Shown: in pieces, positions 1 through 64,000 of the stretch
Position numbering within the stretch: position 1 is the stretch's first letter
How the letters are laid out: every line of letters begins with the position of its first letter
Origin: Mizuhopecten yessoensis
Lineage: Eukaryota
Length of the DNA: 64,000 nucleotides
NCBI RefSeq assembly: GCF_002113885.1
Contig: NW_018404512.1
Location: 374,740-438,739, forward strand
Direction: 5' to 3'
Notes under the pieces: generated by a model
Told to the model about the DNA's origin: nothing
Database searches by the model: none
Seen by the model: the letters and a program-made list of their open reading frames with translations, nothing else
Made by a program: the position numbers and the translations under genes

Positions 1-300
1 CGGTAACTATTGAAACATTAGGAGTTATAATTTAGTCACTAAATCAACACTTATCACCACATTGTTGGTAACTATTGAAACATTAGGAGTTATAATTTAG
101 TCACTATATCAACACTTATCACCACATTGTGGGTATATATGGAAACATTATGAGTTATAATTTAGTCACTATATCAACACTTATCACCACATTGTCGGTT
201 ACTATGGAAACATTAGGAGTTATAATTTAGTCACTATATCAGCACTTATCACCGCATTGTGCGTAACTATTGAAACAGTCATTTTAGCAATAAGTATAAC
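1..300. repeat. 65-bp tandem repeat, about 4.5 copies, truncated by the window start
   Basis: Unit ggtaactattgaaacattaggagttataatttagtcacta.atcaacacttatcaccacattgt restarts at 1, 66, 131, 196 and 261. Confidence 0.9.
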
Positions 301-2057
301 CACATTGTGTATTACTATGGAAACATCAGGAGTTTTAATGCCAGTCAACATATCAAGCAGTGTTTTATGAAATAATTAAAAGAATACCACACATGGTAAA
401 CTATTGGAATAATTAAAGTCAGTTGGTAGCTACATTTATGATCCTATGATTTCGTGTTTTCGGTTCTGTCGAAATAATGAAAACCGTATTTTAAGTAACA
501 CATACCACCATCAAAAGACTGCAAACTGTTTTCCTTTAATATAAGGTTTCAAGTTAAAGTCCTTTGATTCATCGACTCTTCATGTCTGCCGATGCTACAC
601 GTATAACTTTACGCTGGCATTACAAGTTTCTAGATACCAAATCATAACAGACAAATAACTACAAATTACCTCACACGTACAACCTTTATTTAGAGTATAC
701 ATTTGATCTGTAAAACCAAAGATAAGCCATACAGTCGACTACACCTTACAGTTTTGTTTTCCTCTTAAGGCACAATACATACAGATCAATTGTCTGAGTG
801 AGACACGACACGGTAAAATCATTCATCTTGGTACGAATATCAATCACTAATATTAGCAGTTAATCAAGTTACAACACCTATTAACTAGTACAAGTTTCCA
901 ATACAACGAGCAGTAATCTGTTGTTTATCTAACGAGAAAAAGTTTATTTTAAAATTTTAGAAAAAAAACCGCGAGATTTGACCTAAATAATTTCAAACAC
1001 GTATTACTATGGCAACATACGTTACCTTATCGACTTGATTACTTTAAACTAAATCTAAATCTGACATAAAGAATATCCAATGGGTCAGCTGTCAAAAAAG
1101 ATAATAGATATTGACTTGGAATCAGTTTATTTAACATAGATTGTATAACATTCATATGCTTGTGTGGTTAAGGGGACTTAATCCATTTTTCCATATGCAA
1201 AAATAACATTGCAAGTCAAAAAAAAATCAGTTTATCGTAACCAAATGTCGTCTTTGTATCCCTTAACATTTTTTGCAGATGAAAAAATAATATTGCAAAC
1301 CCAAAAATCAATTATTCCATAACTAATATTATCATTACTTATGTAAACAAACCATAGTGCATATCCATAGATCGAAAGGTTTATATGAAGCAATAATAAT
1401 GAGGAAATATCAATATTATATTTTCATATGTGACTAACGTGCCCTACAAGAGCTGGATGTTTAGAAAACCATTACCAATCATTTCGTTTCCATACAAACA
1501 ATAAGGACGTCTATAGTGAAACCAACGATTCGTTAATTGAATTGACAAATAAACGATCGCGTTATCAAGATGCCTACCAAATATAGACCTTGACCTGCTA
1601 AGCATAGACTGGATTACCTACCTTAATTAGGTTCCAATTTTACTCCGCCAGGCTTCGCTATTTGATAATAACACAGACAAGGACATAATGTATGTCATGA
1701 AGCGCTAGTGATGATTTTTGAAGAACTCAGCATGCTAAACGAATTTAAATCAACTTGATATTGGCATTTTATTTCAAAGGTGCAAAGCGCCATTTATGAC
1801 TCCTCATGCCCGATGAAGACCTGTATTGGCCATTTCAATCTGGCTGGAAGGAATGATAGACATAACCATTTAATACCTAATTGTACTAAGGAATGTAACC
1901 CAGTCTATTTGCTTTCCAACTTCATACGCTCAACCAAAATGAAATAATATTATACATATTGGTTCATGTTTTTAGATAATCACATTGAACTATACACGTG
2001 AAAACATTGTTTGAACTTCTTTGTTACAAGGGGTCACGCTTCGACCCTAACACTATA

Positions 2058-3188
2058 TCAAGAATAGTACCTAAACAGTTTAATCTGGTCCATTTCGTCT
2101 TCATCATCGGGGTAGTAAATAGAAACCCATAAAATATTCCCAGAATGGGGTTCCTGCTCACCATCTCGTGGCAGTTTGCCGCCAATCTGAATACCCACGG
2201 CCTGTATCCGACCGGCGTCTGTGTGAAGTGTCTTAAGATGTTTCCCCTCCCCGCTTATCAGCTCCAGACTCCGACTGTTATAGTCTGCAACCACCAGGTT
2301 ACCATAACTGTCATAGGCCAGATCTGACGGCTCAAATGACGACGTCATACCAGATACCGAACCTCTACCTCTGTACCTGAACAGAGGTTTGAGCGAATTG
2401 TCCATGACCAATATATTGGGCTTGCCCAGACCACCATATTTCTTGAGGTCTGTATCGATGACGGCGATGTTACCTACGAGACGACAGACGGACATTCGCC
2501 AAGGCCAGATGATTCCAGAGTCCTCCCTCACACTGGCTCCGACCACGTCACCTTGGTTAGTATACATGGTAACTGTTTGCTTTGTTCCCACTACGACGTG
2601 ATTCTGACCCGAGTAGCAAAGTGACGTAGGCCGATGACGGGTCTTAAAGATTGATTTTGGACACCGGAGGTCCATCACTGTCTTTTTCTTCGAGCACAAC
2701 AGGAACGGCGACTGGTAGCGGTCGTCGGCTAGGCTGATATCGTCTACAAGCCAACGACACGTGATCTGCTGTAAGACGTAACCAATATTGTCGATAAGCG
2801 TGATGTCATTTGAGAACATGTCACATGTCCACGCTTGACCTAGTGCGTTCGGACAGATGGAATGTACATCACATGGACAGAGAAAGGAGGACACTATGGT
2901 TGGGTGGTCAAGTAACGTGAAGGAAGGCTTCTTAGATACGACATCATACATTACCCACAATCCATCACTCTTGTCGATTTCCCCTGACCCAGTATCCCCT
3001 ACACCCGATGCTCTGCTTGTCACCATGGAATTAACCTCTGTAACTTTACCGCTATGAATAGTATCTTTGTCGGTGACCTTTGAAATTGTGTCATGGATGC
3101 TGATCTTGAAATCGGAATTCACGTCCATATCATTCTCCTGTTGACTAATAAGTTTTGATTCTTTGGTAACTCCGCATGTCTGTCCCAT
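2058..3188 (-). CDS. NHL-repeat / six-bladed beta-propeller protein (TRIM-NHL C-terminal-like)
   Basis: 376-aa uninterrupted ORF with NHL-like blades (FEPSDLAYDSYGNLVVADYNSRSLELISGEGKHLKTL; IWPWRMSVC..GNIAVID; VHSICPNALGQAW). The ATG is preceded by an acceptor-like CACAG|G, so upstream exons are possible. Confidence 0.75.
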   Translation of the reverse strand: MGQTCGVTKESKLISQQENDMDVNSDFKISIHDTISKVTDKDTIHSGKVTEVNSMVTSRASGVGDTGSGEIDKSDGLWVMYDVVSKKPSFTLLDHPTIVSSFLCPCDVHSICPNALGQAWTCDMFSNDITLIDNIGYVLQQITCRWLVDDISLADDRYQSPFLLCSKKKTVMDLRCPKSIFKTRHRPTSLCYSGQNHVVVGTKQTVTMYTNQGDVVGASVREDSGIIWPWRMSVCRLVGNIAVIDTDLKKYGGLGKPNILVMDNSLKPLFRYRGRGSVSGMTSSFEPSDLAYDSYGNLVVADYNSRSLELISGEGKHLKTLHTDAGRIQAVGIQIGGKLPRDGEQEPHSGNILWVSIYYPDDEDEMDQIKLFRYYS

Positions 3189-4516
3189 CCTGTGACGGCG
3201 TCATAAAAACCACATGACACTATCAATAAAATATTTCCGCACAAAATTTTTAAATAATATAAAGTATTTCCTGTTTTGCTTGCACACTTTTCCAATGTAT
3301 CGAAACGATACAGAGACTATTCTCTGTATGTTCGACGGGATTTCACTTGTACTCTTTCCCTTTCTCCCAGTACCCAATCCAAGGGATAGTCTACCACTTG
3401 ATGGAGGATAGAAGGCGGTATCCAGCTTCACCCGTCAACACTAGATACCCCTGTTGTAGTGTTGTATCCCCTTGTACACACGCCAGTCTGTTGTTAACGC
3501 TACAAGAGAGGACCGGACAAGGTATAATTAACCTGTCGTACACACATTATACATATTTTAATCATTAATGTGTATAAAACTATCTGATATAATTAAGGAT
3601 ATATACAGCTCGTGTCGTACATAGTGTGTACAATCTTACTGGCTTGACCGAGCGTATTGACAGAGTAGTTTGTCCCAGTGCCATGGAGCTCTGACCATTA
3701 AAGTAGCTACTGGAGCGAGTAAATGACTGGCGATAAGCCACCCCGGGTGGTGGACTAGTCAGGCATGGTACCGCCGAGTCATTAAATAGCATATACAGAC
3801 CTATCAATCAGATAATACCGATATGTACGTGTTATTATTAATTATAGTTGGAATGGCTTTCTGATGAAGTCAGATATATGTCAAACATGGCCTTAGAGGA
3901 TATGACATCAGACAACATTAGAAATATAACTCAGACTTGCACTGTCACATTTAAAAAAACATATTATTTAAACGGTTTTTTAATGCAATTTCTACCGAAT
4001 GTAAAGTATACCTTGGTTTTGTTTTTGCCAATAGTCAGATGTAACTTTTATAAGACATAACAATGTACTTGGATAGCATCCCGAACACCAAGAGAGACAA
4101 CCCCTTCGATACCGACTTATCAACGTATACATTACAGACCGTGTAAAGGGAAAGTGTCTACTATAGTGTGGATATATATCGCCTATACTAGTGTGACAAT
4201 TGTCTTATTTGGCTTGTATATTGATATATATTGGTATGACAGGTATGACAGGTATATTGTTTTCGACCTTTGACATCATGACTAACGCCAATGACTCTAA
4301 CAGTTGTTCTATAAAAATACATCTTGTATCTCATTTCATTCTCAGTTTCTGGCTTATTGTAAGATAAACAAAACAAGAGAAATAGAAAACATGTTCATCG
4401 TGTTTAAAATATGTGTTTTGTACTTACGGCGTTCCTGTCATACAAACGAATCCATTTTATGGTCTTGCATGGAGGTAAGCCAACTGTTCTGGTATTCCTG
4501 GGAAGTGTGCCTGCAA

Positions 4517-4814
4517 TGTCAACCATACATAACACAGAGGGACAGAATAGTTCTCAAGGCTGCTAAAACAATCCGTATGGCAATGTTTCAGTAAAAAGGT
4601 TGATTTCAATATCATAATTGATAAGTACACGATACTTTACCCTGTGGTTGGCGTATGAGGTGTCAACCATACATAACACAGAGGGACAGAATAGTTCTCA
4701 AGGCTGCTAAAACAATCAGTATGGCAATGTTTCAGTAAAAAGGTTGATTTCAATATCATAATTGATAAGTACACGATACTTTACCCTGTGGTTGGCGTAT
4801 GATGTGTCAACCAT
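4517..4814. repeat. Near-perfect 144-bp tandem duplication
   Basis: tgtcaaccat recurs at 4517, 4661 and 4805, and the two intervening segments are almost identical. Confidence 0.9.
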
Positions 4815-6499
4815 CTGATCAAGTCAGATCGTATCATATTTAATCATTTGATATATACATAAATGTAATTTTTCCCCCTAACTTGTAAAGGGTGTGGGTA
4901 CATTGTTTTCCCTAACTTGTAAAGGGTGTGGGTACATTGTTACTCGTTACACGTATTCCGTTCGATTGTTGTCATGTGTTTACGAACACAGTAAACTAAA
5001 GTTTGTGCTCATTCCATACCGACAGAGACGTATTCACACTCCTTCTGTCCTTACTCGTTGTACATATCACAGTATATTGTAATACGTGATCACTTCTTCA
5101 CGGAACTTCAGTAACTACGGAATGTCAGTGTAATACTACAGTAAGGCTATACATGGGTCAGACCGGTAGTGACAGACAGTCGTGATTTGACAGGAGATAC
5201 CACGACGTTTGGCATATTTCGCACAGTAAACAATTCACCTGCATTTTTTTCCTCGTGACGTCTTTTCTTTCTTAAAATATAGCTACCCTTGCTATCGACA
5301 TTAAGTTTGGATTTTGTATTCACAGGCTATAGTAGTTGTGTTTTGTATAACATAATGACAATGTGAGTCTTGTTTTATTCGTATTATTAAGTTTAACTGT
5401 AGTCGACGATATGCTTGTGCATCTATGTACACCATTATTAGATAGCTATGAGATATTTTGGCACGCTGACGTCTTAGTGTCTCAAAAGGCTCTCAAACAA
5501 ACAATAGACATAACTAGTGAACTCGTCCACCTGCAGTAGGTAACTATTTATTGTGTTAGGTTGAAATATAGACAAGGACTGTTTTCCAATTTTACCTTTA
5601 ATATCACTGATAACTCCTAAATGGACGAAATCATATTAAAGTACTGTTAAACTACCCGTTGATGCTCCCTTCATTTGTACCTCTAATGTCCTTTCGAAAC
5701 ATTTATTGTTGTGAAAAAAAGTTGAATATGTTACAAACACTTTTGATTTGCAATGTGTATGACATGTCCCCAGAATGTTTAAAATGAAACATAATCTAAA
5801 GTTTGTTTTTAGATTTAGGTCAATAGCCTTCGTTATTTACAACCTGATAAAGTATCGTATTGGAGAACGTTACTTTGACCTGAGTGGTGTAGTAAGACAA
5901 AGTACATCTCGACTTGAGGCTGGTATGTCTCTCCACAGCTAGTAAAAGACAATTAATACAAATGAATAATACCCGCATGACGTTGGTATATAAACAACCT
6001 TATGATAATATGGTATCTCATAGCAATCAGTAAGGTCACAAAAGAGATATGTCATGATACCAGTGAAGTCATCAGTATTAATGCCTTATCATTGACTATG
6101 CTTATATCGCTATATACGTATACCATTACATATAGTACATGTTCAATATGTCAAATATGTCAAAATCATATATCTGAACTCCAGTGTTAATTGGGGTCTT
6201 TAGTATTACCACCTTGCATTGAGTTTAAATTAAGGCTAGTCATACACATTACAGGGGGTAAGCAGAACCCAAATAATGCTGTTTGTCATAAAGTAAAGTA
6301 GAGGAACGACCAGTATTGTCATACTATAGATTAATGTCATGTGGTTGAGAAGTGAGATTATCTTTGTTGTCATACTGTATGAAATGTCAAGCTTTAGGTA
6401 GTGAGATGACCAACATTGTCATCTTAAAGACGGATATCATAAAGTCACAATGTAGATATTGAAGTGATAATTATTGTCACTTGTAGTGAGTTGACCATT

Positions 6500-8143
6500 A
6501 CTGTTATACCTCAGGTAAACATACTGATATAACTCAGGTAAACATACTGTTGTAACTCAGGTAAACATTCTGATATAACTCAGGTAAACATTCTGATATA
6601 ACTCAGGTAAACATACTGTTATACCTCAGGTAAACATACTGATATACCTCAGGTAAACATACTGTTATACCTCAGGTAAACGTACTGATATAAAACAGGT
6701 AAACATTCTGATATAACTCAGGTAAACATTCTGATATACCTAAGGTAAACATACTGATATAACTCAGGTAAACATTCTGATACACCTCAGGTAAACATAC
6801 TGATATAACTCAGGTAAACATACTGATATAACTCAGGTAAACATTCTGATATAACTCAGAATGTTTACCTGAGTTATATCAGAATGTTTACCTGCTTTAT
6901 ATCAGTACGTTTACCTGAGGTATAACAGTATGTTTACCTGATGTATATCAGTATGTTTACCTGAGGTATAACAGTATGTTTACCTGATATAACTCAGGTA
7001 AACATACTGTTATACCTCAGGTAAACATACTGTTATAACTCAGGTAAACATACTGTTATAACTCAGGTAAACATACTGTTATACCTCAGGTAAACATACT
7101 GAAATACCTCAGGTAAACATACTGAAATACCTCAGGTAAACATACTAATATACCTCAGGTAAACATACTGCTATAGCTCAGGTAAACATACTGTTAAACC
7201 TCAGGTAAACATACTGTTATCCCTCAGGTAAACATACTGATAAAACTCAGTATGTTTACCTGAGTTATATCATAATGTTTACCTGAGTTATATCAGGTAA
7301 ACATACTGTTAAACCTCAGGTAAACATACTGCTATAGCTCAGGTAAACATACTGATAAAACTCAGTATGTTTACCTGAGTTATAACAGTATGTTTACTTG
7401 AGTTATATCAGTATGTTTACCTTAGGTATATCAGAATGTTTACCTCAGGTAAACATACTGATATAACTCAGGTAAACATACTGATATAATTCAGGTAAAC
7501 ATACTGTTATACCTCAGGTAAACATACTGATAAAACTCAGGTAAACATACTGATATAACTCAGGTAAACATACTGATAAAACTCAGTATGTTTACCTGAG
7601 TTTTATCAGAATGTTTACCTGAGTTATATCAGAATGTTTACCTCAGGTAAACATACTGATATACCTCAGGTAAACATACTGATAAAACTCAGTATGTTTA
7701 CCTGAGTTTTATCAGTATGTTTGCCTGAGGTATAACAGTATGTTTACCTGAATGATATCAGTATGTTTACCTGAGTTATATCAGAATGTTTACCTGAGTT
7801 ATATCAGTATGTTTACCTGAGGTAAACATTCTGATATAACTCAGGTAAACATTCTGATATAACTCAGGTTAACATACTGATATACCCCAGGTAAACATAC
7901 TGATATAACTCAGGTAAACATACTGATATAACCCAGGTAAACATACTGATATCATTCAGGTAAACATACTGTTATGCCTCAGGTAAACATACTGATAAAA
8001 CTCAGGTAAACATACTGATAAAACTCAGGTAAACATACTGATAAAACTCAGGTAAACATACTGATAAAACTCAGGTAAACATACTGATATAACTCAGGTA
8101 AACATTCTGATATAACTCAGGTAAACATTCTGATATAACTCAG
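6500..8143. repeat. 23-bp minisatellite with five inverted blocks
   Basis: Unit actcaggtaaacatactgatata, about 70 copies. Reverse-complement blocks lie at about 6856-6987, 7247-7296, 7362-7445, 7583-7643 and 7689-7820. Confidence 0.92.
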
Positions 8144-8249
8144 AATAATAATATTGTGTAGTATGCTTTATTACAAGTTTCGCAATTTAAACAAACAAAA
8201 CTATATTTCGTGCATGCGATGTTTTATTGGCTGATCGGCTCATTGGTTG

Positions 8250-8362
8250 TTTTTTTAAGTTGAACACATTCTTTTTTTTAAGTTGAACACATTCTTTTTT
8301 TTTTAAGTTGAACACATTCTTTTTTTTAAGTTGAACACATTCTTTTTTTAAGTTGAACACAA
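8250..8362. repeat. Short tandem repeat (T)n-aagttgaacacattc, 5 copies
   Basis: Five consecutive copies with a variable T-run. Confidence 0.85.
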
Positions 8363-11218
8363 TCTTTGCATAAATACCTGATTTATTATTGATTTTTTAA
8401 GTTGTAAATTATAAATGTACAATTTTGATGTGTATTATTTTAGAATATGGGTTAAAAAATTGTTGTATAGAGTATTTTTCAATCTTTAGGATACGTTATA
8501 GATAATGTTATTCTCGGATTGACAAATTGTTTTATGAATGATTTTGATGGATTACTTTATATTTCTGCAAATCATTGTATAAATACGTGATTTTGATGTG
8601 TACAACTATAAAAAGGAGTTACTTGGATTGACAAATGGTTGTATAAAATTATTGTGTTATTTTTGTATGCTAACGTTTTTTTTCTGTGATGACAAATTGT
8701 TCTATAAATTTCTGTTTTGATTCATTATATTATAGAGGTTGACAAATTAATGTATAATTATGAGTTTGATGTGTTTTATTATAAGAAAAAATCGGGTGAC
8801 AAATCATTTTATAAAGTTAATGGTATTTTTATATGTCATCAATCATTACAAAAAAAGACTTTTTTGAGGTCGACAAATTGGAGTATTAATGCGTGATTTT
8901 AATGTGTTCAATTATAGATAATGTTTTGGTCGAAAATATTGATATTTCTATACAGTGTATGCTATCAATTATTACAAAAAAAACTTTGTTGAGGTTGACT
9001 AATTGCAGTATTATTATTAATGTCTGAATGTGATGTGTTCTTTATTACAGAAAATATTTTTGTCGACAAATCTTTTTATACAATTATTGATATTTGTTAA
9101 TGCAGTGTGGGCTATCAATTATTACAAAAAGGTTGTTTTGAGGTTTTTTCTAATCGTTGCCTTTATGCTGCTCTTTATTTTAAATAACTTAACTTTGGCA
9201 AATAAAGATTCCCTACATATTAAAATGGTAATGTCGGGGTAACCAGGTTGCTATTAACACAGGGAAAGTTATCCACCAACAAAACAATGAACATCAAACT
9301 GAAAAAAAAGGTATTAAAGTTGAAATATCACCGATGGTCATTATTAATAAACATAAGTGAGATTTAAACATTAACGATACACAAACTGAGCTCCACGTAG
9401 CTAGGTCAGCTAGTACAGGGTATACTACACTGATAAATCTGGGAAATATTCAACAATATGTGTAGAAAGATAAAACCGTTTTATTTCTATTCACATTTAA
9501 AGTAACACTCACAGGAATTTCGCTTAGCATGGCTTAAAGTTTAAAAACACGTAACACATTACATACCAAGCCATTTATCAGCGAAAACTTAAATATCTCT
9601 ATTCAGTTTCCTATATCACTGTGTTCTTGGGTACCTTATTGAAGACAGCTACATTCAGGTTCCCACCGATAATTTAAAAATAAAATTACTCATTTTTCTG
9701 GACGATAGTAAATTGTTGATTTATACAAAAGTTTTATTTTATTTGATAGTTGGATTTAATGACTGGATTATATTTTACAACCGTTTGATTTTACCGCACC
9801 GAGCTTCGGCCATCAAACTCCGATAAAGTGCGCGAGTAATCTCCCCTGACTAAGTAGACTTTATGGTGGGAGGACAATTTAAGTGCCACAATTTAACGCG
9901 TTTATGTCTGTTTTAACCATGTAGGCGTGTGTACCAAGTGTCCATCGGGCTACTGGGGGATTTGTCCATCTTCCCCAGGGGGCGCTTCACTGCTCGGGGT
10001 CTCCATTTTAGAGTTAATTTACAAAACAAAAACAAAAATACATAATTGCAGCAGAATCTTTTTTCCTGCAATGGATATCTTCATTACCAAACAAAAAATC
10101 TTAAATGATTAAAAAAAATGCTTATGTGATAAAATTTCATTATGAAATCTAAGTAATATCGGACTCTTGAATAACATTAAGCAAGCGAAGTTAAAAGTAT
10201 GTCAAGACCAATTTAGGTACAATACTGATTTGCCTAAAAGCTGCAAGTCGCAAACGTTTCATTAATATTGACCGATTTTTATGGCAAAAAAGCATTCAAA
10301 GATTGATATTTGCTATTCTTAAGATATTTTTTAGTTAATCTAAATTGTAATATTTGTCTGTGTCTAATGATTGTAGTGTCGTATCAGTATCTCAATTCAA
10401 AACGTGACGAATGCTTCTTTCACAGAAAAAAAAGTTGAGCAGAAGGGACGATTAAGTGCTATTTTATCAAAATGAATGATATGTTAAATTATGCAACTAT
10501 CATTAAAACATAAAAGGCTTAGAAAAAACCGTGTAGTGTCTGATAACTACATGTTGTGACACACATCATCACCATACCAAAACCTCTAACATTTAAGAGA
10601 ATGAATGTACAACTATAATTGGGTTTTTTTAAACGGATATTTTCCCTTTCAATAAGCACAGAATATTAGGATGTAGAGTTTTAAACAGAGTTTTAAATAT
10701 TTTTATTTATATATGTTCATGTGCTGTTTTTTTTGCTTTGATCGGTCAAAGATACCAATTTGACATACTATGTGATTTTAAGTGAATTTTGCTGTTTGAT
10801 CATTTGCAGGACAAATTCATACAATATCTCACAACTTTATGACAAAATGCTTATTTGTTTACCAATGTTTGCAGATTCAACGTTTGATGTAAAAAAATCA
10901 GCTATCAAACTTTTTTTTTTAAATATTTAGTGGATCAAAAGAAAATAGATTTGTCTTTCTAAAACAGTCATAAAAATGGGGGGTCCGTGTCCATTTTTCA
11001 CTATTTCGGGGTCAAAAATCAAAAGTGCTTCAGTTACACTAAATATATATATAAAAAATACCAAAAATACATAATTTTCCACTTTGTTGCATATTTATTT
11101 TATTTTATTGAACATAATAAAGTCGTACAGCAAAAATGAACTTGCTACAATTAAAAATGTAGCTTGTCGTGAAGCGCAAGAAATACACAGAAATACACAT
11201 TTTTACAATGGTCGCCGA

Positions 11219-12562
11219 ATGTCCATTACCCCCAGGATTGAACGAACTGATTAATGTCTGTCCATTAGCCCCAGGATTGAACGCACTGATTAATGTCTTT
11301 CCATTATCCCCAGGATTGAACGCACTGATTAATGTCTGTCCATTATCCCCAGGATTGAACGAACTGATTAATGTCTGTCCATTATCCCCAGGATTGAACG
11401 AACTGATTAATGTCTGTCCATTACCCCCAGGATTGAACGAACTGATTAATGTCTGTCCATTATCCCCAGGATTGAACGCACTGATTAATGTCTGTCCATT
11501 ACCCCCAGGATTGAACGCACTGATTAATGTCTGTCCATTACCCCTAGGATTGAACGCACTGATTAATGTCTCTCCATTACCCCTAGGATTGAACATACTG
11601 ATTCATGTCTGTCCATTACTCCAGGATTGAACGAACTGATTAATGTCTGACCATTACAACCAGGATTGAACAACCTGATCAATGTCTGTCCATTACCCCC
11701 AGGATTGAACGAACTGATTAATGTGTGTCCATTACCCCCAGTATTGAACAAACTAATTAATGTCTGGCCATTACAACCAGGATTGAACAACCTGATCAAT
11801 GTCTGTCCATTACCTCCAGGATTGAACGCACTGATTAATGTCTGTCCCTTATCCCCAGGATTGAACGCACTGATTAATGTCTCTCCATTACCCCTAGGAT
11901 TGAACAAACTCATTAATGTCTGTCCATCACCCCTAGGATTCAACGCACTGATTAATGTCTGTCCCTTATCCCCAGGATTGAACGCACTGATTAATGTCTG
12001 TCCCTTATCCCCAGGATTGAACGCACTGATTAATGTCTCTCCATTACCCCTAGGATTGAACAAACTCATTAATGTCTGTCCATCACCCCTAGGATTGAAC
12101 AAACTGATTAATGTTTGTCCATTCCCCCAGGATTGAACGAACTGATTAATGTCTGACCATTACAACCAGGATTGAACAAACTGATTAATGTTTGTCCATT
12201 ACCCCAGGATTGAACGAACTGATTAATGTCTGTCCATTACAACCAGGATTGAACAAACTGATCAATGTCTGTCCATTACCACCAGGATTGAACAAACTGA
12301 TCAATGTCTGCCCATTAACCCCAGGATTAAAGGAACTGATTAATGTCTGTCCATTACCCCCAGGATTGAACAAACTGATCAATGTCTGTCCATTACAACC
12401 AGGATTGAACGAACTGATTAATGTCTGTCCATTACCCCCAGGATTGAACAAACTAATTAATGTCTGTCCATTACAACCAGGATTGAACAAACTGATAAAT
12501 GTCTGTCCATTATCCTTAGGACTGAACGAAATGATTAATGTCTGTCCATTACACCCTGGTTG
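11219..12562. repeat. 39-bp minisatellite, about 34 copies
   Basis: Unit tgtccattacccccaggattgaacgaactgattaatgtc. Single-base deletions break the repetitive ORFs on both strands, consistent with non-coding DNA. Confidence 0.92.
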
Positions 12563-14776
12563 TTAATTTTGTCTCCATGTAGTTTGTCTGTAACCGTTCG
12601 GTTATGATATTCTGAAAGTATTCACTGACAATAAGACATATTTATGATGATAATGATTTCGTACACATCATTTATTTAATGAGGACAATTTATCCTTTGT
12701 ATTTCTCCTCTTGTCTAAGTTTTTACTTTACCTCAGATATATTCTCTCTATGATCCCTTATAATGATTCATTGTTTATATTTATAAAGTGTTTTGTGTAG
12801 TTATTCCTGGATTAAGGGTTTGATTTATTAGAGACGTTCGGATTATGTTTTCTAATAAACGGTTTATAATATATATTCCCTATTTACACTAGATCAGGGA
12901 TTTACTAATACGAGATATTCTCTCTAGATATTTTTGTCTCTATAGTAGTGGAGAGTTTTACTAGTTGTTGTTTACTTTTTATATTTATACTAATTCAGGT
13001 TTAACTTTGTATGTACCTCATCCATGTCCTCCTGTTTTCTGCAAATAGTTTGCTATTTTTCTGAATTTAGACTTTTCGTGAGAATATTTCGTGTCTTTTG
13101 ACAGTGTAACGGCGTTTATGGAGTTAGATGAGCCATTAACGACAATGACTAACCTTTCTCATGGGTACCCCCGACTGAATATCACACTTTACGTTAAATC
13201 TCAATACACCCCGGTAATACGAGAAATCGGTGAGGACGTTTAATGCTCGTTTTCTGTTTGAGCTCAAATCTATAGGGCCGAGACGAATGTGTATGCATCC
13301 GTTTTAACACGTTCGACACATAAAATCACAAATTTCCGGAAACTAGAAAAATATATAACACAACAATAGCATAGCTCTTTAGAAACCGTGGGTAAAGTGT
13401 TCTCCTCACAATCTGGGGATTTCGTGAATTGATTGGTTTTGTAAAGGAAATGTTTTTAAGGTGTCGCTGTGTGAGAGAAAAAGTGTCAATTTGTGGCGTT
13501 TTATGTGTTTATATTTACGCAGATCCAAACAAAACCCGGTAGTAAAGCCAGCCGATTAGTGGTCGTGCCACCCCAACAGTTAGAATACAGGGCCTTTAAA
13601 TGACAACTACCAAACCTCGCGGAATATTACAACCCAGATTTGATCATAGTATTACTTGCAAAGAGTATGCAACAAAAGAAAAAGAAAAAAGAAATAAAAA
13701 GGTAAACAAAAAACGTAAAAGTAAAGGGACACAATTCGAAATTAAAGTCTACCTGCAAAGGAACTGAGGATAGCACACCAACACTTCACGAATAAGGAAC
13801 GATTCGATTTTTTGATGGATTTAGTCAAAATGATGCTATTAGGTGGTAGTCTTGTTGACACAACTAGCTAGAGTGCATGCCAGATAATTTAGTTAAATGG
13901 TAGACTGGAACTCACTTCTTCTATTGTTTGAAAAAACAACTAGAGAAGCCTACAGAAGACAAATGGTACTGAAGCGGATAATTCACTCTAGATCTAGGTC
14001 GTATTTCTCACAAATAAGAATGAGGATAATTTAAGATGTTATTCTTTAACTTTACTCATAATTTACTTTTAAAAACTCAGTTTTCCGTTGATTTTTGAAA
14101 TTTACATAAGTAAGGGATTTTACTCGGCTCTCCTTCTGTTCTAATAGTACTTTGGACCAAATCAGATGTCTACCTTTTTAACCCCTAACATCAACGACGA
14201 GCCCTTGAATATGAACGTAAGGTACACACATGTGACTGTCCGTATGTAATCTGGTAATTAATACAGTATGTCAATAAAATACACTGCATCCTACAGCTGT
14301 TGCCAGGGGCTAAATAGTTGGAAACAGTGATTTAGATCAATTCTAATTCAATCTGTTTGACCCCTATGCCCCCATTTCACTTGCGTTGCGTCAGTGTCAA
14401 TCAGGGTCGGTCAGTAAATTTTGGGCTGTCGCAAAACTGTTCGAGCATTTTCGAACATTTTCGAACACAAATGGCACATCTACGATTCATATCGGTCAGA
14501 GTTACGTCAGTATTCGGTCAAAATGGGCCGGTGTCGGTCGGTGTGCGGCAATAGCTGCGTTGATGGTGCGATGATGAGTGTCAGAGTTGCGATGCACTTG
14601 GATGCACATAGGACAGACATACGTCGATGTTTGTTAGTGTGCGACGCAGTTGCGTCGATGTTACGCCATGGAGGGTCACAGAGGGTCAGACATGTTGATG
14701 GCTGCGATCTTCGTTGATTTAAAATAGTGTGATTTCAGGCCTAGGGTGGTCCAATCTAGTCCAGTCCAGGGACAGT

Positions 14777-15322
14777 ATGAATGAGCAAGTACTAGGACTT
14801 TTCCAGGCTGATCTGATTGTTCAGCATCATGCCTACATCCGTGCCCAGGCCGAGGTCCTGCAGGAAAGAAGGAGGCAAAGGGCCCGAAGAAGATATAGCA
14901 AGAAGCGGTTCTGGGTGAGGACCTGGTTAACAGAAGATGAGCGAGTCTCAGCTGGCCAGTACAACAACCTTATGGTCAAGCTCCGGAACGAGGATGTACA
15001 GTCGTTTACTAACTACCTGCGCATGCCTCCAGACATGTTCCAATTCCTGCTCAACCGGCTGACGCCTCGCCTCCAGAAGAAGGACACCAAGTTCAGACGA
15101 CCTCTGGAACCAGGGCTGAAGTTGGCTGTGGTACTCCGGCACCTGGCTACTGGGGACAACTACCCAAGTTTGCAGTACAGCTTCAGAGTGTCCAGACACA
15201 CCATCGCCAGCTTTCTGCCAGATGTCTGTCAGGCCATCATCGATGAATTTGCAGAAGAGGAGGTCCAGTGCCCCGTCACCCCCGATGAATGGAAAGAGGT
15301 GGCCCTGCAGTTCCAGAGGAGG
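14777..15322 (+). pseudogene. Harbinger (HARBI1/ALP1-like) transposase, N-terminal half only
   Basis: FWVRTWL..GQYNNLM..LR.ED..SFTNYLRM....F..LL..L.PRLQKKDTKFRRPLEPGLKLAVVLRHLATGD.Y.SLQYSFRVS..TI..PVTPDEWKEVA..F.RR. Similarity stops just before the expected WNFP..GAIDG catalytic block. Confidence 0.88.
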
Positions 15323-15880
15323 ACCAAACTTGGACCTAGTGCTCCTGTACCATTGTTTGAGATGGCTGCCCGTCAACCCCATCTTCTGGCCCTGCTCTTC
15401 CCACAAGAGGTCCTTCTCAGGTGTCTTCCTGTAGCTTTCATGGCGCGTGTTCCAGACTTGTGGGAACTCTCGGAGCCAGTCACAGACGGCTTGCTCTTGT
15501 TCGGGAGTGAGCACCACCTCTGCGGTCTTCTTTTTCTTCTGGGCTGGAACCTCCGTGTCATCTTCTGAAGAAGTTGCACCATTAAAATACTCGTCCTCCT
15601 TCTCAGCACCAACGTCTGCCTCCTCCATGGCCTCGGCTACAATATCTTTATTGCCACGTCCACGTCCACACCCTCTGCTCCCTCCAACACGACCACGACC
15701 TCTTGGATGCTTCCCTTGCCCAACGATGGTTATCACCTGGCCCACACTTTCAACAACTGGCTGGACCTCTACCTGGTGCTCGTCGTCTCCTGTTGGAGTG
15801 TCTCCGGGCTGCATCACGGCTTTGCCCTTCGTCTTCTTTATTGCCTGTCTTAACGTTTTTCTTGATTTCTTTGGTGGCAT
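15323..15880 (-). pseudogene. Harbinger ORF2 MADF/Myb-SANT DNA-binding protein, C-terminally truncated
   Basis: Starts MPPKKSRK, then an RG-rich and acidic linker, then the MADF signature EQEQAVCDWLREFPQVWNTRHESYRKTPEKDLLWEEQGQKMGLTGSHLKQWYRSTRSKFG. A TATAAATA box lies about 50 bp upstream (15932-15939, minus strand). Confidence 0.85.
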
Positions 15881-18800
15881 GATGCTTTGGAAAACAAATG
15901 TATCACTAGCCAATCGTATGTGGCGCACCCGTATTTATAGCAACCGACATTGACCAAACTACAACCCAAGCTGACCGAATATTGACGTAACACTGGCGCA
16001 GGCTGACGCAGCATGACCGAATGGCGACCCATGTCTAACCCCGCCAGGCAGTGCATGACGGTCCCTGACATTGTTTGCTGACTGAATGTGACCGAATGTC
16101 GACTCAGAGCAACCGACTGTGACGTAACACCAACGCAGAGAAACGCACTGTTGACCGAGTCTGATAAAACACTCGGACAGGCAGGGTTTCTCAGGGTTTG
16201 TGTTAGGTCGATGGGGGTTGCTATTCGGTTAGACTTACGTCACCTTGCGGTGAAGTTCGGTTGATGAGGGTTAGTACTCGGTCAAAATGCTATCTTGGCC
16301 TGTCGCAGCCGATTTTTATGCATGCTCAAAATTTGCCGGGGTCAGAAAATGTTCTCTCGGTCACTCTGCGTCAGTTGGGGTTTCTCGACGTCACCCTTCG
16401 GCCAGTGCTTGGTTGATATTCGGTCAATCTACGTTCCTGTCGGATGCTGTCGGATGGTGGCTAACCGACACCGACGCCGCCTGTCGTAGCCTAGTGAAAT
16501 GGGGGCATAAGTAAATAACGTAACCGATGAGTCATAGAGGACACGAAACAGCAGTATGATGCAGCGTCATTCATTCCTGGCATACTGTATCAATTATAAA
16601 TGTTTACAGTGCTGACACGTGTGTGTCTTGCGTTCATCCTTACACACTGAGTGTCTTCTTCCTTGTATTTGCATTTGCCTCCTTCAACTGGTTGAAGATA
16701 CTGCAAGTTTAGTAACCTTTTAGTAACCTTCTATCCACTAGGCCTCGTTCTGCCCACTTCAGTACCATTAGTCCCCGTTAGAATTCTAAGACAGGTAAAG
16801 GACGTAATTGTTGACTTTATAGTGCTTTCTTATTAAAAAGTAAGGCACAAAGTCATACAGTGCTCACTATGGCATGACAAACGATGCATATGGTAATTTT
16901 GTATGTATTAATATCTTTGGATCTTATTAAGATCTATTTAATTTACAAAATACTTTTGAAATAAGCAAAAATACTTTGAAATTCTAAAACATGTATTTGA
17001 TTTTACAAATAACATTTGAATTCAAAGACTGACAATTTTATTTTAAATAACCCCATTCATTTGAGTTCACAAACTTTAGTTGTTTGGATTCATTCATTAA
17101 CGCATGGGTATTTCTTTTTCATGATCGGTTCTGATTTGTTGCTGAACATGATTTTAGAAGAGATTACATGTATATTTTGAATTAAATTTGATTAAAATAA
17201 AATTTTAATTCGTGTTTTTTTTTTACTCAAAACTAATTTTGCAATATTTGACAGTCCATGCCTCACTAACTCCCACAAATGATACCACTTGACTAAGGCA
17301 TTCGACTTATTAATTGTGCGTTATGTGCTAATCGCTGGTATGAATGTTAGAAAAATGACGGACGGACGGACGCCCGTCCGGACGAGAAGATGACCTATTG
17401 TATTCTCACGCCCGTCACCCCGTCCTGCTTGTCTGTTCACGTTAGTGACCCCCTCGGACCCATAAATTGTTTCACGGGTATCATACTAACCTGGGGATTA
17501 AACCGGGCGGAGGTCTCCCACTCTAGGCCATTCACACTACCACATGGGGGAATAACACATTTATGTCTCTTTTTAGAGCGCTCTTTTTACGACGGGTAAA
17601 TGTAGATCGGACATGCGCAGTAGATTTTTACAGGTGTAATTGAATTTAGTTGCGTCAAGTCGGTGCGTGTTTTTTATACTTCGGCCGTATACGTGATTCA
17701 TAAAACATAAAATGACCATTTCATTCAAATAAACATAACTTTTCCATTATATTTAAAACCATCTATACACAACACCCGCCACTTACCGTCTACTGGTGCG
17801 CGGCTACCTGTTATGGTCGGCGCGGGATTAAATCGTATTTAACGTAAGATTATTGAAGAGTGTGGGAAGTTCGGGCTACATCATTTGATACAAAATTGTA
17901 TAAACGGCCATTTTACTCGGTGTTTAAATTTTTAAGCAGTGATTCAGGATACTTAAAGTTGGTTTTATCGACCTGTAGGTAAAAATAGACAATGGTACCG
18001 AGGCGTCGGGAACTAAACATGTTAATACGTTCAATGGAGAAAGACAGAACCCTATACGAGGTTAAACGGAGAAAGAAGGGTCAGTGCCACCGACATATTA
18101 ACAGTACCAGAGGACGGACAACATGATAGGCGATCCGTCAGTCGAAAATTAATGCTTGAATAGACAAAGATTAATATAAGAGAACAGACAGCCGTTCTAT
18201 AAAGAATCTAAGAGTTCCCGAAATTAGAGCCCTGATTGTCATACATAAGGACCTTGTTTCTCACTCAGCTGTTAAACTATTTTTGGACTTCATACTTATC
18301 AAACGGTTTCAATTTCTCCCTACATTAGGACAACGTTTTCACCAAATAAATTCAGCCTCTCCATGCGTTAGAATTTTGCTTCTTTCCTATCATTTTAAAA
18401 GTCGCACTAAATATCAATTAAAGATGTCTTGTGTCTCAATCAGGACGCTGTTTCTCTCTGAACAGTGTCAAGGTCTTTCTTCATCAAGACTTCAGTTTTT
18501 CCACTAAACGAGTCCATTGTCTCCTCCTCTGTACGTTGTTTCTCACTAAGCACTTCCGATGTTTCTTACACACCAAGACCTTTTTTCTGTAAATTATCTT
18601 CATAAACAAAATCTTTGGTTTTTCACTGGTTCCAATGTCGCTAGACATGAGGACTTACTTTATTAACTAGTTCAATGCACAAAATAATGTCTCTGTTTCT
18701 GACTTCACATTTTCATATCTCTGTTTATAAATACTTTGTTTCCTTATAAAACTATCTCGCTCTCTCAATACATCTGAGTTTTTCCCCCTTAATAACTTCA

Positions 18801-19219
18801 ATGTCCCAGTACATCAGGAATTTGTTTTCAAAAAACTATCTCAATGTCATTATCTACATCCTGACTCTTGCAGCTTTATTCTGATAGGATTTACGTTTAA
18901 TACTAGTCCAATGTTTACAACTCATCATAAATTATATCTTGTTGTCAAAAGTGTAAATTTGTAACGTTATAAGGGGTTTTATGGGTACCCTTATATTTTC
19001 GCTGTTTTCTACATATGTTTAAGATCAGGTAAGACAACTTAGACCTTTAGTAACACAGATGGGTTATGAATGGGTAAATTGGTGCAATAAAAAAGGGCCT
19101 TGTTTGTTTTTCTGCATCTACAATTGTTTTTCATAGTTGTGCTTAATTTCTTCGTATTTTCTAGTTATAATTTTCACGAGGACTTCGTTTTTCTGTCAAC
19201 CATTAACATGATTCTCTGA

Positions 19220-19286
19220 CCAGGGCTTGGTTTCTTTCTCTGCACCAGGGCTTGGTTTCTTTCTCTGCACCAGTGCTTGGTTTCTC
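19220..19286. repeat. 25-bp tandem repeat, about 2.6 copies
   Basis: ccagggcttggtttctttctctgca repeated. Confidence 0.75.
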
Positions 19287-21356
19287 AGTTTAACATATCT
19301 GTGTCACTCTACATCAGGAACCTGTTACCATAAAAACAATTCAATTTTTTTCACTTGACCATTAACAATGCTATTTACATCAAGATTTTGTTTATCCCTT
19401 TGCATCACGACTTTGTTTCTATCACTTACTGATTTCAATGCCTCTCGATATCAGTACCCTGTTCCTCTGTAAGCAAGCTTATTTCACCCTTAATCAGGAC
19501 CTCTCAATAAAGAATTTCAATGCCTCCAAATTATAGAGTTTTGCCTTTCGCTTAATCATCATATTGTTTCGCTTTATCAAGACGTTGGTATCGTTAACCA
19601 CTTAAATCTCATTTCATATTTCAATTGTCTCTCTACATGCGATTTTTGTTCTTCACAAACGATGTCAATGTCTCGTTAAATCAGGACTTTGTTAACATTA
19701 AATCATTTAAATGACTATTGTATTCCTATACCAGGACCACAAATCTTTGGCAATGTGTCTATCGTCTAAGATATAGTTCTCAATAAAATGAAATGTCCTT
19801 TTTGGGTAAAATATTTATAATAGTTTTATACCCTTACATTAGTTTTCTGCTTAGTTCCAGGTGTTGCTTGTTCACTCATGATACCGGCAGGATACAGACG
19901 AGAAAATGCTGGATAAACAGAACATAATAAAACAGGTGAAAGTAACACGGGATTTGTCATTCTCTTTTTACAAATATTCATGGAGAGACGCTCCTAAAAC
20001 AACCAAATGATGCGTTTATTCCAGAAATAGTCTAAGCTGCCTTACCGCTGTCCTTTGTATATCTATAGTGAACACTTCCTCGACGTTGACTGTAAACTGA
20101 CGATCGAGTCAATGACGAGTGTTTAATTCAAAGGGAAGGCTGAAAAATATAACTGAATTAATTATCCTATTCTAAAAGTTTTCCCAAAGACCAACAAATA
20201 GACATATTGACTGAGCCTGTGAATACAGCAGGAGACACTATAAGACACGAAGGTTTAAACGATTTTTAAGCCTGATAAATTGGAGAGTTTTATGAGGTGA
20301 ACATCTCGCAAGGTAAAGACGCACCTGTACGGGAGAACAACGAGTCAACACTTTATATGAGTTTTGTCCTAGTGCTAGCTCTAGCCATTCAGGTACTGCC
20401 ATGGACCGTAAAACCTGAAAGGTAAGGACGGGGAGGGTCGCTTGCGATACGCTCATCATCATACGGGGCCTCACAAGGGGAACGACTGGAATTGTATACA
20501 ATGGTATCATTTATTCTTGAATAAACCAGTGCGAGAAAAAAGTTATAAGTATTCTCAATAGTTATGCTAAAACATATCTATAATGTTTGGACAATCGAAT
20601 GTGTATCTCACTTTACTTCGACCTTCTACCAAAGAACCTCTTTTTAGAAAAATTGTATGTCTATATTGAAGCAATTCTTTGTTCATCTAATATGGTATTT
20701 TGTTTATTGATATTGGTATTGTTCTAGATCGGACTTGATGTACCCCTAGAGGCCCCTCCCTGACGGAGGAGCTGGGGATGTGGCGGTCGTTAATGAAGAG
20801 CGCGTCAGAGCAGTGACAGGGATTAAGTCGCGGTACACCAAATGAACACCTCAGTCGACAAACGTGTGCTCATGAATGCAGCACTAAACACCGCCTAAAC
20901 CCAGGTAAATATCCACATTGATTCGTGTTCCCATCGAAATTCTTTAACGGATATACAGCAACATGGCGGCGTATTGTGTACCTCACAGCAGCACATTGAA
21001 TTGACGGGTAGTTAAACCTTACCGCTACCGTGCATGGATATGAGATTTGTATTTGACAATTTGGTTGACATTGTTTTACTTGTAAACTGGTGAGACAATG
21101 ATGTGATGTGTGAACATCCAGGACGATTGGACGTGGTCGTGCCTCGTTATGCTTCGAAGGACTTGAGTCTCTCCAGCAGTCAGAAGCCCAGGCAATGTGT
21201 TTGAGACACAATTCATCTTAAATTTATATTGAAGTTCGATGACGTTTGATATCAACGAAACTTACTGTTTGGTACAAGTGTGTGTTGTAGTATGGAATTT
21301 GGACACGCTCATATGATATAGTATTTTAAACCTGTGAGCTTCAGTGTAAACTCAAA

Positions 21357-22463
21357 ATGACTAGCGTAATGTCTCTGCCTTTCTTACCGGAAGTGGGGGA
21401 GCCAAGGAATGCAGTTAGCTCACGACCTCACGATTCCGAAACTTCGAACTTACTCAGTTTTGTGGACATGGCGTCTAGCAACATCAAACTTGCTTTGGAC
21501 AAACCTTCCCGGTCAAAAAGAAAAGTGAACCACAGAAAATATTTACAAAAGCAGCTAAAGCGGTGCGGAAACTCATCTACTTCTCACTCAGAGGGCAGGC
21601 AAGTCGACATACAGGGCGCATTGTGTAATGGAGGCCAAACGAAATGCTCGCGAAAGGAAACAACGCAAATAGGACTACAGATCAAGTCCCTCCAGGCATT
21701 GTTTGACCCTAAAACATTACACGAAAAGTGTTGTACCGACCAAACGACAAAACCTACTTCAACTACTAAAGTTCCGCTACGAAAACGCAACTTGCCTCCA
21801 TCATTTTTTATTGAACCCGCGTCTAGTTTAGAGGGAATAGATCCTGACCAAGTCTTACAGGCCACAGAGAACACACATACAGACTTACAGTTATGCTCAG
21901 ACGTGACAAATCATGAATTTCCGGCTGACACGCTGGATTCAATACTCGGACAAACCGAGCTACAGGAACTCCTCGCCGGACCATGGACTGACTCCATTCG
22001 GGACAATTTCTCCATGCCTCGTTGTGACCACAGCCTCGATAACTGTAGTCCTCGTTCATTCTCTGACAGCTCCGACGGTATGTCCAGTAGTGCGTCAGTG
22101 TCACCGGGAATTCCCGGCCAGAGTTCAGATTGGATCGCAAACTTTCTTTCACAACAAACTGGAAACTTTCAAAACTCATCAATGTTTGCAGACGGATATA
22201 CATCCGCTCAAAATCCGTTAATTCCTATTGGTGATAGCAGAATAGGGGATGTAACGGACAGCCAGTCCCTTGAGGACAGACTCTTTATCGAACAGACATT
22301 CCCAGGACAGACATTTTCTGGTAGCAACGGGACTCCATGTGACACGACTCCTTTACCAACATTTCCTCAGGCGTTTTGTAGTAGTGCTTCACTTCAGGAA
22401 AACTTCCAGAACGTCTACCCATGGTCAGATGCACAGATCCAACCATGTTACACATACTTATGA
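21357..22463 (+). CDS. FAM181: FAM181 family protein (TEAD-binding), intronless, 368 aa
   Basis: Diagnostic [39 protein letters not shown], plus SLQALF and [16 protein letters not shown] motifs. Confidence 0.93.
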
Positions 22464-22611
22464 CCAGATACGACCTTCTATTTATAGTGTAATATCTTTT
22501 ACGATCCTTGGTTATTGTGACAAAGACTATGTTGAACTGTATCATACAGATTATATTTTGAGCACATTGACTAATTGCAGCCGTATAATTGTTGAACCCT
22601 GTTGGTAGTTA

Positions 22612-23945
22612 GTTGTCACTGATGCAGGCAGGGGAACTGTGATAAACCAGTAACATGTATAATGACGAAGGTCTTGTGATATATCAGCTATAATAACTGT
22701 GGGCTGTTGTCACTGATGTAGGTATTGGCCCTGTGATACACCAGCTATAATAACTATGGTCTGTTGTCACTGATGTAGGAATTGGCACTGTGATACACCA
22801 GCTATAGTAACTGTGGGCTGTTGTCACTGATGTTGGTATTGGCACTGTGATACACAAGCTATAATACCTGTGGGCTGTTGTCACTGCTGTAGGTATTGGC
22901 ACTGTGATAGACCAGATATAATAACTGTGGTCTGTTGTCACTGATGTAGGTATAGGCACCGTGATACACCAGCTATAATAACTATGGTCTGTTGTCACTG
23001 ATGTAGGTATTGGTACTGTGATAGACCAGATATAATAACTGTGGGCTGTTGTCACTGCTGTAGGTATTGGGACTGTGATACACAAGCTATAATAACTCTG
23101 GGCTGTTGTCACTGATGTAGGTAATGGCACTGTGATATACCAGCTATAATAACTGTGGGCTGTTGTAACTGATGTAGGTATTGGCACTGTGATAGACCAG
23201 ATATAATAACTGGGGGCTGTTGTCACTGATGTAGGTATAGGTACTGTGATACACCAGCTATAATAACTGTGGGCTGTTGTAACTGATGTAGGTATTGGCA
23301 CTGTGATACCCAAGCTATAATAACTGTGGGCTGTTGTAACTGATGTAGGTATTGGCACTGTGATCCACAAGCTATAATAACTGTGGGCTGTTGTCAGTGA
23401 TGTAGGTATTGGCACTGTGATACAACAGCTATAATAACTGTGGTCTGTTGTCACTGATGTAGATATTGGCACTGTGATACAACAGATATAATAACTGTGG
23501 TCTGTTGTCACTGATGTAGGTATAGGCACTGTGATACACCAGCTATAATAACTGTGGTCTGTTGTCACTGCTGTAGGTATTGGCACTGTGATATACCAGA
23601 TATAATAACTGTGGTCTGTTGTCACTGATGTAGGTATTGGCACTGTAATACACCAGATATAATAACTGTGGTCTGTTGTCACTGCTGTAGGTATTGGCAC
23701 TGTGATACACCAGATATAATAACTATGGTCTGTTGTCACTGATGTAGGTATTGGCACTGTGATACACCAGATATAATAACTGTGGTATGTTGTCACTGAT
23801 GTAGGTATAGGCACTGTGATACACCAGATATAATAACTGTGGTCTATTGTTACTGCTGTAGGTATTGGCACTGTGATACACCAGATATAATAACTGAGGT
23901 CTGTTGTCACTGATGTAGGTATTGGCACTGTGATAAACAGTTATA
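22612..23945. repeat. 57-bp minisatellite, about 22 copies
   Basis: Unit gttgtcactgatgtaggtattggcactgtgatacaccagctataataactgtgggct, starting about 150 bp after the FAM181 stop codon. Confidence 0.93.
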
Positions 23946-24427
23946 ATAACTATAGTCTGGGCGTTATTGAAATAAACCCCGAGATGTACATGTTGTTATG
24001 TCTGAGGTCATGTTGTCATTGATGTAGACACTACTATAACAACTGTAATGGTGAATGTCTTGTTGTCATTGATAAAGGCACTACTATAACAACTGTAATG
24101 GTGAATGTCCTGTTGTCATTGATGTAGACATTACAATGTGCCAGCTGTAACGTCGTACGTTATTTTGTCATAAACTATACCTTGTAATGTCCAATCATTA
24201 CGTATAGCTTGTGATGACATAACTGTAACGACGATTGAATATATGAGGTCTTGTTGACATTGATGTAAACATTGTGTTGTAACAGCTGGTATAATGAAGG
24301 TTTTGTTATCCCATTCATGCAGAAACTTGAGTTCTTGTTGTCATAGATGACGATATCGTCTTGTACCATCTGCTACGACAGAGGTCTTTTTGAACTTGTC
24401 GTTGACATGAAATACTTTGGATTTGGT

Positions 24428-25518
24428 GACATTGATGTAGACACTGATATACCAGCTGTTATGTATGATGTAGACACTGATATACTAGCTATTATGTCCG
24501 ATGTAGACACTGATATACCAGCTGTTATGTCTGATGTAGACACTGATATACCAGCTATTATGTCTGATGTAGACACTGATATACCAGCTGTGATGGCTGA
24601 TGTAGACACTGATATACCAGCTGTGATGTCTGATGTAGACACTGATATAACAGCTGTGATGTCTGATGTAGACATTGATATACCTGCTGTGATGGCTGAA
24701 ATAAACACCGATATACCAGCTGTGATTGCTGAAATAAGCACTGATATACCAGCTGTGATGGATGATGTAGACACTGATATACCAGCTATTATGTCTGATG
24801 TAGACACTGATATAACAGCTGTGATGTCTGATGTAGACATTGATATCCCAGCTGTTATGTCTGATGTAGACACTGATATACCAGCTGTGATGTCTGAAAT
24901 AAACACTGATATACCATCTGTGATGGCTGAAATAAACACTGATATACCAGTTATGTCTGATGTAAACACTGATATACCAGCTTTTGTGTCTGATGTATAC
25001 AATGATATACCAGCTGTGATGGCTGAAATAAACACTGATATACCAGCTGTTATGTCTGATGTAGACACTTATATACCAGCTGTTATGTCTGATGTAGACA
25101 TTGATATACCAGCCGCGATGGATGATGTAGAAACTGATATACCAGCTTTTGTGTCTGATGTATACATTGATATACCAGTTGTTATGTCTGATGCAAACAC
25201 TGATATACCATCTGTGATGGCTGAAATAAACCCTGATATACCAGCTGTTCTGTCTGATGTAGACACCGATATACCAGCTGTGACGGCTGAAATAAACACT
25301 GATATCCCAGCTGTTGTGTCTGATGTATACATTGATATACCAGCCGGGATGGATGATGTAGAAACTGATATACCAGCTGTGATTGCTGAAATAAACACTG
25401 ATATTCCAGCTGTGATGGCTGAAATAAACCCTGATATACCAGCTGTTATGGCTGAGGTAGACATTGATAGACCAGCCGTGATGGATGATGTAGACACTGA
25501 TATACCAGCTGTAATGAC
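24428..25518. repeat. 33-bp minisatellite, about 33 copies
   Basis: Unit tctgatgtagacactgatataccagctgtgatg with a recurring variant gctgaaataaacact. Confidence 0.92.
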
Positions 25519-26771
25519 ATAGGTAATTTTCTCGTTTACTTGTATGTAGATTCCGTGAAGTACCAGCAGTATTGTCGGTATTCTGATATATAAGAAGTAT
25601 AACAACATATTTTGTTGTCGGGCGTCACTGTGTAACTGTTATGACTATTAAATCAAAACGGATCCGTTTCATAGCATAATGTTTTATTTTCATCGATATT
25701 AAATTTCAACTTCTGTCATTGGTCACTTTGAAATTTTAAATGTTTTCATCAAGCACTTATACCCATTATTTCTAAATGTTTAATAACGAATCGACGAAAT
25801 CTCTCCATATTATATACTGTATATATTGTCCAACCTTATTCAAGCATGTTTATATTGTTATCACATATTACACTTATTTTATAATGTATATACATTGTAT
25901 TGTTTTAAAATGTACTTATTTTATAATGAATATATTGTTCTAATATATTGACGTAATGCATTTTATAATCATATTCACCTAATGGTACGTTACGTTTACA
26001 AATTGTGAAATTTTATTACCAAAATATGCTAATATCAACTACAATGAACAACGGAAAAAAAATAATAAAGCTATTGAATGTCATCGGATCTCGCTTCTTG
26101 TCTTTCAACGATTTCAAATGAGTTTCAATCAGGTGTTTGTGTGGACACGTGCTATGCAGGTAGAAGAGGAAGTAATACTATTGGTAATTGCATAGTGCCT
26201 AGGCCGAGTGTTTCAGCGTACAAACTTAACGAAGACTTTCAGCTGATAAAAAGATGACGGAAGGTATATCATGTTTTTGTAAAGTGAAGAACCGCAAAAT
26301 ATTGATTGACAAATTTGTTTTACAAATGATATCTATGAAACGATATCATATTATTTTACTTAATTATTTTATTTCATATATGACATATCAATAGTTTTAA
26401 TAACGAGTTTCATAAATATTCTCCCACATGAAGAAACGTTTCTTTTTCTTTCATGAATAATTGATTAAATAATAAATCCAGTTATTTACCTGAAAATATG
26501 GCCTATCAAAACATAAAACTAATTTTCAAAATAATGTATTTGATGTTTGTTCACAGCGATGAATAATAAACTCAAAAGAAACAACCTTGGGGGGAATATT
26601 GTTCTCCTTCATTGTGGTTAAGAAATCACTTGTTTTATCAACTTTGAAGGGTAGTTATCACTTAAATGTAACATTTGAGAATAGGAAATTAAAAGCGTAA
26701 TAAGTGCCAAAATATCGTGCATCGTGCACAAGAATCACTGTTTTGCAAAGGAATTGAACTATCAACAGTCC

Positions 26772-26772
<1 letters not shown>

Positions 26773-26801
<29 letters not shown>
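26773..26801. repeat. Poly(C) tract, 29 nt
   Basis: Homopolymer visible in the sequence. Confidence 0.9.
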
Positions 26802-26803
<2 letters not shown>

Positions 26804-28236
26804 ATACATCGATTATGGTGCATCTTTTTTGACAAATATTTGTTTTACTGCAGTTGTTCTTGCGAAACTTTTTAATTTTCTAATATTCAGTATTACACAA
26901 TATGTAGATATTACACCTCACAGTTGGTCAAATAAGGGATTTTGATAATTTCCTAGATACAAAAGAGGTTTTACCAAAGTTTGATTCGATATTCATCAAT
27001 GTGAAAAGAAAAATCTGTTAATATAAGTTGAATGTTTTCAACCGTAATTTGATTGGATAGTCTGTTCAAGGTTATCTGAATATAGACATGACAATATGAC
27101 AAATAAACTACGTTGGCTTTGATTTCTACCTATGCGGTCTCGGTCTGTGCCGCAGAAATGTTATGGTCATCAGTTCTGTAACCATGTGCGAGATAAAACA
27201 AGGTCTAGGGTTATGGCAGAATCTGGTACCAAGTGTCTATCAAAAGTTCTAGAGATGAGTTCATGTCTTGTTCATGCGTGTCTGTCAAATGCTCTAGAAG
27301 TGAGTTAATATGCTACCAAGTATGTGTAAGGGTGATATAGTATCTGCTGTCAGATTTATCCATCTGATATTGCAGGAGTAAGTTAATGTCCGTTTCTAAA
27401 CGAGTCTTCCAGACTTTCTAGTGGTGATTAGGTAAAACAGAAAACAGCTTTCCACTGAGCTAATACTACAAAACCAAACAGTATTTCATAGCTGAAATGA
27501 AAACACAAAAACCTGGGAGACATCCTAGTTATTGGTGTACGTTAAGGTCTGTATCAGAACATGTAACGATGAAATAAATAAATTATGTTTATCTACAGAG
27601 AAAAATGACGGACGACGAATACAGCACAATGATATTTACCTACATGTTATGTTTGTATCAACATTTTTCAAATTTGTTGGCGTACCCGACTGGTCTCATA
27701 TAAAATAAACAAAAATTCAGTCAAATTGATGAAAAATATTTATTAATGAGAATTGGAAGCTTTAGCAATGCTCACTGTGGTCAATAAATACAACCAATCA
27801 TTCTGGTCAATTCCAAAATAAACATCTATCATACAAGACTTTCCCAGTATACGCGAACAACCTATCATACCGGTAATATCTAAATGTACAACCTGCCACA
27901 CTAGTGATGTTCAGTAAGCATGTAGAACCTATTATTATACAGTCACATAAATTGTACAGCCTCCGACATAATGTCATGTCCAATATGCAAGTAAGCCCGT
28001 AATTCCAGCCATATTCAGTAAGCATTTCCAACGTGTCATACCCGCCATGTCCATTCTAAATGTACGACCCAATGTTAATTAACATTTAAACCCTTATACA
28101 GTAATAACAATTTTACATGTACAACCTTCAACATATTTTACATTTTCAATATGCATGTCAAACTTGTCAATACATCCTTTTATACCAGCCATACCCAGTG
28201 TTACACTTCCATAAGTATAAGTATATAATGCCTATG

Positions 28237-31200
28237 CTATTCAAAGTAGTACGATGATATATTTTCCAGAATCCTCATCATGTTCTCCTTCTCTTTCAGG
28301 TAAAAATGACCTCCGGGTAACATTTTAGTGGTCACTTTTCCTTTGGTCAAATCTGCCCAAGCTGAAGAAAAGAAAAAGAACAGATAGATCACCAATATGA
28401 AATGTCAAAATCGATACTAGCAATAGTGTTCACAATGAAAATAGGTGTTTGATAATAATAATTGAAAAACCACTACATTATTTTGGAGACTATTCTGAAC
28501 GACTCCTGGAAGAACTAGGTCTCTGGAAGTCTCCATTATTTTGGGAGGCGCAGAAACCGGACTCCTATATATCTCTTTTAGTTTTGGGGTCGTAATTGTT
28601 GAAAACCTTTTATTTCCCTTTCATTTCATAATTTACCTTTTCACCACTGTAGACCATAATGGACTCATCCATATCAATGCATGGTAGAGTCTACTAAAGT
28701 TACATAGGGTTGAAAGGGTTAAGCGAATATAACGAATGTTAGAGTAGTTCATCATTTAATATTTCAGCAGTTATTTCCCTTGTAATGGTAAAGTGAAATC
28801 AACATGGTAACATATGGTTGTGATTCATAACTGCCTACCTTGTAGGATTTATTACCTATGTTAAATGTTGTTGTAAAGTCTACCTTTATGGACTATGTCG
28901 TATGTTGTGTTTACAGGCCTAAATTGTAGCTTGTGTTTTAAAACCTTGTTGGTTGTTGTGTAAATTGACCTACATTGTACATTGTAGATTGTGTTTGATG
29001 GTTTTGTTGTGTGTTGTGTCGATAGACCTGCATTGTAGCTTGTGTGATATGGTCTTGTGTGTTGGCAGGAGTGGCTCAACATCGAGTGCGATGCAGGTGA
29101 GCTCTTAAAAAATTAACACTGTTTGGCAAGTTATCTGGCCCCACTAAACGAGTGAACGGTTGCAGTACGACGGAAAGACTCCATTTCACGTGTACATGAA
29201 CTCATTACCAGTATCAGATTATATGCTCCCATCAAGACGATTCCGGATGAAGTCAGTGACATATTATATGAAGACGTGAACGGTTGTATCATTCCAAAGC
29301 GTCACCGAGATATAGCAACAGTGTTCTACTCCAGAACAGTGCAGAAGATGGCAGCAAGTTACAACCACTATCTGCCGCTTCCCTACAATGCACCCTAGCT
29401 CCACTCGAATTTCATCGTCAGAAAAAAAGGTCGGGCTGGAAGTACATGTCACGAATGTCAGGTGTGACGCCGAAAGATGGACTGACCAACGCCGTATTTC
29501 CGTCTATGATACAGCCCTTAGTTCGCTACCTCAAGTTCCGATTGGCGTCCCTCTAGGCGCCATACCAACTTAGAACAGTTACAGAAAGTCATAATCTGCA
29601 ACTGGTTGTTACTTCTTCTGAGCTTCAGTTTACAAAGAAAGTGGTACGGCTCTGACCTAGCAAATGAAGCATAAGGCAGCATGGCTTGGCTGCAAATATG
29701 TCTACATCATACACATCTACAAGCGTAAAGAAAATCGCTAGGACTGCAACGAACAACATATTATAACTACCCTGTCCGTCGCAGGCAAGAATCCGACTAG
29801 AAGCTTGAGTATGGTCTCTTACAAGAGAATCATAAAGGCTTCTGGGGAAAAGTCATGGTTATCTATATGGTGTTTACTGCTAGACAGCTACAATAGAAGT
29901 ATCAGAAACAGAATGTGACATGTACCCTGCACATGGCTAGCAGACCAAGGAACCTGTTTGCAAATATTGCCATTGAAGAATCATGGCGAAGTATGATGTC
30001 CGTAAAGAATGAGATTCTGCAACAGCTTTATGATGACATATTTGCAAGAGTCTGTGACAATGAAGAAACTGATTAATTTCCTGTCTCAAACGGAGTGAAG
30101 CAGGGCTGTGTCCTTGCTTCAACCCGGCAGTTAAATGTGTTCTGTCATGATGATTGATGTTTTCAAAACACCAGACACAGTCATCGGTATTCGATGGCTC
30201 ACTCTTAAACCTCAGAATGCTTAAACCAAAAACCAAAGTTATGACAGGGACTTCTTCTTTGCTAATGGCTGTGTCCTCGATGGTGCCTTCGACGCAGACA
30301 TGCAGTGTTGATTGGTTATTGGAGACTCGAGATCAGTACAAAGATGGATGCATAAAACATCTAGAAAAGAGATACGTTGAACCCAACATTAGCATCAACG
30401 GGCAACGACTGAATTGTGTGGACATGTTTACCTTAAATAACAGCACACTTTCTAGAAACGTTGTCATACAAATTTAAAAGTTAATGTCGAACACGGGTGT
30501 TGCCTTTGGAAAACTCCACAAGAACAGGTGTAGCGGAACAGCTTAGAAACAAGGATCAAAGCTATAGTTTTCACTTCTCTGCTGCATGGCTGCACATCAT
30601 GGACGGTCTATCAGCGTCATGCGAAACAACTGAGCGACTTCCATACCAACTGCCTCAGAAAAGTGGGCAGACCAATTCCTATAACCTGATAAGTATATTA
30701 AACTGTACTAGGTTGCCAAGCATACCCACCATCATTTTTGTGTCATAGCTTTGCTGGCAAGACATGAGGTTCACACGCCAGTCGCCGGCTGCCAAGAAGC
30801 TGTTATATTGCGAACTCCAATGAGGTTAATTCATCCAGGGAAGCAAAAGCCATAAGAACACATTAAAAGCTTCGCTTAAATACTTAAACATCAGCCATGT
30901 CACCTGGGAAAAAACAAAACTTTATTGCCACACAGCTAGAAAAACGTCCTGGTGCGGATTGGCCTGACAAGTTGTCAGTGCAACATAGAACCTGACCCCA
31001 AACTTAGGATGACTAGATGGATCTCATTGTTTTTGACAGACCAAAAACTTCTTTCGGGTAATTTCCGAGCTATTACTTGCATGTAGTGAGGTAGGTTTAA
31101 ATTTGAAATCGACTACACCAACATTGTAGGTTGTTTTTGTTGGCCTACCTATCTTGTAGATTAATTTTGATGGTCTATATTAAAGACCATGTTGGGAGAG

Positions 31201-33990
31201 CTACCTTGTAGTCTGTGTTTGATAGCCTACCACATAGGTTCAGTATGATGGTCTGTTTGAAGAGCTACTTTGTAGTCTGTGTTTGATAGCCTACCATGAA
31301 GGTTATGTTCAATGGTCTGTATGAAGAGCTACCTTGCAGTCTGTGTTTGATAGCCTATCTTGTAGCCTGTGTTATTTGGCCTACACTTTAAGCTGTGTTT
31401 GATAGCCTTACTTGTAGCCTGTGTTTATTGGCCTACACTATAAGCTGTGTTTGATAGCCTTACTTGTAGCCTGTGTTTATTGACCTACACTGTAAGCTGT
31501 GTTTGATAGCCTTACTTGTAGTCTGTGTTTATTGACCTACACTGTAAGCTGTGTTTGATAGCCTTACTTGTAGCCTGTGTTTATTGACCTACACTATAAG
31601 CTGTGTTTGATAGCCTTGTAGCCTGTGTTATTTGGCCTACACTATAAGCTGTGTTTGATAGCCTTACTTGTAGCCTGTGGTTATTGGCCTACACTATAAG
31701 CTGTCTTTGATAGCCTTACTTGTAGCCTGTGGTTATTGGCCTACACTATAAGCTGCGTTTGATAGCCTCACTAGTAGCCTGTGTTTATTGGCCTACACTG
31801 TAAGCTGTGTTTGATGGCCTTACTTGTAGCCTGTGTTTATTTACCTACACTGTGAGCTGTGTTTGATAGCCTTACTTTTAGCCTGTGTTTATTGGCCTAC
31901 ACAGTAAGCTGTGTTTGATAGCCTTACTTGAAGCCTGTGTTTATTGGCCTACTCTATAAGCTGTGTGTGATGGCCTTACTTGTAGCCTGTGTTTATTGCC
32001 CTACACTATAAGCTGTGTTTGATAGCTTTACTTGTAGCCTGTGTTTATTGGCCTACACAGTAAGCTGTGTTTGATAGCCTTACTTGTAGCTTGTGTTTAT
32101 TGACCTACACTATAAGCTGTGTTTGATAGACTTACTTGTAGCCTGTGTTTATTGGCCTACACTAGAAGCTGTGTTTGATAGCCTTCCTTGTAGCCTGTGT
32201 TTATTGACCTCCACTTTAAGCTGTGTTTGATAGCCTTGTAGCCTGTGTTATTTGGCCTACGCTATAAGCTGTGTTTGATAGCCTTCCTTGTAGCCTGTGT
32301 TTATTGACCTACACTGTAAGCTGTGTTTTATAGCCTTACTTGTAGCCTGTGTTTATTGGCCTACACTATAAGCTGTGTTTGATAGCCTCACTAGTAGCCC
32401 GTGTTAATTGATCTACACTATAAGCTGTGTTTGATAGCCTTACTTGTAGCCTGTGTTTATTGACCTACACTATAAGCTGTGTTTGATAGCCTTACTTGTA
32501 GCCTGTGTTTATTGGCCTACACTATAAACTGTGTTTGGTAGCCTATTTTGTAGGTAACGTTTGTTGGTCAATATTGTGTGTTAAGTTTGAAGGCCTACCT
32601 TTTAGGTTGTGCTTGATATCATACTCTCCATCTGTTATATCTATTGGGCAGGTCAGAGGTTTATCTCCAACAAGGTCATAGCTGCAAAACCAAGATACTT
32701 TATTAGACACAAAACATTCCCTTTTATCCTTATAGTATTTAGGAATTAAAAGATTTTAATTCAGGTAATTAGAAACAGATGTGAGTGTAATTATATTGGA
32801 ATAGAAGATATAAGAGTAAATAAATGAGAGGAACAATTTAGCTGGAAGACGGGCTGAAATAAGATGATACTAGGAAGAAAAGGAATGGTATCAGATGGTA
32901 AAGAAGATTGGCAGAATAGGAGGATATTAGGGAAATGCATGGTATCAAGTGTTCTAGAACGAAGAATCTTAAGATGGGCAGGATTGGTGGATATTAGAAG
33001 AGAAAGGTATAGTATCAGGTGGTCAAGAATAAGGGAATTTTAGGATATACAGGATTGGAGAGTATTTGGAGGTAATTAAGACATGGTATCAAGTGGTCCA
33101 GAATTGAGAATTTTAGAATGGGCAGGCTAGGAAGATATAAGGAGGGAAAGGCATAGTATCAAGTTGTCCAAAATAAGAAATTTATCAGATTGCAAAGTTA
33201 GGATGATATCAAGTGGTCCAGAATAAGAGAATTTTAAAATGGGCCAGAGTGTTTGCTATTAGAAGAGGAAGAAAGGTATTAGTGGATCAAGGGTGGGATA
33301 GTTTCAGATAACTAATAAAAGAGGAGATTTGGAGAGAAATGCAGGGTATTTGTAGGACAGGAATGAGAGAGTTGTAGATGTACAATTGCTGGGATAGAGT
33401 TCCATAAGAGAAAATAGGGAGAGGTATGCCTTAATGGGAGGTTTTCAGGATGGCTGGAAAGGAAGATAGAAGCAGTTTGCAGGGTATTTAGAGGAGGTGT
33501 TTGATTGAAATGTAGGAAAGGAATGAAATTGTGAAAAGGAAGAGGGCAGGAACTAAAAGGAAGCTGCAGAAAGCATAGCAGATAATTTACACTTACTCAA
33601 ATTGGTCTACTAGTTCGTAGTCTGCTCTCAAGGGAGGTAGAAACAGAGCCATGAGCTCCTCGCTTTTCAGAATTTCATCTGGAGTTCCACCTAATGTTTG
33701 GAGAAGAAACGGGGATCAAATAAGTACCCAATGTGGATCACATTTATAGAAGGTTACAAACTTATTTCTTGGTGGATATAAAGAAAATATTTATTTCTTG
33801 GAGGATATAAAGAAAATATGTCACACACCAGCACTTTTAAGCTACTAGTACATGGATACTGTAACCATTTGGTAAGATTTGCCCTGCTGGAACCTGATAA
33901 AAAGTGAAAAATTCTCAGCCCTGGTGCCATCTCAAATTTCAAATTAGTCCAAATAATGACATTTCTCAGGATCAAGAGTATGGCTGAGAT

Positions 33991-34027
<37 letters not shown>

Positions 34028-37000
34028 AAGGCAGACAGACAAGGTGATGGATGTGATAATACATCAAGTCAGTTATACCATTTCAAACTTTAAACTTACC
34101 CAGTTTCCTGAGAAAATCTTTGAATTCTGCATCATTGAGATTTCTCACATACACTTTATTCTTTTTTCTTTCTTCTGACTGTAAGAATAACAAATGATAA
34201 TCATGAAAGCCTAGGTTATAGATGGCTTTGTGCCCAAGATAGTGTTGTTACCTGCCATCTCTCTATGTTATAGTATGGCGTAGCTTAGTTACATGTTAGA
34301 CTGTGATCTCTACAAACACACAGGCATAACTTCATACTAAAGAAGGATCAGAGACTCTAAACGAAATCACACAGACACGTTAAAGCTCATACTTACATGG
34401 GGAGCTTAGACTTTAGACAAAATCATACAGACACATTTAAGCTCAAACTTACATGGGGAGCAGAGACTCTAGACAAAATCATACAGGCACATTTCAGCTC
34501 AAACTTACATGGGGAGTGGAAACTCTGGACAAAATCATACAGACACGTTTAAGCTCAAACTTACTTGGGGAGTGGAAAATCTGGACAAAATCATACAGAC
34601 ACGTTTAAGCTCAAACTTAAATGGGGAGTGGAGACTCTAGACAAAATCCTACAGACACATTTCAGCTCAAACTTACATGGGGAGCAGAGACTGTAGACAA
34701 AATCATACAGACCCATTTCAGCTCAAACTTACATGGGGAGTGGAGTCTCTAGACAAAATCATACAGACACGTTTAAGCTCAAACTTACTTGGGGAGTGGA
34801 AACTCTGGACAAAATCATACAGACACGTTTAAGCTCAAACTTACATGGGGAGTGGAGACTCTAAACAAAATCATACAGACACATTTAAGCTCAAACTTAC
34901 ATGGAGAGTAGAGACTCTAAACGAAATCACACAGACACGTTAAAGCTCATACTTACATGGGGAGCTTAGACTCTAGACAAAATCATACAGACACATTTAA
35001 GCTCAAACTTACATGGAGAGAGGAGACTCTAAACGAAATCACACAGACACGTTTATGCTCATACTTACATGGGGGGTAAGACTCTAGACAAAATCATACA
35101 GACACGTTTAAGCTAAAACTTACTTGGGGAGTGGAGACTCTAGACAAAATCATACAGACACATTTAAGCTCAAACTTACATGGGGAGCAGAGACTCTAGA
35201 CAAAATCATACAGACACGTTTAAGCTCAAACTTACATGGGGAGTGGAGACTCGAAACTAAATCATACAGACACATTTAAGCTCAAACTTACATGGAGAGT
35301 GGAGACTCTAAACGAAATCACACAGACACGTTTAAGCTCATACTTACATGGGGGGTAAGACTCTAGACAAAATCATACAGACACGTTTAAGCTCAAACTT
35401 ACATGGGGAGTGGAGACTCGAAACTAAATCATACAGACACATTTAAGCTCAAACTTACATGGAGAGTGGAGACTCTAAACGAAATCACACAGACACGTTT
35501 AAGCTCATACTTACTTGGGGGGTAAGACTCTAGACAAAATCAAACAGACATGTTTAAGCTCAAACTTACATGGGGAGTGGAGACTCTAAACGAAATCACA
35601 CAGACACGTTTAAGCTCATACTTACATGGGGAGTGGAGACTCTAAACGAAATCATACAGACACATTTAAGCTCAAACTTACATGGGGAGTGGAGACTCTA
35701 AACGAAATCACACAGACACGTTTAAGCTCATACTTACATGGGGAGCAGAGACTCCAGACACAAACAAGCGCTCTGGCTCAAGGTTGTACTCGCTCTTCAG
35801 AATTCTTGCTACTTCAAAACACATCATTGCTCCAAGACTAAAACATTTGATATAAAACATATATGTATTCAAAAGTACTTCTCTTTTAGCTAGACATATT
35901 GCAGCCTCCCAAAACACACACGCATACACTACATGCATGCATCTTGCACACAGGGGAGGCCGTCCTTAAATGACCATAGCTGTTGATAGGGTGTTAAACA
36001 CTCCTAAACAAAACAAAACAAAACTTTTAGCTAAAAGCTTGCTAGAATATATCCAATCCATGGACTAAACAACAATATTACTTCAATAAGTAAAACTGAC
36101 TGATTCCAAGAGGAACTTAACTCATTCACCCCTGAAGACACATTTGAACTCTTCCAATTCAATGGTTGGAATAGTTCATTATGAATCTTCAGGGGTGAAT
36201 GAGTTAATATTGTGGTAAAGATTATCAAGCAAAATCTGACAAGAGTGCCATTCCTTTCACTATCAAAGTCAATTATGACATTATGTTTCAAGCATGGTGA
36301 AAAGTGTTAAAACGGAGATGTTTAAGTTTTCAATATTGAAAACTTTCATTGTATGATAATGTATGCATTTTAATTCTTCAAGTGTTTTCAATGTGTAGGA
36401 AAAGTTATGATTTGTGTTCAATATTTATTGTGGAAATATCTTTGATGGCATGCTGCTGCAATACATATAGTTAACACTGACTGTATACTGCTACGACACA
36501 TAGTTCATTGTGAGTCAATACTGCTTAGACACATAATTCATTGTGAGTCAATACTGCTACAACACATAGTCCATTGTGAGTCAATACTGCTACAACATAT
36601 AGTCTATTGTGAGTCAATACTGCTTACACATATAGTTCGTTGCGAGTCAATATTGCTTAGACACATAGTTCTTTGTGAGTCAATACTGCTACGACACATA
36701 GTCCATTGTGAGTCAATACTGCTACAACACATAGTCCATTGTGAGTCAATACTGCTACAACACATAGTTCGTTGTGAGCCAATACTACTACAACACATAG
36801 TCCATTGTGAGTCAATACTGCTACAACACCTAGTTCATTGTGAGTCAATACTGCTAAGACACATAGTTCATTGTGAGCCAATACTGCTAAGACACAAAGT
36901 TCATCGTGAGTCAATACAGCTACAACACATAGTTCGTTGTGAGTCAATACTGCTACAACACCTAGTCCATTGTGAGTCAATACTGCTACAACACATAGTT

Positions 37001-37805
37001 CATGGTGAGTCAATACTGCTACAACACATAGTTCATTGTGAGTCAATACTGCTACAACACATAGTTCGTTGTGAGGGATCAATACTGCTACAACACATAG
37101 TCCATTGTAAGTCAATACTATTAATTGTACAACACATATGCCATGGTGAGTCAATACATATTTTTTTGCGAGTCAATACTGCTACATTAGTTCACGATAA
37201 GTCAATATATTTACACATGCATATTTTCATACTGATTAAGGAAATGTGTTCAGTTATTGGCAAAATCTATTTTTACAGTCCATTTAAGGTTGGATAGTAT
37301 ATATGATCATGTAAATATGTACAGACCTGTGTCCCCAAAAAGCAAAGGGCCGCTCCTTACACTTTGGTATAAGGGCTGAAATGATTTCCTTTTGCACTGT
37401 GTCCAGAGAGTGACAGCAAGGTTCCTTAAATCTTCCTTCTCGTCCTGGCAGTGTAAGGCCAGTCACTGTAACAGATACACTCAACACTACAACATTCAGC
37501 TAATCCTACATCAATATATATATATATATATATATTTCAAATATACTAATGGGGTCTTTTTTTCAAGCTTATGGTTCTTGACAAGACTTATCTACAGTTA
37601 ACTCTTGCTCATACATTGTGTCTATGTAAAGTTTCTGAAGCTGGAGCTGACTGTTACAACCAAAATAGTCACCTTCAATAGACTCTGGGAGCATGTTTCC
37701 CCAGTTTGCATAGAAGTTGGATCCTCCGCCTGCCCAGGGGAAACAGAACAGCTGACAGGAGGCTGTTGGTCTGGGAAATCTACAGTTCAAGACTTTGTTT
37801 GCCAT
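28237..37805 (-). CDS. OLAH: Type II thioesterase (S-acyl fatty acid synthase thioesterase, OLAH-like), 7 coding exons, 250 aa
   Basis: Exons 37673-37805, 37327-37465, 35738-35837, 34100-34178, 33597-33690, 32599-32681 and 28237-28361 are all GT-AG and phase-compatible (753 nt). Motifs: LFCFPWAGGGS, LPGREGR, FWGHSLGA (catalytic Ser), LGGTPDEIL, LRADY, PLTCPI, LPGGHFYL (catalytic His). Confidence 0.92.
28632..28722. mobile_element. Short hairpin MITE, diverged relative of 36117-36207
   Basis: ttta-ccttttcacc ... ggttgaaaggg-ttaa, with 83 bp between the TTWA flanks. Confidence 0.5.
29080..30950 (+). mobile_element. Decayed RTE-clade LINE (APE + RT remnants) in the last OLAH intron
   Basis: Fragments in shifting frames: YAPIKTIPDEVSDILYED (about 29222-29275, APE), WTD (about 29480), NGVKQGCVLA (about 30088-30118), DGSLLNLRMLKPKTKV (about 30193), WTVYQRHAKQLSDFHTNCLRK (about 30600), PKKLLYCEL (about 30792). 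Confidence 0.8.
31190..32620. repeat. 52-bp (2 x 26-bp) minisatellite abutting OLAH exon 6
   Basis: Unit ttgtagcctgtgtttattggcctacactataagctgtgtttgatagccttac, about 23 clean copies with degenerate edges. Confidence 0.9.
32820..33560. repeat. Degenerate purine-rich repeat (about 60-bp period)
   Basis: Recurring ggtatcaagtggtccagaataag...aattttag.atgggcagg. Confidence 0.55.
33990..34024. repeat. (GACA)n microsatellite
   Basis: About 8 copies of GACA. Confidence 0.9.
34350..35755. repeat. 56-bp minisatellite overlapping the OLAH exon 3 splice donor, about 25 copies
   Basis: Unit gagactctaaacgaaatcacacagacacgtttaagctcatacttacatggggagtg. Confidence 0.93.
35951..36022 (+). mobile_element. Probable SINE 3' tail fragment
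   Basis: taaatgaccatagctgttgatagggtgttaaac followed by an (AAAAC)n tail. Resembles mollusc SINE 3' ends from recall only, not searched. Confidence 0.35.
36117..36207. mobile_element. 83-bp MITE with 18-bp perfect TIRs and TTAA target duplication
   Basis: TTAA-ctcattcacccctgaaga ... tcttcaggggtgaatgag-TTAA. Confidence 0.75.
36480..37205. repeat. 33-bp minisatellite in OLAH intron 2, about 20 copies
   Basis: Unit cacatagtccattgtgagtcaatactgctacaa. Confidence 0.9.
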
Positions 37806-38844
37806 CTTTGATACAGGAAAAATATCTAAAATAAATATGAAAATTGGCTTCAATATCAATTTCCATATGCTTATTTTCTCACTATTAAATACAACAGGAA
37901 AGGTACAATGCAAAGGAACAACATGAAAAACCATGTCACCTGTAATAGAACCAATCAAAATTTACCAAACTATTATCAAGATGAATGCAGGGATGGAAAC
38001 AAATCTCCCATCACTGGCCATATAACATCCATTAAACTGCAGAGTAAAATGTCAGGACCTTTGTATTTCTATACTCGCATACTCTCAACAATTCCATGGG
38101 AGTATTTAAATAGTTAGTTTTAATTGGTGATGCCACACTATTCTATACACACCCACAATTTAATATTTCTATAATGTGTTATGATGAAAAAATAAGCTGT
38201 GCCTTACTTTTTTAAATGAGGGTATAAGACAAGGTGCTCCAACATGGCTTAACCTTTTGTTTAAAAACAATTGTAATGATGTATAAGAATTGTTACCTAT
38301 TGTCCTTATTTTAAAACACCATAAATAAAACAATGTTTCAAAAATGAGTACAGGACCATAACTATGTAAAAAGAGGAGCAGTGGAATTTATTAGACACAA
38401 TTAAGCACACAACAGTTCGCCTTCCCTAGATGCATTACACTGTATATGTTATACACAGCATTGCTGATCATAAAGGTTAACAGTAACTGTGCCAACACAC
38501 CATACCTTTCCCCGTTTAAGTTGTGTATGAGTGTATAAGGACTGCTATATATATAACATGCAAATTACCACCTTCAAAGACACCTTACCAGCTTATATTG
38601 ATACTGAAACGTATAATGAGTTTATGGGAAATGTATATCGAAAATATGTCGTAATAGTTAAAAAAAAAATATGATAATACCGGCATATTTCTACCATTGT
38701 TATGTAATCAAACAGGCAACATTTAAATTAACGCTAAAATACATAAGTACAAAAGCAACAAACCGAAAATAAAACACCCGTGACAATATTTGTTTCGGCT
38801 TGACTAAAACAAAAGCATAACAGCACCATTTGTCCACCATTTAC

Positions 38845-39179
38845 CTTGCAATATGTAGTGAAGACGTCTATCCGTGTCACTGTTCCTACACCTGTGCACT
38901 CATATTGTTGGCCTAGACAGTGCTGACAGGTTCATGTCAAGTGACAGACATTGATCTATGGGCCACATTTGAAGTAATGGAGTGAGCTCCCTTTAATCTA
39001 TTTTCGATTTGACGTAATAGGAATTCCCTATTTTTTTCTATTCGGAACTCATTCAGTATTCGTCGAAGTGGGATGATCCTGCACGAGAACAACGAAAAGA
39101 GGTCACGTGGTGTTCCGGTGAAGCGGATGCCAAACAAATTGTTATAAAATTTTGTGATGTTTACACGAAATATGTAGCA
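38845..39179. promoter_or_regulatory. Putative bidirectional promoter shared by OLAH-like (-) and DELE1 (+)
   Basis: Divergent genes. Minus-strand donor AAG|GTAAAT at about 38844 suggests a non-coding OLAH first exon. E-box GTCACGTG at about 39102 and TGACGTAA at about 39010; CpG-containing patch. Confidence 0.45.
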
Positions 39180-42100
39180 ATGTGGAGGTGGCTCAGTGGA
39201 ATTCCCAGAGGTAAGTAAACTTTGGTTTGTGTTTTATTCCAGAAAAAGAGGATGAATTTCTTAAACGTTTTTTTTAAGGATATTTTCATCTTGAAGTAAG
39301 GTGTGTCACACTCGAGTAAAAAACATAACAAAACATCCAAGGTGACCTGGATGGCCATGCTATTTACTTCCCTTATATCTAATCCTTTGGTTTTAAAATA
39401 TGTTTTTGAAGTCTAGACGAACTATTTCATTACTGTTTAAAATGGATACTAAAAATTGGTTCTATTGCTAGAATGTTAAATGATGGCCTTGGAAGTCCCA
39501 AGTTCTACTGCAACAGCACTATGATATTCTTGCACATTTGCGCTTCATTTCCACACAGAAATACGTACATGTACACGACTACTGTAACAGCTAGACACAA
39601 CTTTACTCCATTTAACAATCCTATACTACATTTATGTGTGTGTGCAAATTACAATACAGTTGTTGTCATCTGCACAGATTTGTTCAGATTGAACAAATAC
39701 CAATTGGCAAGTATCCAAGCTTCTAAGTATATACTTATATAGGGGTTTGTGTACACAGTAAAAAGTTCTTCGACCTAGATCTAGATAATACAGTCATAAT
39801 ATAGGGGCATATTACCCAATAGAACAACAATAATGATATTAATAATACTATTTATTCAGGTAAAAGGCAGATCATACACATATCACATTTTGCAGATTGG
39901 ACATAAATATAAATATTATTACAGATGTTATATATTTATAAGTTATTTATGCCATAAAACTGGATTGGATAAGATTAATTTAGGCCTTTACCTGGGATGA
40001 CCCAGAAAGCCAACTTGTGGCTTAACTCCAATGGGGTCCCTTAGATCTAAATAAATCAATCCAATTAACAACTTCTCCAATTTCCAAATTATTGCACATT
40101 TTTTGTTCATGTATATTTGGTTTCATGTTTCATTTTTATTTTTTATACTGACGTCACGCAGGGGTTGACAATAACTTTTAATAGGTGGTGGACCGCAGGT
40201 CCACCAGCTTTCTTGATCTTGTGGACTTGTTTAATTTCTGATGGACCTGAACAATATTCTTAGATATTAGCCCCACTGCAATATGGAGTTAGGGGATGGG
40301 AGGGAGATTAAGATATATTGTCAAAATTTTCCTAAAATTTCACCATATCATTATTATGGCAGTAGTTATTTTAAGTCCCCTACAGTCTTTACTTTTGATA
40401 TTTTGTTGTTTCCTTATCAGGAAATCGTGGACTAGTTACATTGATGAGGGACTAGTAAATAATCTATTTTACCAAACAAACAAAGTTTGTGTCTAACCAT
40501 GTTGTTTGTCTATTATATTTTCTATCCAAATTTTGTGGAGGTCAGCTGATGTATATATAAAAGTATCTCTGCTAACTTTGTTGATAGGCAAATATTTTCT
40601 GCACAACTGCTTTCGCTTTGAAAAGCTCACAGATGCAGTTATCACATTCGGAAGTTTTGTGCCTTCACTTTATTCAATCCACTTTGTGGTAGTAACAACG
40701 TGCCATTTCTGCTCTCAGATTTGGTTTATAGAGTATAATATTCGTCTAAAGAAGTACTAGTAGGCTCCTCCTTGTAGCTTTTTTGGCAGTTATATATACA
40801 GAACTTTAATTTGTACGTATAAGTTCAAACTGTTGCCCCTTTTCTGTTATGTATGTTGGAGTTTTAAGTTATTAAAAAGTGGCTAAAAGTTTAAATAAAT
40901 TGTTATCCCTATGGTAATTATATACTTGCACAAAAAATTAAATGAGGACAATTTAACTTGTGGGATGATTAAAATTTTAAAACTTGACTGGTTTTTTATG
41001 TTTAATTTTGAATTAGATACCTTTGACATATATACACTGTATTTTAACATTTTGTTACTTTTTACTGCAGCCCTCCGTCACCACCTGCATGGTCCCAGAG
41101 CCTCAGCTTCTGGTGTTTGTAAAGAAGACGAATTAGACGAAGCAAAGAAATGTGCAGAGAGCCGACGCCAGCAGTACAAAGCCCAATACCGGTACATGTC
41201 AACCTGTTGTTAAAAAGAGTGTTGTTCTGCTAGGAAGTAGATTATTATTGTATACATATATATTCATACACACAAGTTCATAATCTATCAGAGCAAATTA
41301 AATGCTAGAAGGAAGAGGTTACTGTTAATTGTTGACCTTGGTTACAATTAGTCTTGGTTACAATTAGTCTTCTTGTGTAATGTTCAGCTTCCAGTGAGCT
41401 AAAAGAGAAGCCCTCTTTCTGAGTCGGCAACAGCAAAATTATACCTTTTTGTGTAGTTTTTAAGTTGGTGAAATATACTGTAAATGGGTGGATGGCCAAT
41501 CTTTAAGCATACCTGTCCAAACAACAGTGTTCAGTTGCATATTTAATACATATACCCTAAATAAAGAAAGAAACAATGATGTTACAGGCTAGGAGCTGGG
41601 ACAAACCATCAGGAAAGTTCCCATGATGACAATCAATGGCAACAGGAGTCGGGGACTGACAAAGAGAAAGGCTACCGACACACACCTAATTTCTGGACAC
41701 TCTTTTGTGGACCAGGATCATGTGAGGCCTTTGGATGGGTGAGTGTCATCACACATTTTTACTGGATCATTTGTTTTCCCCAAGAATGGGAAAGGGAGAT
41801 AATCATACATTCTGGACTTAACATAAATTCAACTGAAGCTTTTATATACCTTCTTTTTCTGATCAAAGAACAAGATATTTAAAAAATATTTTAAAGTATT
41901 TTTCAAGTACAGTATTATAAGTAGTTGTATGTTAACTTTTATTCCCCATATGTAAATTGGCTTTATGTTTCTGTGATGATTGTTGATGTTACTGTGCTGT
42001 TTGTTATTACCATGGTGTTTGTTGGTGTCACTAGGGGACGATTGTGGTGGTTGGTCTACAGCTTACCAGGTACCACCTACTGATAGACAGATGGGAGAAA

Positions 42101-45100
42101 TCGAAGGACAAAGATAAGCACTCCCAATGTCTGCTCTTCAAGATATCAAGTGTGCTGCCCCAACCTTGCCTGTGTAAGAAATCTATCCTTGAAACAAATG
42201 AAACCCCTCCTTCAGATGGAAAGCGTACGAGCCCCGTGCCAGACCTGTATGAAAGATATGGGCCATTATTGAATTTTAGTACTCAAGACACCAAGGTATG
42301 TAGTGCTTGTCAGGCAATGGCAAGGTGAATCTTTGCATTGATCAAAGTCTATCCATGTGTTATAATCAGGTACATGTAATAAGTAACAGGTAGTAAGAGT
42401 TACAAAAATGTTTACTTTTAATAATACATAATAAATATCAATACCTTGCAATTTGAATTGTAGCTTTACTTTTAGAGGTGCACTTAACTTAAAGGTGAAT
42501 CAAGCAAAGGAAAATAGGTTCATGGAGAGTTTAGAATTATAATCAAAGCATTGGTGGAATCTGTTTCTGTTCCAGTGATATTTAACTTCTAATAACAAAA
42601 CTTTCCCAATCTCAATAAACTTTTTTCTCAAATGTCTATTCATATAGCCCATTGTTTTCCTACCTGTACCTTTACGGTACATATCCTATATTCATGACCT
42701 CTGCTATCTTCTGTGGTGTATTGTAATCTTCGTGCTGATATCCTCTTAGGATGTGGCTGTGAAGAAAGATGCTGGGGTTGTGGAGGAGGAAAAAGACAAG
42801 ACCACAAGAGGGTCTTCCTTTGATCCTTTAGAAACAGTAATGAAGGAGTTTGAAACAGTTTGTCGTACATATGCAGCCGTTGGACAAAATATTGCTGGGC
42901 TTAAGAAAGCTTTGGCAGGTCAGCTGACCGAGGCTGCCAATCACTGGGCAGAAGCTAGTAGCTCAGCGTACGGCAAGGCAAGCTTCAATCTGGGTCTGTG
43001 TTACGAGACAGGGCGTGGGGTAAAGAAAAACATGAAACAGGTGAATATTTCTGAGGTTATGATACTACTCTAAATTTTAGTTCGATATGAAAGATCTATT
43101 TTTCATATCATAATGTGTTAATGATGTCATTGTTGTGTTGGAAAATGTTTTGTTTGTTTTTGGGTTACATTTAAATTGCATGTTTTTCAGGTGTCACTGA
43201 ATTACGAATGTACTGTTGTTGATGACATTATCTTCTGTGTTGTGTCAGTTGTTTAGCTGTGTACAGATGTGTGTAGGTATTTGTACATTTGGGCAAATCC
43301 GAAATATTTGAAGTTAATAATTTCACGCTGAATGCATACATCTGCAAATTAGCAGGGATTATTACTCAAAATAACTATATCTCTAAATATGATATATACA
43401 GCTTAAATGAATGGTTTTAATGTCTCAAATAATGCACTATAATAGTTCCCGATAATCTATGTTTAATCTGACATTGACCTGATTGGCTGTTTGTGAGTTG
43501 GGTCTAGACAACATATGCTTGCAGTGTAAATTTACATCTGATGACTGAGTACAGAATAAAAGAAATAAACAATTGTAGCAGTCATAGCTGTAAGGATTCA
43601 AACTAAAGCAGTATATGTTGTTTCAACAAGTTTAAATTTTTACTTTTAAAAGGTAGTTTGTTCAAAAGAGAAATAATGACTCCATTAATCAGCTGTGAAT
43701 ATTTGCAACACATTTTGGAAAATCAACATCTTCTTTTTTTTTAGCCCAGAAACATTTATTAATGCTTTACATCTGTGCTTAATTAGCCCAATAGTGTTCA
43801 GGTTAGTTTAACATTATCACTGAAATTGAAAATCTACATTCCCTATCACATTAACTGTACAAATGTGTATGCAGGCTGTTAAACTGTACGAGCGAGCAGT
43901 GAAGGAGAACCACCCTCAGGCCATGTACAACCTAGCCCTACTCTATCTTGGGGAGGAAGAAGGACTGACATCGCCTAAATACGGTCTTCAACTCATGGAG
44001 AAGGCTGCAGAGCTTGGACTGGCACAGGTAGGACCCGGTCTCTCACTACCACACAAAACAAGAACCAGTGTGTCGGGCTTGACATATGTTAAAAGAATAA
44101 TTCAAGTAGACAGACTTCATATCTTTAATTACCGGTATACATGTTTAGGGATATCCAGTTGAAACACTCTATCATCTACTTTTTAGTCCCCCATCGGTTC
44201 CCGAGGGAACTATAGGTTTGCACTCTGTCCGTCCTTCTGTCCAAGAAGTTTGTCTGTGGCATATATCTTCTATACTTTTTCACCTCGAGTAACCAGTTTT
44301 GGTGTAAAAGGACATCTTGGGATGGCAGAGTGAAAGATTTAGGTCACTGGGACCTTTGACCTTTACTTTTGATTTTTTTTGTCCGGGGCATATCTTCTAT
44401 ACTATTTCCCCTGGAGTAACCAGATTTGGTGTAAAAGGACACCTTGGGACGACAGAGTGCAAAAATTAGGTCACTGTGACCTATGAATTAACCTTTGACC
44501 TTTACTTTTGAAAAAGTTTGTCCGTGCATATCTTCTATACTATTTCACCTTGAGTAACCAGATTTGGTGTACAATGACATTTTTGGATAGTCAGTGTAGT
44601 TGTTCCAGTATGCACCACCCACCAGACTTAATATCCCAGTATCTGGCCCCACAAGTACAGCTATTGCAGTGTCTAGACACCTTCAGTGTGGTTGCCCCAG
44701 TGCTCGGTGGTGGCTTGACTAATGAGGCTTGACTAGATAGTGAAATGCAGCCTACAGCCACTCGCTTGACACAGAGTTCAATTCATTTTCTCTTTCTTTG
44801 GTGGGCGTGTTTTAAATTGTTATTTTTTTATATAACATGTACAATGGATGATTTACCTTGTTGATGTTCCAGGCCCAGACCTACATGGGAGTACACATCA
44901 TGGGGCAGAAACAGTCCTGTCTGGACAAGGCTGTCGCCTACTTCAGAGCTGCTGCTGGCCAGGATGTGAGTTACCTCCCTTCATTAGCAGTAGTTAATTA
45001 TACTATTCCATGCCTATTAAAAAACAAGAAGATGGAGTTTGACATTCATTCATTTCCACTTCCTTTTCACCCTTATACTGCTGAGGTTTCTTTCTGACCA

Positions 45101-46687
45101 CCTGTCTGTGATGACCCCTCTGGCTTGACAAAAAGATGATTTCCTGTCAGTTACTACACACAAATCTCATTAGTTTAAGTCTGAGACAGGTAGTTAGGAA
45201 ATCCAGGGACCTAATGGCATACTGCTTATGTTCAGTGCTGTTGCAAGGGTAATGCTATTGTTTAATTTATGTCAAACATAGTGCGTCTATATTTAGCAGT
45301 GACTGGGCCCCATTTTGTAATGTCAATATTTGACTCCAATAATAATTGTGATGCATTTGTTTGGCTCTCAGATCTTAAAGTGTATTTCTAGGTTTTTAGC
45401 ATTTGGCTGGAATAGTATGTTTAGCATTGAGATGAAATAGCATTATGTTTAGTACTAGTTGTAAGGAAGTCTCTACTGTTACAGGACTCTGATGGAGAGT
45501 ACTTCCTGGCTCTGTGCTACGAGCAGGGACTTGGAGTGGAGGAGAACAAGTGCCGTGCGGCAGACCTGTACAGCCAGGCTGCTACCAAGGGACATGATGG
45601 TGCCATCTACAATCTAGCATTCTTCCATGAACATGGACTAGGAGGTAGGATTTTAATTTTTGTTATTGCGTCTTGCTTTTCCTACCTCATTTATAGTAAA
45701 ATAGAGATATTTTGCTATCAACTTCTAAACATTCAATGTTAATGTGAAGGAATTTAAAGAAACGGAAATCTAATAGACCTCTTATTTAGGAGACATTCTC
45801 TATTACTTCGGCAAAGGTAAAGTATTTCATAAAAATAAAAATAAACGTTTGTTGGTTAACAGGACTACCAGAGGATCAAGTCACGGCCATGACCTTATAT
45901 AGGAAAGCTGCCAATGCAGGAAATGAGAGTGCTCTCTACCGTCTTGAGGGTCCACGTCGCCCAACCTTTCCCAACTGGAAAGGCAAGTTGTTTATTTGCT
46001 TTGTCGATGAAAAGATTAAAAAGCTAAAAATGAACTGAATCTTTTTCAATAGTAAACTTCATTCATCTATTTAAAGTTTGTTGTTTATTTGTAAAAGTAT
46101 TGTTTGAACTAACACTAAAATTTGTCATGTAAAAAACTGGTTATGAACAGGTACAGCTGTCAAGCTTTGGGTAGAGAAGGAATGATAAAACTGATCCTAG
46201 CAATGGTGTTGGGGAATCCTTTGGTAAAATGGTCTTTTTTCTCCATCACACAGAACAATACATGTATGACTTTGTTGAGGAGCCACAGCTAGAGGTACGA
46301 GTCCCCATGTCCATCCAGGAAAAGCCACCAGCGGTGAAGGTACAGCCTGTTGTACAGGTTCCATCATCTTTCTCCTCTCCCTCCCTCACCGACTATGTAC
46401 GCAAACACCTAGAAGATCTAGATGTGAAAAATGATGTGTTACAGCTCGATGTAGCCTCAATGTCAGTCCTGGAGCCTAAATTTGGAAAGTCCAAGAAACC
46501 AGCTTTCAGAAAGGATAAAGTATTCTTTACTCTAGGAGCCAGTGATTCTAGTGAAGCTGGTGGCCCCTTTTGGGCAGACATTGATGATATGTGGGAGGAA
46601 AATGTGATAAATGACAAAACTCACTTTTCTGCCTTGTTACAAAGAAACAATACTATGCCTGATGTGAGGTCTGTTACCTGCTCTTAA
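39180..46687 (+). CDS. DELE1: DELE1 (death ligand signal enhancer), mitochondrial SEL1/TPR stress relay, 10 exons, about 604 aa
   Basis: Exons 39180-39210, 41071-41191, 41588-41738, 42035-42295, 42750-43040, 43875-44027, 44873-44965, 45485-45644, 45863-45982 and 46254-46687 are phase-compatible (1815 nt). [12 protein letters not shown] presequence, [16 protein letters not shown] segment, SEL1 repeats ([54 protein letters not shown]) and SFSSPSL motif. Confidence 0.88.
44180..44595 (+). mobile_element. Helentron-associated non-autonomous element (HINE/DINE-like) fragment
   Basis: tttttagtccc start, ctgtccgtcc microsatellite, and about 130-bp core repeats containing ggtcactg.gacctttgacct. Confidence 0.55.
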
Positions 46688-48057
46688 TGTCATGGGAACA
46701 TTAGACACCTAATTCTTCTGTTTCATTCGAATGTCATTTATCAACATATCACTCTATGTATGTTAAGTTCAATAAGTTGTGTGTATGAACATTGATGACT
46801 TTTCATGAACATAGGGCAGACCACTTTGTGTTGCAGGAAAGTTATACATAAACCAAGCAGTACTCCATAACATATAACACAGCAATTAAGCTTCTAGCCC
46901 TAAGGTGGGCAGGCTGTTTATTTGGCAGAACTGTACACAATTTTTCAAACAGTTTAACCTTCATTTGACCGCTTCATATTTGATTATTTGATATTAAAGA
47001 ATAGATATTATTAAATGATTGTTCATATTGCGTCTTAAAACTGACCAAAACACTGATGGGATTACAGTTATTTTGATATTCTGTACTTTTTGCCTAATAC
47101 ATACGGTACTACTGGTTTAGGTACAACTTAGTTCTATCACAAAGAAATGAAATGTTCAATTGTTCTAAATGGTTGAGAGCAAATCATGAGTCAACAACAT
47201 TAAGAGTTGTGGATTAACTATATATATATATTTCACAGGCAAATAAGCCCAAGAACTAAAATGGAACATTGTTACTGATTGTCTATAAACATGTGTTCCA
47301 ATAGGGAACACAATCATATTAACAAACTTTAAAGTCAATCTTACTAACATTGTTACTGTTTTGTAGTCTACATATTTTTGAGAAATCCATAGAATATACC
47401 TTTAAAAGTGCCATCCTGTCAATATTATTATATAAGACCAAAATGATATGAATGTGTAGATGAGAAAATACTGCTGTTAGCTGTATCGGTAATATATTAC
47501 TGCTAATTAACAATTACTTAAACCGGATGTAAGTGATTGGTTTCAATATGTAGATAAGATGTAAAAGAGTGTCCGTCTTCTTGTCGACAACACATTGAGA
47601 CTTTTGTTTTTTAAACCATCAGAAAAAATAAGTCTTATTTTGTGGTTATGTTTATTGTGATCACTTGAAGAAAGATCAGAGGAGACACACATTTTCTTTT
47701 CAATTTCGATAGAAAAGGAAATATTTGATAGACCTCTAAAAGAGTGATTAAGAAACGAAGACTGACAATGTTTACATTGTATGTGGCCTACATAGTGATG
47801 TGTACATTGTTTATCGACTCCATAGCGATGTGTACATTGTTAATCGACTCCATAGCAATGTGGAGCTTGGTATGGCATTCATAGTAATGTGCTTGTATTC
47901 TTTAAGAACAATTTTGTTATTTGCCTTCAGTCATATCTTTGCTAAGAATTTTCTTTATGATTTTCCCTTATACCTGTCAAAACCAAAACTCCTGATGGGA
48001 ACCTATACTTCTCATTTAAGACAGATCACTGCAGTGGAATGAGCAAGATAACTTATA

Positions 48058-48490
48058 ATTAATGGATAGTATGATCACAAGATTTTCTCCCACCCTTCAC
48101 AGGTTTGTCTCCCGTTTTAGACGGGAAAGATCAGCTTGTCACCCCCTAGGGGGAGATAGCCTCGTGCCGATTCGCACATGTTTAATTGTGACGCCATTAA
48201 AATATGTCATCGGTAAATTGTGACGTCATCAAAAGTGAATGACGATAGGCATACCCCACATGTGTTTTTGTTTACAAATATGGCAGACTACTGTCGGTGG
48301 AGCTGTGACGGAAATAATAGGATGGGAGAAAAAGAATCATCCTCTACCTTGAGGGTCTAACAGAAATCTCCAACCCTCGGGGTGATTTTTTTGGTAGTCT
48401 AACCCTCGGGTTAGACAACCAAAAAAACATCACCCTCGGGTAGGAGATTTCTGTCACACCCTCAAGCAAGGTAGGGGAAGATTCTATTAA
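48058..48490. mobile_element. Unclassified non-autonomous repeat with internal palindromes
   Basis: Palindrome tcccgttttagacggga, inverted ttttctccca / tgggagaaaa, three accctcggg copies, and GC-richer than the flanks. Confidence 0.35.
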
Positions 48491-49752
48491 TCTTAAATTT
48501 AAATGACTGCTAAACACCCACCATTTCTGTCTTGTGCCTATGGACTTCACTGTATATCATTATTGTGTTGTATTAAGTCATTGTTAGGTGCAGATCCAGA
48601 ATTTTCAATCAGTGGTGCACATTCACAGGTTCTTAATGTGAATATAGTGTTGGGCACCAATTTCTTTACATCAAATTGATGGTTAAAAGTTAAAAAAAAA
48701 ATAACCTCAGTTTTGTAAGAGGAATACCTACAATTTCATCTTCATCTGATTGTTCAAGCAACATCATTAATCATAAATCAGCCTTGAAGCAAATAGTTTT
48801 TCTGTAGGTTAAACCTGAAAAAAGCAAAGTCGCATTTACACTGATGTTTTGCATAAATGAATGTAAATATTATGTATATAAAATATGTAAGGTTTTCATA
48901 AGAACCTATTTTCTACATGCTTGCAAGTATTCACATATACTGCTACTACGCTCTTTGTAGAAAGTATCAGAATGATTGTTGAAAGGCTTCTTGTGATCAT
49001 GAATTACAATATTATATTTTTGCAGTGTTACAAATTCCTTTGAAATGACTGGTCAATAATGTGTTAGCTGTACATGTGTGCTTATTCTCACAGCGTAATT
49101 TGCTAAAGTCCCAATAAGTTGTCTCTTGGATTAGGTCGGAACAAGTGTTTACTTAAGGTTATGGTATCTTTGACATAATTACAGCAGAAATTATAATTGA
49201 AAAGTTGTATTTAATGCACCATATCATTATTGTGTTTTATTGAGTTAAATAAAAAATATGTTAAAAAAAATAATTCTGTATTCTTCACCATGGCATGCAT
49301 ATTATATCTGTATTTGGAGCATTTAAATCCAATATCCCGATCAGTCTGTATTCAGGGACTTACATTTTACTTAATTTTTACAGTGGAAGAGACTTGTTTT
49401 GTTAAGAGTGAGAGGCTCATGGTCAAAGAGACCATTCTTGTAATCACTCTGCAGAGCAGAAGAGATGTAGTAGAGAGAGAGAGGGACTGGTTTAGTCGAG
49501 AGAGAGAGAGATAGAGGTTTAGTCGAGAGAGAGACTGGTTTTGTCAAAAGTGTGAGGGTTTGTAAAACCTGTTATGTTATCACTATCTAAAGTGGGAGGG
49601 GTGCTTTTAAACAAGAATGGAATACATTTGTAGTCCAGAGTGTGAGGAACCTATTTAGTTAAGAATTGAAATGAATTGTTTTGGATTTTGTTTGTTATGC
49701 TTCAACATTATTAAAAACTTAAACTGTAAGTTTTGTGTATTTCTTTTATTTC

Positions 49753-50447
49753 TTTTTAGCCCACCATCATCTGATGGTGGGCTATTCAAAAACCCTGCGT
49801 CCGTGGTCCGTCCGTCCTTAAACAATTCTTGTTATCAGTATTTCTCAAAAAGTACCATAGGGATCTTTCTCAAATTTTATATGTAGGTTCCCCTTGGTCC
49901 TTAGCTGTGCAGGGCAATTTTAGAGACTGATCGGATAAACAACATGGCCGACAGGCAGTCATCTTAGATTTTGATATTGAAAGTTTGTTATCGCTATTTC
50001 TCAAGAAGTACCAGAGGGATCTTTCTCAAATTTTATTTGTAGGTTCCCCATGGTCCTTAGCTGTGCAGGGCAATTTTTGAGATCTTTCTCAAATTTTAAA
50101 TGTAGGTTCCCCTTGATCCCTCGTTGTGTATGTTATATTTTGAGACTGATCATAAAAACAAAATGGATTAAAAGAAGAACAAAACATCTTTCTCATATTG
50201 CAATGATCAATTCTATTTCTTTCATATTAAGTACTGTACTAGTAAATATGTGAAATGACAACTCTTTGAAGGTTGGCTTTCATACACATCAGTATTAAGT
50301 TTAGATCAAAAGTTACCTCGAGGTGCATTTACTGTTAACATGACTCGATCAAACAGATTAGAGGGAAGAAGAGAAAAGATCGAACTGACAAAGAACTAAT
50401 GAAGATGGGACAAAGGTCGGCGCCAAGATCCCTCTGGGATCTCTTGT
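49753..50447 (+). mobile_element. Helentron-associated non-autonomous element (HINE-like), apparently full length
   Basis: T-run, then 5' palindrome agcccaccatc-atct-gatggtgggct, (gtcc) microsatellite, about 156-bp core repeats, and 3' hairpin agatccc-tct-gggatct. Confidence 0.65.
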
Positions 50448-50721
50448 ATTAAGATGAAAACACCTGGCCTCACAAAACCTCAGAATATGGCAGTTCAACA
50501 AAACATCTGCCATTAACTTTTACAAACATATTAAACTGTCAATTTAATACAGGAACTTTTCCTTTTGAAGATCCGATTGCTGAACTACTGGGAACTTGCT
50601 TATAAAATACTTTTAGCCTATAAAATAAAATTCATCTTAACATTTCATTTCATTTCAGATAAAATGAACCGAGCCTCCTCCACATAAGGTCACAACTACT
50701 CCATTATAATTTCGGAAAAGA

Positions 50722-51355
50722 TTTGTAGCCCACCATCTTCTGATGATGGGATATTCAAAATAACTTCATCTGTGGTCTGTCTTAACAAATTGTTACCACT
50801 ATTTCTCAGAAGGCACTGGAAGGATCGTTCTGAAATGTCACATGTATGTGAACGTTCCCGATGGAAACTAAGATGGCCAATAGGCGACAGTCTTGATCCT
50901 TGAGAGTTAAACTTTGACAGCAACATTATTCAGGAAGTGAACGTTTAATTTCCGAACCCGATTGGGAAAATAAGATAGCCATCGTGAATTTCGACAGTTC
51001 AAGTTTGCTTTTACAACATGTACACTGTATTTGTGAAAAAGTACTAGACAGATCTTTAGTTGATTTTCATTGGTGCTAAGTTGATTGTTTCAAATTGAGT
51101 CTGATCAGAAAAATAAAATTGCCACAGATAGCCATATTGGATTTTGATCATTCAAGTTATCACTTTTTCAGATTTTTCTCAAATTTCAAGTGTAAGTTCT
51201 TGTTACACAGAGCTGTGCTAGTAAAGAGCTCGTCCAACAACTTCACTCTCAAAGAACACTGTCATACACAGTAGTATGAAGTTTGATCAAAGTTACCACA
51301 AGGTGCATTTACTGATGGATCAATCTTACATAGAGCTCTCTCTGGCATCTCCCGT
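50722..51355 (+). mobile_element. Second, more decayed copy of the 49753 element
   Basis: tagcccaccatcttctgatgatgggatattcaaaa start; shares tcatacaca.cagta..aagtt..gatcaaagttacc..aggtgcatttactg near the 3' end. Confidence 0.55.
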
Positions 51356-52177
51356 TATATATACTTATTTGTTTTTGAACTCTATACAACAGTATTCAAA
51401 GGTTAAGTATATATGCAAAAAGAACTACATGTACATATATTAAATTTATTTTATACATTTTTAATATTCAATTTTGAAATAATTTATATTTCAAATAGCA
51501 CATTTCATGAATAGATGCTTAATTCCATAAGATGACATGGAATCCCAGTTTAACATGCACTGTCCACAAGTATCATTCACACAACGAGGTCTCTAACAGC
51601 CAGTCCCTTTGTCATCAACTAAATGACTGCATCAAAACACATTGTCCTGAAGAAAGCAGTAGCACAATGAATACAAAAGATATATAAAACAACAGAACAC
51701 TGCTTTTTGGTCAACAATCCTTCACCATGGCCAATTGTATCAACATAATGGTGACCAAACTCTGCACCTCATTCGCCGATCCTCACAATGCCGCGGTAAT
51801 TAAACGTGGAGTTGGTGTAAACTCTCACTAGAACCTGTAACAATGGCAGTAGTCCTGGAAACCATCACTAATTGCAACAGGTAGCATTTAAATGATGTAA
51901 TAACAAACTTGTTAACAATCTCACAATAAACCCTAATTGAAATACCACATTCTAACAAAACGCGGCACGTAATGGTTACCACAGTAACAGGTATGTGTTA
52001 TCATGAATGACTCAACAGATATTGTCTGTGAAACTGTGATGAATAGCACTTGTCAGAACTGATATGCAATGTCTTCCTGAAAGAAACATTTGCAGGAGGC
52101 AGTATATATTATTCATCAGAACACACCTGCAAAGCCTTCCTCAAAAATGGTCTCCATATGGTCATTTACAGGTTAAA

Positions 52178-55100
52178 TCAGAACAGGTCCGCAATGCCTT
52201 CCTCAAAGAAACGTTTGTAGATGGCCATGAACTTGGCCACAAATGCCTCTAGATGGTAGATGGCCTTCTGCCCAGTCTGTAGTCTGTGTTCATAGTATGC
52301 TGCAGATTGCACTACTTCCAATTTAAGTTCTCCATCACAATTCTTCACCAGCTCTTGTAGTAGGCCCTGAAATCACACATCAATAGAACTGAAGACCTGG
52401 ATAAGGTGATGAATCAAACAATAATGATGTCAATGAGTAAGTTAAGTGCTATTTATTATAAATGAGTGCAGCGTGAGGTGATATGAACATTCTAAATGAA
52501 ATATGTCTCAAAGACAACTTCAAATTAGTGTACAACCTAAACAGTAGAATGGTAAACATACAATTTCAACTTACAGCAAAATATGTGATCCATCAAGTTT
52601 GATTACTTCACTATCCTTGTAGGTTTTGTTTTAGCCTATATGTGATACAGGTATATAGAAGACAAGACAACAGTGACACTATTCAGTATTCTAAGGGGAA
52701 TAACTGATGTCAAAAGAGATCTGGTTTATACACAGAAAACAGTGTAAGTGCCAGGATGTCAGTTAACCCGTAGAACATGAACTATCTGATAGGAAGCATC
52801 TTTCCTTAGCTTACCCTCATTATAACGTCAGCTGGTATACAGTGTGTGATCAGTTCATACAGACGTGCCCGCACCTCCAGTAATCTGGTAACAATAATTG
52901 AAGATACAAAATTATAGACAGGTAACACCTCTCAGCATACTCAGCGTACTCAGCATACTCAGCATACTCAGCTCAGCATACTCAGCATACTCAGCGTACT
53001 CAGCGTACTCAGCATACTCAGCATACTCAGCGTACTCAGCATACTCAGCATACTCAGCGTACTCAGTAACTCGACACAACACAAACTTAGTCTACTGAAG
53101 CTTTCTCTGCTTTCATATTTATCACCTCAATTTGAAGTAATTTCACAACTTCAAGATAAACATATCATCTTTATACTATTTTATACCATCTACCAGTAAC
53201 ATGACAATTCCTTATTACAGGTTGTCAGTTTAGAGTAATCGAAAAGAGAACAACTTCAGCATGGATTTTTCCATTTTGGACTGGTTTTTTTGAGGGAGAA
53301 AAAGAATGTCTGCTTACGACAGGTGACATTGTGAACCATTTTAAATGTTAATGAGCGCACACACAGAAGATTGTTTTCAAAATATTGTTCTACATAATTT
53401 TAATGGTATTCCTCTGGGCAAAAACAATCGGAATAACATTTGTCATTGACCGGTGATCTTGAAGATCATGAGACCTGGAATTTGATTGGAAGATAGGGTA
53501 ATTTCCATATCCTGAGCACACAGATAAAGGCGGAACACCAATGCTTATGATGATAAAATTGTTCTCCAAACAAACCCTATAAATACCTTTATCTTTTACA
53601 CATGAAAATTTAAAAAAAAAGAGCTCTGTTTCCCATATCTGCTTTACCAGCATTTACTGCTTCATTGGAATCAACAACTCAAGTAGGTTTGAGGTGACTG
53701 ATTGAGAGGTGACTGTGATAATTTTTAGTGTCTTACCTTTTTGGTGACTGTTGCTCGACAATGAGATTTGCCGTCTCTTTCAGATACAGTTCCCAATCAG
53801 GCTCTGTCACTTCCTGGTCAGGTCGGAAAGGGTACCTTTAAGTATATCATAGGGTCTCACTTTAGTTACACATAAGACAAGATACACCTGATCATTAGCT
53901 ACATGTTCGGACTACATTGGAGTTATAGACTTGCACATATACGTTACTGTAAGCTGCACCTGTGTTACATGTGACTTACTGTTGACCTCGACCTGTGTTA
54001 CATGTGACTTATTGTTGACCTCCACCTGTGTTACACAAGACTAACTGTTAACCTCCACCTGTGTTACATGTGACTTATTGTTGAGCTCCACCTGTGTTAC
54101 ACAAGACTTACTGTTAACCTCCACCTGTGTTACATGTGACTGACTGTTGACCTCCACCTGTGTTACACAAGACTAACTGTTAACCTCCACCTGTGTTACA
54201 TGTGACTTATTGTTGAGCTCCACCTCTGTTACACAAGACTTACTGTTAACCTCCACCTGAGTTACATGTGACTTATTGTTGAGCTCCACCTGTGTTACAC
54301 AAGACTTACTGTTAACCTCCACCTGTGTTACATGTGACTTACTGTTGACCTCCACCTGTGTTACACAAGACTTACTGTTGACCTCCACCTGTGTTACATG
54401 TGACTTACTGTTGACCTCCACCTGTGTTACACGAGACTTACTGTTGACCTCCACCTGTGTTACACAAGACTTACTGTTGACCTCCACCTGTGTTACATGT
54501 GACTTACTGTTGACCTCCACCTGTGTTACACAAGACTTACTGTTGACCTCCACCTGTGTTACACAAGACTTACTGTTGACCTCCACCTGTGTTACAGGAG
54601 ACTTACTGTTGACCTCCACCTGTGTTACACAAGACTTACTGTTGACCTCCCCCTGTGTTACATGTGACTTACTGTTGACCTCCATCTGTGTTACACAAGA
54701 CTTACTGTTAACCTCCACCTGAGTTACATGTGACATATTGTTGAGCTCCACCTGTGTTACACAAGACTAACTGTTGACCTCCACCTGTGTTACATGTGAC
54801 TTATTGTTGAGCTCCACCTGTGTTACACAAGACTTACTGTTAACCTCCGCCTGTGTTACATGTGACTGACTGTTGACCTCCACCTGTGTTACACAAGACT
54901 AACTGTTGACCTCCACCTGTGTTACACAAGACTTACTGTTGACCTCCACCTGTGTTACATGTGACTTACTGTTAACCTCCACCTGACTTACATGTGACTG
55001 ACTGTTGACCTCCACCTGTGTTACAGGAGACTTACTGTTGACCTCCTCCTGTGTTACACGAGACTTACTGTTGACCTCCACCTATGTTACATGTGACTTA

Positions 55101-58100
55101 CTGTTAACCTCCACCTGACTTACATGTGACTGACTGTTGACCTCCACCTGTGTTACAGGAGACTTACTGTTGACCTCAACCTGTGTTACATGTGACTTAC
55201 TGTTAACCTCCACCTGTGTTACATGTGACTTACTGTTGACATCCACCTGTGTTACATGTGACTTACTGTTGACCTCGACCTGTGTTACATGTGACTTATT
55301 GTTGACCTCCACCTGTGTTACATGTGACTTATTGTTGAGCTCCACCTGTGTTACACAAGACTTACTGTTAACCTCCACCTGTGGTACATGTGACTTATTG
55401 TTGACCTCCACCTGTGTTACATGTGACTGATTGTTGACCTCCACCTGTGTTACATGTGACTGATTGTTGACCTCCACCTGTGTTACATGTGACTGACTGT
55501 TGACCTCCACCTGAACTGTTAACCTCCACCTGTGTTACATGTGACTTACTGATGACCTCCACCTGTGTTACATGTGACTTACTGTGGACCTCTACCTATG
55601 TTACATGTGACTTATTGTTCAATTACATCTGAGTTACAGGTTACTTACTGTTGACCTCCACCTGTGTTACATGTGACTTACTGTTGACCTCGACCTGTGT
55701 TACATGTGACTTATTGTTGACCTCCACCCGTGTTACATGTGACTTACTGTGGACCTCCACCTGTGGTACATGTGACTTATTGTTCACCTCCACCTGTGTT
55801 ACATGTGACTTACTGTTGACATCCACCTGTGTTACATGTGACTTACTGTTGACCTCCACCTGTGTTACATGAGACTTACTGTTGACCTCCACCTGTGTTA
55901 CAGGAGACTTACTGATAACCTCCACCTGTGTTACAGAAGACTTACTGTTGACCTCCACCTGTGTTACAGGAGACTTACTGTTGACCTCAACCTGTGTTAC
56001 ATGTGACTTACTGTTAACCTCCACCTGTGTTACAGGAGACTTACTGTTGCCCTCCACCTGTGTTACAGGAGACTTACTGTTGACCTCAACCTGTGTTACA
56101 TGTGACTTACTGTTACCCTCCACCTGTGTTACATGTGACTTACTGTTGACCTCGACCTGTGTTACATGTGACTTATTGTTGACCTCCACCTGTGTTACAT
56201 GTGACTTACTGTTGACATCCACCTGTGTTACATGTGACTTACTGTTGACCTCGACCTGTGTTACATGTGACTTATTGTTGACCTCCACCCGTGTTACATG
56301 TGACTTACTGTGGACCTCCACCTGTGTTACATGTGACTTATTGTTCAATTACATCTGAGTTACAGGTTACTTACTGTTGACCTCCACCTGTGTTACATGT
56401 GACTTATTGTTCAATTACATCTGAGTTACAGGTTACTTACTGTTGACCTCCGCCTGTGTTACATGTGACTTATTGTTGACCTCCACCTGTGTTACATGTG
56501 ACTTATTGTTCAATTACATCTGAGTTACAGGTTACTTACTGTTGACCTCCACCTGTGTTACATGTGACTTACTGTGGACCTCCACCTGTGTTACATGTGA
56601 CTTATTGTTCAATTACATCTGAGTTACAGGTTACTTATTGTTGACCTCCACCTGAGTTACATGTGAGGTATTCTTGAAATTCATCTTCATTACATGCTAT
56701 TTATTCTTGAAATTAATCTCAGTAATATGTTACTTACTGTTGAACTCTGCAAGCCTCACACATCAGCAGGGCACGACGCAGGTTTCTGTTACTTTTTTTA
56801 GCAATTTTTGTAGCTAGCTCCAGCGGCAAGCTTAGTCCCTCTTTCTTACAAACACTCTGAAGGATCTGACCTATCTGGAATAGAGAAAGAATACATGGTA
56901 AGTATGTTGACAAAAGATTGCATTATTTCACAATGCTAATGAATGCATTCATTTTGATTTACATGTATTTACCTGTTCTACAGAGGGAGTTTATGCACTG
57001 ATCTTCACACATTTTTTAATTATCTGTTGTTCTATATACAGGGTGTTGTCAACCCTTCATCCACTAGCTACATCCAGATTGATATTTACCTGTTCTATAC
57101 AAGGTGTTGTCACCCCTTCATCCACTAGTATAGCTACATCCAGACTGATATTTACCTGTTCTTTACAGGGTGTTGTCACCCCTTCATCCACTAGCTACAT
57201 CCAGACTGATATTTACCTGTTCTATACAGGGTGTTGTCACCCTTTTATCCACTAGCTACATCCAGACTGATATTTACCTGTTCTATCGAGGGAGCTGCCA
57301 CCCTGACCCCTAGGCACCTGCTGCGGATGGCGGGGATAACCTTGGAGGTAGAGTTACAACAGAGAATCAGGCGACAGGTAGCCATATACTTCTCCATAGT
57401 TCTGCGCAGGGCATGTTGGGCGTCCACACTGAGACGGTCAACTTCTGTCAGAATGACCACTACAGTACAAATAAAGGACCACTTTTACTATACAAACAAC
57501 ACAAAGGTCAATGACATCATTGAAATTCTAAGATGAATACACAAGGAGTTTTCTGAAAGTGATTCCCTTTAGATCTTTAGAAAGTCTTGACAGCTACACA
57601 GTGATATGTATTGCTTAGTTTTACAGAAAAATACAGGCTGTTCCCTAACAATAACGTGTTTTCCCAAAATGAAGAAAAAAATAACAAATTTTGTCCCAAT
57701 TTCAATAAAAAATAATGCCATATTTAGCAAATTTATGTAGGAACAGTGCAAATGTCCATTCAGCTTGTATTACACTTAGTAAGATCAGAAATTTGAACTA
57801 AAATGAGCTTGTTTGTCCATGTAATATTGATGAGACTTACCTTTAAAGCTTTTCTGTGATGAAGTCTCAAGCTGGTTTGTCTGTGCTACAGTTTTAATGA
57901 GCTCCTGTATGACTACTCTGTCATTGTTTCCTACATCACTGTAAATACAGCACACAATAATACCAGACATGTAATCTCAAAAATAGACACGCCATACATT
58001 ATATGATACATTATATACATAGACTTGTTATGCCCCTTCCAACTATTTGTTAATAACTAGTACTACTGGGCCCACTTAAATAAAACATCTACACTTTTGA

Positions 58101-61100
58101 GATTTCCTCAAGTCTAAGATTTCCAATAGGCAATACATTGCTTGAGATTTTCCTTAACTTTGAGATGTTTTATACAAGTGGGCCCTGGCCTTGCATTGAC
58201 CTCTACAAGTGATACAATATAGATTTCTGACCCCTACCACTATGGGCTATAAAGCCACTGACCTTGGGTTGACCTCGATGTGGTAGTTACTAGAGATTGT
58301 AGATATGTCCATCTTTTTTTTACTGGGTGTGGTGAAGTTGTGTTGCTCTATGCGTAACTTTTCAACCCCTGACCCATACAGCTCGCGCAGGAGGCACATG
58401 ATCCGTGTCTTCTTGCCCACCCCAGAGGGTCCATACACAATCAGGTGTGGGAAATCCCCACTGTTTACCTGTAATGTGAAATGGTTGCAAATTTATGACT
58501 TTAATCATACATATACAAATTTGTACATTGTCACTGATATCTATTCATTGAAATGGTCAAGTGGTCAAAATAATGTTTCTTGTTTTCATGAAAACAACTG
58601 TCATTTAATTATATATATAAATCAAACTACATATTGTTGGAGGACCTGTTTCGATGCTGTTCAATGTACCTGCTTGTGCCCTGACCTTTAGTGCATCAGT
58701 GTACGGGTAATTGTGAAAGTAAACACTTAGTAATTAATGCCTGTGAAGATCAAAGCTGAAAGGAATAATAGATTTTGGTATTCAAATACACATTTTTTTG
58801 TATTCAAATATTCTACTGGAAATTTTCACAATCTTAATACTGTGGATATTTTTCATACATGATGTGAACATGTTTTAAAATTTGAGCAATTAATATCACG
58901 TCCTAATACATTTGAAACTAAAGTGTTAGAAATATCAGTGGTGTGACTTAAGATTTAAAAGGTTCCTAAAGATTTTTACATCTCATATATCAAACAGAAC
59001 ATATCGGTCTGTTATCTGGAGTGACCATAGTCATTTAATGAAACAGGAACTCAGACAATTTTTCAAATATCAAATTGAAATTTGGTATACAGGTGTATTA
59101 TATTCATGAATAACATATTTTTGATGTCGCTTAAAAGGAATAAAGTGTGTGAAGAGACTAAAACCGCTTTGCTCAATTACTCTTTCACGAAGCATTAATT
59201 TAATTCAGACACACCTGTTATGATCATTACACACCCTGCAGTAACTAGGAGAACAATTTACCACAGAATCAATGTAGATTTTGAGTTTGTGCAAGTTTGC
59301 GCGAGTTTGGACTTGGATGAGGAAGTTTCGAGGAAGCTTGGTAATGGCCAAAATGAGTTAGTCTCCTTCCCTGTGAGGGAGGTTTGACAGCTATGCGACT
59401 GAGTTTCGTATTAATGTTCAGTTGAGTAAATGAAATTAAATGACAATTTCACTTCAGACCTTAGAGTTAGACACTGATTACCAGATATGCTAACTCAGTA
59501 ACTGTAATCAGCTTTACATAGTTCCAGATGTTTTTAAAATTTTAAATGATATTTCTCTATCAATTTTACAAAAGCTTGTGGAGAGGAAATAAGTTTTTTA
59601 CAACCTGAGACAAGATAACCTGGTAAAGATCCCAAAGGTAAACACCTCCACATATGGTAAGAGATCTTTTCGTTTTGCTGCTTCCCAGGTGTGGAACAGC
59701 CTACCAAATGAACTTCGATAAGCTGAAAACTATAGGTCATTTTGTGGGCTGCTTCGCACCTGGAACAAAAATGTCTGCTTATGTGCTATCTGCACACACC
59801 ATATTGTGTGAGTTGTCCCCCTTTGGAATCTACCAAATGTTTTCTACTTCAACTCTTTAATTTCACTGTTGCTTTTGTTATTTAATTTAATATACTTCAG
59901 TACTATCAGGCGCGTATCTGCAGGGCTGTTTTGTATGTGCATGCAGAAAGTCGCACCAAAGGTGCGAAGGCATTGTAGGGGGGTACGGAGGCATGCCCCC
60001 CAGATGTTTTTTTATCGTGCCATCTGGTGGCTTTTTAGATACATATTTGAGTGTTTTAATTTAATTTACAGACAACATTTTTTGGTTGATTCATTCACTT
60101 TATTATTGGAAAGCATCGCAAAAATTCAAATGTATTTCAAATGCGAAATACAGCTCTCTTTTTTCTCCTTTTTCTCTCCGACAAAATTGTGTCGATTGTT
60201 GGAATTACCCGAAAATATCCGTTCCGTCGTATCTCTTTCCTGATGAATCTAAATTAACTAGATATTTGAAATGTCGGAGGCAATATGAACAGATTAATTT
60301 CAGATTTTTTGCTGTTGTCCCCCAAACCCTTTTTATATCATCAACATTTCTCAGAACATTAGATGACGGTAGCTCCTATATCGATGTTTAGATATATGTA
60401 TACATATATATCCAGTAGCCCTACTGAATAAAGGACTAGGACTACTCTTAAAAAAATACTTTATCAGTTCATGACAGGGACAAATGAAGGCCTATATAAT
60501 GTCACAGATTAGCAAAAGCTACATATACGTGGCTTTTTTTCTGACTTTGGGGCTTTGCCTTTTTCATATTACATTTGCAGGCGAAGTGAATGTAAAACTC
60601 AGATGGATCCTATACGCCCATATATCCGCCCTAAAATCTTTAACAACAATGCTAGTAACAAATCAATCTACAATTGTTATTCAGAAGACCTTTAATTGGT
60701 GAAAAAAAATACACAAAACTACATCCTTTCCGGAAAAACAACCTGCCTCCGTTGACCTAGTTGTATTTCATGACAATCGCTTGTTAAAATGTTGCCGTGT
60801 ATGGAATTTGAACTCGTGAGCTTTTCCCCATCTTTTTGACAGGATATCGATATCCACCTTCACTTTTAGTAAGACGAATAACGGCCTCGCTTGTATTCCA
60901 GATATCACAGGTAACAACAGTCAGACTGATCAGAACTGTGTTCGGTCGGTCCGGCATTACTAGGCCCTAATACTAATAGCCATTTTAGACTCGTCGATGC
61001 CAAAGTTAATGTCGCAAGTGGATGTTGTTTCATGTGAACCTACAGGTGCTTGGAAGAAGTCATGTATAAACTTGTTTTTCAAAGATGATGCAGGTTTTCC

Positions 61101-61977
61101 GTTGGCTTTGCAGTCATATTTCCGATGTTGACAACTTTAAAAATACTAATAATAAAATCGGCACCAGGTACCCTATAGGTTGGAACTTCCGGATACGTTG
61201 TATTGATTGTCGGCTGTCGGTTATTCAGTTAAATTTAATATATTTTTCAAATGAACCACACATCATTTAATTGACACAAATAAATAAAAATATAATAGTA
61301 TATTTGAATTTTTGATGTGCCTGCAACTGCTTATTTGCTTATGTGGCAGCTACGCACCTGACTATACTTATTATATATTTGATATTTATTTTAGACCCGA
61401 GCTGCATTATTTAAAAGATCATAACTTTTTACAATATCATAATTATAGCTGTTTCAATCTATGACTTCATTGTCTCTTTTTAATTCACACTATATTAGTG
61501 TATATCCTGTAAATTTTTACACTTTGTTTCATTAGCATGTATGTACATTACACTATGATAGTGTCTTAACTTGTGTGACTTTCAAGTGTTCACTATTAAA
61601 TTGTTTTGCAAAAATGTGATTTCATATACTGTATATTTTTGGCATATCTAATTTGAATTGTTGTCTTGTTTTTATATATTCATAAGTACTATGATCCTTG
61701 TTAAATTTTACATATGTTATGTTGCAAGAATAGCACTACAGTGCCAATGTTATTATGTTACATGTATATGCGACTTTGAATAAAGCTTCTGGACTATTGA
61801 CAATGCATTTCAATGGGTCTTTCAAAATGGTAGTAACTTTCAATTCATACATATCACGACGTAAAATATACCTGATTGCGTTATACAAACCAGCTTTTTT
61901 AAATGGGCCGCTTGCTCCTTGTGAAAGTCAAGCTTGTTAAGAGAATTAGGACGATGTTTATCAACCCAAAGACTCAT
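52178..61977 (-). CDS. RFC3: Replication factor C subunit 3, 8 exons, 355 aa
   Basis: Exons 61891-61977, 58263-58468, 57841-57938, 57278-57459, 56738-56874, 53737-53835, 52815-52884 and 52178-52366 (1068 nt, GT-AG). MSLWVDKHRP, DFPHLIVYGPSGVGKKTRI, DAQHALRRTMEKY, IRSRCL, RNLRRALL, YHLEAFVAKFM. Confidence 0.97.
52931..53066. repeat. 9-bp tandem repeat (tactcagcR), about 15 copies
   Basis: Direct reading; lies in RFC3 intron 6. Confidence 0.9.
53955..56745. repeat. 33-bp minisatellite filling RFC3 intron 5, about 80 copies
   Basis: Unit acttactgttgacctccacctgtgttacatgtg. Confidence 0.95.
56965..57287. repeat. 61-bp tandem repeat overlapping the RFC3 exon 4 donor
   Basis: tatttacctgttct recurs at 57271 (real donor), 57210, 57149, 57083 and, degenerate, at 56966. 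Confidence 0.88.
58066..58187. mobile_element. Small MITE with about 25-bp imperfect TIRs
   Basis: ctgggcccacttaaataaaacatct ... agatgttttatacaagtgggccctg. Confidence 0.6.
59490..59800 (+). mobile_element. CR1/L2-type LINE ORF2 3' end remnant in RFC3 intron 1
   Basis: Translates to YNLRQDNLVKIPKVNTSTYGKRSFRFAASQVWNSLPNELR, the typical C-terminal motif. Confidence 0.75.
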
Positions 61978-62014
61978 CGTGATGTTGTGGCGGGCAGTAT
62001 TGCTTCGATTGCAA

Positions 62015-62025
62015 TTTCGCGGGAA
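62015..62025. promoter_or_regulatory. E2F-like site upstream of RFC3
   Basis: TTTCGCGGGAA about 38 bp upstream of the RFC3 ATG. Confidence 0.5.
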
Positions 62026-63152
62026 GATCGGAATCTATTAAACGTTTGGGTGGAAGCCTAAAAACCCAAAGTATTACTCAAGCGTTGTGGTGACTACGGA
62101 CACCTAGGGCCTGTTCGTATGGATTTGTTCTTTTCTGAGCTATAGGCTAACGTAGCTTTATTGTTACACGTCGTCAAATAAGAAGTGTTTTGTATACATT
62201 TTAAGTATTGAAAGTGAAAGTTTTCTCAAGACAAACTAGATACAAAAATTGATTTTGCTAAAAGGAAATTTTAAAAGTTCTTAAATTTAGAGTCTAACAG
62301 TAGGCCTACCTGCAGGTAGATTCATGTACACCCCAAAACCACCGATAAGACCACAAAAAACCACAGACGACACTTAAATAATATTCAGTTAATATTATGA
62401 TGTAGTAACATGATTTTCGGCATCAACTGTCAATTCCTTCAATTCGAAATTACGAGAGTATGGTATATGTGTTACCTCCCTTGCATCGCGATGTTACGGA
62501 TGAAAACTAAAACTAATTACAGTCAGATTATTTGATCATAACCATTTATTTTGGTAATCAAATTTTAACACATATATATACATAGATTACAAATACAACG
62601 ATGAAAATAAGATTGTTAAAATATGTGAAAATACATTTGCAGTACATAAAACATGAAATTGTCATAAAAGAATTGTTGAAATAAATATTATTTGAACAAG
62701 TTGTCAGAATTTTAAACAATCAGTTGATAAAATAAAACAATTTTATATGGAAGTGTGTAATGAAAACGTTATGATAAAAATAAAACGAAATCAACAAGTA
62801 TAATATAAAATGAAAAAAATAAACCAAATTAAGCGGATCTGGTTTACTTATCCCAAGAGATATCTTCGTAAATAATGGAAAAAATATATATCCTAAATAC
62901 TTGGAATTTAAACAACACTATAAAATAACCTAAGGAAAATGGGGGATGAAGAATTTATGACATTAAATATAATTAAACTAATGAATGACACAACATGTCC
63001 ATTTGCGAAAAGCAATATCTGAAGAGATAGCGGATCATGTTGTGATTCACCTATACAATAATCTATTAATATGTAGCATAAGAGAAATGGGGGAAATGAA
63101 ATGAAGACGTAACACAAAATTCCCTGTACAGTAGATACTTGTGACCCAATAC

Positions 63153-63770
63153 TCATGGAACTGGCCTATTGGTAGTTTTTACTGTTCTTGATCTTTCAGA
63201 TTTTTGTCTTTTCCTTTGACGTGGCTTTTTGCCACAGTTTTGCTTCGGTTTTGGGCACAATAAGTCTGTGCCTGAAGCCTTAGCAAAGTTGCTTTCGCGG
63301 GTAATATTCTTTCTTTTGGCCAAAAAGGTCCTGAAATATGCGTCTTTTTCTCTTTGTGTTTTTTTTCTCTCTCCAAATTTCCTGGTCCACCTCAAATGAT
63401 GTAGTTTTGCCTTCTAGCCTAAAGTTGCCAGTTCCATGTAATGCCCGTCTTAAATCAAGTATCTGCATTTGAGACACTAAGGCCATTTTTTCAACTAGCT
63501 GAGGTAATTTATGCTGTTTGAAATTGGCAACCTGTTTCAATCTGTTATTAATTGACTCCGAATTGTTGTTGGTCCAAAGAGCATTGGCTTTCTTTTCCCG
63601 AAGAGGTGCCATGACATATGCTTTGATTTTGCATTAAAGAAACTTTAACCAATAATGCTGAAACTTTGGATTTTTTTCAAAATATTGTTCAAGCTCTGCT
63701 TTTCTTGATTCATACTCAAGATCATCTTTGCTGAAAACGATTCCGTCTTCGCCAAAGACGATGTTGATTA
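63153..63770 (-). pseudogene. Mutator/MULE-like transposase C-terminal remnant
   Basis: IVFGEDGIV...WTNNNSESINNRLKQ...LPQLVEK..Q..DLRRALHGTGNFRL, with a basic GKKPRQRKR tail. One in-frame stop (about 63633) and a frameshift (about 63365). Confidence 0.6.
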
Positions 63771-63776
63771 TTCAAT

Positions 63777-64000
63777 TTATTCAAATATACATCAATGTTC
63801 ATATATACTTCCCGTTATACTTAGCAATATATTCAAATAGACATCAATGTTCATATATATATACGTCCGGTTATACTTAGCAATTTATTCAAATATACAT
63901 CAATGTTCATATATACGTCCCGTTATACTTAGCAATTTATTCAAATAGACATCAATGTTCATATATATATACGTCCCGTTATATTTAGCAATTTATTCAA
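63777..64000. repeat. 52-56-bp tandem repeat with a variable (TA)n core
   Basis: ttattcaaata.acatcaatgttca(ta)ncgtcccgttatacttagcaat, 4 or more copies running to the window end. Confidence 0.88.

What the first reader, a model, noticed from the sequence alone, without database searches (positions are those of the whole stretch)
34350..35755. About 25 tandem copies of the OLAH exon 3 donor, each shaped like an AG / 16-nt micro-exon / GTAAGT cassette
Seen: on the transcribed strand the true junction is GAGTCTCTGCTCCCCAT|GTAAGT. The 56-bp unit reads GTAAGT...GATTTCGTTTAG AGTCTCCACTCCCCAT|GTAAGT. It therefore contains an intact donor, a pyrimidine-rich AG, and a 16-nt copy of the exon end. Read-through of the first donor hits TGA after 9 codons. 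Inference: use of any downstream donor, or inclusion of a 16-nt unit, would give a frameshift or premature stop. Either the array is a tunable poison element or the first donor is strongly preferred.
Basis: partly seen in the sequence, partly recalled or inferred. Interest (0 to 1): 0.7.

Follow-up and report, generated by a model that had tools for sequence, protein, structure and literature searches.

The report
Repeated splice donor, first one used
In a scallop-type thioesterase gene a 56-base repeat has copied an exon's end and splice signal 24 more times into the intron, but the RNA reads seen splice at the first signal, so it is likely a tolerated repeat of a kind already known from human and lancelet genes and not a regulatory switch.

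Summary
A locus-specific 56-bp minisatellite (34351-35760, 25.2 units) starts in the last 23 nt of coding exon 3 of a single-copy thioesterase II (OLAH-like) gene. It repeats the donor 24 times: 23 copies keep GTAAGT, and 19 of 24 are intact AG/15-16 nt/GT cassettes. Read-through meets TGA after 9 codons. The poison-element reading has no support. At the exon 4 acceptor, 52 of 52 listed loose-end reads (3 of 4 RNA runs, separate studies) give the true exon 3 end as consensus, agreement 1. That caps alternative steady-state use at about 6%. The donors are not clearly over-conserved, and the units lack eMIC micro-exon marks. This is the F7-IVS7 / amphioxus 'mirage' kind of donor-spanning minisatellite, where the most upstream donor wins. 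It is common here: three more donor-like arrays lie in this window. The scan noted the same thing before on other DNA of this genome (SOUL, ANKLE2). Donor motifs are not enriched in 140 repeat families over 1 Mb. Verdict: ordinary, a new member of a known kind.

The parts
35738..35837 (-). Coding exon 3 of a thioesterase II / OLAH-like gene (100 nt, ends ...VSAPH, phase 0)
   Evidence: RNA depth; its 3' end seen joined to exon 4
34351..35760 (-). 56-bp minisatellite, 25.2 units, whose first unit begins in the last 23 nt of exon 3
   Evidence: single locus in genome search
35732..35737 (-). Authentic donor CAT|GTAAGT, the one used
   Evidence: loose ends at 34178 equal window 35738-35767 (checked)
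34391..35681 (-). 24 downstream donor copies at 55-56 nt spacing; 23 GTAAGT, one TTAAGT (34620)
35708..35710 (-). In-frame TGA, 10th codon after the true donor; included by use of any downstream donor
35682..35699 (-). First AG (35699-35698) plus 16-nt pseudo-micro-exon (35697-35682); the AG ends only 40 nt after the upstream donor
   Evidence: no joint to it listed
35069..35529 (-). Three 55-nt units with in-frame 15-nt pseudo-micro-exons (35529-35515, 35362-35348, 35083-35069)
35746..35754 (-). GAGTCTCTG in exon 3, repeated at the far end of the array (34357-34349); candidate seed direct repeat (inferred)
   Evidence: sequence; role inferred
34100..34178 (-). Coding exon 4 (79 nt); acceptor joined to the true exon 3 end
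28237..37805 (-). Whole coding gene: exons 37805-37673, 37465-37327, 35837-35738, 34178-34100, 33690-33597, 32681-32599, 28361-28237; 250 aa, one stop at the end
   Evidence: 213/250 and 214/250 identical to scallop proteins P0002, P0003; single locus; PF00975

Best explanation
The array is a minisatellite that repeats the exon 3/intron 3 boundary; sampled mRNA joins the first donor to exon 4, and the 24 copies are likely bystanders removed with the intron. It likely arose by a tandem duplication across the boundary of a short intron (about 218 nt without the extra units), possibly seeded by the 9-nt repeat GAGTCTCTG at both ends, and then expanded by slippage or unequal exchange (inferred). 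The first donor likely wins because it is transcribed first and closes a normal 100-nt exon defined with the real acceptor, as shown for the human F7 intron 7 VNTR (inferred by analogy). The internal AGs are likely ignored because each would define only a 15-16 nt exon without micro-exon enhancer features. Any leak to a downstream donor would carry an early stop and would likely be cleared by NMD, as splicing noise and not as a control.
For: Shown: one search lists 24+17+11 = 52 loose-end reads at the exon 4 acceptor in 3 of 4 runs from separate studies; the consensus equals the true exon 3 end, agreement 1, median lengths 82/38/82 nt. One unit-type 30-nt end would have lowered agreement to 0.976-0.994. 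No joint from the last donor copy (34396) to exon 4 and none within 35640-35840. Depth on unit 1 was 0 in 3 of 4 runs and 2 in one, no higher than the unspliced background in ordinary intron 4 (depth 1-3 in X24). Intact 250-aa ORF, ungapped against two scallop orthologues. No clear selection on the motifs: 1 variant allele in 6 donor columns, 3 in the 2 AG columns, 29 in the other 48; 5 of 56 six-column windows are as conserved. TGC in 1 of 24 units, branch-like motif in 2 of 24. Three more donor-like arrays in the window. Precedent: PMC1557585, PMC3087553.
Against: Depth is low: 0 of 52 only bounds alternative use below about 5.6%, assuming independent, informative reads; mates may be double-counted and short ends cannot discriminate. 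The reads are steady-state without NMD block, so poison products would be under-counted. Tissues are unknown, so neurons may be missing. The animals' array alleles are unknown. under-counts the 3' end of exon 3 (X19 depth about 4 there, against 24 junction reads), so its blanks are weak, and 524 of its loose-end rows were not shown. Run X23 had 2 reads on the array and only about 3 on exon 4 against 13-16 on exon 5, unexplained. The donor core is among the least varied parts of the unit. In IFI6 and CBS the next two pseudo-donors are used (as cited in PMC1557585).
Confidence: 0.85

Rival explanations
1. Leaky but unselected: the second or third donor is used at a few percent, as reported for IFI6 and CBS, and the products are destroyed by NMD. 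Longer alleles might lower mRNA slightly as a side effect.
For: Copies match the true donor at -3..+6 in most units. All extensions carry a stop more than 220 nt before the last junction. Two array reads in X23. Precedent in the introduction of PMC1557585. Compatible with the best explanation at low levels.
Against: 0 of 52 listed junction reads show a unit-type end. The X23 reads fit array-internal reads stopping at the array edges (bin sum 112 = 3x26 + 2x17; one read ends at 34351), i.e. likely pre-mRNA or DNA.
Confidence: 0.3
2. Tunable poison element: array length sets the share of transcripts sent to NMD and so tunes thioesterase level, under selection.
For: Every downstream donor includes an early stop. 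23 of 24 donor copies are intact, and the donor core is among the least varied windows (5 of 56).
Against: No alternative junction listed. A stop within ten codons of an intron start is unremarkable. Donor conservation is not significant. Similar arrays occur in unrelated neighbouring genes. In F7 identical pseudo-donors do not compete (PMC1557585).
Confidence: 0.05
3. Micro-exon reservoir: the AG/15-16 nt/GT cassettes are included in some cells, such as neurons, with the three 15-nt units adding five residues in frame.
For: 19 of 24 intact cassettes, 3 in frame, giving a 255-aa open product in silico. Acceptor pyrimidine content is like the gene's own acceptors. Neuron-restricted micro-exon programmes exist in non-vertebrate bilaterians (PMC8797185). 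Neural tissue may be unsampled.
Against: Units lack the eMIC marks listed in PMC8797185: TGC in 1 of 24, pyrimidine runs of 3-4, branch-like motif in 2 of 24. A strong donor lies only 40 nt upstream of each AG. No such read listed. Four homologues show no insertion at this junction. Two consecutive 16-nt pieces create an in-frame stop (3x16 test).
Confidence: 0.04

Closest known systems
Human F7 intron 7 37-bp VNTR (Borensztajn et al. 2006, PMC1557585; read parts 1 and 4 of 6: abstract, introduction, end of results, start of discussion)
   Same: First unit spans the exon-intron boundary; identical donors repeated in the intron; only the most upstream donor is seen in use.
   Different: Here 24 copies rather than 4-8, about 23 exonic nt per unit rather than 4, an AG that outlines a 15-16 nt pseudo-exon, and a mollusc. 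Function of the pseudo-donors was tested in F7 and not here.
Amphioxus 'mirages' in Adh3 and globins BflGb6/BflGb9 (Ebner et al. 2010, PMC3087553; passages)
   Same: Minisatellite-like tandem copies of an exon-intron boundary in an invertebrate. The paper says many units hold AG/GT signals yet do not disturb regular splicing, and proposes them as raw material for new exons and introns.
   Different: Different phylum and unit size (10-72 bp in Adh3, 150-160 bp in globins). Length instability is reported there and untested here.
IFI6 (6-16) intron 2, CBS intron 13, LMNB2 and PDGF intron 4 minisatellites (seen only as cited in the introduction of PMC1557585; originals not read)
   Same: Donor-reiterating minisatellites; IFI6 has 25 pseudo-sites. 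LMNB2 and PDGF use only the authentic donor.
   Different: IFI6 and CBS also use the next two pseudo-donors; no such use was listed here at the depth available.
eMIC/SRRM4-dependent neural micro-exons (PMC8797185; passages)
   Same: Size class of the 15-16 nt pieces.
   Different: No UGC enrichment, long pyrimidine tract or CUAAY branch point; tandem-repeat origin; no inclusion seen.

Membership tests
Donor-spanning minisatellite (F7-IVS7 type / mirage) | Tandem array of minisatellite-size units | tested here: met
   56 bp x 25.2, 87% matches
Donor-spanning minisatellite (F7-IVS7 type / mirage) | First unit spans a real exon-intron boundary | tested here: met
   Array starts at 35760, the donor at 35737 is used in RNA
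Donor-spanning minisatellite (F7-IVS7 type / mirage) | Donor sequence reiterated in the intron | tested here: met
   23 of 24 copies GTAAGT
Donor-spanning minisatellite (F7-IVS7 type / mirage) | Most upstream donor dominates | tested here: met
   52 of 52 listed reads by consensus, 3 of 4 runs; minor use below about 6% not excluded
Donor-spanning minisatellite (F7-IVS7 type / mirage) | Copy-number polymorphism (VNTR) | not tested
Donor-spanning minisatellite (F7-IVS7 type / mirage) | Pseudo-donors become active when the first is destroyed | not testable with these tools
   Needs minigenes
Regulated poison exon / AS-NMD switch | Alternative product carries a premature stop well upstream of the last junction | tested here: met
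   Stops 222-286 nt before the last junction in silico
Regulated poison exon / AS-NMD switch | Alternative product is made | tested here: inconclusive
   None listed; low depth, no NMD block
Regulated poison exon / AS-NMD switch | Splice signals under purifying selection | tested here: inconclusive
   Within-array only: donor 1 variant allele in 6 columns, AG 3 in 2, rest 29 in 48; no orthologous intron available
eMIC-type neural micro-exon | UGC near the 3' splice site, long pyrimidine tract, CUAAY branch point | tested here: not met
   TGC 1 of 24, longest run 3-4, branch-like 2 of 24 (features)
eMIC-type neural micro-exon | Neural inclusion | not testable with these tools
   Tissues of the runs are coded
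Thioesterase II / OLAH-like (PF00975), host gene | Thioesterase domain, GHSxG motif, intact ORF | tested here: met
   (orthologue P0003 E 7.7e-44; window exon 1 alone E 1.1e-4, below the curated cut-off)

The most novel reading that the evidence does not exclude
The array is a length-variable splicing rheostat and micro-exon nursery. In neurons or under stress, or once NMD is blocked, downstream donors and 15/16-nt units are used in proportion to copy number, so that a repeat allele sets thioesterase dose or adds a five-residue insert. The four donor-derived arrays in two neighbouring genes would then mark a scallop-wide route by which donor-born minisatellites tune genes.
Probability: 0.06. 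Interest if true: 0.6.

Novelty: new member of a known kind. Interest (0 to 1): 0.15.

Why it matters
As it stands, little: it is one more donor-spanning minisatellite. It suggests that the 'first donor wins' rule described for human F7 also holds in a mollusc against 23 equal competitors. Two full-text searches found no paper on such arrays in bivalves (0 papers; 4 listed, none on this by title or abstract start), in a library that lacks most subscription journals. Its use would be as a natural test locus: a graded donor ladder with a built-in stop, where NMD block and minigenes could measure donor competition. If usage scaled with repeat length, it would be a heritable, fast-mutating splicing dial.

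Tried and rejected
1) First read lay was swamped by dispersed repeats at 35874-36003 and 36117-36207; exon 3 loose ends were not among the rows shown. 2) The fall of depth toward the 3' end of exon 3 suggested truncation. Rejected: exons 4 and 5 are well covered and the junction reads exist. 3) Genome-wide bias of minisatellites toward donors: in 100 stretches (1 Mb, 5% N) of the same contig, 170 arrays in 140 unit families (kept: period 15-120, at least 4 copies, overlapping and low-complexity rows dropped), GTAAGT occurs in 6 of 140 against 5.6 in shuffles, and a broader donor set in 15 against 14.5. No enrichment; the test is blind to weak donors. Acceptor-like words were lower (5 against 10.4; 196 of 200 shuffles at or above), one of 8 patterns, uncorrected. 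4) RNA structure hiding the downstream donors: exon 3 plus three units folds no better than shuffles (z -0.90). 5) A database protein ending in the read-through tail: none at E 0.01 among 3 candidates (weak, it did not find the orthologues either). 6) Other alleles or orthologous introns: pattern scan of metagenome contigs, 0. 7) Higher-order period among units: no clear lag. 8) Recursive AG|GT splicing: no unit has AG directly before GT at the cassette. 9) PMC10078293 passages and the CBS search listing added nothing specific. 11) No earlier notes near this place.

Full report
Setting. The window is G000:C1185:374740-438739 of a 988-Mb genome. The finding lies in a minus-strand gene with seven coding exons: 37805-37673, 37465-37327, 35837-35738, 34178-34100, 33690-33597, 32681-32599, 28361-28237. 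Together they give 250 residues with a single terminal stop, 213 and 214 of 250 identical, without gaps, to scallop proteins named medium-chain S-acyl fatty acid synthase thioesterase-like (PF00975). All 7 matches of an orthologue in the genome fall at this locus. The host is therefore a scallop-type bivalve; an earlier, unchecked note names the Yesso scallop.

Observation. The array is real: 34351-35760, period 56, 25.2 copies, matching only this locus. It begins 23 nt inside exon 3. After the true donor at 35737 come 24 copies, of which 23 read GTAAGT and one TTAAGT. Each unit is 40 intronic nt plus 15-16 nt resembling the exon end. 19 of 24 units are intact AG...GT cassettes, 16 with 16 nt and 3 with 15 nt. 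Read-through hits TGA after nine codons. In silico, a 56-nt extension stops after 133 residues, a 16-nt insert after 136 and three 16-nt inserts after 129, all more than 220 nt before the last junction. A 15-nt insert leaves the frame open at 255 residues.

What the RNA shows. One search listed 24 runs, 6 of them raw RNA reads. I laid 4 of the 6, from four studies, each read to 18-24% of its length. On exons 4-5 with the last unit and a half, loose ends at the exon 4 acceptor number 24, 17 and 11 in X19, X22 and X24. X23 has no row (exon 4 depth about 3). In all three runs the consensus is the true exon 3 end (equal to window 35738-35767), agreement 1. Unit ends differ from it at 4-19 of 30 positions, so one full-length unit-type end would have given 0.976-0.994. 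Ends shorter than 9-18 nt mostly cannot discriminate, but the medians are 82, 38 and 82 nt. Zero of 52 bounds alternative use near 5.6% if the reads are independent. The control joint exon 4-5 shows in 29, 20, 3 and 21 reads; no joint from the last donor copy is listed.

On exon 3 with the first units, depth on unit 1 is 0 in three runs and 2 in X23, and none of the 15 joints listed lies in 35640-35840. The X23 reads fit array-internal reads that stop at the array edge (inferred from bin means, and a read-through reading is not excluded). An ordinary intron shows similar background (intron 4, depth 1-3 in X24).

Selection. Across 24 units the six donor columns hold 1 variant allele, the two AG columns 3 and the other 48 columns 29; 5 of 56 six-column windows are as conserved as the donor. 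The donors are neither being erased nor clearly preserved. The unit acceptor resembles the gene's own weaker acceptors in pyrimidine content, but lacks the marks of eMIC-dependent micro-exons described in PMC8797185 (passages): TGC in 1 of 24, pyrimidine runs of 3-4, a branch-like motif in 2 of 24.

Mechanism. Shown: a tandem array across the donor, and canonical splicing dominant in the sampled RNA. Inferred: origin by duplication across the boundary of an intron of about 218 nt, perhaps between the GAGTCTCTG copies at 35754-35746 and 34357-34349. The AG either comes from the intron flank of that repeat or from a G-to-A change in the copied exon; an array-free orthologue would tell. Inferred by analogy: the upstream donor wins by an oriented, first-come selection, as tested with 50 F7 constructs (PMC1557585, parts 1 and 4 of 6 read). 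From general knowledge: a 40-nt donor-to-AG gap is short for an intron, and 15-16 nt exons need dedicated enhancers.

How common. Of 6 intronic arrays tested in this gene and the RFC3-like neighbour, 4 resemble the upstream donor region beyond all 300 full shuffles: this one, intron 6 of the same gene (weaker: 8 of 300 reach it when the donor core is kept) and two in the neighbour. That looks like a cluster, but three of the four introns would be only some 100-220 nt without their arrays (estimated), so a founding unit easily covers a boundary. A survey of 1 Mb of the same contig found donor motifs in repeat units at chance level (6 of 140 against 5.6). One more likely case turned up among the 15 motif-bearing arrays (L024; no Pfam hit). 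Earlier notes of this scan report the same arrangement in SOUL and ANKLE2 genes (unchecked).

Comparison and verdict. It works like, and by the testable features is, a donor-spanning minisatellite of the F7-IVS7 or amphioxus mirage kind. PMC3087553 (passages) already notes that such units carry AG/GT signals without disturbing splicing. Polymorphism and the latent activity of the copies are untested. I found no bivalve report. New member of a known kind; interest 0.15. The poison or micro-exon reading stays open only for conditions not sampled (about 6%).

Noticed in passing
window 57035-57286 (-): 61-bp x4 array that repeats the donor ATAGAACAG|GTAAAT of an RFC3-like exon ending at 57278; five copies of the junction word counting the true one. 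The name RFC3 is recalled from the translation; Pfam gave PF13177 and PF13191.
   Followed up: partly
window 53957-56666 (-): 33-bp x81 array in the next intron of the same gene; the unit resembles the exon end GTTCAACA|GTAAGT at 56738 (score 42, 0 of 300 shuffles) and holds 52 GTAAGT on the sense strand. It fills almost all of a 2.9-kb intron.
   Followed up: partly
window 31190-32544 (-): 52-bp array in intron 6 of the thioesterase gene looks like an older, diverged copy of the exon 6 end and donor (0 of 300 full shuffles; 8 of 300 with the core kept).
   Followed up: partly
L024:8285-9604 (-), G000:C1185 about 178-180 kb: 80-bp x16 array starting at a CAG|GTAAGT after a 59-residue open frame that looks, from recall, like an adenylate-forming enzyme exon; no Pfam hit at E 0.01.
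   Followed up: partly
window 36117-36207 and 35874-36003: Two dispersed repeats in intron 2 draw thousands and hundreds of RNA reads from other loci; the first has inverted arms like a small non-autonomous transposon.
   Followed up: no
window 34100-34178, run X23: Exon 4 depth about 3 against 13-16 on exon 5 in this run only, with 2 array reads; small numbers, possibly noise or read filtering.
   Followed up: no
window 37826-37806 (-): An acceptor-like TTTTAG lies 21 nt before the start codon, so a non-coding first exon may exist and 'exon 3' may be the fourth exon.
   Followed up: no
window 14723-15934: Two facing ORFs (281 aa +, 328 aa -) that resemble, from recall, the nuclease and DNA-binding pair of a Harbinger-type transposon.
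   Followed up: no
window 41000-46700 (+), 21330-22463 (+), 2058-3200 (-): Other genes seen in ORF lists, named from recall only: a DELE1-like SEL1-repeat gene, a FAM181-like single exon and an NHL/TRIM-like exon.
   Followed up: no
L007-L106 (1 Mb of G000:C1185): Minisatellites are dense: 170 arrays covering 137 kb; acceptor-like words in units are somewhat rarer than in shuffles (5 against 10.4, uncorrected).
   Followed up: partly
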